Shown here piece by piece: positions 1 through 64,000 of a stretch of DNA of 64,000 nt. The translations under genes and the position numbers were made by a program. Each line of letters begins with the position of its first letter. Positions within the stretch are counted from its first letter, which is position 1. The notes under the pieces were generated by a model, which saw nothing but the letters and a program-made list of their open reading frames with translations, made no database searches and had not been told where the DNA came from. Origin of the DNA: an uncultured Gammaproteobacteria bacterium (GTDB taxonomy: Bacteria > Patescibacteriota > Microgenomatia > UBA1406 > HO2-37-13b); the NCBI GenBank assembly GCA_964413645.1, contig CAYPSA010000002.1, forward strand, positions 22,508 to 86,507, in the 5' to 3' direction.

Positions 1-6
1 GTACAA

Positions 7-438
7 ATGGAAAACTACAAGCAGGGTGTCGTATCAGTTTCGGGTGAGGCATATAAGCATGATGACGCCAAAAGCGGTCTAACGTCATACTACCCAACTC
101 GATCAGATGCAATACGAGATGGCGTACAGGAAAGTCACCTTGAAAAAGTAACACTTGATCAGGATAAGTTTATTGATCTTTCAACATTTACCAAAGACAA
201 TCCTAACCCGCACAATTTTAATGCGATGCAGGAGGCAAAACGAAAGGGTAAAGATATTAACTATGCCTACGTAAATGAGTCAAGCCCACCTCAGAGAGTG
301 CAACAGTTTTTCGAGATGTCACACGCCCGCAATGAAGCGTATGGCATAAAGGGTGTTGTTGTACGGCGTCAAGGAAAAGATAGTAGTGATCATATTATTC
401 GTTTGTACTCACCCAGTACTAAAAACAAAAAATCATGA
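7..438 (+). CDS. hypothetical protein, first visible gene of T4SS-like cluster (possibly 5'-truncated by window edge)
   Basis: 143-aa ORF. No stop between nt 1 and the ATG at 7. Its stop overlaps the next start (ATGA at 435-438). No motif recognised. Confidence 0.4.
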   Translation: MENYKQGVVSVSGEAYKHDDAKSGLTSYYPTRSDAIRDGVQESHLEKVTLDQDKFIDLSTFTKDNPNPHNFNAMQEAKRKGKDINYAYVNESSPPQRVQQFFEMSHARNEAYGIKGVVVRRQGKDSSDHIIRLYSPSTKNKKS

Positions 439-1244
439 GAAGCGTACGTATATATAAGGATGATATTAGAGAACATGTGTTAAGAAGTATATTTTTTACA
501 GATACTGTATTAGCTCTTGCCGGAGCAGGCATTATTGCAGCCGTTGTGTTTGCTATCTTTCACTTTGTACTCCATTTTTTTAGCTGGGGAGCTTTTGGCA
601 CGACCGTTCTTGTTTCAGAAATATTTTTTATCGGCATTATTACACAAAAAATCGACAATCAACCAATCTACAAAATAGTACCACGAGCACTCAAGTTCAA
701 ATCAGGTTCAAAAGAGCATAGGCACAGTGATATCGAACCATACTTTGTTGATTTTCAGATACAAGATAATCTTATCGTGCGAAAAAACGCGATTATAAAG
801 ATGTATGAAGTAGAACCATTTGATATTGCCCTTCTTAACAATCAAGATCGAGAGCATTTCTTTGCCAAACTTAAACAAATGATCCATGTGCTACCTTCAC
901 AAGTTCAATTTATTGTGCGGAAAGAACGAGCTAAGGTTGAAGACTACTCAAAACATTTTTTCTCCCTCTACAACAATGCAAACACCAAACGAGAGTCATT
1001 AATTAGCAATTATATTGATGATCTCTCTGGTCTTGTAACTAATCATTCATTTGTAGCAATGCGTCACTATGCAGTGTTTTCAGTAACTTGCGATACGAAC
1101 AAACCACACGAAAAGGTTAAAGCTATTAAGAAAGTATCAGATTTGGGAATGCGCTTTGCTTCATCTCTTTCTGCATGCAATATTACGGTTCGGCCGCTAG
1201 TTGATGATCAATTGTTACAAGTTGGACAAACCACACTACGATGA
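435..1244 (+). CDS. membrane protein of T4SS-like cluster (two N-terminal TM helices plus soluble domain)
   Basis: 269 aa. Hydrophobic stretches VLALAGAGIIAAVVFAIFHFVL and FGTTVLVSEIFFIGIIT. 4-nt overlaps with both neighbours. Confidence 0.45.
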   Translation: MRSVRIYKDDIREHVLRSIFFTDTVLALAGAGIIAAVVFAIFHFVLHFFSWGAFGTTVLVSEIFFIGIITQKIDNQPIYKIVPRALKFKSGSKEHRHSDIEPYFVDFQIQDNLIVRKNAIIKMYEVEPFDIALLNNQDREHFFAKLKQMIHVLPSQVQFIVRKERAKVEDYSKHFFSLYNNANTKRESLISNYIDDLSGLVTNHSFVAMRHYAVFSVTCDTNKPHEKVKAIKKVSDLGMRFASSLSACNITVRPLVDDQLLQVGQTTLR

Positions 1245-3400
1245 AAACCACTAATAAACGAACAACTAAGGGAAAGGTCATAAAACAACAGTTGGGTCTT
1301 ATGCCTGCACTTGTGAACTTTCAAATGGGGCGAAAACTTCGTGAGGAGGTTAAAACTCTTTCTGATAGTAAGGCAAAGCATACTTTTGAGTTAAATAAAG
1401 TACTGAGAGAATACGAACATTACACAAAGAAAAATAAGGGACTCAAGGACATTGAAAAGCACTTTTTCAATGGTGAGCCAAAGCTACATCAGAGCACCCT
1501 TATATTGGCTCTGAGAGAGGAAATACGACGACTTATGGATATCGTGAATGCACAACAAGAAGTAATTACAGAAAAGCCATTTCTAAGCAATCAATTGCCC
1601 AGTATTCAAAAACCAAAGCAGTCTACAAGTTCTAATCCGTTAAAAGCGTTCAAGCTCGATCGACAATACAAAAAAGAAGTTAAGGCATATGAAGAAACTA
1701 TCCGTAATACAGGAAAGTCAGATTTTCATTTTGTTATTGAAAAAGATGACAATGGAATAGCTGTTGAACGAGACGGAACCAAGGCGTATAAAAGCGAATA
1801 TTTGAAAGAGCACGGTTCTCATTTGCAAGTAGGTGAAAAATATCGACGATTTTATTACCTTGCTGATATTCCAGCTTACTTGAGCCCGTATGTATTTTTT
1901 AGACTCTTAACCTCATCGCTTCCCTTTACTTTAAGTGTTTTTATTCAACCAACTCCAAGCAGTGAGCTACTAAAAAAAGCCCGACAGAGACTCTCTGTTC
2001 TTGAAATGCAACAAAATGATCGAGTAAAGGTTGGTAAAATTCGCGATCAACAAACTGACAAGAACATTGAAGAAGTTATGAGTTTCATTGACGAACTGGT
2101 GCATGAGGCAGAAAAAGGTATTTTGTACTCCTTGTATCTTCAACTCGAAGGTAAGGACGAAGCAGAACTAACGCATCTACAAAAAGAGCTTCAAAATATT
2201 ACTGGAGCTATGGATATTACGTTTAATCAGTATACGTTTGGCCATAAAAAAGCATTTAAGAACTTTTTACCATTCAATATTGATCACGTAAAAGAAAATA
2301 GAATCTTGCAATCAACTGCTGCTTCATATCTTATGCCCTTTGTATCAAAGCAATTAAATGACCCAGAAGGCATATTTATGGGAGTCAATGCATACAACAA
2401 TAGTCTGGTGTTTATTGATCCGTTTACCTCACGAAACAATAACATCAATATCTTGGGAGTTTCAGGATCAGGAAAAAGTGTAACGTCAAAGACGTTGATG
2501 AATAGGCTCTATATGCGAGGTATTCAAATTATTGCCATTGATCCTGAGGGAGAATACGTTAATCTGGCACGCTCACTTGGAGGTGAAGTTATCTCATTCT
2601 CTCGAGAGAATGGAATTAACCCGTTTTATATTAATAGCTCGCAGGAGAATGACATTCTTGATCACATATCCACACTTAAGACGTTTTTCAAATTCTTTAT
2701 TCCAACCCCACACTATGATGGAGCGTTACTTGATGAAAAGCTTATAAAGCTCTATGACTCAGGTTCACCAAACTTTGAAAGTTTACTTGAACTACTGGCA
2801 GGGAGTCCTATGCAAAAGGATCTGAGCGTATTATCTGCCGGAAGTTTGCGAGGGGTATTTAACTCAACGCGTCGACTTGAGCTTGAAAATGATGTCATTG
2901 TCCTTGATCTGCATGATCTTAAAAAGGATGAGAAAAGGGATCCTGCAATTTATCTTTTGACTTCACTCATATGGAATTTGGTGAATAAAAACAATGATAA
3001 AAAGCGAATGCTCTTTATTGATGAGGCACATAAACTCCTTGTTGATCCAGAGGTTGCTGTATTTTATCGAGAATTGGTCAAACAAGCTCGTAAGCGAAAT
3101 GTTGGTGTGGTATCCATCACTCAGGATGTTGAGGACTTTCTCAACAATGAGTATGGCAAAGCTATTATTACCAACTCTGAAACAAAAATACTCTTAAAGC
3201 AGTCATATGCAACCCTTTCAGAAATCGGAACTATTTATCCGATGACCGATGAAGAAAAGCAGCAACTCGGACATCTTGAGATTGGTGAGGTTGTTTTATT
3301 TCGAGAAGGTGAGCATGTACGGCTGAATATATTAGTTTTGCCTCATGAGCAACCCTTAGTATTTACATCACAAACTGAAAGCCATGAAGAAACTAGCTAA
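1241..3400 (+). CDS. VirB4/TrbE-family type IV secretion ATPase
   Basis: 719 aa. Walker A GVSGSGKSVTSK, Walker B MLFIDEAHKLL, then SITQD. The long N-terminal domain before the P-loop is typical of VirB4-type proteins. Confidence 0.8.
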   Translation: MKTTNKRTTKGKVIKQQLGLMPALVNFQMGRKLREEVKTLSDSKAKHTFELNKVLREYEHYTKKNKGLKDIEKHFFNGEPKLHQSTLILALREEIRRLMDIVNAQQEVITEKPFLSNQLPSIQKPKQSTSSNPLKAFKLDRQYKKEVKAYEETIRNTGKSDFHFVIEKDDNGIAVERDGTKAYKSEYLKEHGSHLQVGEKYRRFYYLADIPAYLSPYVFFRLLTSSLPFTLSVFIQPTPSSELLKKARQRLSVLEMQQNDRVKVGKIRDQQTDKNIEEVMSFIDELVHEAEKGILYSLYLQLEGKDEAELTHLQKELQNITGAMDITFNQYTFGHKKAFKNFLPFNIDHVKENRILQSTAASYLMPFVSKQLNDPEGIFMGVNAYNNSLVFIDPFTSRNNNINILGVSGSGKSVTSKTLMNRLYMRGIQIIAIDPEGEYVNLARSLGGEVISFSRENGINPFYINSSQENDILDHISTLKTFFKFFIPTPHYDGALLDEKLIKLYDSGSPNFESLLELLAGSPMQKDLSVLSAGSLRGVFNSTRRLELENDVIVLDLHDLKKDEKRDPAIYLLTSLIWNLVNKNNDKKRMLFIDEAHKLLVDPEVAVFYRELVKQARKRNVGVVSITQDVEDFLNNEYGKAIITNSETKILLKQSYATLSEIGTIYPMTDEEKQQLGHLEIGEVVLFREGEHVRLNILVLPHEQPLVFTSQTESHEETS

Positions 3401-4142
3401 TCTTCATGCATTCAAAAATGATCCGTTTGGCTTCATAATTGACACGCTCATTACGATTGTTGTCAATCTTGTTATACCAATTCCACTTGCCGGAAATATT
3501 GTCAGTAGTTTGCGAGGGCCTGCAATTGGATGTTTGATCTCTCTGTTACTTCTTGGGGTATTTATGATTGTAACTATTGGAACAATTATCATGTCGCCTT
3601 TCTTAGTGAGCTCTACATTTCTTCAACAGATAGCCTCAAACCTAACCGTGCCTTCAAATATTGCAGCCGATGATAGTTTTATTGAAACCTCAACTCCTGT
3701 ACAAAATCCCTTTGGAGGATCAGGAATGAGTTACACTGCAATCAATGCCTATTTTCTTGATCCAAACTATTTTTTGCAGTTTGGAAAAATTCATACGGGA
3801 GTCGATCTAGTGCCAACAGATACATATTACAAAAACAGTAAAACATACAAGGAAACGCATCAAGTTGTCATATTTTCAACGATTAATGGAACTGTGACCC
3901 ATTTTATTGATGAGTATGGAGGAGAAACGGTGGAGATCATTAATAGTGAAAACTCACTGCGGGCAATATTTGTTCATTTCAGCAAAGTATTTGTTAATAG
4001 TGGAGACACTATTAAGGCAGGTACTCCCATAGGCATTATGGGAAAGACTGGATTTGCAACTGGAGAGCATCTTCATTATGAAATACGGCTCAAAAACGGT
4101 AATTCATGGTCACTTACAAATCCATTACAATATATACAATAA
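3384..4142 (+). CDS. membrane-anchored M23 (LytM-type) peptidoglycan endopeptidase
   Basis: 252 aa. HTGVDL (HxxxD) and GEHLHYE (HxH) metal-binding motifs in the C-terminal half. Hydrophobic N-terminal segments. Overlaps the ATPase gene by 17 nt. Confidence 0.8.
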   Translation: MKKLANLHAFKNDPFGFIIDTLITIVVNLVIPIPLAGNIVSSLRGPAIGCLISLLLLGVFMIVTIGTIIMSPFLVSSTFLQQIASNLTVPSNIAADDSFIETSTPVQNPFGGSGMSYTAINAYFLDPNYFLQFGKIHTGVDLVPTDTYYKNSKTYKETHQVVIFSTINGTVTHFIDEYGGETVEIINSENSLRAIFVHFSKVFVNSGDTIKAGTPIGIMGKTGFATGEHLHYEIRLKNGNSWSLTNPLQYIQ

Positions 4143-4144
4143 CT

Positions 4145-4915
4145 ATGAAAGACATTGAACTTAATCCCTTAGATAAAAATCAGCGAAAACTACTCCAATG
4201 GGGAGTAGTTTTAATGCTTTTAGTATTTCTTATTGGCTATTTCTTCGCTGTATCGAGAAAAAACACTACTGTCTATCTCGAGAATCAGAATCTGCATGTC
4301 TTTGATGAGTCAATGACATTTTCCTATCCAGATAGATTATCGATGCACTACCCATATCTTCTAGTGGTAAAGCCGGAAAAGCAGATGACGCATGTCTACA
4401 ACCTTGAGTACAAAACAAAAGAAAAAGAGATTCATGAAGTCGTTTTAGATTATCAAAATAGTAAATTATTGACTGTTAGAGGTGCAAGTACATTTATTGA
4501 AGATCAAGACCTAGGTGTTTTGTGCGAAAAAGGAGTAATTAAAAGCGAGTCTGAGGTGCTTTGTGTTGTGAAAATTGACCTAAATAGTATGCAGAACAAG
4601 CTGATTGCTATTGATATCAGATCGATGACTAAGAAAGACTTGTATATATCGAAAAATCTTATAACTGAACTGAGTGTTATTGATGGCAAATATTACTTAG
4701 GTGAAATTGGAATAGATAACCAGAGGAATTTTCTTGTTGTTGACGGTAAACAAATGGCCGCGCCTAATTTAGTAAGTATGATTTATGTGTTACAGGATAA
4801 ACCATACTTTGCTTCATTTAAGAGCGTATTAAATCAGCAAAAGGAGTCCTATTACGAAATAAATGGCTCTAGTGTTATAGAGCAAAAGGGTAGTAAAATT
4901 ACCCTATATAAGTAA
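4145..4915 (+). CDS. hypothetical single-pass membrane protein
   Basis: ORF-track ORF 4106-4915 trimmed to the ATG at 4145, just after the M23 stop. TM segment LLQWGVVLMLLVFLIGYFFAV. Rest looks beta-rich and has no motif. Confidence 0.5.
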   Translation: MKDIELNPLDKNQRKLLQWGVVLMLLVFLIGYFFAVSRKNTTVYLENQNLHVFDESMTFSYPDRLSMHYPYLLVVKPEKQMTHVYNLEYKTKEKEIHEVVLDYQNSKLLTVRGASTFIEDQDLGVLCEKGVIKSESEVLCVVKIDLNSMQNKLIAIDIRSMTKKDLYISKNLITELSVIDGKYYLGEIGIDNQRNFLVVDGKQMAAPNLVSMIYVLQDKPYFASFKSVLNQQKESYYEINGSSVIEQKGSKITLYK

Positions 4916-5035
4916 ATGTTGCACAAATTTCTTGAAAAACTAATTTCACTAGCCAAAAGACTCCGCTACAAAAGACAGGATATTAGCTGGAAAGAAATTA
5001 ATGGTATCATAAAAGAAGATAGGTCGAAAAAATGA
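4916..5035 (+). CDS. possible small ORF (39 aa)
   Basis: Read by eye: MLHKFLEKLISLAKRLRYKRQDISWKEINGIIKEDRSKK. The ATG follows the previous stop directly. Below the ORF-track cutoff; no homology recognisable. Confidence 0.2.
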   Translation: MLHKFLEKLISLAKRLRYKRQDISWKEINGIIKEDRSKK

Positions 5036-5065
5036 GAGTCTATATTAGTTTGGTATACTTTTAAT

Positions 5066-5266
5066 ATGGAGAAGCAAATTCCAAAGGGATTAGGAACAAA
5101 ATTGAAACAAGCTAGAATGAAAGCAAATCTTACTCAAGAAGAGGTTGCTGATAAAGCAGAAGTTTCAGTCAACTATTACGCTCGCATCGAGCGTGGTGAG
5201 GCTATGCCACGATACAACATTGTAAAACAAATCGCAAAAGTTCTGAAAGTTGATCTTCCCTTTTAA
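5066..5266 (+). CDS. XRE-family helix-turn-helix transcriptional regulator
   Basis: 66 aa. LTQEEVADKAEVSVNYYARIERGE is a classic Cro/C1-type HTH. TGgTATACT box at 5051-5059, 6 nt before the ATG. Confidence 0.8.
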   Translation: MEKQIPKGLGTKLKQARMKANLTQEEVADKAEVSVNYYARIERGEAMPRYNIVKQIAKVLKVDLPF

Positions 5267-5433
5267 TTCACCTTTTTTGTATAATAGCCTGTAGAGAAAG
5301 AGTGTTCCTTAGGTGCAAAAGGATCCTTTTCAGGGACATATTCAACCTCATAAGCAACCATAATCTTGCTTATCCAAGGTAAAAAGTGTTCAAAAGAAAG
5401 TGCACCAGGGGCACACAAAATTCGCAACTCCAT
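5263..5433 (-). CDS. possible small ORF (56 aa)
   Basis: Read by eye on the minus strand: MELRILCAPGALSFEHFLPWISKIMVAYEVEYVPEKDPFAPKEHSFSTGYYTKKVN. Convergent with the XRE gene and overlaps it by 4 nt. Below the ORF-track cutoff. Confidence 0.2.
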   Translation of the reverse strand: MELRILCAPGALSFEHFLPWISKIMVAYEVEYVPEKDPFAPKEHSFSTGYYTKKVN

Positions 5434-5594
5434 TTAAATGCGACTTATTCAATGCAGCACGAACATACATACAATAGCCTATCTATAATACTCTAAGCTT
5501 CTTGACAGAGTGAATATTGATCCAATATTTTATTGCTTTAGAACTATTTCAGCACAGTCTTGATTTATTTAATAGATATAGTATACTACTATGT

Positions 5595-5981
5595 ATGAAT
5601 AGATACGATAGATATGCGCAAACCAATCAACTTTTTAGACAAGCACTAATTGATGCTGTAAAAGCTCACGGGCTAAAGGCACTTGCCGCTACTATCGGTC
5701 TTGGTGTATATCAAACATATCAAACTGCAAACTATGAAGCCGCCAATACACCAGAAGTACCTTGTATTACGTCACTAGGAACTCCTATTCCACCCAACCA
5801 ATCTCTTGGACCTGACAAATGTGTGCATGCTTATAAAATTGGCGATACAACAATGAGTTCGGTAATATTCGATGGAACGAGTTTCTGTCTTGAAGCACGT
5901 CCCGGTATTCAAACAGTAAGTGTGGCTCGCGTTGGTGGACACTGTGTTGGCTATGAACCAACTCCAGATGTCAATGAATAA
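5595..5981 (+). CDS. hypothetical protein (four Cys, possible N-terminal hydrophobic segment)
   Basis: ORF-track ORF 5517-5981 starts at TTG; the first in-frame ATG is 5595. TATACT at 5582-5587 lies 7 nt upstream. No motif recognised. Confidence 0.4.
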   Translation: MNRYDRYAQTNQLFRQALIDAVKAHGLKALAATIGLGVYQTYQTANYEAANTPEVPCITSLGTPIPPNQSLGPDKCVHAYKIGDTTMSSVIFDGTSFCLEARPGIQTVSVARVGGHCVGYEPTPDVNE

Positions 5982-6010
5982 GCCCAAATCATCTGCTATA
6001 ATAATCCCTT

Positions 6011-6883
6011 ATGAAAACATACACAAAAAAAGATTTAGGAAAAGGAACGATTGAACTTTTGATTACCTTAGATAAAGATGTCATTAAAAAAGAATTCGAC
6101 GTAACGTTTGATAAAGCCCTTACTGAAGTTGAAGTCGAAGGATTCCGCAAAGGAAAAGCTCCTAAGGATATGGCTTCAAAACAGGTTGATCGAGAAAAGG
6201 TATACGAAAAAGTAATTGGTGCACTAATTCCGGTAGCATACGAAGAGGTTCTTAAAAAAGAATCGTTAACTCCTGCCACACAACCCCACGTTGAGCTCGT
6301 AAACGGCAAAGAAGGCGAAGATTGGGTAATTAAGATTACATTGGCTCTTCGACCCGTGGTAACAGTAGGGGACTACAAAAAAATTGTAAAAGATGTTAAA
6401 GGCGACATGAAAAAAGATGAGATTTGGGTTCCCGGCAAAGATGCAAAACCCGAAGATAAGAATAAAGCAGAAGAAAATAAACGAAAAATGCTAAACACCA
6501 TTCTTGACAGATTGGCTCATGATTCTACCATTGAAATGTCTGATTTAATCATGAAAGACGAAGTAAATCGCCGCTTAACTCAATTACTTGACGACGTAAA
6601 ACAAATCGGCATGACGGTTGAAGAGTATGCACGTTCAAAAAACACCTCGCTTGAAGCTATGAAAGCCCAATTTGAGCATGAAATTGAAGATATGTATAAA
6701 ATCGAGCTAGGACTCGAGAAAATAAGTGATGAAGCTAAAATTACCGTCGAGGAATCTGATTTGGCCGCAATGTTTGGAAACATCACCGATCCAAAAGCTA
6801 AGGAACAGGCACAAAAGAATGCATATTTTTACGCAACGGTCATAAAACGACAAAAAACACTTGACCATCTGCTCGGCCTTTGA
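6011..6883 (+). CDS. tig: trigger factor, short form lacking the PPIase domain
   Basis: 290 aa. N-terminal ribosome-binding signature GFRKGKAP. N- and C-terminal trigger-factor-like regions are joined with no FKBP-type insert. Confidence 0.75.
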   Translation: MKTYTKKDLGKGTIELLITLDKDVIKKEFDVTFDKALTEVEVEGFRKGKAPKDMASKQVDREKVYEKVIGALIPVAYEEVLKKESLTPATQPHVELVNGKEGEDWVIKITLALRPVVTVGDYKKIVKDVKGDMKKDEIWVPGKDAKPEDKNKAEENKRKMLNTILDRLAHDSTIEMSDLIMKDEVNRRLTQLLDDVKQIGMTVEEYARSKNTSLEAMKAQFEHEIEDMYKIELGLEKISDEAKITVEESDLAAMFGNITDPKAKEQAQKNAYFYATVIKRQKTLDHLLGL

Positions 6884-6907
6884 TATCCTTACCTCAAGCG
6901 ACGTGAT

Positions 6908-6936
6908 TTGACGTAGCTAATGTCCTGTAGTATAAT
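6908..6936 (+). promoter_or_regulatory. sigma70-type promoter TTGACG-N17-TATAAT, 8 nt before the ATG at 6945
   Basis: Hexamers read directly: TTGACG 6908-6913, TATAAT 6931-6936. Confidence 0.55.
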
Positions 6937-6944
6937 ATAGGCTT

Positions 6945-7466
6945 ATGAATTTTCCTACGTTGGGAACAAAAAAAACGAAGTTTGTAAAAAATCCGCTTGA
7001 AATAGATACCGCGGCGCGTTCTTATGGCGAACGACGTTCTGCGCCTCCTGCTCCAGAAAACAAACAACCTCGCACTGAATTTACCATATTTAGCCAGATT
7101 CATCATGCTGAGACTGTGGAAAATGCGAAAAAAGTAGACTCATTGCTTGCCCAAGTAAAAGAACAGGTTGATGTTATTCAAAATTACAACAAGTCAATTC
7201 AATCTGAAATTAAGGATATTGAAAAAGTATTAATTACTGGCGTTGCCGAAGGTAATAAAAAAGGATCGTATATTGAAAATATTCTTGAAGTGTTCTTGTT
7301 TGTGTTGCGCAATTTAACATCTAAACTTGGTGAAGCCAAAACGTGGCTATCTGCCATGGAAACTAAAAAAGCAAAACGTGGTAGCGCTTTTGCTGCACGG
7401 TCTAAGAAAAAGGGAACTGCATACTCAATGTCGCAAGAACTTTCAAACGCACGCTCAGTGCAGTAA
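6945..7466 (+). CDS. hypothetical protein
   Basis: 173-aa ORF with a coiled-coil-like, K/E-rich middle. No motif recognised. Confidence 0.5.
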   Translation: MNFPTLGTKKTKFVKNPLEIDTAARSYGERRSAPPAPENKQPRTEFTIFSQIHHAETVENAKKVDSLLAQVKEQVDVIQNYNKSIQSEIKDIEKVLITGVAEGNKKGSYIENILEVFLFVLRNLTSKLGEAKTWLSAMETKKAKRGSAFAARSKKKGTAYSMSQELSNARSVQ

Positions 7467-7489
7467 ATATTTGATATAATAATCCAATC

Positions 7490-7563
7490 GGGCGGTTAGC
7501 TCAGTTGGCTAGAGCGTTGCATTGACATTGCAAAGGTCACAGGTTCAAGTCCTGTACTGCCCA
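7490..7563 (+). tRNA. tRNA-Val (anticodon GAC)
   Basis: Folded by hand. Acceptor GGGCGGT/ACTGCCC, D arm GCTC-AGTTGGCTA-GAGC, anticodon arm TTGCA-TTGACAT-TGCAA, T arm ACAGG-TTCAAGT-CCTGT. CCA not encoded. Confidence 0.9.
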
Positions 7564-7615
7564 CACTCCTCGAACTTGACCCCTTCAGATACTTCCTGTA
7601 CCATTACCTACTACA

Positions 7616-9019
7616 ATGTTATTCGATAAACCCCTTTGCTTTGTAGATATTGAAACTACCGGAACGAGTGTGACTCACGATCGAATTATTGAAGTCGGAA
7701 TGCTTAAGGTGATAAACAATGAGATCGTAGAAATGTATGAGTCGCTCATAAATCCACAAACACATCTTTCCCCATTTATAACAAGCATTACAGGAATTGC
7801 GCCGTCAGACCTTGAAGATGCGCCATCGTTTGAAGCGATTTATCCAGATGTTCATAATTTTCTAAAAGAGTCTATCTTTGTTGCTCATAATGCTCAATTC
7901 GATTACGGCTTTATTCGCCAGGAATTGGGGCGATGCGATATTTCGTATACAAGTCCTGTTTTATGCACTGTTCGACTTTCACGCGCGCTGTATCCTACAT
8001 TCAAACGTCATAATTTGCAAAGCATTATTGAACGATTTTCGATTCCCATCGAACGTCGGCACCGAGCGCTCGACGATTCCAAAGCCATGTTTACGTTCTT
8101 TTCCCAATCGGCAAAAAACTTTCCCTCGGAAGTTTTTAACAATGCAGTTACGACAATTCTCAAAAAACCGTCGCTACCTAAGCATGTATCCAATACCATA
8201 CTAGACAATCTTCCCGAAAGTTCAGGCGTATATATCTTCTACGATGAGTACAATACCCCTTTGTATGTGGGTAAAAGCACAAACATTCGAAATCGGGTAC
8301 TGTCACATTTTACGAGCGCCAAAAATTCTACAAAAGAAATGAACATTAGCCAACAATTACAGCGTATTGAAACAATTCCAACAATAGGGGAATTGGGCGC
8401 ACTACTAAAGGAGTCCGCACTCGTAAAAGAATTACGACCAGTCTATAACCGAATGCTTCGTGTTAAAAGAGAAATGACAGTTTTGACAAAATATACTGAC
8501 AACGACGGATATGATAGAGTAAATATTGAAAGTATTTCCACTTTTAACTCCGACGGATTAGATAGTGTACTGGCCGTATGTAAGACTAAAAGGCAAGCCA
8601 AGGACCTCCTCGTTTCGCTCTGCAAAGAGCATGAACTGTGTGAAAACTTAATGGGAGTTACCAATGGAAAAGGGGCGTGCTTCACATCGAAACTAGGAAT
8701 TTGCAAAGGGGCATGCAGCAAAAAAGAACTTCCAATTAAATACAATATGCGATTTTTGCAGGCGTTTTTTGCTACAAAAATTAAACGCTGGCCTTTTGAT
8801 GGAGCAATTTACATTAAAGAAAAATCAACAACAGGGAAAATTGAGTATTTTGAAGTGAATAATTGGTGCATAGTTGGGAGATACAGTGAACATGATGCGG
8901 AACATTCAACGCCGCAGGCTCTTTCATTTGACTATGATACCTATAAAATACTCGCTCGATTTATTTTCAACGAAAAGAATAAATCAAAAATTCAAAGCAA
9001 TCCTCAACACACTCTTTAA
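7616..9019 (+). CDS. DnaQ-like 3'-5' exonuclease fused to GIY-YIG (Cho/UvrC-N-like) nuclease
   Basis: 467 aa. ExoI FVDIETTG, ExoII VAHNAQFDYGF, ExoIII HRALDD. Then GVYIFY...LYVGKS...R GIY-YIG motifs and a Cys-rich C-terminal region. Confidence 0.8.
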   Translation: MLFDKPLCFVDIETTGTSVTHDRIIEVGMLKVINNEIVEMYESLINPQTHLSPFITSITGIAPSDLEDAPSFEAIYPDVHNFLKESIFVAHNAQFDYGFIRQELGRCDISYTSPVLCTVRLSRALYPTFKRHNLQSIIERFSIPIERRHRALDDSKAMFTFFSQSAKNFPSEVFNNAVTTILKKPSLPKHVSNTILDNLPESSGVYIFYDEYNTPLYVGKSTNIRNRVLSHFTSAKNSTKEMNISQQLQRIETIPTIGELGALLKESALVKELRPVYNRMLRVKREMTVLTKYTDNDGYDRVNIESISTFNSDGLDSVLAVCKTKRQAKDLLVSLCKEHELCENLMGVTNGKGACFTSKLGICKGACSKKELPIKYNMRFLQAFFATKIKRWPFDGAIYIKEKSTTGKIEYFEVNNWCIVGRYSEHDAEHSTPQALSFDYDTYKILARFIFNEKNKSKIQSNPQHTL

Positions 9020-9093
9020 ATAGAATTTGGCGAAATGACGAATATTAAGTTAGATTGTCGCTATGCTATAATTTAATCATAATTTTAGTTAAT

Positions 9094-9711
9094 ATGCCAG
9101 AAAAACAAGTAAAACACGAACGAGCAGCAAAAGCATTTGAAGCTGGAAGAGATAGTCAAGATATTGGCGCCTACTATGGAATAACGCTTGCAAGCCTTAT
9201 TACCGCAATTGAAACAGGGCAACTTTCACCACAATTTGAAAAATCATTCAACGTAACAGTTCTAGGAGAACCGTCCGATAATCATGGTGAAGTTGATGCC
9301 TTTGAAGATGAAGCTAGAAAAGCATCTGTGTGGTCAGCGCTGGAACCAATCCTCCTACAGCACCCAGAACTCCGCAAAAAGGCATTGTTTATATATAAAT
9401 ACGCAGCGTTCCCTGCTAGTCGTACAGATAGTGGACGAACAGAAAAGAGAAAAATAATGCGACGTGCAGGTATGTCGGATGATGATATTACCCAGCTAGA
9501 AGAATTTAAATTTCCGGGTAGTGGCGTAGTTATCGGACTATCAAAAGATTTTATACGGCGAACTACTGATGCACATCAACAATTGGTAACGGGAAGCTGC
9601 TTGAAAATTTCTCAAACAGAAATATTTTTTGCCGATATTGTTGCAATTGAACCTCTTGATGATGAGGCTTATAACTATCTAGATTCCTTACAACCGCAAT
9701 TGAGTAACTAA
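9094..9711 (+). CDS. hypothetical protein
   Basis: ORF-track ORF 9055-9711 trimmed to the first ATG (MPEKQVKHE). No motif recognised. Confidence 0.45.
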   Translation: MPEKQVKHERAAKAFEAGRDSQDIGAYYGITLASLITAIETGQLSPQFEKSFNVTVLGEPSDNHGEVDAFEDEARKASVWSALEPILLQHPELRKKALFIYKYAAFPASRTDSGRTEKRKIMRRAGMSDDDITQLEEFKFPGSGVVIGLSKDFIRRTTDAHQQLVTGSCLKISQTEIFFADIVAIEPLDDEAYNYLDSLQPQLSN

Positions 9712-9762
9712 TGTTTGGTTTAATGTCTTAGAAGTCATACTATTTTGTTATATAATAACTTC

Positions 9763-11505
9763 ATGAATTCTAATAATCTCGACAATCTTCGTCACTCGGC
9801 TGCGCATTTACTTGCAGCTGCTGTTATGGAGCTGTGGCCTACTACAAAACGAACGATTGGTCCTGCTATTGAAAACGGTTTTTATTTTGATTTTGAATTT
9901 GAACACCCAGTTTCAGAAAATGATTTTGCCAAAATCGAGCAAAAAATGCATGAGTTAGTAAAAAAATGGGAATCGTTTGAGCGCAGAGAGCTTTCAGCGG
10001 CCGATGCAAAAAAAGAATATCCAGATAATCCGTATAAACATGAACTTATTGATGAATTTTCCCAAAACGGTGAAACACTTACCTTTTATAAATCTGGCGA
10101 TTACTGGGATTTGTGTAAAGGCGGACACTGTGAGCATCCAAAAGATGAATTAAAATACTTCAAACTCCTCTCCGTGGCCGGTGCATATTGGCGCGGGAGC
10201 GAAAAAAATAAAATGCTTACCCGTATTTATGGAACTATTTTCCCAACAAAAGAGGAGCTTGAAGCGCATTTGACACTTCTCGAGGAAGCTAAAAAACGAG
10301 ATCACCGAAAAATTGGCGCTGAACAACAATTATTTTTCATTGACGACGTTGTTGGAAAAGGACTGGTTATGTGGCTTCCTAATGGGACGATTATTCGCGA
10401 CCAAATCGAAAAATTAGCGATTGAAATGGAAGAAAAAGATGGGTACGTTCGCGTTGTTACCCCACATATTGCAAAAGAAGAGCTATTTACCACATCTGGA
10501 CACTTACCGTACTACAAAGATGGCATGTTCCCTCCGATGGTCATGGATGACGGAACATATTATTTGAAGGCTATGAATTGCCCACATCATCACCGCATCT
10601 ATTTACATACTCCAAAATCATACCGCGAGCTTCCTCTACGACTTGCCGAATATGGAACGGTATATCGCAATGAACTTTCTGGAACACTCGCCGGACTTCT
10701 TCGAGTAAGAGCGTTGGCCATGAACGATGCTCATATTTATTTGCGTAAAGATCAAGTAAAAGAAGAGTTTAAAAAAGTTTTAAAACTTACCACCGAGTAT
10801 TTCAACATGTTTGGACTAAAAGATTATTGGTTCCGACTTTCTAAATGGGATAAGGAGCATAAAGAAAAATACATCGACGAGCCGGAAAATTGGGAATATA
10901 CCGAGCAAGTTATTCGAGAAGTGCTACAAGAAGAAAAATACCAATTTGAAGAAGTTGCCGATGAAGCCGCATTTTACGGTCCAAAAGTTGATGTTCAATT
11001 TAAATCAATTATTGGTCGCGAAGAAACGATGTCGACTATTCAGCTTGATTTTGCTGCAAAATCACGTTTTAATCTCTCCTATACAGATGAGACTGGAGCA
11101 GACAACAATGAAGTATTTGTTATTCACCGCGCACCGCTCTCTACGCATGAACGGTTCATGGCTTTCTTAATCGAACACTACGCAGGAGCGTTTCCATTTT
11201 GGCTCGCACCAGTACAAGTCTCGATTCTTCCGGTATCCGACAAATTTGCTGATTATGCTCAAGAAGTTGCAAAAGAACTCAAAACACGTGGAGTTCGCGT
11301 TTATGTCGATTCCGATAATAAAACGCTCGGAGCCAAGATTCGCCAAACCACATTGCAAAAGGTGCCCTTCATGTGTATAATAGGAGAGAAAGAAGTTGAA
11401 GCAAAGAGTGTTTCAGTACGAACACGTGAAGGAGTAGACCTTGGTGTTATGTCGATAGACGACTTTGCTAACAAATTATCAAACCACATTGAGAACAAAC
11501 AATAA
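9763..11505 (+). CDS. thrS: threonyl-tRNA synthetase (no N-terminal TGS domain)
   Basis: HSAAHLLAAAV editing-domain motif close to the N-terminus. Class II core (YYLKAMNCPHH, FRNELSG, RVR). Start trimmed to the ATG at 9763; TATAAT at 9751-9756. Confidence 0.9.
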   Translation: MNSNNLDNLRHSAAHLLAAAVMELWPTTKRTIGPAIENGFYFDFEFEHPVSENDFAKIEQKMHELVKKWESFERRELSAADAKKEYPDNPYKHELIDEFSQNGETLTFYKSGDYWDLCKGGHCEHPKDELKYFKLLSVAGAYWRGSEKNKMLTRIYGTIFPTKEELEAHLTLLEEAKKRDHRKIGAEQQLFFIDDVVGKGLVMWLPNGTIIRDQIEKLAIEMEEKDGYVRVVTPHIAKEELFTTSGHLPYYKDGMFPPMVMDDGTYYLKAMNCPHHHRIYLHTPKSYRELPLRLAEYGTVYRNELSGTLAGLLRVRALAMNDAHIYLRKDQVKEEFKKVLKLTTEYFNMFGLKDYWFRLSKWDKEHKEKYIDEPENWEYTEQVIREVLQEEKYQFEEVADEAAFYGPKVDVQFKSIIGREETMSTIQLDFAAKSRFNLSYTDETGADNNEVFVIHRAPLSTHERFMAFLIEHYAGAFPFWLAPVQVSILPVSDKFADYAQEVAKELKTRGVRVYVDSDNKTLGAKIRQTTLQKVPFMCIIGEKEVEAKSVSVRTREGVDLGVMSIDDFANKLSNHIENKQ

Positions 11506-12034
11506 TCGCTTTAAAAAAGATACGAGGGTTTGGTATGTGCGAAATGAACATATTTCTGCACCTGAACTGCGATTAATCGATGAAACTGGTCATCAACTCG
11601 AAGTCATGAAACGCGACGATGCGCTTGCGCTCGCCCGTGAAAAAGAAGTCGATTTGGTGTTAATTGCTGCGCAAGCACAACCACCAGTAGCAAAGTTAAT
11701 CGACTTTCAAAAGTTTTTGTACCAAGAGGAAAAAAAGAAAAAGGAAGCAAAAAAAGGCGTGAAGAAAAGTTCGACTAAAGACGTGCAATTATCACTCTTT
11801 ATCGGAGCAAGCGACTTGGAACGAATGCGAGCAAAAACTGAAGAATTTATTAGTGAAGGAAATCAAGTACGAGTTAAACTGGGTTTACGAGGACGAGAAC
11901 TTGGGAAAAAGAACATGGCGTTCGATTTAATGAAGAAGTTTATTGAATCAGTTCCCGATAGCGCCGTTTCAAGCGAACCAAAGTTCCAGGGAAGAGTACT
12001 TTTATGCGTACTCGTTCGTCGAAAGAAAAGCTAA
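11465..12034 (+). CDS. infC: translation initiation factor IF-3 (start codon unresolved, non-ATG)
   Basis: ISAPELRLIDETG...VDLVLIAAQAQPPVAKLIDFQKFLYQ is typical IF-3. No in-frame ATG. Candidate starts are TTG 11465, TTG 11489 (both overlap thrS) and GTG 11537. Confidence 0.85.
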   Translation: MLTNYQTTLRTNNNRFKKDTRVWYVRNEHISAPELRLIDETGHQLEVMKRDDALALAREKEVDLVLIAAQAQPPVAKLIDFQKFLYQEEKKKKEAKKGVKKSSTKDVQLSLFIGASDLERMRAKTEEFISEGNQVRVKLGLRGRELGKKNMAFDLMKKFIESVPDSAVSSEPKFQGRVLLCVLVRRKKS

Positions 12035-12035
12035 T

Positions 12036-12233
12036 ATGGGAAATAAATTAAAAACTAGAAAATCAGCAAGCAAACGATTTAAAATGACCAAAACGGGTAA
12101 AATTTTGCATCGTGCGCATGGGGCTCGACATTTAAAGAGCAACAAATCAAAAAAAAGACTTCGTCACTTAAAGGCCGTACGTTCTGTACAAGGTATCTTT
12201 AAGAAAAAAATTCGACGAATGTTAGGAAAATAA
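12036..12233 (+). CDS. rpmI: 50S ribosomal protein L35
   Basis: MGNKLKTRKSASKRFKMTKTGKILHRAHGARH. ORF-track ORF trimmed to the ATG at 12036, just after the infC stop. Confidence 0.9.
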   Translation: MGNKLKTRKSASKRFKMTKTGKILHRAHGARHLKSNKSKKRLRHLKAVRSVQGIFKKKIRRMLGK

Positions 12234-12234
12234 T

Positions 12235-12582
12235 ATGGTACGAGTAAAAGGTGGCGTTAAATCGCACAGAAATCACAAAAAAGTTCTTGACCTTGCAAAA
12301 GGGTATCGAATGACCCGTCGCAAACACTTCCGTTCAGCAATGGAAGCAGTTTTGCACGCGGGTGAATATGCATTTGCAGGTCGAAAAGATCGAAAATCAA
12401 ATTTCCGCACATTGTGGATTGTCCGTTTGAATAGCGCCCTGCGCACAATGAACACAACCTACAGTGCATTTATAAACAAGCTTAAAGTAAAAAATATTGA
12501 GCTTGATCGAAAGGTACTTGCCAAACTTGCCGTTGAAGAACCGGCTCTGTTTGAAAAGATTGTGACTGAAGTCAACAAGTAA
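12235..12582 (+). CDS. rplT: 50S ribosomal protein L20
   Basis: MVRVKGGVKSHRNHKKVLDLAKGYR. Canonical infC-rpmI-rplT order. Confidence 0.95.
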   Translation: MVRVKGGVKSHRNHKKVLDLAKGYRMTRRKHFRSAMEAVLHAGEYAFAGRKDRKSNFRTLWIVRLNSALRTMNTTYSAFINKLKVKNIELDRKVLAKLAVEEPALFEKIVTEVNK

Positions 12583-12588
12583 CTTTCT

Positions 12589-13683
12589 ATGCCCACCAAA
12601 AAAAGCGATATTCTTACGACATTTAGTCAAAAATTCTCCTCTATTACCTCACTTTCCGCACTTGTTCAACTCGAAATCGATTATTTAGGTCGTAAGGGTA
12701 TTGTGAATAAGCTGTTTACTGACATGAAGGATGTCGAGGGTTCGCACAGAGGTGAGTACGGAAAGATGATTAATGAGGTAAAAAATGAGATTACCAAGGC
12801 AATTGAAAGTAAGAAAAAAGCACTCACCGAGGCCTCTCTTAATAGCGTATGGACCGATGTAACACTTCCAGGTGAGAAACCTTCTAAAGGAAGCTTACAC
12901 TTAGTTACGTATGCCATTGAGGAAATTAGTGCAATTTTTGAGCGAATCGGCTTTGCTCGCCAGTCGTATCCTGAAGTTGAATGGGAATATTTTTCGTTTG
13001 AAAGTTTGAATATGCCCCCCGGGCACCCGGCTCGTGATGATTTTGAAACGTTTTTTGTAGACGCTCCTGCACATGAAAAGTATGGCCGCATGGTACTAAC
13101 TCCGCACACATCAAATGGCCAAATTCGCGAAATGATGCGTGTTAAAACACCGCCAATTGCCATGATCAATATTTCAAAAACCTATCGTCCAAACTGGGAT
13201 GTTTCACACACTCCTATGTTTCACCAATTTGAAGGGCTTTGTATTGACGAAGGAATTACCATCGCAAATTTAAAAGGAACCATCGAACATTTTGCTACTA
13301 ATTTCTTTGGGCCAAACAGAAAAACCCGTTTGCGACCCTATCATTTCCAATTTACCGAACCATCATTTGAAGTCGACATAAGTTGCGACATTTGTGATGG
13401 AACAGGATTCGTAAATGATACCATTGTCATTTCGAGGAGTGAAGCGACGAGAAATCTCGGAAAAAACAAATGTAAACTTTGCAAACAAGGTTGGCTTGAA
13501 CTTGGAGGAGCCGGCATGGTTCATCCAAATGTCTTGAAAGAAGGGAAAGTTGATACTAATAAATATAGTGGCTTCGCATTCGGTTTTGGAATTGAACGTG
13601 TATATATGATGAAAGGCGGACTAAAATTAGATGACTTGCGTACTATTTATAGTGGAGATATTAGATTTTTAGAACAGTTTTAA
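12589..13683 (+). CDS. pheS: phenylalanyl-tRNA synthetase alpha subunit
   Basis: 364 aa. GHPARD, FRPYHFQFTEPS, GGAGMVHPNVL, GFAFGFGIERV motifs. Carries an unusual segment between its two CxxC knuckles (see findings). Confidence 0.9.
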   Translation: MPTKKSDILTTFSQKFSSITSLSALVQLEIDYLGRKGIVNKLFTDMKDVEGSHRGEYGKMINEVKNEITKAIESKKKALTEASLNSVWTDVTLPGEKPSKGSLHLVTYAIEEISAIFERIGFARQSYPEVEWEYFSFESLNMPPGHPARDDFETFFVDAPAHEKYGRMVLTPHTSNGQIREMMRVKTPPIAMINISKTYRPNWDVSHTPMFHQFEGLCIDEGITIANLKGTIEHFATNFFGPNRKTRLRPYHFQFTEPSFEVDISCDICDGTGFVNDTIVISRSEATRNLGKNKCKLCKQGWLELGGAGMVHPNVLKEGKVDTNKYSGFAFGFGIERVYMMKGGLKLDDLRTIYSGDIRFLEQF

Positions 13684-13689
13684 ATTACA

Positions 13690-13778
13690 GTCATCCTGAG
13701 CGACCGAAGGGAGTCAAAGGATCTCGGTGTTCAAGCAACACCTAGAATCTTCTCCCGCTGAAGCGGGATCAGAATGAC
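13690..13778. repeat. imperfect palindromic intergenic element, copy A (GTCATCCTGAG...GATCAGAATGAC)
   Basis: The termini are inverted repeats. Internal GGATCTCGGTGTT-N6-AACACCTAGAATC hairpin and CCCGC-TGAA-GCGGG hairpin. Shares blocks with copy B at 63009-63099. Confidence 0.75.
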
Positions 13779-13786
13779 AATTATAT

Positions 13787-15784
13787 ATGAATATAAAAAT
13801 TACCTACAACTGGCTACTTGAATATTTAGATACTGATGCAGATCCATATGAATTGCAAACGTATCTCTCTTTGTGTGGTCCATCCATAGAACGCGTAGAG
13901 AAAATTGATGATGATTATTCGTTAGATATTGAAATTACTTCTAATAGAATCGACAGCGCGAGCGTATTTGGCATTGCCCAAGAAGCGAGCGCGATACTTC
14001 CACAATTTGGAAAAAAAGCAAAACTAAAATTTAATCCGTTGGAAAAATATACGTTTAATTCTCTCTCTAAATCAGCCTCGAACGCAGGTTCCACTCCCAA
14101 AGAGCTCGGCGCAGAGATTAAACTCCTTGACCCTAAACTAGCTTCTCGAGTAACCGCGATCATCCTCTCTAATATAGAAATAGGGAAGTCTCCTGAATTA
14201 ATCAGTAAGCGTCTTACCATGTGCGATATAAAATCAATTAATAATGTCGTCGATGTCTCCAATTACCTTATGCTCTCACTGGGTCAACCAAATCATACCT
14301 TCGACTACGATAAAATCGTAGATCATAAACTTTACATCCGAGAAAGTAAAAAAGGGGAGAAAGTAAAAACACTTGATGAAAAAGAAATTATACTTCCAGG
14401 AGGAGATATTGTTATTGAAGACGGATCGGGCAACTTAACCGATCTGGCAGGCATTATGGGTGGTTACGATTCAATGATCTCCAACTCAACTAAAAATGTC
14501 CTACTTTTACTGGAGATCTATGACCCAAAAAAGATTAGAAAAACTTCTATGACAACCGGCCAACGAACAATTGCAGCAACATATTTTGAAAAAGGCTTGG
14601 ATCCGGAAAGAATTGAGTCAACGCTCTCGTATGGCGTAGAGTTACTTAAGGAATATGCATCGGCAACTGTGGCTTCAGATGTTATTGATATATACCCACA
14701 GCCTGTAAAACCAAAAAACATGACTGTTTCAGTCCAAAAGATCAACTCGCTCATCGGAGAGACAGTATCAGCAAATAAAATGCAGCAAATTCTTGGAAAT
14801 ATTGGGTTTGAAACGACTATAAAAGGAGACTCGTTAGATATCTTAATCCCTTCCTATCGAATTCGTGACGTAGAAACCTGGCAAGATATTGCAGAAGAAA
14901 TTGCTCGAATTTATGGATACTTTAATATTGCTGGTAAATTACAATCAACGCGTGCGACAAGCGCAGATCAAACATTACAAAAGACATTTGCGATTGAACG
15001 AAAAGCAAAATATTATCTAAAACATTTAGGTCTTCATGAAGTTTTTAACTATTCCATGATTTCAAAGAAAACGATAGACCGAATGAGCTGTGAAGAAAAA
15101 GATTTTCTCAAACTAAAAAATACGATCTCTGAAAATATTGAGTATCTAAAAACACTTCTGCTTCCATCACTCGTAGAAAATATTGAACAAAATGAAGGTA
15201 AGCGGCCAAACCTAAGCTTCTTTGAAATTGCTAAAACATACAAAAAAAACGATGGAGAATTACCGATCGAAAAACGACATTTGGCTTTAGCTACTCGCGC
15301 ATCATATTCATATTTGAAAGGAATACTTGAGGGACTTTTTGCAGAACTTAATATTACGAATTTCTCATTTGAAGAAGAAAAAGAAAGTCATTTGTTTAAC
15401 AAAAATTTAGTTGCAAAAATAAAATTCGGGGACTTATATAACGGACATATTGGCCTCATAGCAGGTCAAACAGGCATGTATGGCGTAGAACTCGATTTTG
15501 ATCGTCTCGTTTTAGAATCAAATCCAATCCCTGCCTATTCTCCAATAAGCACCTATGCAACAATTCGATTAGATGTAACATATACATCTTCACCCAAACT
15601 CGTCTTCCATGACATAAAGAGGATTTCTTTTAAAACAAGTAAATTGCTCAAAGACGTCATCTTACTTGATCGATATCAAGATAAGATTACCCTTCAATTC
15701 GTTTTCACAAGTAATAAAGATAATATTACGGAAGAGATCGCGAAAGAGGAGCTTGTTGCCATTAAAAAAGCGGTAGGAATATAA
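13787..15784 (+). CDS. pheT: phenylalanyl-tRNA synthetase beta subunit (lacks the N-terminal tRNA-binding B2 domain)
   Basis: 665 aa. The B1-like N-terminus runs straight into DIEITSNRIDSASVFGIAQE (B3/4 region). Follows pheS. Confidence 0.9.
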   Translation: MNIKITYNWLLEYLDTDADPYELQTYLSLCGPSIERVEKIDDDYSLDIEITSNRIDSASVFGIAQEASAILPQFGKKAKLKFNPLEKYTFNSLSKSASNAGSTPKELGAEIKLLDPKLASRVTAIILSNIEIGKSPELISKRLTMCDIKSINNVVDVSNYLMLSLGQPNHTFDYDKIVDHKLYIRESKKGEKVKTLDEKEIILPGGDIVIEDGSGNLTDLAGIMGGYDSMISNSTKNVLLLLEIYDPKKIRKTSMTTGQRTIAATYFEKGLDPERIESTLSYGVELLKEYASATVASDVIDIYPQPVKPKNMTVSVQKINSLIGETVSANKMQQILGNIGFETTIKGDSLDILIPSYRIRDVETWQDIAEEIARIYGYFNIAGKLQSTRATSADQTLQKTFAIERKAKYYLKHLGLHEVFNYSMISKKTIDRMSCEEKDFLKLKNTISENIEYLKTLLLPSLVENIEQNEGKRPNLSFFEIAKTYKKNDGELPIEKRHLALATRASYSYLKGILEGLFAELNITNFSFEEEKESHLFNKNLVAKIKFGDLYNGHIGLIAGQTGMYGVELDFDRLVLESNPIPAYSPISTYATIRLDVTYTSSPKLVFHDIKRISFKTSKLLKDVILLDRYQDKITLQFVFTSNKDNITEEIAKEELVAIKKAVGI

Positions 15785-18328
15785 TCACGGAGTCGGAGTT
15801 ACTTCATCCCAAGGCTTCTTTATTCCAACCTTCAAGGTTGAGTCTGTAGAACTTCCTTTAGAATTACTTGAAAATACTTTAATTTCATACACGCCATCGG
15901 GCAAATTAATTGTTTCATCAACATCTCGCTGATCATCAGTGAATGTTTTTTTCACCGTTCCATTAACTATGATTTCAGTTTTTTCTACCCGGTCAAGTGA
16001 TGTAATCTTCGCACGAACTCGAACATCATTCGATTCTAATCGACAACGATCACATGGCTCTTTAATCGACACAACTATCTTTCCTGAATTAGTATCGGAA
16101 GTTTCTGTTGGTGGTTTAAACTTATTATCTGACTGCTCATTTCTCCAATCATTTATCGCTTCTTGCCATCGATTTTTTCCATCGGTTGAAACAGGATCGT
16201 TTTCGGTAATGACAATAAAGTCTTTTTCTTCATAATCACCCATCTTTACTTCCAGCTCATTAGCAATCTTTCCCGTACTTTTTGAAATTTTCAATTTTTT
16301 ATAATATGGTGAGGTGTCAGTTGGCTCTGAACCTTTTATGTAATACTCGGATCGTTGTGGGTACCCATCTTTAGGAAGTCCTCCGAGAAATGCATCGATT
16401 TGCAGCGATGTTACATCGTCGGGAACTTGCATAATTCCATTAGGATATTTAGCTAAAAGGGATGACATAATTTTGCTCCAAATTGGAGAAGCACCGGTAA
16501 CTCCAGAAGAAATCTTTGGATTCATTGGTGAATTATCATTATTTCCCACCCATACTCCAACCGTTACGCCTTTAGTGTATCCAACGGTCCAGTTATCACG
16601 TTTGTCGTTGGTTGTTCCTGTTTTTACCGCAACTGTTTTTCCGGGAATATTCAAGAAACTTCGTGTTCCAAAAGCATCGGCACGAGCATTATTGTCTGAA
16701 AGTATGTGCGATACTAAAAATGACGATCCTTTTGATAATACGCGGCGTTCATCAGCATCTTTACTTCTGAAAATTACCTTTCCTCGTGAATCTTTAACTT
16801 CTAAAATAGATGAATAATCTCGGGCAATTCCTTCTCGGGCAAACACAGAATAAGCATTCGACAAATCGAGTAGTGTTGTTTCACCGCCTCCTAATGTGAT
16901 TGAAAGACCAAATCGCTGCATGTTTTTAGTTGTCGGCTCAAATTGCACAAGACCCATGTCGTATGACTTTTGCAAGAAATCTTTTATTCCAACCATTGCC
17001 ACTAATTTCACCGCTGGAATGTTGTATGAATTTCCTAAGGCAAAACGCAACTGCGTGGGACCTCTAAATTTCCCGTCGTAATTTACGGGGATGTATTCCT
17101 TTTCTCCTTGATCAGGAAAAATTGTTTTTACATCCATAAGAACCGTTGACGGTGTGTATCCTTTTTCAAATGCAGTTGCATATGTTATTGGTTTTATTGC
17201 AGAACCAGGCTGACGAAGGGCTGTTGCCGTATTGAATCGCCCATACTCATTATCGTTATAATCGTACGAACCCACCATCGATAAAATCTCATTCTTTTCT
17301 GAATCTAACACGACTGCAGCACCGTTGGTGGCATTCAATTTTTTTATTTTTTCAATCTCTTCTTTTACAATTTTCTCCGCATTCTCCTGAACGTCAAGTG
17401 ACAAAGTGGTTTTTATTTCTAGTCCTTGATCAAGTATTTTGTCGCCAAACATTTCAGACAACTGATCGCGAACATAAAATACAAAGTGAGGTGCAGGAAA
17501 CGCCACGTGAGGAGCTTCAAATTTCATTTTATTCAATTCAATCAAGCTCGAAAGCTCTTGCTCTTTAGTAATATATCCATCTTCACGCATGCGTCGAAGC
17601 ACCGCTTTAGTGCGAGGAATGTACGCACCCTCAACGCCAATAAATGGTGAATATACACTCGGTAACTGAGGCAGACCAGCTAAAAATGCCGACTCTGTAA
17701 GATTCAACTTACTCACGTCTTTTCCAAAGTATCCTTGCGCGGCAGCTTCTACACCCCAAAAACTACCTCCGTACGGAGCTTCATTCATATACATCTGCAA
17801 AATTTCATCTTTTGAATATCGACGTTCTATTTCGATTGAGAGCACTAACTCTTTAATCTTGCGTGAGATTGTGCGCTCAGAGCTTAACAACACGTTCTTT
17901 ACCAATTGCTGCGTGAGTGTTGACCCTCCTTCTGTACGTCGCAACACCACTGTGTTAAAAACAGCTCGAAGGAGTCCTCGGGTTGAATACCCACTATGCG
18001 TATAAAATTCTCTATCTTCAATTGCTACTGTGGCATTCTTCAGATTTTTAGTAACGTGCTTAATATCAACAGGAATTCTATTCTTATCCTTGTACATCTG
18101 GTAAATAATCTTTCCATCGCGGTCATAAAATGTTGTCGCATTTCCACTTGAGTCTTTTAATTTATTTGGAGAAGGGAGGTCGGCAGAAAAGTATGCAAAA
18201 ATTAGAAATGCAAGAAAAAATAGTCCTACAAGCGCCCCTATTCCTACGTAAACAGCCTTGAGTGACAAATTATGGATTCCCCCAAAACTTGCTCGATGTC
18301 GCAATCGTCGTTTAAGAGCCAATTTCAT
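15785..18328 (-). CDS. class A penicillin-binding protein (glycosyltransferase + transpeptidase) with C-terminal Ig-like extension
   Basis: 847 aa. GT51 motifs EDREFYTHSG and RKIKE. Transpeptidase motifs SAIKP (SxxK), SYN (SxN), KTGTT (KTG). N-terminal TM. Confidence 0.9.
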   Translation of the reverse strand: MKLALKRRLRHRASFGGIHNLSLKAVYVGIGALVGLFFLAFLIFAYFSADLPSPNKLKDSSGNATTFYDRDGKIIYQMYKDKNRIPVDIKHVTKNLKNATVAIEDREFYTHSGYSTRGLLRAVFNTVVLRRTEGGSTLTQQLVKNVLLSSERTISRKIKELVLSIEIERRYSKDEILQMYMNEAPYGGSFWGVEAAAQGYFGKDVSKLNLTESAFLAGLPQLPSVYSPFIGVEGAYIPRTKAVLRRMREDGYITKEQELSSLIELNKMKFEAPHVAFPAPHFVFYVRDQLSEMFGDKILDQGLEIKTTLSLDVQENAEKIVKEEIEKIKKLNATNGAAVVLDSEKNEILSMVGSYDYNDNEYGRFNTATALRQPGSAIKPITYATAFEKGYTPSTVLMDVKTIFPDQGEKEYIPVNYDGKFRGPTQLRFALGNSYNIPAVKLVAMVGIKDFLQKSYDMGLVQFEPTTKNMQRFGLSITLGGGETTLLDLSNAYSVFAREGIARDYSSILEVKDSRGKVIFRSKDADERRVLSKGSSFLVSHILSDNNARADAFGTRSFLNIPGKTVAVKTGTTNDKRDNWTVGYTKGVTVGVWVGNNDNSPMNPKISSGVTGASPIWSKIMSSLLAKYPNGIMQVPDDVTSLQIDAFLGGLPKDGYPQRSEYYIKGSEPTDTSPYYKKLKISKSTGKIANELEVKMGDYEEKDFIVITENDPVSTDGKNRWQEAINDWRNEQSDNKFKPPTETSDTNSGKIVVSIKEPCDRCRLESNDVRVRAKITSLDRVEKTEIIVNGTVKKTFTDDQRDVDETINLPDGVYEIKVFSSNSKGSSTDSTLKVGIKKPWDEVTPTP

Positions 18329-18412
18329 AATATCATTATACTAAATATATACTCAATGTCCAAATCGGTGGAAATTAATGAAATTTGCCGTTAAAATGGG
18401 TATAATAAGATT

Positions 18413-18520
18413 ATGAATCTGCTAAAAAAAATTAATGCACAAGTCATTTGGAAAATTATAGTCATAATATCATCGCTATTACTGGTGCTTTCGTCAATCA
18501 TTCCACTTTTTTTATCGTAA
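18413..18520 (+). CDS. possible small membrane peptide (35 aa)
   Basis: Read by eye: MNLLKKINAQVIWKIIVIISSLLLVLSSIIPLFLS. TATAAT at 18401-18406, 6 nt before the ATG. Stops 8 nt before the recG start. Confidence 0.25.
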   Translation: MNLLKKINAQVIWKIIVIISSLLLVLSSIIPLFLS

Positions 18521-18528
18521 AATAGGGC

Positions 18529-20601
18529 ATGGATATTGATAGCCCGATTTCAACACTCCCCCGAACATCTTCGCTAACGATTCAGAAATTTAAGTCGCTT
18601 GAAATATTCTCAATAGCTGATTTGTTAAATTACTTTCCTACACGATACGAGGATTACTCTCTCATTATTCCGATTAAAGACCTGGGGAAATATTTTACCT
18701 TGGAAGGGGAAAAGAAACAAAAAATAACTATAGTTGGTACAGTCGATTCCATGAAGAACGTGTTTACAAGACGAGGTTTTAAGCTGCAAACGGCAGCAGT
18801 TTCAGACACTACCGGTAGTGTGGAAATTATTTGGTTTAATCAATATTACTTAATGAATCTTATTAAAGCCGGGCAAAAGATCTCACTTTCCGGAACGGTA
18901 AAACCCGATAAGAGGGGATATACGCTGCAAGTCGAAGAATTTGAAATGTTGGATGGAATCAAAGAATCTATTCACACCGGACGATTAGTTCCTATATATT
19001 CCGAAAAAGTGGGACTTTCTAATAAAACGATACGAGAGAAAATCCATGCGGTCTTGGCCGAATTGCAAAACACCGATGCATCGATTGTTCCTGATACAGT
19101 TGCGACGAGCGTAGATCTTATGGGTGCTGCAGCGGCGTATAGGGCCATTCACTTTCCGGCCAATGAGGAGGTGGCACAAAATGCTCGGGATCGACTCTCA
19201 TTCGATGAACTTTTTGTGATGCAACTGGCTTCTCGAATAATCCGAAATAAATGGCACGAACGGAAAGTAAGTAAAGTTATTACTCTCGAGGAAAACAATG
19301 AGAAAAAGTTGAACAGTTTTATCTCTTCGCTCCCATTTACTCTTACGGGAGCTCAGATTCGATCGTTCGAGGAAATTAAAACTGACATGTTGAAATCGTA
19401 TCCTATGAATCGACTACTACAAGGAGATGTGGGAAGTGGAAAAACAGTTATTGGCGCGCTTGGAGCATATATGGTTGCACTAAATGGATACAAAACACTC
19501 TTTATGGCCCCAACGGAAGTTTTAGCACTGCAACACTTTGAGACGATTCAAAAATTATTTAAAAAGCATGACTCTATTAAGACCGCAGTTTATACCGGTT
19601 CCCATAAATCGTCGAGTGAGGAGCTTGAGAGTGCCTCTATTATCGTAGGAACCCATGCTCTGATTAGCTCCAAATTTCAAATAGAAAATGTGGGGCTTAT
19701 TATTGTTGATGAACAGCATAAATTCGGTGTTGCTCAGCGACAGGAACTGAAGAGTAAGTCAGCAAGACCCCACCTGCTTTCTATGACCGCAACTCCTATT
19801 CCTCGAACAGTTAGTCTTACACTCTACGGAGAGCTAGATATTTCAATCATTGATGAACTTCCCAAAGGGCGGCTTACTATAAAATCGCACGTTGTCCCAC
19901 CAACTAAACGAACAGATGGGTATAAGTGGATTGTTGAAGAAATCAAAAAACATAAAACCCAGGTTTTTATAGTCTGCCCATTAATTGATGAATCCGACAG
20001 CGAGACAATGAAAGAAGTAAAAGCGGTAAAAGCTGAATTTGACATGCTTTCAAAAGGCCCCTTAAAACAAGTCGCGCTCTCGTTGCTCCACGGAAAGCTA
20101 AACTCTAAAGAAAAAGAGTCAGTCATGAACGAATTTGCAGCTGGAAAGAAAGATGTACTCGTTTCTACACCAGTCGTAGAAGTTGGAGTCGACATTCCCA
20201 ATGCAACTATTATGATTGTGGAAGCTGCAGAGCGTTTTGGATTGTCTCAACTTCACCAACTCCGGGGGCGGGTAGGTCGAGGGGATAAACAGTCATATTG
20301 TTTCCTGTTTACGGAAAAGACGGATGAAACAATCATTAAACGATTACAATTTTTTGCACAAACAAATAATGGGTTTGAGCTTGCTGAATACGATCTAAAA
20401 CATCGGGGAAGCGGTGATATTTTTGGACTTAAACAACACGGACTTTCCAAACTCCGCATTGCCTCGTTTAACGATCTGCCTATGGTAAAACTTAGCGGAC
20501 AAGCTGCCAACAATTTTATGAAAGAACTTGATGTTAAAAACTTTCCCAAATTGTTCAAGAAAGTTGAACAATTTGAAATTGAAAAAATCGCAAATGATTA
20601 A
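18529..20601 (+). CDS. recG: ATP-dependent DNA helicase RecG
   Basis: 690 aa. Wedge/OB N-terminus. Helicase motifs GDVGSGKT, DEQHKFG, SMTATPIPRT, QLHQLRGRVGRG. Confidence 0.9.
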   Translation: MDIDSPISTLPRTSSLTIQKFKSLEIFSIADLLNYFPTRYEDYSLIIPIKDLGKYFTLEGEKKQKITIVGTVDSMKNVFTRRGFKLQTAAVSDTTGSVEIIWFNQYYLMNLIKAGQKISLSGTVKPDKRGYTLQVEEFEMLDGIKESIHTGRLVPIYSEKVGLSNKTIREKIHAVLAELQNTDASIVPDTVATSVDLMGAAAAYRAIHFPANEEVAQNARDRLSFDELFVMQLASRIIRNKWHERKVSKVITLEENNEKKLNSFISSLPFTLTGAQIRSFEEIKTDMLKSYPMNRLLQGDVGSGKTVIGALGAYMVALNGYKTLFMAPTEVLALQHFETIQKLFKKHDSIKTAVYTGSHKSSSEELESASIIVGTHALISSKFQIENVGLIIVDEQHKFGVAQRQELKSKSARPHLLSMTATPIPRTVSLTLYGELDISIIDELPKGRLTIKSHVVPPTKRTDGYKWIVEEIKKHKTQVFIVCPLIDESDSETMKEVKAVKAEFDMLSKGPLKQVALSLLHGKLNSKEKESVMNEFAAGKKDVLVSTPVVEVGVDIPNATIMIVEAAERFGLSQLHQLRGRVGRGDKQSYCFLFTEKTDETIIKRLQFFAQTNNGFELAEYDLKHRGSGDIFGLKQHGLSKLRIASFNDLPMVKLSGQAANNFMKELDVKNFPKLFKKVEQFEIEKIAND

Positions 20602-21295
20602 ATCACTATCAGTAATTACCGAGCTTAAACACGCAGCAGACACACAAAAGGCTCAGAATTTGTCTCGTTTCTTCAAAACGGGAAAAGGGCAATATGGCGA
20701 AGGTGATATTTTTTGGGGAATAAATGTACCAAAACAGCACGCGATTGCGAAGAAATATGTAAGCCTACCTCTTACAGAGATTGAGGAGCTCATAAATAGC
20801 CCTGTTCATGAATGCCGACTCACCGGGCTTTTAATATTAGTCTATAAATTCAAAAAGGCAGACGAAATTCTTCGAAAAGAGCTGTATACGTTTTACTTGA
20901 AACATTCCAAAAAAGTAAACAATTGGGATTTGGTTGATACATCAGCCAAAATATTAGTAGGGGAGTATTTACTCGATAAAGACACTGCAATTTTACAAGA
21001 ATATGCACGCTCAAAAAATATGTGGCAACGACGTATTGCCATTTTGTCTACCGCAGCTTTCATTAAAAAAGATCACTTCGACGAAACGCTTAAAATCGCT
21101 ACCATCCTCCTTCGCGATAATCATGATCTTATTCACAAAGCCGTCGGCTGGATGCTTCGAGAAGTCGGGAAACGCGATCAAGCAATACTACTTTCGTTTC
21201 TCGAAGTTCATGCTAAAACCATGCCTCGCACGATGTTACGTTATGCGATTGAAAAAATGTCGGATGATCTAAGATTACATTATCTGAAAAGCTAA
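20594..21295 (+). CDS. DNA alkylation repair protein (AlkD/AlkC-like HEAT-repeat family)
   Basis: Trimmed to the ATG at 20594, which overlaps the recG stop (ATGATTAA). RFFKTGKGQYGEGDIFWGI and NNWDLVD motifs are typical of the family. Confidence 0.7.
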   Translation: MIKSLSVITELKHAADTQKAQNLSRFFKTGKGQYGEGDIFWGINVPKQHAIAKKYVSLPLTEIEELINSPVHECRLTGLLILVYKFKKADEILRKELYTFYLKHSKKVNNWDLVDTSAKILVGEYLLDKDTAILQEYARSKNMWQRRIAILSTAAFIKKDHFDETLKIATILLRDNHDLIHKAVGWMLREVGKRDQAILLSFLEVHAKTMPRTMLRYAIEKMSDDLRLHYLKS

Positions 21296-21321
21296 GAACA
21301 ATTAAACAATATACAATAATT

Positions 21322-21495
21322 ATGAATAATGAGTTTGAAAGTGAAATCTTTCGACCAGGTGAAAACACAGGAGTATATACAACGCTCGGCTTGTTCGCAA
21401 ATGGCATAAGAACAGTTATTGGATGGCTAATCGGCGAATACGACGATGAACTTACACTGTATGAATATGAAATTGAGGACTGGCCACAAGAGTGA
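21322..21495 (+). CDS. possible small protein (57 aa)
   Basis: Read by eye: MNNEFESEIFRPGENTGVYTTLGLFANGIRTVIGWLIGEYDDELTLYEYEIEDWPQE. More protein-like than the Ser-rich antisense ORF 21213-21515. Confidence 0.3.
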   Translation: MNNEFESEIFRPGENTGVYTTLGLFANGIRTVIGWLIGEYDDELTLYEYEIEDWPQE

Positions 21496-21564
21496 ATAAT
21501 CTTCAACAAGTCCACCGCTAACTTATTATTGTAAAACTCGGGTTTCTAGTGTAAAATACTAACT

Positions 21565-21714
21565 ATGGCACCACTTCCAAAGAGAAAACATTCAACAGCA
21601 CGCAAAGGCAAACGCATGATCGCGCGTAAGACTGCTATGCCTCAGCTTTCAAACTGCGAACACTGCGGCGCACCAAAAATTCCACATCGTGTTTGTAAAA
21701 AATGCGGTAAATAG
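21565..21714 (+). CDS. rpmF: 50S ribosomal protein L32
   Basis: Read by eye (49 aa, below the track cutoff): MAPLPKRKHSTARKGKRMIARKTAMPQLSNCEHCGAPKIPHRVCKKCGK. Confidence 0.85.
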   Translation: MAPLPKRKHSTARKGKRMIARKTAMPQLSNCEHCGAPKIPHRVCKKCGK

Positions 21715-21715
21715 T

Positions 21716-22069
21716 ATGGATAGACGCCACGAAATACGCGTTTCGATAGTTCAAAAACTGTATTCTTTGAAATTTGCCCCTGCCGATTCAAGCGACTCTA
21801 TTGACGTAAAAATCCGCTCAATTCTAAAAGTTGCTGAAGATATTAACAAACTCATAGTCGATGCAGCTCCAAAGTTCCCATTAGAAAAGATCTCACGAGT
21901 TGACTTAAGTATTCTACAACTGGCAATTTACGAAATGGTATTTGAAAAGAAAACACCGCCAAAAGTTATTATTAATGAAGCTATTGAATTAGCACACGAA
22001 CTGGGAAGTGAAAAAACACCAGGATTTATCAATGCCGTTTTAGGTAAAATCTTTGCAGACAATGAATGA
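21716..22069 (+). CDS. nusB: transcription antitermination factor NusB
   Basis: Trimmed to the ATG at 21716, just after the rpmF stop. RHEIRVSIVQKLYS...INEAIELAHELGSEKTPGFINAVLGKI. Confidence 0.8.
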   Translation: MDRRHEIRVSIVQKLYSLKFAPADSSDSIDVKIRSILKVAEDINKLIVDAAPKFPLEKISRVDLSILQLAIYEMVFEKKTPPKVIINEAIELAHELGSEKTPGFINAVLGKIFADNE

Positions 22070-22748
22070 CATTAAAATATTACAAGATAAAATTGGTATT
22101 CAGTTTAAAGACGAAGAGTTACTTCGCAGTGCATTCGTGCACCGCTCTTACTTGAATGAAAATAAAGACTTCAAATTTCCATCGAATGAAAAGCTCGAAT
22201 TTTTAGGAGACAGCGTCTTATCTCTTATAACATCGATTTACCTCTTTCGAACCTACCCAACGCTTCAAGAAGGTGACTATACCGACATTAAGGCATCTAT
22301 TGTAAAAACAGAAAGTCTTTATGAAGCCGCATCAAAACTGTCACTTGGAGATTATTTATATCTTTCAAAGGGGGAAGATGACAATAAAGGACGTGAAGGA
22401 ACATCTATATTAGCTGATTGTTTTGAAGCAGTTCTTGCGACGATTTTTTTAGATCAAGGGTTTGACACTGCATATAATTTTATTGTTCAATTCTTATTCA
22501 CCGATAAACTTGGCGCTATTGTGGAAAGTAAAGAATATTTATCAGCAAAAAATCGATTACAAGAATATTGGCAAGAAAAGTACAAAACACTTCCCGTGTA
22601 TAAACTAATTATCGAAGAAGGACCAGAACACCATAAAAGCTATACAATTGGAGTCTATCACAAAGGAAATCTTCTTGGGCAGGGTAAGGGATGGTCGAAA
22701 AAGTCCGCTGAAGAAAAAGCTGCAAAAGATGCATTAAAAAGTTTATAA
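22062..22748 (+). CDS. rnc: ribonuclease III
   Basis: NEKLEFLGDSVL signature and a C-terminal dsRBD (KSYTIGV...GKGWSKKSAEEKAAKDAL). The track start at 22053 is TTG; the ATG at 22062 overlaps the nusB stop. Confidence 0.9.
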   Translation: MNDIKILQDKIGIQFKDEELLRSAFVHRSYLNENKDFKFPSNEKLEFLGDSVLSLITSIYLFRTYPTLQEGDYTDIKASIVKTESLYEAASKLSLGDYLYLSKGEDDNKGREGTSILADCFEAVLATIFLDQGFDTAYNFIVQFLFTDKLGAIVESKEYLSAKNRLQEYWQEKYKTLPVYKLIIEEGPEHHKSYTIGVYHKGNLLGQGKGWSKKSAEEKAAKDALKSL

Positions 22749-22768
22749 GTATGATATAATAAACCTAT

Positions 22769-23008
22769 ATGGCATTGAAAATCAAATTATTTCGAGTCGG
22801 AAAACGCAACGATCCAAAATATCGAATCGTAATTTCTGAACAACATAACAAACGCGAAGGTAAATATATTGACAATATTGGTCACTATGATCCTATTGCT
22901 CAACCCCACGTTTTGAAAGTTGACGAAGAAAAATTAAAAAGCTGGATCGCAAAAGGAGCAACGTTTACCGAAGGAACCAATAAACTATTAGGTAAATCTG
23001 TTAAATAA
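22769..23008 (+). CDS. rpsP: 30S ribosomal protein S16
   Basis: MALKIKLFRVGKRNDPKYRIVI. TGaTATAAT box at 22752-22760, 8 nt before the ATG. Confidence 0.9.
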   Translation: MALKIKLFRVGKRNDPKYRIVISEQHNKREGKYIDNIGHYDPIAQPHVLKVDEEKLKSWIAKGATFTEGTNKLLGKSVK

Positions 23009-23009
23009 T

Positions 23010-23246
23010 ATGCAGGAATTTCTTCATTTCTTAATAGCGCAAATCGTCGATGATGTTGACTCAATTTCTATTACTCAATCTTCAGAGGGTGACACGATCC
23101 GATTCGATGTGAAACTTACCGAAGGCGAATACGGAAAAGTAATTGGAAAAGGTGGAAAGACAATCAATGCTATTAAAACTCTTCTATACGTATATCAAGC
23201 CAAAAAGGAACAGTCTCATCAGCAAATCTTCATAAACATCGCGTAA
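23010..23246 (+). CDS. KH-domain RNA-binding protein (YlqC/UPF0109-like)
   Basis: 78 aa. GKVIGKGGKTINAIKTL GxxG loop. Conserved position after rpsP. Confidence 0.75.
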   Translation: MQEFLHFLIAQIVDDVDSISITQSSEGDTIRFDVKLTEGEYGKVIGKGGKTINAIKTLLYVYQAKKEQSHQQIFINIA

Positions 23247-23251
23247 TTTTT

Positions 23252-23932
23252 TTATTGACTAAATGGATCTTGCTTAGACTCTAGTTGGATCTCTGGTTTA
23301 TTTTCATCGGAAGAAGACGTGATATTTCCATCACGAGCTTCGATTTTTTGCAAGAGCTGCACCATATTCTGATTAATTACGGGAACGGTATTTGACGACC
23401 CATTTGCTGCAAAGGCCTTACTGTGAAACTTCAATTTAAAAACCGCAGTCGAAGCAGGAGGATTTAGTGTAATATCTTCAATGGTCGCAACCCGAGTACC
23501 AGCAAGTTGATATTGTTCTAGAAAATTTAGGAATGATGAAACAGTTCCAGACGCTTCTGCAGAAACCAAAACTCCATCGGTACTTGTACCTGAAAAAGGT
23601 GATGAAAATGATGTAAATGTAACACCTGTATTAGTCCCCATAACATCAAGCGAATTGAAAATCGAGAAATAATCTTCAGAACTTGGTAGCAATCTGTTAA
23701 GCGTAATCGCCAGCTTATCTAATTCGTCCGGTGAGTATCGCACGATCGTATCATTCTGTTTTTGAAGCTCTGCGATTTCTAATGTAATAGAATCAATCTT
23801 TCGGTTAGTTTCAAGAATCGATTGGGTATTTCTAGATGCAACAATCATCAGAATACTGCTAAATAACACAAGCGCAACTGCATATAATGCATTTTCCTTT
23901 AAAACTCGCGTAAGTGCGAAATTAAGCTTCAT
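23252..23932 (-). CDS. PilO-like pilus assembly protein (TM + coiled coil + C-terminal domain)
   Basis: 226 aa. N-terminal TM and a coiled-coil stretch. Lies directly downstream of the pilM/pilN-like genes. Assigned from architecture and context only. Confidence 0.5.
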   Translation of the reverse strand: MKLNFALTRVLKENALYAVALVLFSSILMIVASRNTQSILETNRKIDSITLEIAELQKQNDTIVRYSPDELDKLAITLNRLLPSSEDYFSIFNSLDVMGTNTGVTFTSFSSPFSGTSTDGVLVSAEASGTVSSFLNFLEQYQLAGTRVATIEDITLNPPASTAVFKLKFHSKAFAANGSSNTVPVINQNMVQLLQKIEARDGNITSSSDENKPEIQLESKQDPFSQ

Positions 23933-23933
23933 A

Positions 23934-24494
23934 TTATTTAAATGTACCCGCTAAATTAACCGAAACAACCGGACCACCTTCGACCGTTTGTCCAATTGAT
24001 AACGAATCAACCAGAAGCATTGAAAAAACATTCTTAAATATATTGCTTTCTACATTATTCATAAACTCATACGCTTCTGTTTGGCTTCCAAATACAATCG
24101 TAGTTTTAAATGTTTTAGTTTTATCAACGGTAAAGGTATTTATAGTAGCCGAACTTGAAGAAACAGGAAGAATACTTGTTAAGCGAGTAAAATACGATTT
24201 AAATTGCGGATCCTTTTCTATCAAGCCCGATAACGCATTACTTTTAAGAGCAACCAATTGAACTTTCCGAACTGTTTCACGTCGTGAACTCAGCTCATTT
24301 ATCAAAGACTCCTTTTGTGCAAGTAATTGTGCATAATTAGCCTCTACTCGATTTTTCTGGATAAAAATTATTGAAAGGGCAACAATGGTAATCGCCCCCA
24401 CAACAAATGTTGCAAGGCGCAAAAAAAATAGCGCCGAATGCACCCGAGGACTCACTACTTGTCGTGACAGTAAATTAATTCTGTGTCCCAGCAT
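23934..24494 (-). CDS. PilN-like pilus assembly protein
   Basis: 186 aa. N-terminal INLLS motif followed by a TM helix, as in PilN. Adjacent to pilM. Confidence 0.55.
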   Translation of the reverse strand: MLGHRINLLSRQVVSPRVHSALFFLRLATFVVGAITIVALSIIFIQKNRVEANYAQLLAQKESLINELSSRRETVRKVQLVALKSNALSGLIEKDPQFKSYFTRLTSILPVSSSSATINTFTVDKTKTFKTTIVFGSQTEAYEFMNNVESNIFKNVFSMLLVDSLSIGQTVEGGPVVSVNLAGTFK

Positions 24495-24500
24495 GGTAAT

Positions 24501-25547
24501 TTATGTAGGCAATCCCGCACCTATGGCGGGAATAAACAAGCCTAAATCTTTTTTGAAGTATTCAACAACTTGATTATTTTGCATGAACGGAGCGGGTGTA
24601 AAACAAACTACAGGAATGCCCACGGTAGCTGCCAGTTTCGCGTCAAGTCCAGCAAAATGACATCCTTCGCCGATAATTACAAGTTTACTGATTGGAGTTG
24701 TATATTTTTGCTTCGATGAAATTACAAATTTCGATACCTCTGCTGCAAGTTCATTGTATGCCGCCGATAATACATTTTGGATCGGCACAGGAGCAACATG
24801 ACCAGTTAGACCAACTTCTGCAAGTAATTTTTCAGCCTCGGCGTCTGAAATGTTGAAATTACTTTTAATTTCCTTTAAAAAAATCTCCATGCCAACCATA
24901 AAACTATGCGTCTGAAGCGGAGATCCTTGTGTCATGTCATATAAGGCCAGCGATGTTGATGAGAATCCAAGATTCATAAATAACTCAAGCGCGGGTACTT
25001 GTGCCGTGGGTGCTTTTTGCGCATGGGTAATGTGAGCAATAAAATTGAACGTTGCGCTTGATTCATTGGTAATTGATATGGGAAGTAAATCAGCATGCTC
25101 TACAATACCGCTAATTTTTTCAATCATTGCTTTGGAAGTTGCCACTAGCAGAACTACTGTTTTTTTATTCTTTTTATCTTCTACAAGCATTTGTAAATCA
25201 AGCGCTGCTTTATCGATAGGTATGGGAATATATTGCTCAGCCTGATAGCGAATTGCCGAGATAAGCTCTTTTTCGGTTAACGTAGGCATTTCCAAAATAC
25301 GCGTATAGCTTCTACTGTCTGGTATAACAATTGCTGCATCACGAGCAGATACTTTCGTATCTTTGACCATCTGCTTTATTAATGCCGCCAGCTTATTCGC
25401 GGCATCATCTGAATCATTAACATAAACATTCATAGGAACGCGCTCATACGCAAGTGTATCGGCAACAATATGACCATCAGCAATAGAAATTTTCGCGAGT
25501 TTTACAAACGTATCACCAATATCAAGCACTATCTGGTTAGAAGACAT
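24501..25547 (-). CDS. pilM: type IV pilus assembly protein PilM (actin-like ATPase fold)
   Basis: 348 aa. IVLDIGDTFVKLA N-terminus. Size and context match PilM. Confidence 0.75.
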   Translation of the reverse strand: MSSNQIVLDIGDTFVKLAKISIADGHIVADTLAYERVPMNVYVNDSDDAANKLAALIKQMVKDTKVSARDAAIVIPDSRSYTRILEMPTLTEKELISAIRYQAEQYIPIPIDKAALDLQMLVEDKKNKKTVVLLVATSKAMIEKISGIVEHADLLPISITNESSATFNFIAHITHAQKAPTAQVPALELFMNLGFSSTSLALYDMTQGSPLQTHSFMVGMEIFLKEIKSNFNISDAEAEKLLAEVGLTGHVAPVPIQNVLSAAYNELAAEVSKFVISSKQKYTTPISKLVIIGEGCHFAGLDAKLAATVGIPVVCFTPAPFMQNNQVVEYFKKDLGLFIPAIGAGLPT

Positions 25548-25598
25548 ACATTCAGTATGTAAAATTATTGAGGCAAAATCAATAAGGAAACCGTCACC

Positions 25599-26159
25599 TT
25601 ACTGGTAATTTTGAAGTTTAGTTTTGGTTTGATAGTATAGCGTCGCTTTCTCTTCACGCGTAGCAGGTGTTCCCAATTGTGAGACTTGAAAACTAATACT
25701 TATAAGTGGAGGACTAAAAGACGAGGTTCTTTCACAACTAATTGAAAAGTTACTTACCGCAACTTTATTATTGGTTAAATATAATGGATTAGGGCTGATT
25801 ACTGCCGAGTCAGAAGCAATTTGTCCATTAGTCAGATAAAAATAAAATCTATTTCCTCCAGAATCTTTCATGTAAACGTTATTTGATGATGTAGGCGTAC
25901 TCGTTCCCGATGTCGTTGAACAAACTTCCGTGGTAAGAGCGGCATCTGAATATATGGCACTTGCCTGTGTGTGAACCAACTGTTCAATTGAGGCTAATGC
26001 ATCATCTCCATTGCGTTTTACTTGCTGCAAAATTAGAATTTTTGTTCTGCTTTGCAAATTTACCAGAAACAAGCTAAACACTACTGGTAGTGTGAGTGTT
26101 AATATACTCAGCGACACAATTAGCTCAATAAGCGTAAAGCCTTTTCTGTTTTTTTTCAT
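25599..26159 (-). CDS. prepilin-type N-terminal cleavage/methylation domain protein (minor pilin)
   Basis: Trimmed to MKKNRKGFTLIELIVSLSIL. G|FTLIE class III signal. Confidence 0.7.
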   Translation of the reverse strand: MKKNRKGFTLIELIVSLSILTLTLPVVFSLFLVNLQSRTKILILQQVKRNGDDALASIEQLVHTQASAIYSDAALTTEVCSTTSGTSTPTSSNNVYMKDSGGNRFYFYLTNGQIASDSAVISPNPLYLTNNKVAVSNFSISCERTSSFSPPLISISFQVSQLGTPATREEKATLYYQTKTKLQNYQ

Positions 26160-26160
26160 A

Positions 26161-26604
26161 TTATTCCCACGACGTAAACCGAGTATTAAGTGGTATTGAA
26201 TTAACAACGTTTCCTTCATTCCATTCAACTAAAATATTGACGTTTACCTGGGTACTTGTACCATTGGTAAATGAAACATAGCGTTTAAATACCACATCCG
26301 AGCCTTGTCCAAGCGTAAACGAACTTCCACAATTCCCATTTGCACCCCATGCCGCAATAGGCGATGTATTAAAGCACTGTGTTCCTGATTTGGGAAAGTT
26401 GGAAAAGTTAGCTTCTTTTTGACCTTTAAGCCAATCTTTCAATTCGCTTGCGTAGTACGTCGCCAGAATTCTTCGTTGAGAAGCTTTCGTATTGCGAAGT
26501 GACGAAACCATAGCGCTTGTTATACCCAAAAATACCATCGAAAATAAAACGATAAATAGCAAAACTTCAATAAGAGAAAATCCAGCTTTTTTCTTTGTAC
26601 TCAT
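26161..26604 (-). CDS. prepilin-type protein (minor pilin)
   Basis: Trimmed to MSTKKKAGFSLIEVLLFIVLF. Confidence 0.7.
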   Translation of the reverse strand: MSTKKKAGFSLIEVLLFIVLFSMVFLGITSAMVSSLRNTKASQRRILATYYASELKDWLKGQKEANFSNFPKSGTQCFNTSPIAAWGANGNCGSSFTLGQGSDVVFKRYVSFTNGTSTQVNVNILVEWNEGNVVNSIPLNTRFTSWE

Positions 26605-26605
26605 G

Positions 26606-27136
26606 TTAATTTGCCTCAACAATACCAGCTCCATTAATCGTAATAGTTTTAAGCTTGTTATTTCTTGTATTAGTAACCGTTATCGATGAAATCCCTGAAA
26701 CAGCTACTCCGGCGCCTGAAAACGTAACAGAGCCAGTTGTAGGAGCTAGAGCTACAGACGAAGAAAGCGCATAAGACGCAATAAGTACATCTAAACAACC
26801 TGGACTTAACGTGCACGACGGAGAAGTATTAGAACACATTACGGCCTGTAAAGAATATGCAGTAGCACTAGTTATGGAAATCTTGTATCCATCCAAATCA
26901 CATGCGGAATAATCTACGCCTGCTTGAATAATCCCCGATTTGTCGCCAGCTCTCGATTTTTTCTTTGCTAATTCTATTGCCGAAATGAGCTGATTTGTAT
27001 CTGCATCAACTTTTTTATTCTCGTTAAACGCCGTATATCCTCCTACGGATAAAGTAGAAAAGAGTGCCATAATAGCAATAACGATAAGTAATTCAAGAAA
27101 AGTGAACCCGTATTTCGTACGTTTATTTTTGTCCAT
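26606..27136 (-). CDS. prepilin-type protein (minor pilin)
   Basis: Trimmed to MDKNKRTKYGFTFLELLIVIAIMALF. An alternative ATG lies at 27145. Confidence 0.7.
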   Translation of the reverse strand: MDKNKRTKYGFTFLELLIVIAIMALFSTLSVGGYTAFNENKKVDADTNQLISAIELAKKKSRAGDKSGIIQAGVDYSACDLDGYKISITSATAYSLQAVMCSNTSPSCTLSPGCLDVLIASYALSSSVALAPTTGSVTFSGAGVAVSGISSITVTNTRNNKLKTITINGAGIVEAN

Positions 27137-27578
27137 ACGAGCCATAGCATACGTTGCAACTGAATCCCGTACCACATGTGTCGATGCCAGGAGTTGGGGC
27201 AACGGTACATGAAGACGTTCCTTCCAGTCGCGAAGCAAGCGTGTAGTCAGCACCATTTAATGTGTAATAATATTTACGACTCGATAGGGGATCTTGGGGA
27301 ATAGTTTGCAGATACACGTTTCCAGCGCTATCACTTAAAGCACCGGTTCCAAAAGCTAAGCCGTTAGAAGCAACAACTGGTGTTGGATAAGCGTTATTAT
27401 TTTCTCGATAACTTTCAAGTGCTCCTCGAATAAGTTGAATGTCGGCTTTACGTCGACCATCGCGAGCTCCTTGTTGTACATTCGTGTACGACGCAATACC
27501 AATAGTCGAAAGAATCGTTATAAGACTAATTACAATGAGTAATTCAACAAATGTAAATCCATTTCGATTCGCAAGCAT
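27123..27578 (-). CDS. prepilin-type protein, GspG/PulG-like
   Basis: MLANRNGFTFVELLIVISLITIL...ARDGRRKADIQLIRGALESY. TACAAT at 27585-27590, 6 nt upstream of the ATG. Confidence 0.75.
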   Translation of the reverse strand: MLANRNGFTFVELLIVISLITILSTIGIASYTNVQQGARDGRRKADIQLIRGALESYRENNNAYPTPVVASNGLAFGTGALSDSAGNVYLQTIPQDPLSSRKYYYTLNGADYTLASRLEGTSSCTVAPTPGIDTCGTGFSCNVCYGSYGQK

Positions 27579-27608
27579 ACTTTGATTGTACAGTTCCTCA
27601 TATAAAAA

Positions 27609-28259
27609 TCAAGAACCTGTATTGAATCGGTGAATCTTAAGCAATAAATGATCTACCGCAAGTTGAGGACTGATATTATTTTTCATAACCAACATTCTTG
27701 TAGAGATAGCTTCCGAAATAACATCAGTAATTTTATGTGTCGGTTTATTTGCTAATGCACTTTCATGGAGCTTTTGCTGCATGTAGCGCAATAGTTCATC
27801 ACAAAAAGCTACTGCCTTTTCGGGTTTTTTTTGCATCCCGTCATACTCAATAAGCAGAATGCCTAAGTTCTTGTCTAATATAAGAGAGTTTACTTTTTTT
27901 ATTTTTTTTTCAAGAAATACCGTTTGAACACGTGAGAGTATCGTTGGCAGTACAGCAGATTCATCTGTCGTAACCAAAATAAATTGAGTATGTGACAGAC
28001 TCTCCTCGAGTGTTTTAAGGAGCGTATTTTGACTGTCCGATTTTGCTGTTTCAAAATCGAACACGCAAACAAGAAGAGGAGTATCGCCAAGTCGCGTAAC
28101 TTGCTGATTTAGTTCTCGAATAAGATCAATTTTCAATTGCATCTTGTCTTTTCGGGCAATTAAAACGTGTGTATCCTGAATTTGAAGCTTTTTTTGCACT
28201 TCATTAATGTATTTCTGCGCTTTCTTTTCATCATCGGTGACTAATAAAAGGGGAATCAT
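27609..28259 (-). CDS. holB: DNA polymerase III delta-prime-like subunit (short, no P-loop seen)
   Basis: 216 aa. NTLLKTLEE and TILSRVQ clamp-loader motifs. Confidence 0.6.
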   Translation of the reverse strand: MIPLLLVTDDEKKAQKYINEVQKKLQIQDTHVLIARKDKMQLKIDLIRELNQQVTRLGDTPLLVCVFDFETAKSDSQNTLLKTLEESLSHTQFILVTTDESAVLPTILSRVQTVFLEKKIKKVNSLILDKNLGILLIEYDGMQKKPEKAVAFCDELLRYMQQKLHESALANKPTHKITDVISEAISTRMLVMKNNISPQLAVDHLLLKIHRFNTGS

Positions 28260-28292
28260 TGTGATTGCATTTTAGCAGAGAATTCGGGTATA

Positions 28293-30020
28293 GTGAAAGT
28301 ATCTATGGTTATTCCGGTAAAACAATTTCTTGATCTTTTAAAAAGCCAAAAATTGGTTTCTGAGGCTGATGCAGCGCGCTACGAAGTCGATACAATTCGA
28401 CGCAACATGGAGATCGACACGTACTTAGCTGAATTTACCAAGATATCAAAAATTGATATTCTCAAGACAAAAGCACAGCTTCTAAGCATAGCGTGGGTCG
28501 ATGTGGGTAATATTCCAATCGTCCCACAGCTTCTGACACTTGTATCAGAACCAGTCGCCCGAAAGTACGTACTAATACCTGTTTCCTTGGAAGAAAATGG
28601 AAGCCGATTGAAGGTTGCCATGGAAAATCCATTTGATTTTCAGGTTATTGAATTTTTAGAGAAAAAAACAGGAAAAAAAATCGTTCCCACACTTGCTCTG
28701 GGCGAAGATATTGGGAAAATGATTGACACCTTTTATACACAAGGGCTTTCACCCGACGTTGTTGAAGCAGTTAAGGAAGCCCAACCCCAAACGAAAACAA
28801 TTAAAGCAGAGGACTTAGTAAGCGTTCATGACGAAGCTCCAGTTGCTAGAATTGTAAGTACCATTTTGGAATATGCCATGAAAGGACGGGCTTCAGACGT
28901 CCATATCGAACCGCAAGAAACTCGCACTCGTATTCGATATCGTATTGATGGAATTCTACAAGAGAAAATAACCCTTCCAAAAGGAATTCATGATTCCCTA
29001 GTTTCACGTATTAAGATCCTTTCGGATCTTAAAATTGATGAAAAACGAGTCCCTCAGGACGGTCGTTTTAATTTTAAACTTGGAGAAAATGAGGTTGATT
29101 TGCGTGTTTCTACACTCCCAACAGTATTTGGAGAAAAAATTGTTATGCGACTTTTGAAAAAAACAGGAGGCGTACCATCACTTAACGAGCTTGGGCTTCG
29201 TGGACCGCAACTTAAGATATTAGAAGAAGCAATTTTGAAACCATATGGAATTATTTTGGTTACCGGGCCTACTGGTTCGGGAAAGTCGACCACGCTATAC
29301 TCTATATTATCTCGATTGAATCAGCCGGGCGTTAATATCTCAACGCTTGAAGATCCGGTGGAATACCAAATGGCTGGCATTAATCAAGTACAGGTAAATA
29401 TATCAGCAGGACTTACATTCGCCACAGGACTGCGCGCCTTCCTACGACAAGATCCTAATATTATTCTTGTTGGAGAAATTCGCGATGTAGAAACTACCCA
29501 GCTCGCATTACAAGCTGCGCTTACCGGACACTTGGTTTTTTCAACGTTACACACTAACGATGCCGCAACCGCGATTCCTCGACTAATCGATCTTGGAGGA
29601 GAGCCTTTTTTGATTGCGTCAGTTCTCAATGGAGTGCTTGCGCAACGTATTGTTCGAAAAATATGCACGCATTGTGCGCAGAAATATACCGCTCCACCCG
29701 AAATAGCCCAAGACATTCGAAATGTATTGGGATTATTGCTGCCACAACAATATAAAGAACCCACTGCGCCTATTACGCTTGTGAAAGGCGCCGGATGTGG
29801 AGAATGCAATAACTCAGGATATCTAGGACGAATGGGAATTTACGAAGTGATTAAAGTGACACCAGCGATTAATCAGATGATTATTAAACACACTACCGCT
29901 CGAGAAATCGAAGAACTCGCCAAAAAAGAAGGAATGATTAAAATGAAAGAAGACGGATATCTAAAGGCACTTGAAGGAACCACGACAGTGGAAGAAGTAT
30001 TGCGCGTAGCAGAAACTTAG
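28293..30020 (+). CDS. pilB: type IV pilus assembly ATPase PilB (GspE family)
   Basis: Walker A GPTGSGKST, Asp box, Walker B ILVGEIRD, tetracysteine CTHC...CGEC. The track start is GTG 28293; an ATG at 28305 is the alternative. Confidence 0.9.
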   Translation: MKVSMVIPVKQFLDLLKSQKLVSEADAARYEVDTIRRNMEIDTYLAEFTKISKIDILKTKAQLLSIAWVDVGNIPIVPQLLTLVSEPVARKYVLIPVSLEENGSRLKVAMENPFDFQVIEFLEKKTGKKIVPTLALGEDIGKMIDTFYTQGLSPDVVEAVKEAQPQTKTIKAEDLVSVHDEAPVARIVSTILEYAMKGRASDVHIEPQETRTRIRYRIDGILQEKITLPKGIHDSLVSRIKILSDLKIDEKRVPQDGRFNFKLGENEVDLRVSTLPTVFGEKIVMRLLKKTGGVPSLNELGLRGPQLKILEEAILKPYGIILVTGPTGSGKSTTLYSILSRLNQPGVNISTLEDPVEYQMAGINQVQVNISAGLTFATGLRAFLRQDPNIILVGEIRDVETTQLALQAALTGHLVFSTLHTNDAATAIPRLIDLGGEPFLIASVLNGVLAQRIVRKICTHCAQKYTAPPEIAQDIRNVLGLLLPQQYKEPTAPITLVKGAGCGECNNSGYLGRMGIYEVIKVTPAINQMIIKHTTAREIEELAKKEGMIKMKEDGYLKALEGTTTVEEVLRVAET

Positions 30021-30041
30021 AATTTTTGTTAGATTTAATAT

Positions 30042-31091
30042 ATGGATCTTGCCCAACTATTACAGTTAACGATAGAAAAAAGTGCATCCGACTTACACAT
30101 CGTCCCGCATTATTATCCTGCTATTCGCATGAATGGGGAACTTCGACAACTAAAGACATATCAAATTATTGAACCTGCAACAGCGGCGGCTGTTCTTGCA
30201 TCAATCCTCACATCAGAACAAAAAGAAAATTTTGCCGTCAACCGAGAACTTGATTTTGGATATAACTACAATGGAATGAGATTTCGCGTGAATATGTATT
30301 TCACTAAAGGGGGCGTTGCCGCTTCGTTTCGCCTTATTGCAAATATTATTCGAAGCCCTGAAGAACTAGGCTTACCACGTATTCTAAGCTCCTTTACAAA
30401 GCTCCGGCAAGGATTTGTACTCCTCACGGGCCCAACAGGTGAAGGAAAGTCCACCACGCTTGCATCACTTATTAATGAAATTAATCTTAATTCAGATAGA
30501 CATATTCTTACTATTGAAGATCCTATTGAATATATTTATCCGGCAGCTAAAGCAATTGTTTCTCAACGTGAAATTGGACAAGACACTCATAACTGGGGTA
30601 TCGCACTAAAATCAGCTCTTCGCGAAGATCCCGATGTTGTTTTAATCGGGGAAATGCGTGACTACGAAACAATACAAGCAGCTTTAACCATTGCAGAAAC
30701 AGGACATTTAGTTTTTTCAACCGTTCATACCAATTCAGCTTCCCAAACTATTGATCGTATTATCGACGTGTTTCCTAACCATCAGCAGGCTCAAATTCGC
30801 ATTCAACTCGCTTCCGTGTTAGCTGGCATTGTTACGCAACGTCTTGTTCCATCAAATGCTGAAGGTCGAGTTCCCGCGTGCGAAGTACTATTAAATAATT
30901 CAGCAACAGCCGCAACAATTCGAGAAGGAAAAACACACATGATTGACAATATTATTCAAACATCCTCTTCTGAAGGAATGATTTTCTTTGAAAATAATCT
31001 AGCAAACTTATTTACCAGCGGAAAAATTAGCAAGGAAACGGCGCTTGGATACGCCATTCGCCCAGGGGAAATACAAAAATTAATTTCATAA
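30042..31091 (+). CDS. pilT: type IV pilus retraction ATPase PilT
   Basis: 349 aa. ASDLHI, GPTGEGKST, ALREDPDVVLIGEMRD, GHLVFSTVHTN. Confidence 0.9.
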   Translation: MDLAQLLQLTIEKSASDLHIVPHYYPAIRMNGELRQLKTYQIIEPATAAAVLASILTSEQKENFAVNRELDFGYNYNGMRFRVNMYFTKGGVAASFRLIANIIRSPEELGLPRILSSFTKLRQGFVLLTGPTGEGKSTTLASLINEINLNSDRHILTIEDPIEYIYPAAKAIVSQREIGQDTHNWGIALKSALREDPDVVLIGEMRDYETIQAALTIAETGHLVFSTVHTNSASQTIDRIIDVFPNHQQAQIRIQLASVLAGIVTQRLVPSNAEGRVPACEVLLNNSATAATIREGKTHMIDNIIQTSSSEGMIFFENNLANLFTSGKISKETALGYAIRPGEIQKLIS

Positions 31092-31103
31092 TTCGCTGTA
31101 ATC

Positions 31104-32303
31104 ATGCTATTTTCATACAAAGGCCTACAAAATGACGTACCTGTAAAGGGGACTATTGAAACAGATAGTGAAGCAAAAGTAATTGAGTATCTTAAATCAA
31201 AGGGCATTACAATTCTCTCGATCAAGCATAAAAAAGCCGGGATTTCACTTACCGACGATTCATTATTTGCACGAGTTACATTTAATGACGTAGTTAATCT
31301 TACTCGACAACTATCTATTATGCTTTCGGCCGGGCTTTCGGTTGTAGACAGTTTGGATATTTTAAAGAAACAAGTAGGAAATAAAGCAGTAGTAAAACTT
31401 ATCACAGAAATCGATGACGATGTCCGGTCGGGCATGAGCTTCTCAAGTGCACTCAAACGACATGGAAATTCATTTGGAACTCTCTACATTGCTCTCGTAA
31501 AAGCAGGAGAAGCTTCGGGTAAGCTAGATGAAATACTCCTTAAGCTTGCAGATGGGCTTGAAAAACGACGCAAGTTTCAAGGAAAAGTAAAGGGCGCGTT
31601 AATTTACCCCGCTTTAATTGTGGTCGCTATGATTGCGGTGATATTTATTATGATTACCTTTGTTGTTCCGCAACTTATGGAACTATACAAGAATTTTAAT
31701 GCAGAACTTCCACTTCCCACAATTATTCTTATTAAAATATCTGGGTTTTTTCAATCATATTGGTGGCTCATGATTATTGCGACTGCATGCATTCTTATGG
31801 CTCTTAAGAGTTATTTTCAGACTAAAAAAGGACGTGAAAATTTCCATGCGCTTACACTTCGTATTCCTGTAGTAAAAAATGTCATTCAAATATCTGCTTT
31901 GGTAAATAGTACGCAAACTCTGGCAATTCTTATCCAGTCGGGAGTTTCCATATTAGATTCGCTTGATATTGTAGTGGAATCGACAAATAATGTTGTTTAT
32001 CAAGAATCTTTTAAGCGCATTCGTCAAAAAGTTGAAAAAGGGGAGACTCTTGGCAAATCATTGGAAAGCGAAGGAATTTACCCTCCAATTTTAGTACAAA
32101 TGACAGCTGTTGGTGAACAAACCGGTCATTTAGACGATACCCTAAGGCATTTATCCGACTATTTTGAAAGTGAATCCGAAATGGCTACGAAAACGCTCAC
32201 CACACTTATTGAACCAACAATTCTTGTCGTTTTAGGCGTTGCAGTAGGATTTATTGTTATTGCAATTGTTACGCCAATATTTAGTCTTTCAAACTCAATC
32301 TAA
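31104..32303 (+). CDS. pilC: type IV pilus platform protein PilC (two T2SSF domains)
   Basis: 399 aa. Polytopic, with repeated GspF-type regions. Follows pilB-pilT. Confidence 0.9.
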   Translation: MLFSYKGLQNDVPVKGTIETDSEAKVIEYLKSKGITILSIKHKKAGISLTDDSLFARVTFNDVVNLTRQLSIMLSAGLSVVDSLDILKKQVGNKAVVKLITEIDDDVRSGMSFSSALKRHGNSFGTLYIALVKAGEASGKLDEILLKLADGLEKRRKFQGKVKGALIYPALIVVAMIAVIFIMITFVVPQLMELYKNFNAELPLPTIILIKISGFFQSYWWLMIIATACILMALKSYFQTKKGRENFHALTLRIPVVKNVIQISALVNSTQTLAILIQSGVSILDSLDIVVESTNNVVYQESFKRIRQKVEKGETLGKSLESEGIYPPILVQMTAVGEQTGHLDDTLRHLSDYFESESEMATKTLTTLIEPTILVVLGVAVGFIVIAIVTPIFSLSNSI

Positions 32304-32320
32304 AGCAGCGTTTTTACCTA

Positions 32321-32350
32321 TTGACAAACATATCGCGATTGATCTACTAT
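32321..32350 (+). promoter_or_regulatory. candidate pilin promoter TTGACA-N18-TACTAT
   Basis: Hexamers read directly. Bracketed by a 16-17-nt direct repeat (see findings). Confidence 0.45.
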
Positions 32351-32389
32351 AAATTTAAAGCAGTTTTTACAATTTTTGCTTAATATAGT

Positions 32390-32935
32390 ATGAAATTACT
32401 CAAAAAGCACACACAAGGTTTCACCCTTATTGAAATCTTGATTGTTGTTTCACTTTTGGCCATTTTAGCAGTTGCGGCCTTGATTGCAATTAATCCAGGC
32501 GAAGCCACCGCAAAAGCACGAGACGCACAACGTCTTAAGCAGGTAGCTGACTTGCAAAAAATCATGGAGCAATGGATGCAAGAATCCACTTCAACAACCG
32601 CATTTACCGCAGTTTCAACTGCAAATGCAGGTTCACAGTTATGTACTGGAACAGGATGGTTATCAGGAGGCAACATAAACGTATGCGCATATGCTAATAA
32701 CGTCGTTGTCGATCCAGTAAACCGAGCGACACAGACATATCAGAACTCAACGGCTGCCACAACCGGTACTGTTGCATATGAAGTTGTTTACGATGGTGCA
32801 CAACACTATCGAATCTGCACACGTTTGCAATCTCAAGCTAATCGAGCCGCATTGGGTGCCGATGGGGGCATTCATGCAGATGCATATGAGATATCGAATG
32901 TTACAGCCGGCACTGGCTGCAACTTCATTAACTAA
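32390..32935 (+). CDS. type IV pilin (candidate major pilin)
   Basis: MKLLKKHTQGFTLIEILIVVSLLAILAVAAL class III signal. Ser/Thr/Ala-rich body. Strong terminator directly downstream. Confidence 0.8.
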   Translation: MKLLKKHTQGFTLIEILIVVSLLAILAVAALIAINPGEATAKARDAQRLKQVADLQKIMEQWMQESTSTTAFTAVSTANAGSQLCTGTGWLSGGNINVCAYANNVVVDPVNRATQTYQNSTAATTGTVAYEVVYDGAQHYRICTRLQSQANRAALGADGGIHADAYEISNVTAGTGCNFIN

Positions 32936-32953
32936 TGAAACTTTAGTAAAGCC

Positions 32954-32984
32954 AAAAAATCCCCCGGAAGCGGGGGATTTTTTG
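32954..32984 (+). terminator. rho-independent terminator after the pilin gene
   Basis: AAAAAATCCCCCG-GAAG-CGGGGGATTTTTT: perfect GC-rich stem plus a T-run. The A-run upstream makes it formally bidirectional. Confidence 0.85.
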
Positions 32985-33009
32985 TGGTCGGTGTGATACA
33001 CTAATCAAC

Positions 33010-34974
33010 ATGAGTTTTTTAGTCTTTATAGTTTCTCTACTATTTTTTCTTTTCTTTCAAACTACAAGTATTTATGGGGGTGACGCTGGCGATTTAGTCA
33101 CATCGGCATACTTACATGGCGTTGCGCATCCACCAGGCTTTCCACTGTATACTTTCCTTGGCTTTTTAGCAAGTAAACTGCCAATCTCCACTGTTGCTTT
33201 TAGAGTAGGGCTACTTTCGTCATTCTCAGGCGCAGGAACAATTGCAATTTTATTTCTTCTACTACGCGATATAACAAGAAATAGAATTGCAAGTCTACTT
33301 GCTGTTTGCTCACTCGGAACGACGTATTTATTCTGGCTCTATACGAGCGTTCCTGAGGTATTTATGTTCCATAACTTTTTTGTAGTTAGTCTGATATATT
33401 TACTATACAAATGGAGTGTTACTAAACAAGAGAAATACCTTTCTTTTTTTACTCTTACTCTTGGCCTTTCTCTTTCACATCATTTGCTAGTACTCTTCTT
33501 ATTTCCAGGCTTCGTATACTTTGTTTTTTCAAATAAAAAATTACTACCAAAACTATCACTCAAGTACTTTGTAAAAAAATTAGGGATCTTTATGACGGGA
33601 CTCTCTCCACATTTATATGTATTTGCTGCAGCTTCAACAATCCCCGCAATTAGCTGGGACAACGTAACAAACATATCAAACTTTTTTAGTCTTATATTAA
33701 GAAAATCCTACGGAACATTTCAATCAGGCCCATCATTTGCTCAAAGCTTCGTATCAAGACTCATTCAGTTTCCATACATGGGCGAATTCATGATCAATGA
33801 TTTTACAATTATGGGAGTACTTCTGGCGATTATCGGATGTATAGCACAATTCAGAAAACGACGAAAATTGTGGAATTTTTTCTTTATTCTATTTATTTTT
33901 ACCGGCCCATTCTATTTTTTCTACGCCTCATACTATATTATCGATAGCTTTTCATTGGCCACATTTGAACGATTCCTTTTACCATCGTACATGATCATTG
34001 CCATATGGCTTGGAGAGGGCATAGTGGCGTCTCACGGAGTAATCAGTCGCTATACAAAAAAGTCACTAGCTCCCATCTTTTACCTCCTATTTCTCATTCT
34101 TCCGGTATCGCTATTCTTTATAAATTATCCAAAAATTAGCATTTTAAAATACGATCGAACTGCAGAAAATCATGCCATCGATATTCTCGCTACCGTTCCT
34201 AAGAATTCAATTATGATTTTGCAGTACGATACGACTCTATTTAACACGCAATATGTGTACTACACACAAAAGTTACGTCCCGATATTAAATTAATACATT
34301 TCACAAAATTATTTCTGGGTCAATTAACAGATCAACTTGAAAAATATTATCCCGAATTGCATGTGCCAAAAAGTTCTGAAGCAAAGTTCATGGACGAATT
34401 TATTCTCGTGAACTCAAAAAAGTTCCCCGTATATGTTAATACCGACCTTCCTTTGTCAGTTAAAGACAGTTATTGGGTGCGTCAGGGTTTGTTATTCCGA
34501 TTTTATACTAAAGATACGCTTCCTACGGCATCGCAAATTTTTGCTGAAAATGAACGCTTATGGAAAATTTATTCCGATCCACTTTCAGGTAGCTTAGGAA
34601 AATATCAGAATCTCATGCTTTCAAATGTAATCTCATTCTATAAAGATGCGCGCTTAGAACTTGGACGACTTTATGAAGCCGGCGAACTGTATGATGACGC
34701 ACTAATCCACTATAAGCAAGCACGTCGACTTGACCCCCGTTTACCTGAAGCTCCATATCGAATGGGTATTGTATACGCAAAACAAGGAGCATGTACACAA
34801 AGTCGGAAATATTTAAACACTGCAATTGCCATAGATCCTAAAAAGGCAGATTACTATTACAGCATGAGTCAGCTATTTAAAAACTGTTTTAAAGATCCTT
34901 CAAAAGCCGCTGTTTACGAACGAATGTATCAAGAAATGAAGAACGCTTCGCAAGTACCAGTAGAACAATTGTAA
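33010..34974 (+). CDS. DUF2723/PMT-like polytopic glycosyltransferase with C-terminal TPR repeats
   Basis: 654 aa. GGDAGDLVTSAYLHGVAHPPGFPLYTFLG N-terminal signature, many TM helices, TPR-like C-terminus. Confidence 0.7.
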   Translation: MSFLVFIVSLLFFLFFQTTSIYGGDAGDLVTSAYLHGVAHPPGFPLYTFLGFLASKLPISTVAFRVGLLSSFSGAGTIAILFLLLRDITRNRIASLLAVCSLGTTYLFWLYTSVPEVFMFHNFFVVSLIYLLYKWSVTKQEKYLSFFTLTLGLSLSHHLLVLFLFPGFVYFVFSNKKLLPKLSLKYFVKKLGIFMTGLSPHLYVFAAASTIPAISWDNVTNISNFFSLILRKSYGTFQSGPSFAQSFVSRLIQFPYMGEFMINDFTIMGVLLAIIGCIAQFRKRRKLWNFFFILFIFTGPFYFFYASYYIIDSFSLATFERFLLPSYMIIAIWLGEGIVASHGVISRYTKKSLAPIFYLLFLILPVSLFFINYPKISILKYDRTAENHAIDILATVPKNSIMILQYDTTLFNTQYVYYTQKLRPDIKLIHFTKLFLGQLTDQLEKYYPELHVPKSSEAKFMDEFILVNSKKFPVYVNTDLPLSVKDSYWVRQGLLFRFYTKDTLPTASQIFAENERLWKIYSDPLSGSLGKYQNLMLSNVISFYKDARLELGRLYEAGELYDDALIHYKQARRLDPRLPEAPYRMGIVYAKQGACTQSRKYLNTAIAIDPKKADYYYSMSQLFKNCFKDPSKAAVYERMYQEMKNASQVPVEQL

Positions 34975-37156
34975 CGCCGTATCCAAATATTGAAATATCT
35001 GCTGCGAGTTGCCCGTTTGTAACCGAATATTCGAACCTAACTTTGTGCTTGCCTTTAGGGAGCACAATTGCACGTTGATTTAAATTAGCAGGAATAATTT
35101 CCGCTTCTGAATCGTCTACGTACGCTTTCCACCCGGGATAGTATGAATCTGCAACTACAAGAAGACTCTCGTGTGGAGTAAAAGTCACAATGTGAAGAGA
35201 CATGTCACTGTCTTTCGTAATTTCTGCAGTAGTACGGCACGATAAAGGATTTATACTACAGTCTTTATTAAATGAGACAGGAATATCCTTCTCTAAAATT
35301 ACACTATTTTTCATATCAAACTCTTTAGAAACAAGGGTTTGTTGTATCGATTCGAGCGTACGTGCAACAGAGTAATTGTGCACGATATGAGCTCGTGGAA
35401 TGAAATACTCATTTTCATATACAAAGTATGGAGAAAGATTTTCTGGATTATTGGTTGTTGCAAACTTTTTATGAATTCCGCTGTTTCGAATATCTTCCGG
35501 GGTAACGACGTACCGAACAGAAGCAAGTCCCATAAGCTGCGCTGAGGTTGTTGCAACGCTCAAATGATTAATTTCCGGTTGATAAATTCCCGAAGAAATA
35601 AGGTTACTATACGCAAGTTGCCTGTTTGTAAGCACTTTTCCAACATATGCATCATATTGATCAATACCTGTTAGAATGTTGTAGTTTGGCGAAAGCCAGT
35701 TACGGAAATATACATAATTATTCTTTTCACTCCATCCATTCTTTAGAAAGTAATCGAGCCATGATTCGGCACCTAATACAGAGTATATGCGGCCATCTTT
35801 ATTGTTATTTTTAATAAACCGGGCAGTATCGGGGGTTGAAAGCCATTGAGACGCCTTTCCAATTAAGTGATATCCACGCCACGCTGTAAACAAATCAACC
35901 GCACTCAATACAATTAGTACGATGCCAATTATTGCTCCCAATGTCCTTTTATCCGCACGCTTAAACGTTCTAATTTTCTCCAAAAGTACATCGAGTCCAA
36001 TTGCAGCGAGCGTACAAAGTGAAAAAATGAACATAATAATATACCGTGAAGGAACGCGGAACTTATTGAATGGCGGTAGTGTATGAATAAAGTAAAACGG
36101 CGAATATTTACCTGTCATAAGAAGTGCGGCAGAAAGTAACAAAATGGTTATTACGAGAACTTTTTTGTTTTTGCGAATTGTAAACAGCGCAATGCCTGCC
36201 AAGATCAGTGGAATCAAACCAATATATCCGGCATTTTCCCAAAAGATGCTTCCATTAACTTTGTTGTAGTGTGGATACGAGCCGTCTTTTGGAGATCCAA
36301 GAGCAAAAGGATTAAGCAGTGTTTTGAAATGTTTTATTGGGTACGAATATTGAATATTTTCGGCAGGAGTAAGACCATTTTTACGTGCAGTACGATCAAT
36401 TAGTTCTGCCGTTGGAATTACCTGAATTGCTGAAAGCGCAAGCGCTCCCGAAATAAGAACTCCTATAAGTAGAGTGCGAAGAGCGATAGTCTTTAAAAGA
36501 TCTTTGCTTTCGAAGATAATACCATAAAGTATGTAGAGTGTTACAAAGATCCATGTTATAAACGAAATCTGGGCATATCCGGCAAATATCTGCTGAGACA
36601 TAAGTAAGATCGCAATAAGGGCATAGAAGATTTTTTTGGTGGAAAAGAATTTATCTATCACCAAAAAAATCCAGGGAATATAACTTGCGGTCAACATCAT
36701 ATTCTGATGTTGAATATGCATAATGTAAAATCCTGAGAATGTAAATGCACAAGCTCCTAAAAACGCAGCTCCATAAGAAACACTACTGTGTCGTAGGAAC
36801 AAGTACATTCCCAAAAAAGAAAAATAGAAAATAACAATGAACTGCATATTGAAAGCAACCAGATGTGGGAAAATCATATAAAGCAGAAACGAAAATCCAT
36901 TAAAGAATCCCATTTGACTTTCTGCTAAAATTGGAAACCCTGTTCCAATGGTGTTAGTCCACCACGGAATGTAACCCCCTTGAATAGCCTGCGACATAAG
37001 CTGTTTTATTGGCACATTAAATTGCCATAAATCAGACACTCCAGCTTCAGGAGTTACAAAAAGAGAAAGGTACGGATAAAAAAGTGGAAGGAAAAATATA
37101 CAAATAATTAAAAACCCAATTAAATTCAACAATATATCTGTGTAATATTTTTTCAT
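34889..37156 (-). CDS. YfhO-like polytopic membrane glycosyltransferase
   Basis: Trimmed to MKKYYTDILLN (ATG at 37156). Many TM helices, then a large extracytoplasmic C-terminal domain and a terminal TM. 3' end overlaps the convergent gene by 86 nt. Confidence 0.65.
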   Translation of the reverse strand: MKKYYTDILLNLIGFLIICIFFLPLFYPYLSLFVTPEAGVSDLWQFNVPIKQLMSQAIQGGYIPWWTNTIGTGFPILAESQMGFFNGFSFLLYMIFPHLVAFNMQFIVIFYFSFLGMYLFLRHSSVSYGAAFLGACAFTFSGFYIMHIQHQNMMLTASYIPWIFLVIDKFFSTKKIFYALIAILLMSQQIFAGYAQISFITWIFVTLYILYGIIFESKDLLKTIALRTLLIGVLISGALALSAIQVIPTAELIDRTARKNGLTPAENIQYSYPIKHFKTLLNPFALGSPKDGSYPHYNKVNGSIFWENAGYIGLIPLILAGIALFTIRKNKKVLVITILLLSAALLMTGKYSPFYFIHTLPPFNKFRVPSRYIIMFIFSLCTLAAIGLDVLLEKIRTFKRADKRTLGAIIGIVLIVLSAVDLFTAWRGYHLIGKASQWLSTPDTARFIKNNNKDGRIYSVLGAESWLDYFLKNGWSEKNNYVYFRNWLSPNYNILTGIDQYDAYVGKVLTNRQLAYSNLISSGIYQPEINHLSVATTSAQLMGLASVRYVVTPEDIRNSGIHKKFATTNNPENLSPYFVYENEYFIPRAHIVHNYSVARTLESIQQTLVSKEFDMKNSVILEKDIPVSFNKDCSINPLSCRTTAEITKDSDMSLHIVTFTPHESLLVVADSYYPGWKAYVDDSEAEIIPANLNQRAIVLPKGKHKVRFEYSVTNGQLAADISIFGYGVTIVLLVLAKRSSFLDTFVRKQRLLKDL

Positions 37157-37175
37157 GTATGCTAAACTCTCCTCT

Positions 37176-37913
37176 ATGAGAACCCATTTTATCAAAGAAA
37201 TCAAACAAATGGAGGACACTCACTGGTGGCACCGAGCCAAAAGAGAGATCATTGCTTCAGTGATTCAAAAAGAAATCGACAAAAGCAAAAAAAAATTACG
37301 CATTCTTGAGATTGGCGCAGGTACCAGCTTGCTCATTAAGGAATTTATTCACTCCGCCGATACATTTGCACTTGACCGCAGTAAAACTGCACTTGCACTC
37401 AGTAAGAAAAATGGCATAGGAAATACCATTCATGCTGACTTGGGAACATATTCAGGATATAAAAAAAACTTTTACGACATCGTTGTTGCGGCCGATGTTC
37501 TGGAACATTTAGAAGATGATTTTGGCGCTGTAAAAAAAATTCATGACATGTTAAAAAAAGGTGGAATTTTTATTATCCACGTTCCTGCCCACCAATCGCT
37601 TTTTTCATATTGGGATAAATCACTTGGACACTATCGTCGATATGAAAAAGCAGATCTAAAAAAATTAATAAAACATTCTCCATTTACCATCTCATTTCTT
37701 TCCTTTCGCCTACCTTCTGCGTACCCGTTTGTGCGTATATTTCGTATGTTATCTAGTAACACTAACAAAAAGAGAAAATCTGATTTTGAACAATTCTCAC
37801 TACTCAACCTTCCGTTGTACTTATATACCAGAACAGAAGATGCGCTCATTCGCAGAAAATTAATTCATCCGCCATTTGGACTCTCGTTATTTGCTATCGC
37901 AAAAAAGAAATGA
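37176..37913 (+). CDS. class I SAM-dependent methyltransferase
   Basis: ILEIGAGTS motif I, VVAADVLEHL, GGIFIIHVP. TGcTAAACT at 37160-37168, 7 nt before the ATG at 37176 (alternative ATG at 37155). Confidence 0.75.
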   Translation: MRTHFIKEIKQMEDTHWWHRAKREIIASVIQKEIDKSKKKLRILEIGAGTSLLIKEFIHSADTFALDRSKTALALSKKNGIGNTIHADLGTYSGYKKNFYDIVVAADVLEHLEDDFGAVKKIHDMLKKGGIFIIHVPAHQSLFSYWDKSLGHYRRYEKADLKKLIKHSPFTISFLSFRLPSAYPFVRIFRMLSSNTNKKRKSDFEQFSLLNLPLYLYTRTEDALIRRKLIHPPFGLSLFAIAKKK

Positions 37914-38629
37914 CGCTTTCCATAATTGTTCCCGTATTTAACGAACAAGAGCGTTTTGATAAACCAGCAAAACTACTTTACTCGTATTTACTCAAAACCT
38001 TCCCAAAGACCTCTTGGGAATTAATTTTTGTAAATGATGGATCAAAAGATGATACGCTAAAATTTCTTAAAGAGTTTTCTAAAAACAATCGAAAATCGCT
38101 TTACGTAACATACAAAACAAATCGGGGAAAGGGGTACGCAATCTCGCGAGGCGTAAAAAGAGCTAATGGAACATATATTTTTTTTATGGATATTGATTTA
38201 TCAGTCAAACCGAAAGAGCTAAAGAAAGCGTTAGTTGCATTCAAAAAAAATAAAACCGATATTGTTATTGGCTCTCGCAGAGTTGAAGGGAGTGTAATTC
38301 GCATTCACCAACCCAAGCTCCGAGAAACCCTGGGACACTATTACACACTCTTAACAACAGCGCTCTTAGGACTCCCACTCTCTGACCTGACCTGTGGCTT
38401 TAAGGGGTTTAAGAAAAAAATAGCAAAAGAGATTTTCAAAAAACTTACCGCAACTCGTTGGTCGTTCGATGCTGAAGTTCTTTACAAAGCTCATAAAAAA
38501 GGCTATGCTATATATGAACTTCCCATTACCTGGGAACATGTTGGACAGTCTAAAGTAAACGTGAGTTTCGATGCGATTCGATCTTTAATAGAAGTCTTAA
38601 AAATAAAATTTCACTCTTCATCATCCTGA
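37910..38629 (+). CDS. family 2 glycosyltransferase, polyprenyl-phosphate sugar synthase type (DPM1/CsbB/GtrB-like)
   Basis: 239 aa. LSIIVPVFNE, VNDGSKD, FMDIDLS (DxD) motifs. Confidence 0.85.
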   Translation: MTLSIIVPVFNEQERFDKPAKLLYSYLLKTFPKTSWELIFVNDGSKDDTLKFLKEFSKNNRKSLYVTYKTNRGKGYAISRGVKRANGTYIFFMDIDLSVKPKELKKALVAFKKNKTDIVIGSRRVEGSVIRIHQPKLRETLGHYYTLLTTALLGLPLSDLTCGFKGFKKKIAKEIFKKLTATRWSFDAEVLYKAHKKGYAIYELPITWEHVGQSKVNVSFDAIRSLIEVLKIKFHSSSS

Positions 38630-38651
38630 AATCGATTCGGAATGGCGAATC

Positions 38652-40769
38652 TTAAAAGCTTTTTAATTCTCGCTGTACTTCCTCATCATTTTTATCAAAC
38701 GTGTTAAGCATATACTGGAAGACTGCAATCGCTTCTTCTTTACGACCCAACTTCTTTAAAATTAATCCTCGCACATAATATGCATCGCGATAATCAGATT
38801 TCATTTCAATGGCTCTATTGATTGAAGTAAGTCCACGATCTGCGAGCGACCGTTTCGCTTGCACTTTGTCTTTCAGTTCTTCATTGTCAAATTTTGCAAG
38901 GTAGTATACTGCTCTTGAATAGAGAACTTTGGGGTCGGTGGGTGATAACGCTTGGGCTGCGTCAACTGCTTTGTCGCTTAACACAAAATATGCTGGGTCA
39001 AGCGTGACTTGGTAAAACAAGTATAAATTTTTTGCTCTAGTTTTCCAAAATGTCGGATTGTAAGGACTTACCGCAAGAGCCTTGTCACTACTTTGCTCAG
39101 AAAGAGTAATAAGTTTCTTGATTTGCTCATTTTTCTTGCTTTCCTCGCCCTGATCAAATGAAGCTAAAAATGCCAAATTTGCATACACACCCGATAATTT
39201 ATCACGATACAACGGTTCATTTCGTAACGTAAGCGCGCGTTCCAAATACACGCGTGACTTTTCATATTCCTGAATCTTTTGCAAATTATCTCCTTGCGCA
39301 TAATTGATGTCGGCTAAAAAGTAACTAACCACAAAAATTGCTCCCAAAATGAATGTTAGCACTCCTACATATTGAGCCTTCTTCATATTTCGTGAGATAT
39401 ACTCTGGCAACACGCGCTCTTGTTTAAGCCATGTAAATGCAAATAGCAGTGCTGGAATTAGGTAAAAGTAAATACTTATAGTTGTAGTAGCAAATCCAAA
39501 GAAGTTTGTTACGTGAATTGTTGAATACGCAATAAGCATAGTGCTCACAAAATAGAAATGATCGTCATGCTTCTTTCTACGAATTAAGTAAACTAAGAAA
39601 TACCCATACACCGACCCAACTAGAATCAAATATGAGCCAAGCCCAATAAATCCACTCGTAGCCAGAATGTTCAATAGCTCATTATGAGCACGGTTATAAA
39701 CGAAATCCCATTCTGACGTATTGTTATGCGAAGCGGGTCTGGTTGAATAATATGAATATGCGAACGTTTCAGGTCCTGTTCCTAAAGCGGGATTTCTTAA
39801 CCCAAGCTCAACTGCTCCGGCCCAAACAATTTTTCGAATATCAAACGATTCGGTAACCCCTTTAGGCGCGTTCTGTGCAACTTTTTTAGTCTGTTCAAAT
39901 GAAGGAAAGATTCTATCGATTGAAGCTATTCCAGTCTTAAACATAATTGAACAAACAAGCAGTGTTCCCAAGAATGCGGCGGCTAGTTGTCGGTCTTTTT
40001 TATCCTTTTTCGCCCAGAAGTAGAGTGTGGTGTATGTAGCAAGTCCGAGTAAGACAGCAAGGAGCGCAGATCGGCTTCGAGTAAATAATATTCCAACAAA
40101 GCTCAAAACGCTTAAAGCTCCATACCATATTCGTTGTCGAGCAACTAAATAGTACAAACTCATGAAAAACGTTACACTCAAATATGCCCCCAGCCAATTC
40201 GGTTGCCCTAATGTTGAAAACATGCGTACTGCCGGATTAAATTGCTCCGTCCAACAGGCGTTGTTTAAATTCCCCGTAAAGAGTAAGCACGTTAAATCAT
40301 ATCCAAGTTTTCCCGAAAGGCCCCATACAATCACTAAAAAGGAGGATGCGAGTGAGTAATGTAACAGGGTGTGAACCGCATCGTCCACATATTCTTGAAA
40401 TTGATCAATATGCGATACCAGTCCGTAAAAGAGCACTACAAAGGCAAAAATCGATAATAAGCCGCCATCGAATCGTCCGTAATAACCGAAAAAAGATGTA
40501 TGTATATCGATCGAGAACACTGTTGCCAACGCCTGCACACCCACAAAGAGCAGTAAAAACTTGTCAAAAACCGTTCGCTTAAACACAAATTTTCCCGTTC
40601 CAATCCACTCATATAACCATAATGACAGTACACTTCCGGCGATTGCGTAAATAAACAACATTTTATTAAACTCAAAAAGTTCGGAGGTTTTGTGGTACAT
40701 TAATAGGGGAGTCACCAAGAAAAGCAGCTTGTAGCAAAGAAAGAAAAGTCGGTTGATACGCGTTTTCAT
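38652..40769 (-). CDS. O-antigen ligase-like (Wzy_C-type) polytopic membrane protein with C-terminal TPR domain
   Basis: Trimmed to the ATG at 40769 (MKTRINRLFF). Many TM helices with a large loop containing NRAHNELLNILATSG. C-terminal third is TPR-like. Confidence 0.65.
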   Translation of the reverse strand: MKTRINRLFFLCYKLLFLVTPLLMYHKTSELFEFNKMLFIYAIAGSVLSLWLYEWIGTGKFVFKRTVFDKFLLLFVGVQALATVFSIDIHTSFFGYYGRFDGGLLSIFAFVVLFYGLVSHIDQFQEYVDDAVHTLLHYSLASSFLVIVWGLSGKLGYDLTCLLFTGNLNNACWTEQFNPAVRMFSTLGQPNWLGAYLSVTFFMSLYYLVARQRIWYGALSVLSFVGILFTRSRSALLAVLLGLATYTTLYFWAKKDKKDRQLAAAFLGTLLVCSIMFKTGIASIDRIFPSFEQTKKVAQNAPKGVTESFDIRKIVWAGAVELGLRNPALGTGPETFAYSYYSTRPASHNNTSEWDFVYNRAHNELLNILATSGFIGLGSYLILVGSVYGYFLVYLIRRKKHDDHFYFVSTMLIAYSTIHVTNFFGFATTTISIYFYLIPALLFAFTWLKQERVLPEYISRNMKKAQYVGVLTFILGAIFVVSYFLADINYAQGDNLQKIQEYEKSRVYLERALTLRNEPLYRDKLSGVYANLAFLASFDQGEESKKNEQIKKLITLSEQSSDKALAVSPYNPTFWKTRAKNLYLFYQVTLDPAYFVLSDKAVDAAQALSPTDPKVLYSRAVYYLAKFDNEELKDKVQAKRSLADRGLTSINRAIEMKSDYRDAYYVRGLILKKLGRKEEAIAVFQYMLNTFDKNDEEVQRELKSF

Positions 40770-40797
40770 ACTCAATTAATTACATTATATACTACCT

Positions 40798-41856
40798 ATG
40801 AAATCAATACTAACTCATTTACGAAGTAATGCGAACGCAATTTTGAATGCAAATAGCATTGCTGTCGATTTTGGCACTACAACAACTCGAATCGCGATTC
40901 ATGGAAAAGGAGTAGTTCTGCGCGAACCTACATTCATAGGTCTTAATAATCGCACCAACGAGTATATATTCTTCGGGAATGAGGCGTATGAGATCTATGG
41001 AAAAGCGCCATCGTTTATATCCATAATTCACCCAGTAGACTACGCGATTATTTCTGATTTCGACTCCTCAGTCAAGCTTTTAGAGAGATTCTTTGAAAAA
41101 GCCGTACATCCATTCTTTTTTAAAAATCGTCTCTTTAAGTCCAAATATACTGCTTATACCACAGTTCCTGCGTCAGCAACAGAGGTTGAACAACGCGCGA
41201 TTGAAGAAGCATTAATTAAAGCAGGTGCGGGGAGTGTACGAATTTTGGAAAAATCAATCGCCACGGGGTATGGTGCCGATTTACCTGTTTTTTCAAATGA
41301 CCCAGCATTTATTATCGACCTGGGTGCAGGACTGATTGAAATGGCAATTGTAACAACGGGGGGAATTATTGCTTCAAAAACCGTTAGATCAGGCGGACTC
41401 GCAATGGATACGGTTATTAAAAACTACATACATCTTAAATATGGAATGGTAATAGGGGAATCATCTGCTCAAAAACTTAAAAATGGACTTATGAGCTTTG
41501 GTGACGAAAAGAAAGTTCTCACAGTTCGAGGAAAATCCTTGGAAAACGGCTTACCACGCTCGATCAGAGTAACATCTGCCGACGTTCGCGAAGCACTTAT
41601 TGCCAGTTTTAATGGAATTGTGGATGGAATTAAAGATATGCTTGAAACGGTTGCTCCGGAAGTCGTTGATGGCATTGTAAAAAACGGCATTACACTTGCC
41701 GGGGGACTCGCCAATATTCCCGATATCGATAAATACATCATGCAAGATATTAAAATTCCGGTAAACGTACCCGAAAATCCACAGGATGCGACGATTCACG
41801 GAGTGCTAAAATTATTAGGGAATAAAGAGCGGCTTGAAAGAGTAATTATTCGGTAA
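40798..41856 (+). CDS. mreB: MreB-like actin homolog
   Basis: 352 aa. AVDFGTTTTRIA phosphate-1, IIDLGAGLIEMAIV phosphate-2, TLAGGLANIP adenosine motif. Confidence 0.8.
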   Translation: MKSILTHLRSNANAILNANSIAVDFGTTTTRIAIHGKGVVLREPTFIGLNNRTNEYIFFGNEAYEIYGKAPSFISIIHPVDYAIISDFDSSVKLLERFFEKAVHPFFFKNRLFKSKYTAYTTVPASATEVEQRAIEEALIKAGAGSVRILEKSIATGYGADLPVFSNDPAFIIDLGAGLIEMAIVTTGGIIASKTVRSGGLAMDTVIKNYIHLKYGMVIGESSAQKLKNGLMSFGDEKKVLTVRGKSLENGLPRSIRVTSADVREALIASFNGIVDGIKDMLETVAPEVVDGIVKNGITLAGGLANIPDIDKYIMQDIKIPVNVPENPQDATIHGVLKLLGNKERLERVIIR

Positions 41857-41859
41857 CGT

Positions 41860-43635
41860 ATGTTTAAAACACTTCATTACGCCTGGGAAACACTGAAAAC
41901 TTCGTATGAAGCTAACGGAATCTTTGCGCCACTTTCTATTTTCTCTAAAATCTATGAAAATACGCTTTTCCCTTTTTTTCAAATCTTCCTTCTATCTCAA
42001 ATTCTCAATCTCCTTCAGCGTAACCAACAGCTACAATTCTCGGATTTAAGCAACTATGCACTGTTGTATGTAATTGCGGCTTTAATAAAAATACTTTTAG
42101 TTAGTTGGATAAATCAGTATCCGCTTGATATCCGATTTGAGGCGCATATTGACAAACTAATTATTGGAAAATTAACAACGCTTGATCCTGCAACGTTTGA
42201 AAGCTCCCAATTTCAAGAACTACTTACTCAAATCGAAACGACAAAGGGAACAATGTTGGCACAGTTAGAAAGATTGACTGGTTTTATTGATGCTATTTCT
42301 AAAATTCTGACAGCAACACTTGTCCTTCTTCCCATATTCCCACTTTTTATTCCGCTCATTTTAGTATCAGTGATTCCTTCATTTTATGTGGGAAATGAAT
42401 TTCGCAAAAAGTTATGGCCATACTACACAAGTAAGAAGAGTCCTCTTGATCGACTGACGCAATATGTTAAAGATCTTCTTTCGCAAGACAGTACTTCTAA
42501 AGAAGCTACAATTTTTCACACCGGTCCTGTTTTACAGAATAAAGTTATATCAGCCCAGGATGCGTATAAAGTTGGGTATAACAAGATTAATAATCCATTT
42601 ATAATAAAAAATTGGGTCAGTAGCGTATTCCAACAAATAATTTTTTTATGGACCCAGTACATTAACTTACTTGCCGTTCTTAGAGGAACCTTGGGAATTG
42701 GTCAATTTTCGCTTGCATTTCAGCAAACACTAAGCCTCGCAACGGGCTCTCAGCAAGTACTTGATATGTATTCGAGTATGACCATGCGCACGCAAATAAT
42801 TAGCAAGTTTTATGAATTTCTCGACTACAAACCCGCAATTATGTCTCCATCCGAGCCGGTTCAGTTACCGAGTTCTCCGACACCGCCGAAAATAGAATTT
42901 AAAGGTGTTACCTTTAGGTATCCTAAAACGAAGCGCGATATTCTAAAAAATTTTAATATAACTATCGAACCCGGTGAAAAGATCGCGCTGGTTGGAGAAA
43001 ATGGTGCCGGTAAAACGACTATTATTAAACTTTTATTGCGCTTTTACGATGTAGTAGAAGGAGAGATTCTTATTAATGGAGTAAGTATTAGCAAACTCTC
43101 CCTTGACGAGTGGCACAGTTATTTTGGAGCGCTATTCCAAGATTTTATTAAGTATCAATTTACTTTTAAGGAGAATGTGTATTTCGGTCAGAGCGATGAA
43201 AAAAATAATATAGAACTATTGCAAGCGGCCTTGACTAAGTCGGGTGCAAGTAAATACATGGATCAATTGCCCAAAGGAATGGATCAAGTTGTTGGAAAAA
43301 TGTTTGATGGAGGGATTGATTTGTCAGGTGGTCAATGGCAAAAATTGGCTTTGGCACGAGCGTTTTTTAGAAATGCGCCGATACTGATTCTCGACGAACC
43401 AACTAGTGCAATTGATGCAAAGGCAGAATATGAGATTTTTGAAAATGTTCAAAAACTACAAAAAGACAAAACGGTCATTATTATTTCTCACCGATTCTCA
43501 ACCGTCCGCAATGCCGACAGAATACTCGTTTTGGATGGAGGAAAAATTATTGAGCAGGGAAATCATGAGAAACTAATGAAAGAAAAAGGAACGTATGCAC
43601 AGTTGTTTGAGATACAGGCAAAGGGATATAAATAA
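41860..43635 (+). CDS. ABC transporter, fused permease/ATP-binding protein (exporter type)
   Basis: 591 aa. N-terminal TM domain. GENGAGKTT Walker A, LSGGQWQKLALARA signature, ILILDEPTSAID Walker B. Confidence 0.85.
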   Translation: MFKTLHYAWETLKTSYEANGIFAPLSIFSKIYENTLFPFFQIFLLSQILNLLQRNQQLQFSDLSNYALLYVIAALIKILLVSWINQYPLDIRFEAHIDKLIIGKLTTLDPATFESSQFQELLTQIETTKGTMLAQLERLTGFIDAISKILTATLVLLPIFPLFIPLILVSVIPSFYVGNEFRKKLWPYYTSKKSPLDRLTQYVKDLLSQDSTSKEATIFHTGPVLQNKVISAQDAYKVGYNKINNPFIIKNWVSSVFQQIIFLWTQYINLLAVLRGTLGIGQFSLAFQQTLSLATGSQQVLDMYSSMTMRTQIISKFYEFLDYKPAIMSPSEPVQLPSSPTPPKIEFKGVTFRYPKTKRDILKNFNITIEPGEKIALVGENGAGKTTIIKLLLRFYDVVEGEILINGVSISKLSLDEWHSYFGALFQDFIKYQFTFKENVYFGQSDEKNNIELLQAALTKSGASKYMDQLPKGMDQVVGKMFDGGIDLSGGQWQKLALARAFFRNAPILILDEPTSAIDAKAEYEIFENVQKLQKDKTVIIISHRFSTVRNADRILVLDGGKIIEQGNHEKLMKEKGTYAQLFEIQAKGYK

Positions 43636-43645
43636 ACGTAGTCTT

Positions 43646-44119
43646 CTATTGTAAATGCTCGATCGAAACGGTTATCTTTTGAATGGGAAAATCAAATAGC
43701 TTTTGAGCATCATCGTGCAGACGATCGCGAATATTGAAGGGAAATAGGCGTAATTTCTTTATATTGTGCAACGGAATCCACTGGGGTTTAAAAAATCCAA
43801 AACCTGCTTCCATCGCTACTTTTTCAGGCGAATCACCTAGTTCAGGCAATCCAGAAATATATTGGCAAATGTAAAAATATTGCTTATCAATTCCTCTAAA
43901 AGTTTGGGTATATTCAAGCTCGTAAACCTGTTTTCCAACTAACACATCGATTGAGGTTTCTTCCGATATCTCACGTCCAATAGCTTGCTCTATCGACTCA
44001 TCATGCTCAACTCCACCACCGGGAAACACAAAATACTGATGGTCTAATTTTTTACCCTCAATTAACAGAATAGAGTCGTCTTTTATTACAATGCCAGCAA
44101 CCCGTATGTTCGTACGCAT
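43646..44119 (-). CDS. NUDIX hydrolase (paralog 1)
   Basis: Trimmed to MRTNIRVAGIV. Nudix box GGGVEHDESIEQAIGREISEETS. Confidence 0.8.
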   Translation of the reverse strand: MRTNIRVAGIVIKDDSILLIEGKKLDHQYFVFPGGGVEHDESIEQAIGREISEETSIDVLVGKQVYELEYTQTFRGIDKQYFYICQYISGLPELGDSPEKVAMEAGFGFFKPQWIPLHNIKKLRLFPFNIRDRLHDDAQKLFDFPIQKITVSIEHLQ

Positions 44120-44183
44120 GGAGTAAGTATACTGCACGCAATGCATTCTTTTCCTTATAATGGGATTCTTTCTCAAAAATCAC

Positions 44184-44654
44184 TCATTCATTCACATTAA
44201 CTTTAACTTCAAATGGAGCGCCAATAAAATCATTTTTAATGTCATCTTGGAGTCGATCACGGATGTAAAATGGATAGAGCGTTAATGATTGAATTCGATC
44301 TAACGGAACCCATTGGGGAATATATACTCCATTTCCCGCATTCATGTGAGCAAGCTCTTCAGATGCAGAGTGTAGACTGGGTTCTCCTGAAACATACTTA
44401 CATAAATAAAATAATTGAGTATTTCGCTCAGGTCGTTGTTCAAAATAGGTGAGTTTGAATACGAGCCTATCTAAATCGACTAAAATCGATGTTTCTTCTT
44501 CAAGCTCTCTGACAGCGGCTTGTTCGGGAGTTTCACCTTCCTCAACACCACCTCCAGGGAATACAAAATAATGCTCCTCGTCTGTCTTTCGTTCAATTAG
44601 CAAAACAGACGAATTCTTAATCACTATTCCGGCAGCTCGTGTATCGGTACGCAT
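44184..44654 (-). CDS. NUDIX hydrolase (paralog 2)
   Basis: 156 aa. Nudix box GGGVEEGETPEQAAVRELEEETS. Clearly similar to the neighbouring gene. Confidence 0.8.
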   Translation of the reverse strand: MRTDTRAAGIVIKNSSVLLIERKTDEEHYFVFPGGGVEEGETPEQAAVRELEEETSILVDLDRLVFKLTYFEQRPERNTQLFYLCKYVSGEPSLHSASEELAHMNAGNGVYIPQWVPLDRIQSLTLYPFYIRDRLQDDIKNDFIGAPFEVKVNVNE

Positions 44655-44676
44655 TGAGTAAGTATACCATTCCCCC

Positions 44677-44705
44677 TTGCAATTCCAGGCTTGGACGTAT
44701 ATAAT
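44677..44705 (+). promoter_or_regulatory. candidate 16S rRNA promoter TTGCAA-N17-TATAAT
   Basis: Hexamers read directly, about 175 nt upstream of the 16S 5' end. Confidence 0.5.
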
Positions 44706-44747
44706 TTACCTACTTCGAAACATTCGAGAGTTCGGTTACTGTTTCGC

Positions 44748-44759
44748 GCACGTTAACAA
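44748..44759 (+). promoter_or_regulatory. boxA-like antitermination element in the rRNA leader
   Basis: GCACGTTAACAA versus the boxA consensus GCTCTTTAACAA (10 of 12). Preceded by a small hairpin TCGAA-ACA-TTCGA at 44712-44724. Confidence 0.4.
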
Positions 44760-44879
44760 TATGGATGTGGTGGAAAAACTAGTTTAGTTTTCTACAAAAT
44801 ACCAATACCTATTCTACCGACACCGCAAGGTGAGGCCGGAATGGTATAGTATTATTTTTGAAAGTTTTTTATAAAAATT

Positions 44880-46391
<1,512 letters not shown>

Positions 46392-46447
46392 CTAATTTTT
46401 TTGAACAATTAGTTCGAAAAAGTTAATAAAACCCGGAAAGTAAAACA

Positions 46448-46837
46448 ATGGGCATTACTTTCCACCACATCTATATTGTTAACAAATTTTTGAAACAAAT
46501 TATGGCAAAATTTGGCGTAGAACTTATTCAACCTAATCCTTCAGCAGAACCTAAATTCCCCTATTTGTCTTTACGCGAACCACAACAATGGCTTGAACAA
46601 TCGGAGATTACATTGCATCGAGGACCAGGATCTAGTACTGGTACTTTTGGCATACAGCACCCCTCAGTGCATGACGCAAGCAAACTAGTAGATGTTATTG
46701 ATGGATTCTTTAGTGATAGGGAAGAACATCCAAGAGTTTTACGAGTCGTAGTGTACGACTCTGCTTGGAAGGAAACTGCTGAAATGTTCCGAGATAGACA
46801 TAATGATGAACTTGGTATTATAAGAGCTAAAATATAA
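46448..46837 (+). CDS. hypothetical protein (129 aa) directly downstream of the 16S
   Basis: ORF-track ORF. No motif recognised. Occupies the position where a spacer or 23S would normally follow. Confidence 0.4.
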   Translation: MGITFHHIYIVNKFLKQIMAKFGVELIQPNPSAEPKFPYLSLREPQQWLEQSEITLHRGPGSSTGTFGIQHPSVHDASKLVDVIDGFFSDREEHPRVLRVVVYDSAWKETAEMFRDRHNDELGIIRAKI

Positions 46838-46904
46838 TCTTCTCCTGAACCTTCTGGATCTTGCGTAAATAGTGACAACTTTTGAATGTATAATATCCCT
46901 TACC

Positions 46905-46975
46905 GGGCCTGTAGTTAAGTGGTAAAACACCGCATTCGCATTGCGGGGGCGGGGGTTCGATTCCCCCCAGGTCCA
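46905..46975 (+). tRNA. tRNA-Ala (anticodon CGC)
   Basis: Folded by hand. Acceptor GGGCCTG/CAGGTCC with the G3:U70 alanine identity pair. Anticodon arm CCGCA-TTCGCAT-TGCGG. T arm GGGGG-TTCGATT-CCCCC. CCA not encoded. Confidence 0.85.
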
Positions 46976-47002
46976 CACGAAGCAATGATACGTCTATAAA
47001 AA

Positions 47003-47583
47003 TCACTGAACTTCATATGTAACTTCATCGGGGAAAAGAATAAGAAACGGATAGCCAACATAATTTCGCGTTATTTTTCCACATCCCATTTTTTTAAGAA
47101 AACCGACCATTTCTTTAGTTACTTTATCTGGATCTATATTTTCGTCTTTACCTATGTAGTCAATTTCTACAAAATCTCCCAGAATTTTTACCGAATCTAT
47201 CCCAACTTCATAATCCTTATACGTCCACGTCTTTCGTACTTTATCAACTTTCGCAATAGATTTAAAATCGAGAGCCATAACGATCTTTTTGGCTTGCTCT
47301 ACATTTCCCACCGTAGTTTCAATTTCATCACAATACTGACCTTTTCCCTTTGTATCAAAATGCCATTTTTTGTAATTTATAGAAAAGTTTCCTTCAGCAT
47401 CACGTAGTCGAAACCATTCGGAAACTGGCCTTGTTGCCAAAAAGTCTTTGTGTAAAGGAGTAAAATATTCGCTATCTGTCGTTTTTCTGATTGAAAAATT
47501 CCATTGGTTTCTAAAAATGCCAAAAGGGGCCCGAAGTTTTGCACATTCACTTGAATTTCAATTTCGATATTCTTGTGAGTCAT
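47003..47583 (-). pseudogene. CYTH-domain protein (class IV adenylate cyclase / triphosphate tunnel metalloenzyme family) split by a -1 frameshift
   Basis: ORFs 47377-47583 (IEIEIQV N-terminal ExExK-like motif) and 47003-47440 (WFRLRD...GDFVEIDYIG) together make one CYTH protein. The frames switch at a T5 run (47482-47486). Confidence 0.7.
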
Positions 47584-47627
47584 AACGGGTGACTAATTAA
47601 TTTTAATTTGTTTACATTTTGATAGAA

Positions 47628-48479
47628 CTAGGCTGAAAAAGTATCACCAGTTCCATATGGTCCATTTTGATATTGTAGCTTTCCTATGCTTGTAAAAAAT
47701 GGTGTCACACCCCTCGTATCATTCGTTTTCATAGAACTTATTTCGGCAAGTTTATCATCTGGGATGATATATAAACCATCGGCTCTTACTCGCCTAAACC
47801 CAAGTCTATCACCTTCACTATCCATGTCTGGGAATGTTCTTTGGTAAAAATCTTCCAAAAGATCCGGGTGTTGCGCAATTTCGCTTAAGAATTCTGTCGC
47901 TACGTCCGCGGGTAACTCTGTTGAAATATAGGCTGGTGTACACCAGCCTCTGCTATCTTCCTGCTTTCTGTCTTGAAAGAAACGAAGAGTCAAAATTCTA
48001 CTTGACTCATCAGTCGTCGATGGAGCAACCGATACAATATGAGAACCAATCAAATCTGGAAATTGTTTCTGTTTTTCATATACTAGATTATGTAAATAAG
48101 CTACATTCTTGTCAGAATCTGCTCTCTGTATTTTATCAGGACCATGATCATAAAAACCTGTAGGGTCAGTTATCGGTATCCCAATTACTTTAGTTCCAGC
48201 CGCAAGCTTACCATGAGCGTTTTTCCTGATAACTGCTTTAGCGAATCTTTCCGCCGAAGGCTTACCTTCATCTTGAGCTCCAACGGCTTCAGTTACTTCA
48301 AAGGCTTCAGAATTATTAACATTCGTAGTTGTATCAGCAGGACGTAACAAAGATATAGACTCAATATCTTGTGCAGTTAACTCTCTCCCTTTTAAAATGC
48401 CAATCAAAGTTTCTGTTGACACACTGTTCAACATTTCGGTCATTTCTTGTGTTACTTCTGTTGTTTCGCCTTCAGCCAT
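47628..48479 (-). CDS. hypothetical protein (284 aa)
   Basis: ORF-track ORF 47628-48551 trimmed to MAEGETTEV, because the upstream 24 codons are the tRNA-Ile gene. No TM and no motif recognised. Confidence 0.5.
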   Translation of the reverse strand: MAEGETTEVTQEMTEMLNSVSTETLIGILKGRELTAQDIESISLLRPADTTTNVNNSEAFEVTEAVGAQDEGKPSAERFAKAVIRKNAHGKLAAGTKVIGIPITDPTGFYDHGPDKIQRADSDKNVAYLHNLVYEKQKQFPDLIGSHIVSVAPSTTDESSRILTLRFFQDRKQEDSRGWCTPAYISTELPADVATEFLSEIAQHPDLLEDFYQRTFPDMDSEGDRLGFRRVRADGLYIIPDDKLAEISSMKTNDTRGVTPFFTSIGKLQYQNGPYGTGDTFSA

Positions 48480-48553
48480 GGTGGGTGTGCCAAGGATCGA
48501 ACTTGGGACCTCGTTCTTATCAGGAACGCGCTCTACCACTGAGCCACACACCC
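48479..48553 (-). tRNA. tRNA-Ile (anticodon GAT)
   Basis: Reverse complement folds as GGGTGTG-TG-GCTC-AGTGGTA-GAGC-G-CGTTC-CTGATAA-GAACG-AGGTC-CCAAG-TTCGATC-CTTGG-CACACCC-ACCA. Confidence 0.9.
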
Positions 48554-48620
48554 TATTTACACCCCTAATTATACTTTACTCTTGCCTTTTTTCAAACAAC
48601 TATATATACTGCCTTTGCGC

Positions 48621-49190
48621 ATGATACTTTCAGACGTTGATATTAGAAAATCCCTAGCTTCAAAATACATTCGTATTACCCCAAAACCCAATCTTGCAAC
48701 CCAACTTTCTTCTTGCTCAATCGACTTCCGATTAGGAAATTCGTTCTCCATTTTTGAAAATTCAAAATTTGCACTTCTTGACCCCCACGATAAAAATCTC
48801 AAAATCCCATCTCGAACAATAACCGTGAAGAAAGGAGATCGCTTCATTATGCATCCAAATTCATTCGTCATAGGAACAACAATTGAGCACGTAGAGCTTC
48901 CCGATGATTTAGTCGGTAGGGTAGAAGGTCGCTCCTCTCTTGGTAGACTAGGAATCGTAATTCACTCCACTGCTCCCATGTTTGACCCGGGATGGCGCGG
49001 ACAATTAACGCTTGAACTCGGCAATATTGGTATCATGCCAGTCGCGTTGTATCCGGGAATGCGAATTTGTGCAATGACATTTGAAAAACTTTCTACGCCA
49101 AGTAGCATGCCGTATTACAAAAAGAAAAATGCAAAATATCTTAACCAAAAAGGTCCAACAGTTAGTAGAATAGTAAAAGACATATCATGA
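48621..49190 (+). CDS. dcd: dCTP deaminase
   Basis: Trimmed to MILSDVDI. VGRVEGRSSLGRLGI and DPGWRGQLTLEL motifs. Confidence 0.9.
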   Translation: MILSDVDIRKSLASKYIRITPKPNLATQLSSCSIDFRLGNSFSIFENSKFALLDPHDKNLKIPSRTITVKKGDRFIMHPNSFVIGTTIEHVELPDDLVGRVEGRSSLGRLGIVIHSTAPMFDPGWRGQLTLELGNIGIMPVALYPGMRICAMTFEKLSTPSSMPYYKKKNAKYLNQKGPTVSRIVKDIS

Positions 49191-49612
49191 AATTGAAAAT
49201 TAAGCGAATCGACACATCGCTCCCGTTACCCGAGTATCATACGAGTGGAGCTGTTGCATTCGATTTGTATGCTCGTGAGGAAACCATTATTCCTCCATTT
49301 ACCCCCACACTTATTCCTGCAAATTTTGTCATCAAAACGCCCAAAGGTCATTATTTAATGTTAACCGCTCGCAGTTCAACAGCCAAAAAAAAGGGGCTTA
49401 TTGTATTCACCGGAATTATCGATCAAGATTATTGTGGCGATGAAGACGAACTAAAAATTAGCGTATTAAACTTTACTAAAAAAAACGTCACGGTCGAAAG
49501 GGAAGAGCGTATTGCTCAAGGAGTATTAGTAAAAATTTCAAAAGCCGATGCTTTTAATGAAGTTACCAGCATGAGCAAAAAATCACGCGGCGGCTTTGGG
49601 ACAACGGGGTAA
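49187..49612 (+). CDS. dut: dUTP diphosphatase
   Basis: 141 aa. [28 protein letters not shown] motifs. ATGA overlap with dcd. Confidence 0.85.
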
Positions 49613-49613
49613 T

Positions 49614-50516
49614 ATGAAAAACACCCTTGAACAACCATATTTAGATCTTCTCAAAGACCTCCTTAAAAATGGCGAGTACAAAGATGACCGAACCAACACG
49701 GGAACCAAAAGCGTATTCGGGCGCCAAATGCGATTTGATCTTTCAAAAGGATTTCCACTCCTAACAACAAAAAAAATGTTCTTACGAGGAATTATTGTTG
49801 AACTTTTATGGTTTTTAAAGGGCGACTCAAATTTACAATATCTTGCACAAAATAACGTGCATATTTGGGATGACTGGCCATATCGCTACTATGTGTCAAA
49901 AAACAAAAAACCACTTTCTAAAGATGAATTTATCGAAAAAATAAAAACTAATGATTCTTTTGCAAAAAAATGGGGGGAACTTGGTCCGGTATATGGTGTT
50001 CAATGGCGACGGTGGAAAACTCCTAACGGAAAATCAATTGACCAAATTTCACAGGTAATCGAGAAAATAAAGAAGAATCCGCACGATCGAAGACTTATTG
50101 TTTCAGCATGGAATGTAGCTGATATTGAAGAAATGGCTGTCGCGGGCCTTCCACCGTGCCACTCGCTCTTCCAATTTTACGTATTAAATGGAAAGTTATC
50201 ATGCCAGCTCTACCAACGCAGCGCAGACTTGTTCTTAGGGGTTCCATTTAACATTGCTTCATATGCGCTTCTAACACTTATGGTTGCACAGGTATGCGGA
50301 CTGAAACCGGGTGAATTTATACATACATTCGGTGACGTTCATATTTATTCTAATCACATTACTCAAGTAAAAGAACAGCTCAAACGGATACCATTTAAAG
50401 CTCCAAAAATGACAATTAATCTTAAAGTTACCAATATTTTTAAATTCGAATTGGAAGATTTTACGCTCGAAGGCTATGAATCCCATCCAAGCATAAAAGC
50501 ACCTATTGCAGTGTAG
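49614..50516 (+). CDS. thyA: thymidylate synthase (ThyA type)
   Basis: Trimmed to [37 protein letters not shown] active-site Cys, [21 protein letters not shown]. Confidence 0.95.
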
Positions 50517-50517
50517 T

Positions 50518-50542
50518 GTCATGCCGAACTGGTTTCGGCATC
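50518..50542. repeat. short hairpin GTCATGCCGAA-CTGGT-TTCGGCATC between thyA and folA (mini member of the GTCAT..GAA element family)
   Basis: 8-bp perfect stem ATGCCGAA/TTCGGCAT with a 5-nt loop. Begins 2 nt after the thyA stop. No T-run. Confidence 0.5.
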
Positions 50543-50549
50543 CCAAAAT

Positions 50550-51020
50550 ATGATCACCATAATCGCGGCAGTCGCTAATAATAACGTAATTGGATCTAAG
50601 AACGATTTGCCATGGTATCTGCCCGAAGATTTAAAACATTTTAAGGAAATAACAACAGGACATACGGTAATCATGGGCCGCAAAACGTACGAATCGATTG
50701 TGAATCGCCTTGGTAAACCTCTTCCAAATAGAAAAACAGTTGTCATAACAAGAAATCCACAATTTTCCGTTCTTCCGGATGTAGATATCTACGGCTCTCT
50801 TGATGAGGCACTAAAAAACCACACGGAAGATGTTTTTATAATTGGAGGTTCATCCATTTTTGAACAGGGTATGTCGTATGCTAATCAGCTTATCATTACT
50901 CATATAAATAATGAGTATCCCGGAGATTCATATTTCCCCACGATTGATCCAACTACATGGAAAGAACATGGAACAGAGGATCATGACGAGTATTCGTTTG
51001 TTACGTATTTCAGAAAATAA
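50550..51020 (+). CDS. folA: dihydrofolate reductase
   Basis: 156 aa. IIAAVANNNVIGSKNDLPW and VIMGRKTYESI motifs. Confidence 0.9.
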   Translation: MITIIAAVANNNVIGSKNDLPWYLPEDLKHFKEITTGHTVIMGRKTYESIVNRLGKPLPNRKTVVITRNPQFSVLPDVDIYGSLDEALKNHTEDVFIIGGSSIFEQGMSYANQLIITHINNEYPGDSYFPTIDPTTWKEHGTEDHDEYSFVTYFRK

Positions 51021-51097
51021 ATCATTCTCCCTTTTTTAAACAAGTAAATTGACTACATATTGAATTCGCTTTTCATTTTCAGTTAGAATGAAACTAC

Positions 51098-53305
51098 ATG
51101 AACCCGTCGTTTGGGCAGTTTGCCCGTGAAAAAAATAGTCAATTTTATACTGCAGTGGCAAATTTGTTTATTTTCTTGCCACATTTTTTCTCGGTGAGCA
51201 CATTACTACGCACACTTTTTTCACCCTGGAAAAACGTTAATCAAAAGAAAGAATCGTTAGGATTTTCTATTGAAGAATGGGCAAACCGACTTAGTTTTAA
51301 TGTAATATCACGTCTTGTCGGTGCCGGGGCACGATCGGTCCTTATTGGAGGCTATCTGTTCTTACAAATCATGTTTGTCTTACTTCTTCCAGCCATATTC
51401 ATTTGTTTCAATCTCCTGTTGCCAATTCAGTTTATGCTCAAAAGCTCCTCAGAATCAGATGAGCAAAAACTCCAAAACAAAAAAAATGCCTTTGTAGAAG
51501 CGCACAGTTTAACCGATGAAACAAAAGCTGCTGTTGGCGCATGGTTTGATCAATTACAGCAAACAAATATTTACAATCGACCGTGGTACGATCTGAAACG
51601 ACTCATGAACAGCCCGCCGCTGGGCCGTAATTTTAGTGCCGGCTACACTCCTACGCTCGATAAATATGTTTCAGAGCTTACCTTAGCATTCGACCATTCA
51701 AAAAATCTAATTGCCCGTGAAAAAGAAATTACCCAGATCGAACAAATTCTTGCTAAATCAAATGAAGCAAATGTTGTATTAGTAGGTCCAGAAGGAGTAG
51801 GGAAGCATACAGTGGTTGAAGCACTTGCAAAACGGATTTTTGAAGGAGCATCAAATCCAATTCTTGCCTATAAACGAATTTTAAAAGTGGACATGGCAAA
51901 GGTACTAGCGCAGGCAACCGATCAGCAAACACGTGAAAAGATTATGAAAGATCTTTTTACAGAAGCCGCTCAGGCAAAGAATATAATTATTTTTATCGAT
52001 GAAATTGACAAATATATATCAAGCGAAGAGGGGCGTATTGATCTCTCTTCATCAATTAATGAATTTGCGCTACACGACAAAATCCAATTTATCGGAATTA
52101 CCACTCCATTTAACTACGAAAAGTTCCTTTTTAAGAACGATAAGATGACAGAAACGTTTGAAAAAATTGACATTACAGAAGTTGGTAAACAAGAAGCCCA
52201 AGCAATTCTATTAGGCGAAATAGGACACTTTGAACGTCGTTATGGACTAACCGTTCCATACGAAACGGTTTTAGAATGTATTACCAAGAGCGACTACTAT
52301 ATTACGAACATTCCTTTCCCAGAAAAAGCAATAGACCTATTAGATACTGCCTGCTCGACGGTTAAAAGTCAAAACAAGGCAATTGTATCGCCACAGGTAA
52401 TTACCGATCTTCTGGAACAAAAAACCCATGTGCCTTTGGAAATAGATGCTGCGCTGAAAGCAAAATTATTGGATCTTGAAAAATCGTTATCCTCTCGAGT
52501 AATTGCACAAACAGAAGCGACAACTAAACTTGCCGGAGCACTTCGAAAATCGTTTGTAATTGGAAAAACTCGAAAAAAACCACTTGCAAGCTTTTTATTT
52601 TTGGGTCCAACGGGTGTTGGAAAAACAGAAACAGCAAAAGCACTCGCTACGGTATTTTTTGATGGACCCGATAAAATGATCCGGTTTGATATGTCTATGT
52701 ATCAGTCAAACAATAACATACCACAGCTTATTGGATCAAGCACGACTAATGAACCGGGTCTCTTAACTCAAGCTATTCGACAGCAACCGTACGGCATTTT
52801 ACTTTTGGATGAAATTGAAAAAGCTGATAAAAATTTGCTTAATATCTTCCTTTCGCTCCTGGACGAAGGATATTTTACCGATGGATTTGGAAAACGTGTT
52901 GACTGTAGAAATTTAATGGTGATTGCAACATCAAACGCGGGCGCCGATTTTGTATATAGCGGCACCACCACATCGCTCATTGATCATTTAGTTGAAGCAA
53001 AACTTTTTAATCCAGAATTTTTGAACCGTTTCGATGATGTCATTATTTACAAGGCACTTGATGGAGAAAATATTCGTATTCTTGCCAAACGCATGCTTGA
53101 TTCAATTGCCAAAGACATAAAAGAAAAACAAAATGTTACGATTACCGTTACCGATGCATTCATTGAAAATCTTGTTGTAAAAGGCTACAATCCAAAGTTT
53201 GGTGCTCGAAATATGGCACGTATAATTCGCGATGAAGTTGAAAACAAAATTGCACAGTCGATTCTTTCCGGAACGGTAAAAAAAGGTGGTACAATCAGCT
53301 TTTGA
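51098..53305 (+). CDS. Clp/Hsp100-family double-AAA+ ATPase with N-terminal membrane anchor
   Basis: 735 aa. Two hydrophobic N-terminal segments. D1 GPEGVGKHT / IIFIDEIDK. D2 GPTGVGKTE / ILLLDEIEKA. No Clp_N domain or long middle domain evident. Confidence 0.8.
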   Translation: MNPSFGQFAREKNSQFYTAVANLFIFLPHFFSVSTLLRTLFSPWKNVNQKKESLGFSIEEWANRLSFNVISRLVGAGARSVLIGGYLFLQIMFVLLLPAIFICFNLLLPIQFMLKSSSESDEQKLQNKKNAFVEAHSLTDETKAAVGAWFDQLQQTNIYNRPWYDLKRLMNSPPLGRNFSAGYTPTLDKYVSELTLAFDHSKNLIAREKEITQIEQILAKSNEANVVLVGPEGVGKHTVVEALAKRIFEGASNPILAYKRILKVDMAKVLAQATDQQTREKIMKDLFTEAAQAKNIIIFIDEIDKYISSEEGRIDLSSSINEFALHDKIQFIGITTPFNYEKFLFKNDKMTETFEKIDITEVGKQEAQAILLGEIGHFERRYGLTVPYETVLECITKSDYYITNIPFPEKAIDLLDTACSTVKSQNKAIVSPQVITDLLEQKTHVPLEIDAALKAKLLDLEKSLSSRVIAQTEATTKLAGALRKSFVIGKTRKKPLASFLFLGPTGVGKTETAKALATVFFDGPDKMIRFDMSMYQSNNNIPQLIGSSTTNEPGLLTQAIRQQPYGILLLDEIEKADKNLLNIFLSLLDEGYFTDGFGKRVDCRNLMVIATSNAGADFVYSGTTTSLIDHLVEAKLFNPEFLNRFDDVIIYKALDGENIRILAKRMLDSIAKDIKEKQNVTITVTDAFIENLVVKGYNPKFGARNMARIIRDEVENKIAQSILSGTVKKGGTISF

Positions 53306-53306
53306 A

Positions 53307-53990
53307 ATGGGATATATTATTACTATCGAAGGAGGAGAATTTGTAGGTAAAACTTCTGTAGCTATTCCAGCAATCAAGTCTTTTTTTGAAAATGCAGGTT
53401 TCAATACGATTATTTGTCGCGAACCAGGAGGCACCCCCAAAGGAGAGTTAATTCGAAAAGAAATATTTTCCAAGCTCGAAAAAGGAGTTGGCCCGTTGCA
53501 ATTAGCTCGACTTTTTAATAAAGGACGCAAAATTAACATTGACGAAATTATTAAGCCTCACGTAGGAATTAATAAGGAAAATAATTCTGTCGTAATACTT
53601 GATCGTTATCTTGACTCAACACGAGTATATCAAGGCCTTGAAGGTGGAGTTCCAATGGAAGATATTCACACATTAGAAAAAAAATTTGTTGGATCATTTT
53701 TTCCTGATTTGACTCTTTTATTATACTTTCCTGAAAAAGTTTTTATAAAAACACTTGAAAAGCGTATGGCAAATGAACAAGGAAGCAGAGATCTCACCGG
53801 TTGGGATAAAGGTTCTGTACAAAAACACCTCGATAGGCAACGATTATATTTATCGCTTCCAGCCATAGCACACAGGCTCGGAGAAAAACGTCTTTTTACA
53901 CTCATTGATGCTTCCGGTACTCAAGCACAAGTCGCGCAAGAATGTATTAACGCGTGCACATCATTCATAAAGACACGATTTGACAATTAA
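53307..53990 (+). CDS. tmk: thymidylate kinase
   Basis: Trimmed to MGYIITIEGGEFVGKTS. DRYLDSTRVYQG motif. Confidence 0.8.
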   Translation: MGYIITIEGGEFVGKTSVAIPAIKSFFENAGFNTIICREPGGTPKGELIRKEIFSKLEKGVGPLQLARLFNKGRKINIDEIIKPHVGINKENNSVVILDRYLDSTRVYQGLEGGVPMEDIHTLEKKFVGSFFPDLTLLLYFPEKVFIKTLEKRMANEQGSRDLTGWDKGSVQKHLDRQRLYLSLPAIAHRLGEKRLFTLIDASGTQAQVAQECINACTSFIKTRFDN

Positions 53991-54008
53991 TAAGCACGGT
54001 GTTATAAA
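53979..54008 (+). promoter_or_regulatory. promoter TTGACA-N18-TGtTATAAA, 6 nt before the ATG at 54015
   Basis: Hexamers read directly. Lies inside the 3' end of tmk. Confidence 0.5.
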
Positions 54009-54014
54009 CAAAAC

Positions 54015-54428
54015 ATGGACAAAGTTGACAACAAATTAATGGGGTTTGTGGGAATATTCTTTCTCGTTTTTGGCCTTTTTACCGTAAATGTATTTTTTGG
54101 TCGTGATATTCAACAAATTCGTGCTCGAACCGTTGTTGCGTCACCCACAAAATCAAACATCTTTTCGAGCGCACGAGAACTAACCGCAAATGGCACCGAT
54201 AAATCTACTATTTCAGTTTTTCTTCGAGCAGAGGACGGTAGCGGAATCACTAATACACCTGTATCTGTAAGCGCCACCGTAGGTACAATTACTCCACCCG
54301 AAGTATCCACCGATACAAGCGGTATCGCGAATTTTTTCCTAACATGCACAACACCTGGTGTTGCGCAGATTACCGCAACATCAAAAGGCGTTACCATTGG
54401 CAACCCAGTTACGGTTGCCTGTAATTAA
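54015..54428 (+). CDS. membrane-anchored protein with bacterial Ig-like (Big_1-type) domain
   Basis: 137 aa. N-terminal TM. ANGTDKSTISVFLRAEDGSGITNTPVSVSATVGTI resembles the invasin/intimin-type Ig fold. Confidence 0.55.
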   Translation: MDKVDNKLMGFVGIFFLVFGLFTVNVFFGRDIQQIRARTVVASPTKSNIFSSARELTANGTDKSTISVFLRAEDGSGITNTPVSVSATVGTITPPEVSTDTSGIANFFLTCTTPGVAQITATSKGVTIGNPVTVACN

Positions 54429-54443
54429 TATTTTTACACACAT

Positions 54444-55322
54444 ATGAAAATACGAAAAGTGGTTATCCCGGCAGCTGGTTTTGGAACACGTTTTTTACCT
54501 CAGACAAAAGCAATCCCCAAAGAAATGCTTCCAATCGTCGATAAACCAGTCATTCAATACGTCGTTGAAGAAGCAGTAGAATCGGGTATTGAAGATGTAA
54601 TTATCGTGACCGGTTATAGCAAGCGCACCATTGAAGATCATTTCGACACTCCAAATGCAGACCTTATTAACAATCTCAAATTGGGTCATAAAGAACATAT
54701 GATCGAGGATTTGCAAAAGATTTCAGATATGGCTAATTTTATTTATATTCGCCAAAAGGGAATGTATGGAAACGGAACCCCCGTACTAACTGCTGCTCCA
54801 ATTATTGGAAACGAAACGTTTGCTGTTATGTGGGGCGATGAATTTATCCGAAGCACGCCGCCTCGACTTTCCCAAATGATGAAGGTTTACGAAAAGTATG
54901 GCGGAGCAGTCATTTCCGCCGTTCGAATTCCAAATAAAGAAGATTTAAAACGCTATGGAATTGCCCAAGTTGACCCGGTAGACGGAAATATTTATAAGAT
55001 TAATAAGATTGTTGAAAAACCAGATCCTGACAAGGCTCCATCAAACTTAGCCACACACGGAGCGTACATTCTACCTCCTCAAATTTTTGACATTTTGCGA
55101 CAACAAAAGCCGGGTCACGGCGGAGAAATTTACTTACCGGAAGCCATTGATGTGCTCATTCAATCTGGATATCCGGTATACGCCTGTGAAATCGAGAATG
55201 GTAAATATTATGACACTGGAAATAAAATTGAATACATGAAAACAGTTATTGATCTGGCGCTACAGCACCCCGATGTAAATGGTGCTCTTCGAGAATACAT
55301 CAAATCACTTAAACTCGATTAA
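54444..55322 (+). CDS. galU: UTP--glucose-1-phosphate uridylyltransferase
   Basis: 292 aa. VIPAAGFGTRFLPQTKAIPKEMLPIVDKP signature. Confidence 0.9.
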   Translation: MKIRKVVIPAAGFGTRFLPQTKAIPKEMLPIVDKPVIQYVVEEAVESGIEDVIIVTGYSKRTIEDHFDTPNADLINNLKLGHKEHMIEDLQKISDMANFIYIRQKGMYGNGTPVLTAAPIIGNETFAVMWGDEFIRSTPPRLSQMMKVYEKYGGAVISAVRIPNKEDLKRYGIAQVDPVDGNIYKINKIVEKPDPDKAPSNLATHGAYILPPQIFDILRQQKPGHGGEIYLPEAIDVLIQSGYPVYACEIENGKYYDTGNKIEYMKTVIDLALQHPDVNGALREYIKSLKLD

Positions 55323-55324
55323 CT

Positions 55325-55849
55325 ATGGCACTCATTGCAATCGTCGACCACGACAATACGGTTATTGGCCGAAAAGCACGAACTGATTTACAATCTGATG
55401 ACATTTATACAGCCGCAACGCTGTGGATTAAAGATGAAAAAGGAAACGTACTTCTTTCACAACGATCGTTCAAAAAAAAGAACTCTCCTGGAAAATGGGG
55501 ACCAAGCGCGGCGGGAACAATCGAATATGATGAGTCGTACATAAGTAACGTTATTAAAGAAGCCAAGCAAGAGCTTGGACTAAACATTTCTCCTGATGAT
55601 CTACAGAAAGGGCCATTAGTTTTTCACCAGAAATCAAGAAAATATTTTGCACAATCATATATTTACACATACGAAGCAAAAGAAGACGATTTTTTGCTTC
55701 AAAATGATGAAGTTGTCGATGTGAAATGGTTTGATATAGCTCGCGTAGACGATTTGCTTATAAAATATCCGGAAATGTTTAGCTCGAGTTTTGCCGATAC
55801 CTGGAAATTAGTAAAGCCCTACTTATTAAGTACGACCATCTTAAAATAA
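55325..55849 (+). CDS. NUDIX-family hydrolase (degenerate Nudix box)
   Basis: 174 aa. GKWGPSAAGTIEYDESYISNVIKEAKQELGL. Confidence 0.65.
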   Translation: MALIAIVDHDNTVIGRKARTDLQSDDIYTAATLWIKDEKGNVLLSQRSFKKKNSPGKWGPSAAGTIEYDESYISNVIKEAKQELGLNISPDDLQKGPLVFHQKSRKYFAQSYIYTYEAKEDDFLLQNDEVVDVKWFDIARVDDLLIKYPEMFSSSFADTWKLVKPYLLSTTILK

Positions 55850-55865
55850 AAAGACCTTTTCTCTC

Positions 55866-55894
55866 TTGTACTTGGGCTCGATGCATGGTACAAT
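55866..55894 (+). promoter_or_regulatory. rpsB promoter TTGTAC-N17-TACAAT with about 100-nt leader
   Basis: Hexamers read directly, with TGg just upstream of the -10 box. Confidence 0.5.
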
Positions 55895-55999
55895 ACCTGT
55901 AGTTATTAACACTCACGCGTTTAATAATTCTCTTGCGCTCAAAAGGCGACATAAACGCGGCGGCTTCGCCCAAAAGGCGAGAATAAAGAGAATGAAATT

Positions 56000-56713
56000 A
56001 TGAAAAAAACAACTCCAGAAGATTTAATCGCTCACGGTGTCCATTTAGGTCACAAAGCATTCAAGGTTCATCCTCGTTCAAAGCAATACATTTATCAAAT
56101 CGAGAGCGGAACATCAATTATTGATTTATTCCAGACCGCCGATCTTTTAGAAGAAGCAAAACAATACGCAAATGAGCTTGGGAAAGAAGGAAAAGTACTT
56201 CTTGTTGTAGCTACAAAAAAACAAACGAAAGAAATTGTCGCGCAATTGTGTGTTGAAAACAATATTCCTTACTTAGCTAATAAATGGGTTGGAGGATTTT
56301 TAACCAACTTTGGAGCGATTTCCCAAAATATCAAGAAAATGAATACCTTGAATATTGAAAAAGAAAATGGCGATTGGAGCCAATTTGTAAAACACGAACG
56401 AACAGGGCTTGAAAAAAAATTAAATCGAATTTCAGAAATTTACAAAGGCGTCGCAAGTTTAACCAAAACTCCTGATGCTTTATTCTTAGTAGATATCAAA
56501 AAAGAAAACAACGCAGTTCTTGAATCACGCATGGAACACATTCCAACAATTGCAATGGTTGACACGAACACAAATCCTGACTTAGTCGATTATCCTATTC
56601 CTGCAAATGATGATGCAATTTCAAGCGTAACCTTTATTGTTACAGAAATTATTGGAGCATATGTTGAAGGACGTGGAAAAGTTGTCGCACCTGCGACCGA
56701 AAAAGCCGCTTAA
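56000..56713 (+). CDS. rpsB: 30S ribosomal protein S2
   Basis: 237 aa. LIAHGVHLGHKAFKVHPRSKQYIY. Confidence 0.95.
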   Translation: MKKTTPEDLIAHGVHLGHKAFKVHPRSKQYIYQIESGTSIIDLFQTADLLEEAKQYANELGKEGKVLLVVATKKQTKEIVAQLCVENNIPYLANKWVGGFLTNFGAISQNIKKMNTLNIEKENGDWSQFVKHERTGLEKKLNRISEIYKGVASLTKTPDALFLVDIKKENNAVLESRMEHIPTIAMVDTNTNPDLVDYPIPANDDAISSVTFIVTEIIGAYVEGRGKVVAPATEKAA

Positions 56714-56714
56714 T

Positions 56715-57161
56715 ATGGATACACAAAAACTAAAACAACTACGAGAAGAAACAGGAGTTTCATTTAGCTTATGTAAAAAGGCTCTTGATGAAGGTGGAAA
56801 TGACCTTGATAAGGCAAAAAAACTACTGCAAGAATGGGGAATTGAAAAAGCAGCTTCAAAAGAGGATAGAGTAACCAAAGAAGGAGCAGTTTTTTCATAC
56901 ATCCATCACAATAAAAAGATTGGCGTAATGGTATCGCTCAATTGTGAAACCGACTTTGTGGCTAAGAATTCCGATTTTGAAGCGTTAGGCAAGCATATTG
57001 CAGGCCAAATTGCTTTCTTAAAACCTAAAGATGCAAAAACATTGCTCGAATCAGATTCAATTCGAGAACCTGGAAAAACTATCGACGCATTAATTAAGGA
57101 AAGTATTCTGAAAATTGGAGAGAATATTACTTTAGGAGAGTTTGCACGATTTGAAATATAA
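56715..57161 (+). CDS. tsf: elongation factor Ts (short, 148 aa)
   Basis: Trimmed to MDTQKLKQLREETGVSFSLCKKALDEGGNDLDKAKKLLQEWG (UBA-like N-domain). SLNCETDFVAKN core motif. Confidence 0.85.
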   Translation: MDTQKLKQLREETGVSFSLCKKALDEGGNDLDKAKKLLQEWGIEKAASKEDRVTKEGAVFSYIHHNKKIGVMVSLNCETDFVAKNSDFEALGKHIAGQIAFLKPKDAKTLLESDSIREPGKTIDALIKESILKIGENITLGEFARFEI

Positions 57162-57163
57162 CT

Positions 57164-57360
57164 GTCATTCTGAACGAAGTGCCATTCCTGCCGGCAGGTA
57201 GGAAGAATCTCCATTACTCCGCACGATATTCCGCTTCTCAACCATAGACTCTGCTCGCGGAGGCCTGTCACAACCTCGTCCCAACGTTTCTTGCACAGCA
57301 AAAAGCCGTTAGGACTCCCTCCGGTTGTGCCACCCGCTCGCACTAGTACTGATCAGACAT
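57164..57360. repeat. compound palindromic element, copy C (GTCATTCTGAACGAAGTG... unit plus a second long hairpin), visibly more GC-rich than its surroundings
   Basis: Starts 3 nt after the tsf stop. First about 86 nt resemble copies A/B with a 21-nt insert holding the palindrome CCTGCCGGCAGG. Second part pairs CACAACC/GGTTGTG and GTCCCAACG/CGTTAGGAC. Confidence 0.55.
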
Positions 57361-57436
57361 CTCGCACCGTTTATCCAAATTACATATCATAACGTTTTGC
57401 ATTTATTCTTCCAATATGCTATAAATACTCCTAATT

Positions 57437-57997
57437 ATGGAAGTAATTTATAAATCCCTAAAAGAAAAGTTTGAGAAAGCAATTGAGTATTGTCGAGAAG
57501 AATTGTTAAGTATTCGTACAGGCAAAGCTTCACCAGCTATCCTTGAAGGCATTAGTGTCTTGGCTTACGGGGGAGCAACGAAACTTCGCATGCAGGAACT
57601 TGCGACAATTTCCATAACCGGACCGGGTTCACTACTTATTAATCCTTTTGACCCCGCAACAGTACAAGAAATCGAAAAAGCAATTCTAGCTTCGCCTTTG
57701 GGACTCACCCCACGTGTTGATGGAAAAACAATTCATATTACCATTCCAGCATTATCCGAAGATCAACGTTTGAAATACCAAAAAATGGTTAGTGGCAAAA
57801 TCGAAGAATCGAAAAATACTCTCCGCGGCGCTCGCGATGATGCCAGAAAACAAGTTAAACAACTGTTTGAAGATAAAGAAATTACTGAAGACGATAAGTT
57901 TACAAGTGAAAAAGAAATCGATAAAATCACCCAAGAACATTCTGCTCGACTTGACGAAATGAAAGAGAAAAAGGATCGAGAATTAATGGAAGTATAA
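57437..57997 (+). CDS. frr: ribosome recycling factor
   Basis: 186 aa. LLSIRTGKASPAILEGISV and RGARDDARK motifs. Confidence 0.9.
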   Translation: MEVIYKSLKEKFEKAIEYCREELLSIRTGKASPAILEGISVLAYGGATKLRMQELATISITGPGSLLINPFDPATVQEIEKAILASPLGLTPRVDGKTIHITIPALSEDQRLKYQKMVSGKIEESKNTLRGARDDARKQVKQLFEDKEITEDDKFTSEKEIDKITQEHSARLDEMKEKKDRELMEV

Positions 57998-58010
57998 CTT
58001 TAATAAACAC

Positions 58011-59162
58011 ATGCTATCTTTTTTTGTATTTTTACTAATCCTATCCGCTTTAGTTGTTATTCATGAATTTGGCCATTTTATTGCCGCAAAGAAAAATGGC
58101 GTTAAAGTTGAAGAATTTGGATTTGGAATCCCTCCACGCATATGGGGGATTAGATTTGGCGAAACCTTATACAGCTTAAACTGGCTTCCAATCGGAGGTT
58201 TTGTAAAAGTGCTCGGTGAAGAAGAGGCACAATTAAAGGGTGTCCATTTAGCTGAAAAAGATAAAGATCGAACTTTTTCGCGAAAACCCGCTCATGTTAA
58301 ACTGCTTATCCTAACAGCTGGGGTCATTATGAACGTGCTACTTGCTGTAACCGTTTTTTATGGACTTTTAGGCGTAACAAACTTTGTATCTGATCCTATT
58401 TTACTCCTCAACGACTATAAATTCCGTTTTGGACAGGCCAAACCCGTTACTGTAATTGCTGGTATTCTAGAAAAAACCCCTGCTTCCAAATCGACCCTTA
58501 AAGCTGGTGACATCGTAACTCGAGTACAACTTAAGGGTTCAGATAATTGGCTGTATATTAGCGATTCCAAAAGCCTAACCACCGTAATTAATTCTGCAAA
58601 AAATACCCCCGTAATTATCGAAACAGAAGATTTTTATAGTAAAGAAGTTAAAACAGTCACAGTAACACCATTTTTTGACAAGGAAGAAAAAAGAAATATA
58701 ATTGGCGTTTCTTTAGTGCCCGCAGCATCTCTAGACTATACACGGTCAAAACTAACATCAGGCTTAGAACACTCATATAATTTAACCGCATATAACGCCC
58801 ATGTTATGGGTTCTTTAGTGGCTAGCTCATTCAAAACCCGCTCGGTAGGCCCTGTTAAAGAAGTGGTTTCCGGGCCAGTCGGTATTTTTAAATATGTCGA
58901 TGAAATTCTTGAGAAATCAGGCAAGCAACTACTCGTAAATGTTTTTAATCTCTTAGGTGTACTTAGCTTGTCGCTCGCGTTCATTAACATCTTACCGTTC
59001 CCAGCTCTTGATGGAGGACGAGCTGCCGTAGTACTCTATGAGAGTATCACTCGAAAAACAATTAATCCTGAATTTGAACGCAAAATGAATATGATTGGAT
59101 TTGGAGCATTACTGTCACTTTTGCTTTTGATTACTATTAATGACTTTCTTAAATTCTTTTAA
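58011..59162 (+). CDS. rseP: RIP metalloprotease RseP (M50 site-2 protease with PDZ)
   Basis: 383 aa. HEFGHFIAAK and NILPFPALDGG motifs. Confidence 0.85.
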   Translation: MLSFFVFLLILSALVVIHEFGHFIAAKKNGVKVEEFGFGIPPRIWGIRFGETLYSLNWLPIGGFVKVLGEEEAQLKGVHLAEKDKDRTFSRKPAHVKLLILTAGVIMNVLLAVTVFYGLLGVTNFVSDPILLLNDYKFRFGQAKPVTVIAGILEKTPASKSTLKAGDIVTRVQLKGSDNWLYISDSKSLTTVINSAKNTPVIIETEDFYSKEVKTVTVTPFFDKEEKRNIIGVSLVPAASLDYTRSKLTSGLEHSYNLTAYNAHVMGSLVASSFKTRSVGPVKEVVSGPVGIFKYVDEILEKSGKQLLVNVFNLLGVLSLSLAFINILPFPALDGGRAAVVLYESITRKTINPEFERKMNMIGFGALLSLLLLITINDFLKFF

Positions 59163-59165
59163 CCT

Positions 59166-59744
59166 GTGAACTTTGATAAAATTACCGTCTCGGGCAAAGC
59201 GGGGGTCGGGACATCTACACTTTCTAAACATTTAGCACATGCACTTAAGTGGAAATATATTAACGTAGGCACTATTCAACGGGAATACGATGTTTCTTTG
59301 GGGCTTTTAGAATATGACCATGGCACAACCGCGCATACCGATGAACATGAGCGAGGAATTGAGCAAATGACAGATGACGTGCTCAATAAAGAAAAAAACA
59401 TTATTTACGAAGCCTGGCTTTCAGGGTTTATTGCTAAAGATAAGCCAAAAATTCTGCGAGTCTTATTGATTTGCTCAAATTTTGGTGTCCGTATTGATCG
59501 AATTTCAAACAGAGATATGCTTTCCATGAAAGAAGCTAAACATTTTATTCAAATTCGAGAACGACAAAATATTACCAAGTGGAAAAAAATATATGGAGAC
59601 CATGATTTTTGGGATCCAACATACTTCCATGTAATTATTGATACTGCAAAATGTGGTCCTATGGAAACTCTGGGTATCGTTTTAGATAAACTAGGGTATA
59701 ATATGAAGCATGAAGTACGCACGTCTATTTCCAAAAACGAATAA
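59166..59744 (+). CDS. cytidylate kinase, archaeal/COG1102-like type
   Basis: 192 aa with a GTG start. ITVSGKAGVGTSTLSK P-loop. The overall pattern resembles archaeal-type CMP kinases. Confidence 0.65.
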   Translation: MNFDKITVSGKAGVGTSTLSKHLAHALKWKYINVGTIQREYDVSLGLLEYDHGTTAHTDEHERGIEQMTDDVLNKEKNIIYEAWLSGFIAKDKPKILRVLLICSNFGVRIDRISNRDMLSMKEAKHFIQIRERQNITKWKKIYGDHDFWDPTYFHVIIDTAKCGPMETLGIVLDKLGYNMKHEVRTSISKNE

Positions 59745-61422
59745 AGAAACTCCAGCTTCGGCAACGCTCGTTTCACATCAATTATTGTATCGCGCCGGCT
59801 TTATACGCGAAAGTGCAGCGGGCCGCTACTATTTACTTCCTCTCGGTTTGAAAGTTCACCAGAAAATTCAGGCGATAATTAAACAGGAAATGGATAAAAC
59901 TGGTGCTCAAGAACTTGTTTCTCCGGTTTTACATCCATTGGAATTATGGCAAGAAACAAATAGGTCTGCATCTGTAGGATTTGAACTCATGAAAATTAAA
60001 GATCGTGGGGGTTCAGAATTTGTACTAGGGGGAACGGCGGAAGAAATGATTATTGATCTAGTCCGAAAATTCAAATTAAGCTATAAAGATCTTCCTTTAA
60101 ATTTGTACCAGTTCTCAACCAAATTCCGCGACGAAATGCGTGCCCGCGGGGGACTATTGCGTGTTCGAGAATTTATGATGAAAGATGCGTATTCATTCGA
60201 CGTTGATGAAGAAGAATTCAAGAAGGAATATCAGACAATGTGGGAAACATATTCTACGATTTTTAAGCGCCTTGGACTCGACACAACCGTCGTCGAATCA
60301 GACAACGGCTACATTGGTGGTGATTACTGTCATGAATTTGTTGTTGAATCGGAAGCCGGAGAGAGTAAATTCCTAACAACTGACGATGGAACCTATGCCG
60401 CGCATGAAGATATTGCCAAATTTAATAAACAAAATAAGAACCTAGCGGAAGAATTATTACCCCTTCAAGAAGTAGATGCGGTTCGAGGAAAAACTATGGA
60501 AGACGGAGTCAAATTCCACAAATTACCTCTGTGGCGACAAATTAAAGATGTTTTGTTTGTCGATGAAAAAGAACGATTTATTCTCACTGTTATCCGAGGA
60601 GACTTTGATGTAAATGAAGTTAAATTAAAGAATTTAGTTCACGCCCTCAGCTTGCGACATGCAACCGATGAAGAAATTCGCGAAAAATTGCATTCAGAAC
60701 CTGGGTTTATTTCACCAGTCGGAATAAAAGATCACATCGAGCGAGGAGTGCGACTTATTATTGTCGCCGACGATTCTTTGCGAACAGTTAGGAATGCCTA
60801 CGGAGGAGCTAATAAATTGAATGTAGATACGCTTAACATGAATATTGGTCGAGATTTCCAGCCTGACTTGGAAGGCGATATTGCTCTTGCCAAAGACGAA
60901 TATATTAGCTCTGTTTCAAAACAAGTTCTACATGAACGAAAAGGAATCGAAGTAGGAAATATTTTCCAACTCGGTCACCATTATTCTAAAAAAATGAAAG
61001 GTGCCACCTTCATGGACGCCACTGGAAAAGAAAAACCGTACTACATGGGTTGTTATGGAATTGGAATTGGTAGAACACTTGCGGCAGTTGTAGAAGTACA
61101 TCATGACGAGAATGGAATTATTTGGCCTAAAAACATTACTCCATACCATGTTCACTTAATTGGGCTATCAAAAGAATCTAAACGCGCTGATTTAATATAT
61201 CGCAGCCTACAAGCTGATGGATATGATGTGCTCTATGATGACCGTAGCGACATTTCTGCCGGTGAAAAATTTGCAACCGCGGATTTGCTGGGAATACCTG
61301 TTCGGCTGGTAGTTTCCGATCGTACCGGAGACAATATTGAGGTTAAATTACGAACCGATGATGAAGCGCAGGTTCTTTCATATCAAAAAGTGGTCGATAT
61401 ACTCGAAAAAATCTATGAATAA
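59710..61422 (+). CDS. proS: prolyl-tRNA synthetase (bacterial type with INS editing domain)
   Basis: 570 aa. KETPASATLVSHQLLYRAGFIRESAAGRYYLLPLG, FRDEMRARGGLLRVREF, GCYGIGIGR. Confidence 0.9.
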   Translation: MKYARLFPKTNKETPASATLVSHQLLYRAGFIRESAAGRYYLLPLGLKVHQKIQAIIKQEMDKTGAQELVSPVLHPLELWQETNRSASVGFELMKIKDRGGSEFVLGGTAEEMIIDLVRKFKLSYKDLPLNLYQFSTKFRDEMRARGGLLRVREFMMKDAYSFDVDEEEFKKEYQTMWETYSTIFKRLGLDTTVVESDNGYIGGDYCHEFVVESEAGESKFLTTDDGTYAAHEDIAKFNKQNKNLAEELLPLQEVDAVRGKTMEDGVKFHKLPLWRQIKDVLFVDEKERFILTVIRGDFDVNEVKLKNLVHALSLRHATDEEIREKLHSEPGFISPVGIKDHIERGVRLIIVADDSLRTVRNAYGGANKLNVDTLNMNIGRDFQPDLEGDIALAKDEYISSVSKQVLHERKGIEVGNIFQLGHHYSKKMKGATFMDATGKEKPYYMGCYGIGIGRTLAAVVEVHHDENGIIWPKNITPYHVHLIGLSKESKRADLIYRSLQADGYDVLYDDRSDISAGEKFATADLLGIPVRLVVSDRTGDNIEVKLRTDDEAQVLSYQKVVDILEKIYE

Positions 61423-62245
61423 AACGATCGTTACTCACTTATCTCCAGATCAAGACGCTGCTTCCGCAACATGGCTAGTACATAGATTTTTAAAAGGATG
61501 GGAACACGCAGATGTAGCATTCGTACCTGCGGGAACAACATTAAATAACGAAGATCCGGATAGTGATGAAAATATTATCCATGTCGACACGGGAATGGGG
61601 AAGTTTGACCATCATCAAACAAATGAAGAAACATGTGCCGCGGAATTGGTATTCAAACACCTCGTTCGTGAAAAATTACTTGACAAAGAAACCCATCAGG
61701 CTTTAGAACGCATGGTAGTAATAATCTGCGACGAAGATCACTTTAAAGAAATTTACCGTTTTGAGCCTGATAGCGACTTGTACGATTTCATGCCCAGCGC
61801 CATACGCAATGGGGCTCATTCAATTTTCGATAATGACCATCAAATTCTAGAATTCCTTGAGCAAATATTTGATTGCATTTTACAGGCTATGATTTACAAA
61901 ATCCGCGCCGAAAAAGAACTTGCTAAAGGGTTTGAATATCAAACCGCATGGGGAAAAACACTTGCTATTGAAACGGATAACCGAGAAACATCAAGTTTGG
62001 CTCAGAAAAAAGGCTTCAACATGGTTATCAGCAAATCAAAAAATGGTCAAGTCCGCATTAAAACTCGACCTGATGTTCAAAAAGATTTGCAAGATATTTA
62101 TGATATGGTGTTAAAAAAAGATCCAAATGCTACCTGGTTTTACCACGTATCCGGACATATGCTACTCAACGGCTCATCCAAAAACCCCGATATGATTCCT
62201 TCGAAACTTACATTACGAGAACTTATCGGAATGACCAAGATGTAA
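61415..62245 (+). CDS. putative metal-dependent phosphohydrolase (DHH/MYG1-like His-Asp motifs)
   Basis: Trimmed to MNKTIVTHLSPDQDAASATWL. HVDTGMGKFDHHQ motif. Function is a tentative call from motifs only. Confidence 0.4.
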   Translation: MNKTIVTHLSPDQDAASATWLVHRFLKGWEHADVAFVPAGTTLNNEDPDSDENIIHVDTGMGKFDHHQTNEETCAAELVFKHLVREKLLDKETHQALERMVVIICDEDHFKEIYRFEPDSDLYDFMPSAIRNGAHSIFDNDHQILEFLEQIFDCILQAMIYKIRAEKELAKGFEYQTAWGKTLAIETDNRETSSLAQKKGFNMVISKSKNGQVRIKTRPDVQKDLQDIYDMVLKKDPNATWFYHVSGHMLLNGSSKNPDMIPSKLTLRELIGMTKM

Positions 62246-62460
62246 TTTCAAATAATTTCGGCAACCTGGCGAATTGTCTAGGCACTGTCAACCTGGAAGG
62301 TTGTCAATATCAAGGGGGGTATTGTATTATTTCCCTCTCCATCGTATAATCTACTTGCACAAGTAGCACCGTGTTATAATTCTCTCTGCTACTATATATT
62401 GCTCTATAGGACAATTTTTTTGATCTATTGAGCATCCGAGAGGGGGTAGTTAATACTATT

Positions 62461-62634
62461 ATGATCGTCGTTGTCAAAAAAAAAGGCGAAACCACAGATA
62501 AAATCTTAAGAAAATTTTCAAAAATGTTCCGCGAGGAAGATATCATTTTTGATGTAAATAAAAAAGTTTTCTTCAAACGACCCGCAATTCTTAAAAAAGA
62601 AAAATTACGAGAAAAAATGAAGAAAAGCTGGTAA
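62461..62634 (+). CDS. rpsU: 30S ribosomal protein S21
   Basis: Trimmed to MIVVVKKKGETTDKILRKFSKMFREEDIIFDVNKKVFFKRPAILKKEK. Shine-Dalgarno GAGGGGG lies 12 nt upstream. Confidence 0.75.
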   Translation: MIVVVKKKGETTDKILRKFSKMFREEDIIFDVNKKVFFKRPAILKKEKLREKMKKSW

Positions 62635-62641
62635 GGTACGT

Positions 62642-63004
62642 ATGATTAATATCTTTGTAAATCCTCGCTACAAGCTCGATAAAAAGAGCGTGAGCGCTAA
62701 AACTGCAGATATTCTTGCGGCACATCATGTGGGTTCCGAAAAGACAGTAAATATTGCATTTATTGGAAAGCGGAAGATGAAGCAGATTGCGCTAGAATAT
62801 AAAAATGAAGACGTTGCCTTACCCGTGCTTACTTTTTCATATAAGAAAGAGCCGCTCCATGAACAGTTCGAAGAAAACACGTTTGGAGAAATTGTGATAT
62901 GTTATCCACAAGCAGTGCTGCTTGCGGCGGAAAAAAATAAGACTGTAGAACACACGATCGTTTCATTAATCGAACATGGGGTGCAGAATTTGTTGTATAA
63001 GTAA
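62642..63004 (+). CDS. YbeY-like protein with degenerate/truncated metal-binding motif
   Basis: 120 aa. GEIVICYPQAVLLAAEKNKTVEHTIVSLIEHGVQNLLYK aligns to the YbeY C-terminal region, but only the first His of HGxLHLxGYDH is kept. Typical position after rpsU. Confidence 0.5.
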   Translation: MINIFVNPRYKLDKKSVSAKTADILAAHHVGSEKTVNIAFIGKRKMKQIALEYKNEDVALPVLTFSYKKEPLHEQFEENTFGEIVICYPQAVLLAAEKNKTVEHTIVSLIEHGVQNLLYK

Positions 63005-63008
63005 TATC

Positions 63009-63099
63009 TGTCATCCTGAACCCTCTTGGGTGAAGGATCTCGGTGTTAAAATTAACACCTAGTTTCTTCGCATCCGCCAGGCGGCGGAGCTCAGAATGA
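63009..63099. repeat. imperfect palindromic intergenic element, copy B (GTCATCCTGAAC...GCTCAGAATGAC)
   Basis: Shares GTCATCCTGA, AAGGATCTCGGTGTT-N6-AACACCTAG and TCAGAATGAC blocks with copy A. Starts 5 nt after the ybeY-like stop. Confidence 0.75.
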
Positions 63100-63124
63100 C
63101 TTATGTGTAGCTGAATGTCTTTAT

Positions 63125-64000
63125 ATGTTCTACCAAAAATACCGTCCACAAACCATTGAACAAATCGATAATGAAACCATTCGGACTCAGCTTAAAAATA
63201 TCCTCTCAAAAAAAACCATTTCTCATTCATGGCTACTTACCGGGCCTAAAGGAACGGGAAAAACGTCAACCGCACGACTCCTTGCTAAATCAATAAATTG
63301 TTTAAGCAATCTGTTTGCCGATAAAGGAACAAGCGAAGAACCTTGCAACAACTGCGAACATTGCAAACTCATAACATCAGGAAATGCAATCGATGTTATT
63401 GAAATGGATGCTGCTTCCAATAGAAAAATCGATGATATTCGACAGCTCATTGATCAGATAAAATTTGCACCAGCGCACATGCGGTATAAGGTATACATCA
63501 TCGACGAAGTTCACATGCTTACAAACGAGTCATTTAATGCGCTGTTAAAAACTCTCGAAGAGCCACCCAAATCGACTATCTTCATTCTTGCGACTACCGA
63601 ACTCGATAAACTTCCAAAAACCATAATCTCACGATGCTTGCGTCTTAATTTTACCCACGCAACTCCCAAAGATGTTGCTCGACAACTTACTAGAATTGTT
63701 GAGGGCGAAAAGCTTTCCACACCTACGGAGCTCTTGGAAACTATTGCACTCCATTGCGATCACTCATTTCGAGACGCAGCAAAATTACTTGAAGAAGTGA
63801 CTGTTCAAAAAATTACAACAATCGATGAGTTCCTAAAACTCATCGGGCTTGCCTCATCAGACATAGAAATTATGAAATTTATTCAAGCGAATGATGTAAA
63901 AGGAACGCTTGAATATATACAATCATACGATCAAAAAGGGGGTAACTTTAGAGTTCTTATTGAACAAATGCTCCAGACGCTACATGAACACCTACTTTCC
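63125..64000 (+). CDS. dnaX: DNA polymerase III subunit gamma/tau (partial, runs off the 3' edge)
   Basis: Absent from the ORF track (no stop inside the window). Read by eye: MFYQKYRPQT...LLTGPKGTGKTSTARLLAKSINC...IIDEVHML...LLKTLEEPP...ISRC. Confidence 0.85.
   Translation, partial: MFYQKYRPQTIEQIDNETIRTQLKNILSKKTISHSWLLTGPKGTGKTSTARLLAKSINCLSNLFADKGTSEEPCNNCEHCKLITSGNAIDVIEMDAASNRKIDDIRQLIDQIKFAPAHMRYKVYIIDEVHMLTNESFNALLKTLEEPPKSTIFILATTELDKLPKTIISRCLRLNFTHATPKDVARQLTRIVEGEKLSTPTELLETIALHCDHSFRDAAKLLEEVTVQKITTIDEFLKLIGLASSDIEIMKFIQANDVKGTLEYIQSYDQKGGNFRVLIEQMLQTLHEHLLS

Follow-up and report, generated by a model that had tools for sequence, protein, structure and literature searches.

A conserved -10 box 6-8 nt before the start codon in Candidatus Roizmanbacteria and relatives, with mRNAs that most likely lack leaders

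The 64,000-nt stretch of DNA analysed here (the window) contains an ATG at position 6945 that is preceded at a distance of only 8 nt by the hexamer TATAAT, itself 17 nt downstream of TTGACG. This raises the question of where transcription of such a gene begins, and how its start codon is selected if no room is left for a 5' leader. The original prediction had named 16 start codons with this layout and without a Shine-Dalgarno (SD) sequence, and had read them as evidence for widespread leaderless mRNAs. Our analysis indicates that in Candidatus Roizmanbacteria, a small member of the candidate phyla radiation (CPR), and in its relatives, approximately one gene in four or five carries a conserved -10 box 6-8 nt before the ATG, and that the mRNA of such a gene most probably begins at the start codon itself.

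Start codons preceded by a -10 box

The coordinates of all 16 hexamers and their ATGs proved correct on the sequence. The sites, each read on its coding strand, are the following:

5032-5068 (+), XRE/HTH_3 gene: ATGAGA, 16 nt, TGgTATACT (hexamer 5054-5059), 6 nt, ATG 5066
5560-5597 (+), hypothetical 128-aa gene: TTGATT, 16 nt, TATACT (5582-5587), 7 nt, ATG 5595, the first ATG of the ORF
5997-6013 (+), trigger factor gene tig: TGcTATAAT (hexamer 5997-6002), 8 nt, ATG 6011
6908-6947 (+), DUF5660 gene (Pfam): TTGACG (6908-6913), 17 nt, TATAAT (6931-6936), 8 nt, ATG 6945-6947
9751-9765 (+), thrS: TATAAT (9751-9756), 6 nt, ATG 9763
18326-18362 (-), PBP1A gene: (T)TGGACA, 16 nt, TATAAT (18335-18340), 6 nt, ATG 18328
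18401-18415 (+), 35-aa small ORF upstream of recG: TATAAT (18401-18406), 6 nt, ATG 18413
21552-21567 (+), rpmF (L32): TAAAAT (21552-21557), 7 nt, ATG 21565
22755-22771 (+), rpsP (S16): TGaTATAAT (hexamer 22755-22760), 8 nt, ATG 22769
27576-27612 (-), pseudopilin gene (N_methyl/T2SSG): TTGATT, 16 nt, TACAAT (27585-27590), 6 nt, ATG 27578
32997-33012 (+), TMEM260-like/TPR gene: TGaTACACT (hexamer 32997-33002), 7 nt, ATG 33010
37163-37178 (+), methyltransferase gene: TGcTAAACT (hexamer 37163-37168), 7 nt, ATG 37176
44117-44131 (-), NUDIX paralogue 2: TATACT (44126-44131), 6 nt, ATG 44119
44652-44666 (-), NUDIX paralogue 1: TGgTATACT (hexamer 44661-44666), 6 nt, ATG 44654
51060-51100 (+), Clp-type AAA+ ATPase gene: TTGAAT, 18 nt, TAGAAT (51084-51089), 8 nt, ATG 51098
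53980-54017 (+), Big_1 domain gene: TTGACA, 17 nt, TGtTATAAA (hexamer 54003-54008), 6 nt, ATG 54015

These hexamers comprise six copies of TATAAT, four of TATACT and one each of TACAAT, TAAAAT, TAGAAT, TACACT, TAAACT and TATAAA, and lie 6 nt (seven sites), 7 nt (four) or 8 nt (five) from the ATG. An extended TGn, which had been noted at several sites, precedes 7/16 hexamers in a hand count from the sequences, and TTGACG had been correctly identified as the -35 element of the gene at 6945. In agreement with the operon-leading position that had been noted for 15 of them, all 16 genes are either divergent from their neighbor or separated from the upstream gene by at least 20 nt; the tig promoter is contained in a 29-nt gap behind the upstream ORF, the promoter of the 35-aa ORF diverges from that of the PBP1A gene, and none of the three most closely spaced sites overlaps the upstream stop codon. 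The hexamer of the gene at 54015 lacks the terminal T and is accompanied by TGn and, at a distance of 17 nt, by a perfect TTGACA. The start at 37176 is ambiguous, as TAATAT stands 6 nt before another in-frame ATG, at 37155. For NUDIX paralogue 2, the start at 44119 is favored over upstream in-frame candidates because its N-terminus MRTNIR matches MRTDTR of paralogue 1.

The window also contains a proS site, and probably two further sites, that are missing from the original list, as well as promoters of a very-short-leader class with gaps of 10-11 nt:

59697-59712 (+), proS, additional candidate: TATAAT (59697-59702), 7 nt, ATG 59710
30030-30044 (+), possible additional candidate: TGtTAGATT (30030-30035, a weak hexamer with 4/6 matches), 6 nt, ATG 30042
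28257-28297 (-), possible additional candidate: TTCACT, 17 nt, TGcTAAAAT (hexamer 28269-28274), 9 nt, ATG 28259
7576-7618 (+), RNase_T/GIY-YIG gene, very-short-leader class: TTGACC, 17 nt, TACCAT (7599-7604), 11 nt, ATG 7616
48582-48623 (+), very-short-leader class: TTGCCT, 17 nt, TATACT (48605-48610), 10 nt, ATG 48621

The proS promoter is located within the 3' end of the upstream ORF. The predicted 5' untranslated region at 7616 is approximately 4 nt long. The start of recG (18529), which has a conserved TAAAAT at gap 5, was rejected as a leaderless candidate, as this hexamer begins with the TAA stop codon of the upstream small ORF.

With gene starts assigned by the first-ATG rule and the -10 box defined strictly as TAnnnT with at least 5/6 matches to TATAAT, 13/67 first-ATG starts in the window have a box at gap 6-8. 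The expectation from 500 dinucleotide-preserving shuffles is 1.70 +/- 1.26, with a maximum of 6, so that the shuffled-sequence control proposed along with the original prediction does not reproduce the observed frequency; among ATGs that are not gene starts, 23/2139 (1.1%) have such a box (binomial p = 4e-13). Under the loosest definition (TA...., at least 4/6 matches), the counts are 25/67 starts and 8.05 +/- 2.6 in shuffles. The hexamer-before-ATG pattern is thus genuine and far above chance. By a hand tally of the per-gene table, this layout serves roughly one-third to one-half of those genes in this Roizmanbacteria genome that lack tight coupling to a gene upstream.

Promoter elements, conservation and distribution among relatives

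The distance plot, also proposed earlier, has a sharp peak with gap 6 > 7 > 8 nt, seen in the window as well as across about 30 related loci. The relatives' gene sets used for this peak range from 365 to 476 genes. Among 365 genes in 31 Microgenomates-like loci, 49, 23 and 18 hexamers were found at gaps 6, 7 and 8, respectively, where shuffles of these loci give 3-4 per gap position, and a shoulder at gaps 9, 10 and 11 contains 11, 13 and 16 hexamers vs the same 3-4 expected. A tally of the start-proximal peak gave 52, 25 and 21 hexamers at gaps 6, 7 and 8. In about 30 Microgenomates loci 24% of genes have the hexamer, and the signal belongs to the first ATG, with a frequency of 23.9% there vs 4.3% at upstream GTG, 5.3% at upstream TTG and 2.5% at downstream ATG codons. 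It is found at 8% of genes located no more than 5 nt from the upstream gene vs 25-37% of other same-strand or divergent genes, and at 15% of genes with a same-strand gap above 100 nt. AT-rich non-CPR control loci subjected to the same analysis have no peak (L030, with 26% GC, 0/12; L061 0/18; L046 0/17; L071 0/19). An artefact in which in-frame TAA or TAG stop codons supply the "TA" at gap 6 was rejected, as the control genomes lack the peak under the same rule. No -10/start peak was found in the Saccharibacteria loci analysed either; these look leadered, with AAAGGGAA-type sites. A CPR dataset of transcription starts reportedly exists for N. lyticus, a member of the Saccharibacteria.

The boxes behave like sigma-70 promoters, with TGn and a -35 TTG enriched 6-7 fold: TGn precedes 28.6% of start-proximal hexamers vs 4.2% of intragenic ones, and TTG at a 16-18 nt spacer precedes 34.7% vs 5.4%. 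A pyrimidine occupies position -1 in 72/98 sites (73%) and G does so in 6%, which gives Y(-1)A(+1)T(+2) and matches the described YRY start element (PMC12641261). An unbiased 5-mer search near starts returned only pieces of GTATAAT/TATACT, enriched approximately 10-fold, and SD words were absent among the enriched 5-mers. A generic two-hexamer sigma-70 scan found no overall promoter excess (58 sites vs 56.2 in shuffles), and a promoter-centric test of all 555 strict hexamers on both strands of the window gave a weak signal that is diluted by intragenic hexamers. Because the generic scan shows no excess, the case for promoters depends on three other lines: where the hexamer stands relative to the ATG, which elements accompany it, and how well it is conserved. 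The top two matches of that scan are the PBP1A and 6945 promoters; each has 11/12 matches to the sigma-70 consensus, and the latter is among the two best matches in window positions 1-20000.

Across three genomes that are 80-88% identical at the DNA level, the hexamer columns are 98% identical (65/66), compared with 64% for the discriminator, 66% for the upstream sequence and 81% for the first 30 nt of coding sequence. Spacing drifts between relatives within 6-8 nt (Clp 8 to 7, proS 7 to 8, thrS 6 to 7). At 6945, the -35, -10 and spacing are kept in loci L001 and L002 within variable flanks, and the PBP1A promoter likewise retains its -35 and -10 in relatives while the remainder has diverged. 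The tig hexamer and its TGc are also kept in L001 and L002 (as TATACT in L002), as is the 35-aa peptide via conservative changes and the promoter at 7616 as TACTAT; rpmF has its hexamer at gap 6 in L001. The thrS upstream sequence differs in L001, yet TATAAT is present at gap 7, and a TATAAT-like box lies 6-9 nt before the ATG in about 18/30 Microgenomates thrS orthologues. A metagenome scan with the Clp protein recovered 30 loci, among which only L075 is close and syntenic, the others encoding distant ClpB/C proteins. In L075 the Clp gene is preceded by TTGAAA, 18 nt, TAGAAT and 7 nt, the counterpart of 54015 has identical TTGACA, TATAAA and gap 6, proS has TATAAT at gap 8, and that of 48621 has an identical hexamer at gap 10.

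Transcription start, initiation mode and alternative explanations

Overall, sigma-70 promoters placed for leaderless 5'-AUG mRNAs are the best explanation of this layout, and a likely one. The leaderless interpretation of the original prediction is supported by the positional, promoter-element and conservation tests, and from these we infer that the mRNAs are leaderless, where exactly transcription starts and how ribosomes load. Housekeeping sigma-70-type promoters, in the form of either -35/-10 pairs or an extended TGn -10, would make RNA polymerase start on the A of the ATG or at most 1-2 nt away from it. With gap 6, this A is the 7th nt downstream of the -10 box, and the gaps reported for leaderless genes by GeneMarkS-2 are likewise 6-8 nt (PMC6028130). 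Only the spacing predicts a start at A(+1), as we found no transcript 5'-end data for this organism or for any member of the Microgenomates. At 33010 an intrinsic-terminator-like hairpin and T-run (tcccccggaagcgggggatttttt) lie directly upstream of the -10 box; as terminator hairpins adjoin the box at this site and in several thrS orthologues, no room is left for a leader. The resulting mRNA would begin with AUG and lack both a 5' untranslated region and an SD, so that ribosomes would initiate directly on the 5'-terminal AUG. In characterised leaderless systems, initiation depends on 70S ribosomes or on IF2 and fMet-tRNA. The starts of downstream cistrons, also without SD, concentrate at -4, -1 and +1/+2 relative to the stop of the preceding gene, as would fit termination-reinitiation coupling.

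Coincidence has some basis, as TATAAT-like hexamers are common in a genome of 38% GC and some must lie 6-8 nt before an ATG: the window holds 555 strict hexamers, the generic scan barely exceeds its shuffles, and the loosest definition has a high background (8/67). The excess over shuffles and over other ATGs, the sharp peak in relatives, its absence from equally AT-rich control genomes, the conservation of the hexamer above its 64-66% identical flanks and the co-enrichment of TGn and -35 leave this explanation a negligible probability, and we consider it already refuted by the shuffle, control-genome and conservation tests. Mis-assigned start codons, with true starts further downstream and an incidental ATG beside the -10 box, could follow from the first-ATG rule, and 37155 vs 37176 is a genuinely ambiguous case. 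This is nevertheless extremely improbable, as Pfam domains begin 2-9 residues from the Met in L32 (L32p profile position 2 at residue 4), S16, trigger factor (Trigger_N profile position 4 at residue 5), both NUDIX proteins, the N_methyl pseudopilin and the HTH_3 protein, ThrRS orthologues align from residue 1-2, protein-level conservation begins at the ATG with non-coding divergence just upstream, and downstream in-frame ATGs rarely carry the hexamer.

The hexamers might alternatively act in the RNA, as AU-rich enhancers or a non-SD ribosome-binding motif in the style of group B, with promoters further upstream. An SD-poor genome does need another signal for start selection, and A-rich sequence precedes many internal genes here. 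Group B motifs precede first and internal genes alike (PMC6028130); the motif described here is depleted at tightly coupled genes, TGn and a -35 TTG at a 16-18 nt spacer have no meaning in RNA, the invariant T1, A2 and T6 correspond to the pattern recognized by sigma-70 region 2, and terminators lie directly upstream at several sites, all of which make an RNA motif very unlikely. Real promoters that yield leaders of 1-5 nt, where transcription starts from whichever purine comes first 6-7 nt past the -10 box, regardless of the ATG, are consistent with parts of the data, as gaps 7 and 8 permit a start 1-2 nt before the A, and a gap 10-11 class (7616, 48621, 53307 and 57437) is conserved in L001, L002 or L075. 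The shoulder at gaps 9-11 likewise indicates that some promoters give leaders of 3-5 nt rather than none. As a general account this remains rather unlikely, since gap 6, with A(+1) as the canonical start, is the commonest spacing, and the preference for a pyrimidine over G at -1 makes the A of the ATG the nearest favored purine. In the mycobacterial transcriptome literature leaders of up to 5 nt are counted as leaderless, and by this convention the variant would not change the biology.

If first genes are leaderless as proposed, the missing 5' untranslated region offers no space for riboswitches, T-boxes or r-protein leaders, none of which were identified by Rfam in the 64 kb, and regulation in these reduced genomes would therefore have to be exerted chiefly at the promoter. 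In CPR metagenome bins, start sites would be mispredicted under assumed SD models, and a leaderless/Pribnow model could provide exact starts for a quarter of genes.

Shine-Dalgarno usage and comparison with known systems

The CCUCC anti-SD noted in the original prediction was confirmed in an intact 16S rRNA 3' tail, and one clear SD precedes rpsU:

46384-46388 (+), CCUCC anti-SD core (CCTCC in the DNA): 16S 3' tail …TCACCTCCTTTCT
62438-62463 (+), SD of rpsU (bS21): GAGAGGGGG(T), 13 nt before ATG 62461

The predicted lack of an SD at hexamer sites holds (0/10 in the window, 3/103 in relatives) and does not distinguish these genes, as other genes also lack one. SD cores occur at 11-13% of other genes vs 7% in shuffles, and the median SD-ASD pairing energy is -1.5 kcal/mol at starts, which does not surpass the -2.2 at random sites. 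SD use is thus near background genome-wide, and for this reason the proposed coexistence of two initiation modes applies only in a narrow sense: it is borne out by rpsU, the one clear conserved SD, and does not extend to wider use. The SD-like GAGGG of infC (11524-11528) was rejected, as it is absent from L001 and L002. The pairing of the rpsU SD (-11.7 kcal/mol) is the strongest among gene starts in the window, an SD-like G-run is present in 13/13 orthologous loci, with pairing of -9.5 to -13.9 kcal/mol computed for 10/13, and rpsU also ranks first in L075 (-13.9 kcal/mol; next gene start -8.8). The encoded bS21 has 57 aa and a basic C-terminal tail, ILKKEKLREKMKKSW, ending in Trp. Its best PDB match is 9i5v_9, a 63-aa bS21 with the same MIVV N-terminus (E = 2.5e-4), and the match to F. 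johnsoniae 7jil_z has E = 0.014 (57-aa alignment). Several rpsU entries in the protein database begin upstream of the conserved MIVV start.

Leaderless mRNAs also occur singly in E. coli and its elements, such as lambda cI and Tn1721 tetR, with a 5'-terminal AUG produced from a sigma-70 promoter; these are rare, special cases that mainly encode regulators. The genes concerned here are, by contrast, core genes (tig, thrS, proS, rpmF, rpsP, PBP1A and Clp). In archaeal leaderless systems SDs are little used, and downstream cistrons often have stop/start overlaps. As in those of group D (haloarchaea, Sulfolobus), where many first cistrons begin at the mRNA 5' end (PMC6028130), genes here would start without a leader; the archaeal TATA box lies approximately 26 nt upstream and is used by TBP/TFB (PMC6028130), whereas the elements found here are bacterial -35/-10 boxes of sigma-70 type.

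The pattern is known as the "group C" or "TA-led" signature of leaderless genes; we found no report of it for the present lineage. Group C includes Actinobacteria and Deinococcus-Thermus, e.g. M. tuberculosis, S. coelicolor and D. deserti, and shares with the genes described here a Pribnow box TAnnnT located 6-8 nt before the start of first operon genes, without SD, as well as use by 20-50% of transcription units including housekeeping genes (PMC3160421, PMC6028130). The host differs, being a member of the CPR/Patescibacteria, superphylum Microgenomates; Microgenomates are not named among group C lineages in the available text of PMC6028130 nor in the survey table of PMC3160421, and our literature searches found no report of leaderless or SD-independent initiation in CPR, Patescibacteria, Saccharibacteria or Microgenomates. 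Further differences are the AT-rich genome, in which full TATAAT/TATACT and TGn are visible rather than a bare TAnnnT, and the remaining genes, which use SD-type sites in group C and essentially lack SD here. A deep-branching lineage of small genomes would thereby be added to the leaderless-rich bacteria, a point relevant to whether leaderless initiation is an ancestral trait or has arisen repeatedly.

In Bacteroidota the anti-SD is sequestered by bS21, bS18 and bS6, rpsU of F. johnsoniae is autoregulated via its own SD, and a strong SD at rpsU is found in 60-77% of Flavobacteriia (PMC7797042, PMC9976891). The genomes described here resemble Bacteroidota in keeping a canonical anti-SD despite SD use at background levels genome-wide, and in having rpsU as an outlier with a strong, extended SD. 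They differ in that Bacteroidota genes use upstream adenines, and Bacteroidota are not leaderless-rich (1/37 genomes; PMC3160421). The Bacteroidota signature comprises Tyr54 and a weakly basic C-terminal domain in bS21, Phe50, Asn56 and Lys37 in bS18, and the C-terminal helix of bS6; the comparison made here covers bS21 alone, the bS18 and bS6 genes lying outside the 64-kb window. By analogy, we tentatively consider it possible, if rather doubtful, that Microgenomates, which form a large CPR branch, largely gave up SD-guided initiation, with leaderless first cistrons, internal cistrons initiated by stop/start coupling, and an anti-SD kept mainly for a few genes, above all rpsU, whose SD would mark bS21-dependent anti-SD occlusion and autoregulation as in Flavobacteriia. 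If so, Microgenomates would represent a second lineage of "SD-blind" ribosomes, either independently evolved or very ancient, and their ultra-small, AT-rich genomes would pair SD-blindness with a leaderless transcriptome resembling that of Actinobacteria or Deinococcus. The rpsU observation provides a concrete, testable link to anti-SD sequestration, so far known only in Bacteroidota.

Promoter-like boxes before start codons

The original prediction of 16 start codons in the window preceded at 6-8 nt by a TATAAT-like hexamer was confirmed: all 16 hexamer/ATG pairs lie where they had been placed, with gaps (nucleotides between hexamer and ATG) of 6, 7 or 8 nt, including the flagged site:

6908-6947 (+), TTGACG (6908-6913), 17 nt, TATAAT (6931-6936), 8 nt and the ATG (6945) of a DUF5660 gene

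With window genes called by ORF length and codon usage and the first ATG of each ORF taken as its start, 13 of 67 starts have a strict -10 box (TAnnnT with five or six matches to TATAAT) at a gap of 6-8 nt. When the 50 nt preceding the starts were shuffled with dinucleotides preserved (n = 500), 1.70 +/- 1.26 boxes were obtained with a maximum of 6, and 1.1% of the other window ATGs (n = 2139) carry a strict box at this distance (p = 4e-13). Under the loosest hexamer definition of the original prediction, the counts are 25 of 67 starts versus 8.05 in shuffles. The equal frequency in shuffled sequence that had been named as grounds for abandoning the prediction was thus not observed.

The same peak is present across the clade. 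Among 365 genes of 31 Microgenomates-like loci (first-ATG rule), 49, 23 and 18 hexamers occur at gaps of 6, 7 and 8 nt (25% of genes), compared with 3-4 per position in shuffles of these loci, 2/137 genes in proteobacterial control loci and 2/44 in Saccharibacteria. Nearly every Microgenomates locus contributes, including Levybacteria and Amesbacteria bins and the metagenome contig L075, whereas no signal was detected in AT-rich controls from outside the candidate phyla radiation (CPR): L030 (26% GC, 0/12), L061 (32% GC, 0/18), L046 (0/17), L071 (0/19) and L040 (0/15). The box is linked specifically to the first ATG (114/476, 23.9%), with low frequencies at other in-frame candidates, i.e. upstream GTG (4.3%), upstream TTG (5.3%) or downstream ATG codons (2.5%). 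It precedes 8% of genes located at most 5 nt from the upstream gene, 25-37% of genes that are divergent or have a 6-100 nt gap, and 15% where the same-strand gap exceeds 100 nt; many promoters therefore fall within very short spacers or the 3' end of the preceding gene.

A generic two-hexamer promoter scan was uninformative in this AT-rich DNA (58 sites versus 56 expected), and its top two matches (11/12) were the flagged 6908-6936 site and the PBP1A promoter. In the pooled window and Microgenomates loci, 98 start-proximal hexamers were compared with 1499 intragenic ones: an extended -10 (TGn) precedes 28.6% versus 4.2%, and TTG at a 16-18 nt spacer 34.7% versus 5.4%. The gap is 6 nt in 52, 7 nt in 25 and 8 nt in 21 of the 98 sites, matching the 6-8 nt spacing given by GeneMarkS-2 for leaderless genes of M. 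tuberculosis (PMC6028130), and the modal gap makes the A of the ATG the seventh base after the box. The base preceding the ATG is a pyrimidine in 72 sites and G in 6, giving Y(-1)A(+1)T(+2), which corresponds to the YRY "start element" that reportedly governs where transcription begins throughout bacteria (PMC12641261). An unbiased 5-mer search 4-11 nt before starts recovered TATAA, ATAAT, TAATA, TATAC, GTATA and ATACT at about 10-fold enrichment, and no Shine-Dalgarno (SD) word among the enriched 5-mers. A further strong promoter-like site (TTGCCA, 18 nt, TATAAT; 11/12) at the very end of pheT (15756-15785, +) is directed into the 3' part of the PBP1A gene in antisense orientation; it may be fortuitous or may produce antisense RNA.

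The best explanation is the leaderless one originally proposed: sigma-70-type promoters would start transcription at or beside the A of the ATG, which would yield leaderless mRNAs. The shuffles, the TGn and -35 enrichment, conservation and the clade-wide peak provide computational support that makes this reading likely, with the exact start and the ribosome-loading step inferred from characterised leaderless systems. By our own tally of the per-gene table rather than a scripted count, about one-fifth to one-third of window genes, and one-third to one-half of those not tightly coupled to an upstream gene, have this leaderless-type layout, including the housekeeping genes tig, thrS, proS, rpmF, rpsP, PBP1A and Clp.

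Conservation and individual start sites

The window (38-39% GC) encodes a threonyl-tRNA synthetase (ThrRS, 9763-11505) with 95-96% identity to proteins of two metagenome bins, one of them labelled Candidatus Roizmanbacteria, and 45-56% identity to about 30 more Microgenomates/Patescibacteria bins. Window 5.96-21.9 kb is syntenic with the metagenome loci L001 and L002 (80-88% DNA identity), and window 48.5-62.2 kb with L075 (~50-90% amino acid identity in translated matches). When seven window promoters were aligned with L001, L002 or L075, hexamer columns were 98% identical (65/66), compared with 64% in the discriminator, 66% in the upstream 30-40 nt and 81% in the first 30 coding nt. Hexamers of two further promoters, those of 54015 and proS, are identical in L075, as is the TTGACA -35 box of the former, and gap lengths stay between 6 and 8 nt where they shift (Clp 8 to 7, proS 7 to 8, rpmF 7 to 6, thrS 6 to 7). 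In about 18 of 30 Microgenomates thrS orthologues, a TATAAT-like box lies 6-9 nt ahead of the ATG in unrelated surrounding sequence, several with a terminator hairpin directly adjoining it. A few Microgenomates thrS genes have AAGGAG, and in three Saccharibacteria loci the thrS box stands ~20-25 nt before the ATG, with AAAGGGAA after the box.

Compact terminator-promoter-ATG modules of ~45 nt in all, consisting in direct succession of a GC-rich hairpin and T-run, the -10 box and the ATG, occur at 32960-33012 and upstream of thrS in four relatives (L003, L004, L008 and L009); their T-run sits at the -35/UP position. At 6866-6895, the window, L001 and L002 share an identical ~24-nt block that crosses the stop codon of tig, extending to ~32 nt if two mismatches are allowed; it is better conserved than the flanking coding sequence and overlaps a promoter-like match (TTGACC, 17 nt, TGaTATCCT; 6861-6889). 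In the tandem NUDIX paralogues (43646-44666, -), the sequence of promoter and N-terminus, (a/g)gTATACTtactc(c/a)ATGcgtac, is nearly the same, and the promoter was evidently duplicated along with its gene.

Start assignments agree with protein-level data. Pfam profiles begin a few residues from the proposed methionine in L32, S16, trigger factor, both NUDIX proteins, the pseudopilin N_methyl motif and the HTH protein, alignments of ThrRS orthologues start at residue 1-2, and protein-level conservation among close relatives sets in at the ATG; start 37176 is ambiguous with 37155. The original prediction missed proS (59710; gap 7, TATAAT kept in L075) and perhaps sites at 30042 and 28259. A second class with gaps of 10-11 nt (conserved at starts 7616, 48621, 53307 and 57437), predicted to produce leaders of 3-5 nt, comprises the following regions:

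7576-7618, gap 10-11 site
48582-48623, gap 10-11 site
53290-53309, gap 10-11 site
57420-57439, gap 10-11 site
28289-28307, gap 10-11 site

Spacing is identical in L001, L002 or L075 for three of these sites; for 57437, L075 keeps the hexamer with a gap of 7 and a different N-terminus.

A small ORF for a hydrophobic 35-aa peptide (18413-18520) ends 8 nt upstream of recG and has its own leaderless-type promoter; the peptide is conserved in L001 and L002. The TAA stop of this ORF begins the TAAAAT hexamer located 5 nt before the recG ATG (18529), which was rejected as a leaderless candidate for this reason. Two divergent pairs have almost no intergenic DNA: in the region 37154-37178, the ATGs of 37155(+)/37156(-) overlap as a CATG palindrome, and those of 40769(-)/40798(+) start 28 nt apart (40769-40800) with overlapping opposite-strand -10-like boxes (TATAAT, TATACT).

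Shine-Dalgarno use and the rpsU exception

The predicted lack of an SD at box genes holds but does not set them apart, as SD cores occur at 11% of other window genes versus 7% in shuffles. Frequencies are 13% versus 7% in the relatives' other genes and 34% versus 9% in proteobacterial control loci, and median anti-SD pairing energy is -1.5 kcal/mol at gene starts versus -2.2 at random sites. Same-strand stop-to-start distances (window and relatives pooled) cluster at -4, -1, +1 and +2, which suggests translational coupling for internal cistrons. Given this clustering and SD use near the shuffle level, the proposed coexistence of two initiation modes is true only narrowly, through one strong SD in the window, that of rpsU.

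The window contains a bacterial 16S gene and three tRNAs, and Rfam identified no other RNA families; no cis-regulatory leader (T-box, L20 leader, r-protein leader or riboswitch) was found in the 64 kb despite the presence of thrS, infC-rplT, pheST, rpsP and rpmF, which fits a general scarcity of 5' UTRs. In the 16S region (44880-48553), a 129-aa ORF (46448-46837) and tRNA-Ala(CGC) follow the 16S gene, with tRNA-Ile(GAT) ~2 kb beyond on the opposite strand. As no 23S gene was found in the remaining 17.6 kb of the window, the rRNA operon appears to be unlinked.

The rpsU SD (GAGAGGGGGT, -11.7 kcal/mol; ATG 62461) pairs best with the anti-SD of all window gene starts, though 13 nt from the ATG. 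Strong SDs are located at:

62438-62463 of the window, rpsU
21440-21461 of L075, rpsU
L105-L115, rpsU loci of relatives

A strong SD with a G-run is present at all 13 orthologous rpsU loci retrieved (about nine distinct sequences; protein identity 54-96%), e.g. AAGGAGGTG, AAAGGAGGTG, GGGGAGGTG and CTGGAGGTGAT. Pairing, computed for 10 of the 13 loci, ranges from -9.5 to -13.9 kcal/mol with spacers of 3-13 nt (1st percentile at random sites, -8.5). Within this otherwise SD-poor clade, a strong SD, and a conserved one, is confined to rpsU.

Comparison with known leaderless systems

Bacterial leaderless genes are defined by a Pribnow box ~10 nt ahead of the start, both as the "TA-led" genes of Zheng et al. 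2011 (PMC3160421) and as group C of GeneMarkS-2 (PMC6028130). Both surveys place this signature mainly in Actinobacteria and Deinococcus-Thermus (PMC3160421; PMC6028130). In the literature searched and the main text of the GeneMarkS-2 study, we found no report that connects CPR, Patescibacteria or Microgenomates with leaderless expression. The pattern described here agrees with TA-led/group C genes in all sequence-level respects except that the non-leaderless genes lack SD-type sites, and we therefore place it within this known kind: the mechanism is familiar, the lineage is new and the signal is unusually clean.

The SD-poor background is reminiscent of Bacteroidota. In Flavobacteriia, bS21, bS18 and bS6 sequester the anti-SD, and an extended SD that serves autoregulation persists only at rpsU (PMC7797042; PMC9976891). 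The alignment of the bS21 found here covers 57 aa. An rpsU gene with an exceptional SD in an SD-poor background resembles the flavobacterial arrangement, a comparable occlusion of the anti-SD may operate here, and the finding opens a testable question on anti-SD use in CPR ribosomes.
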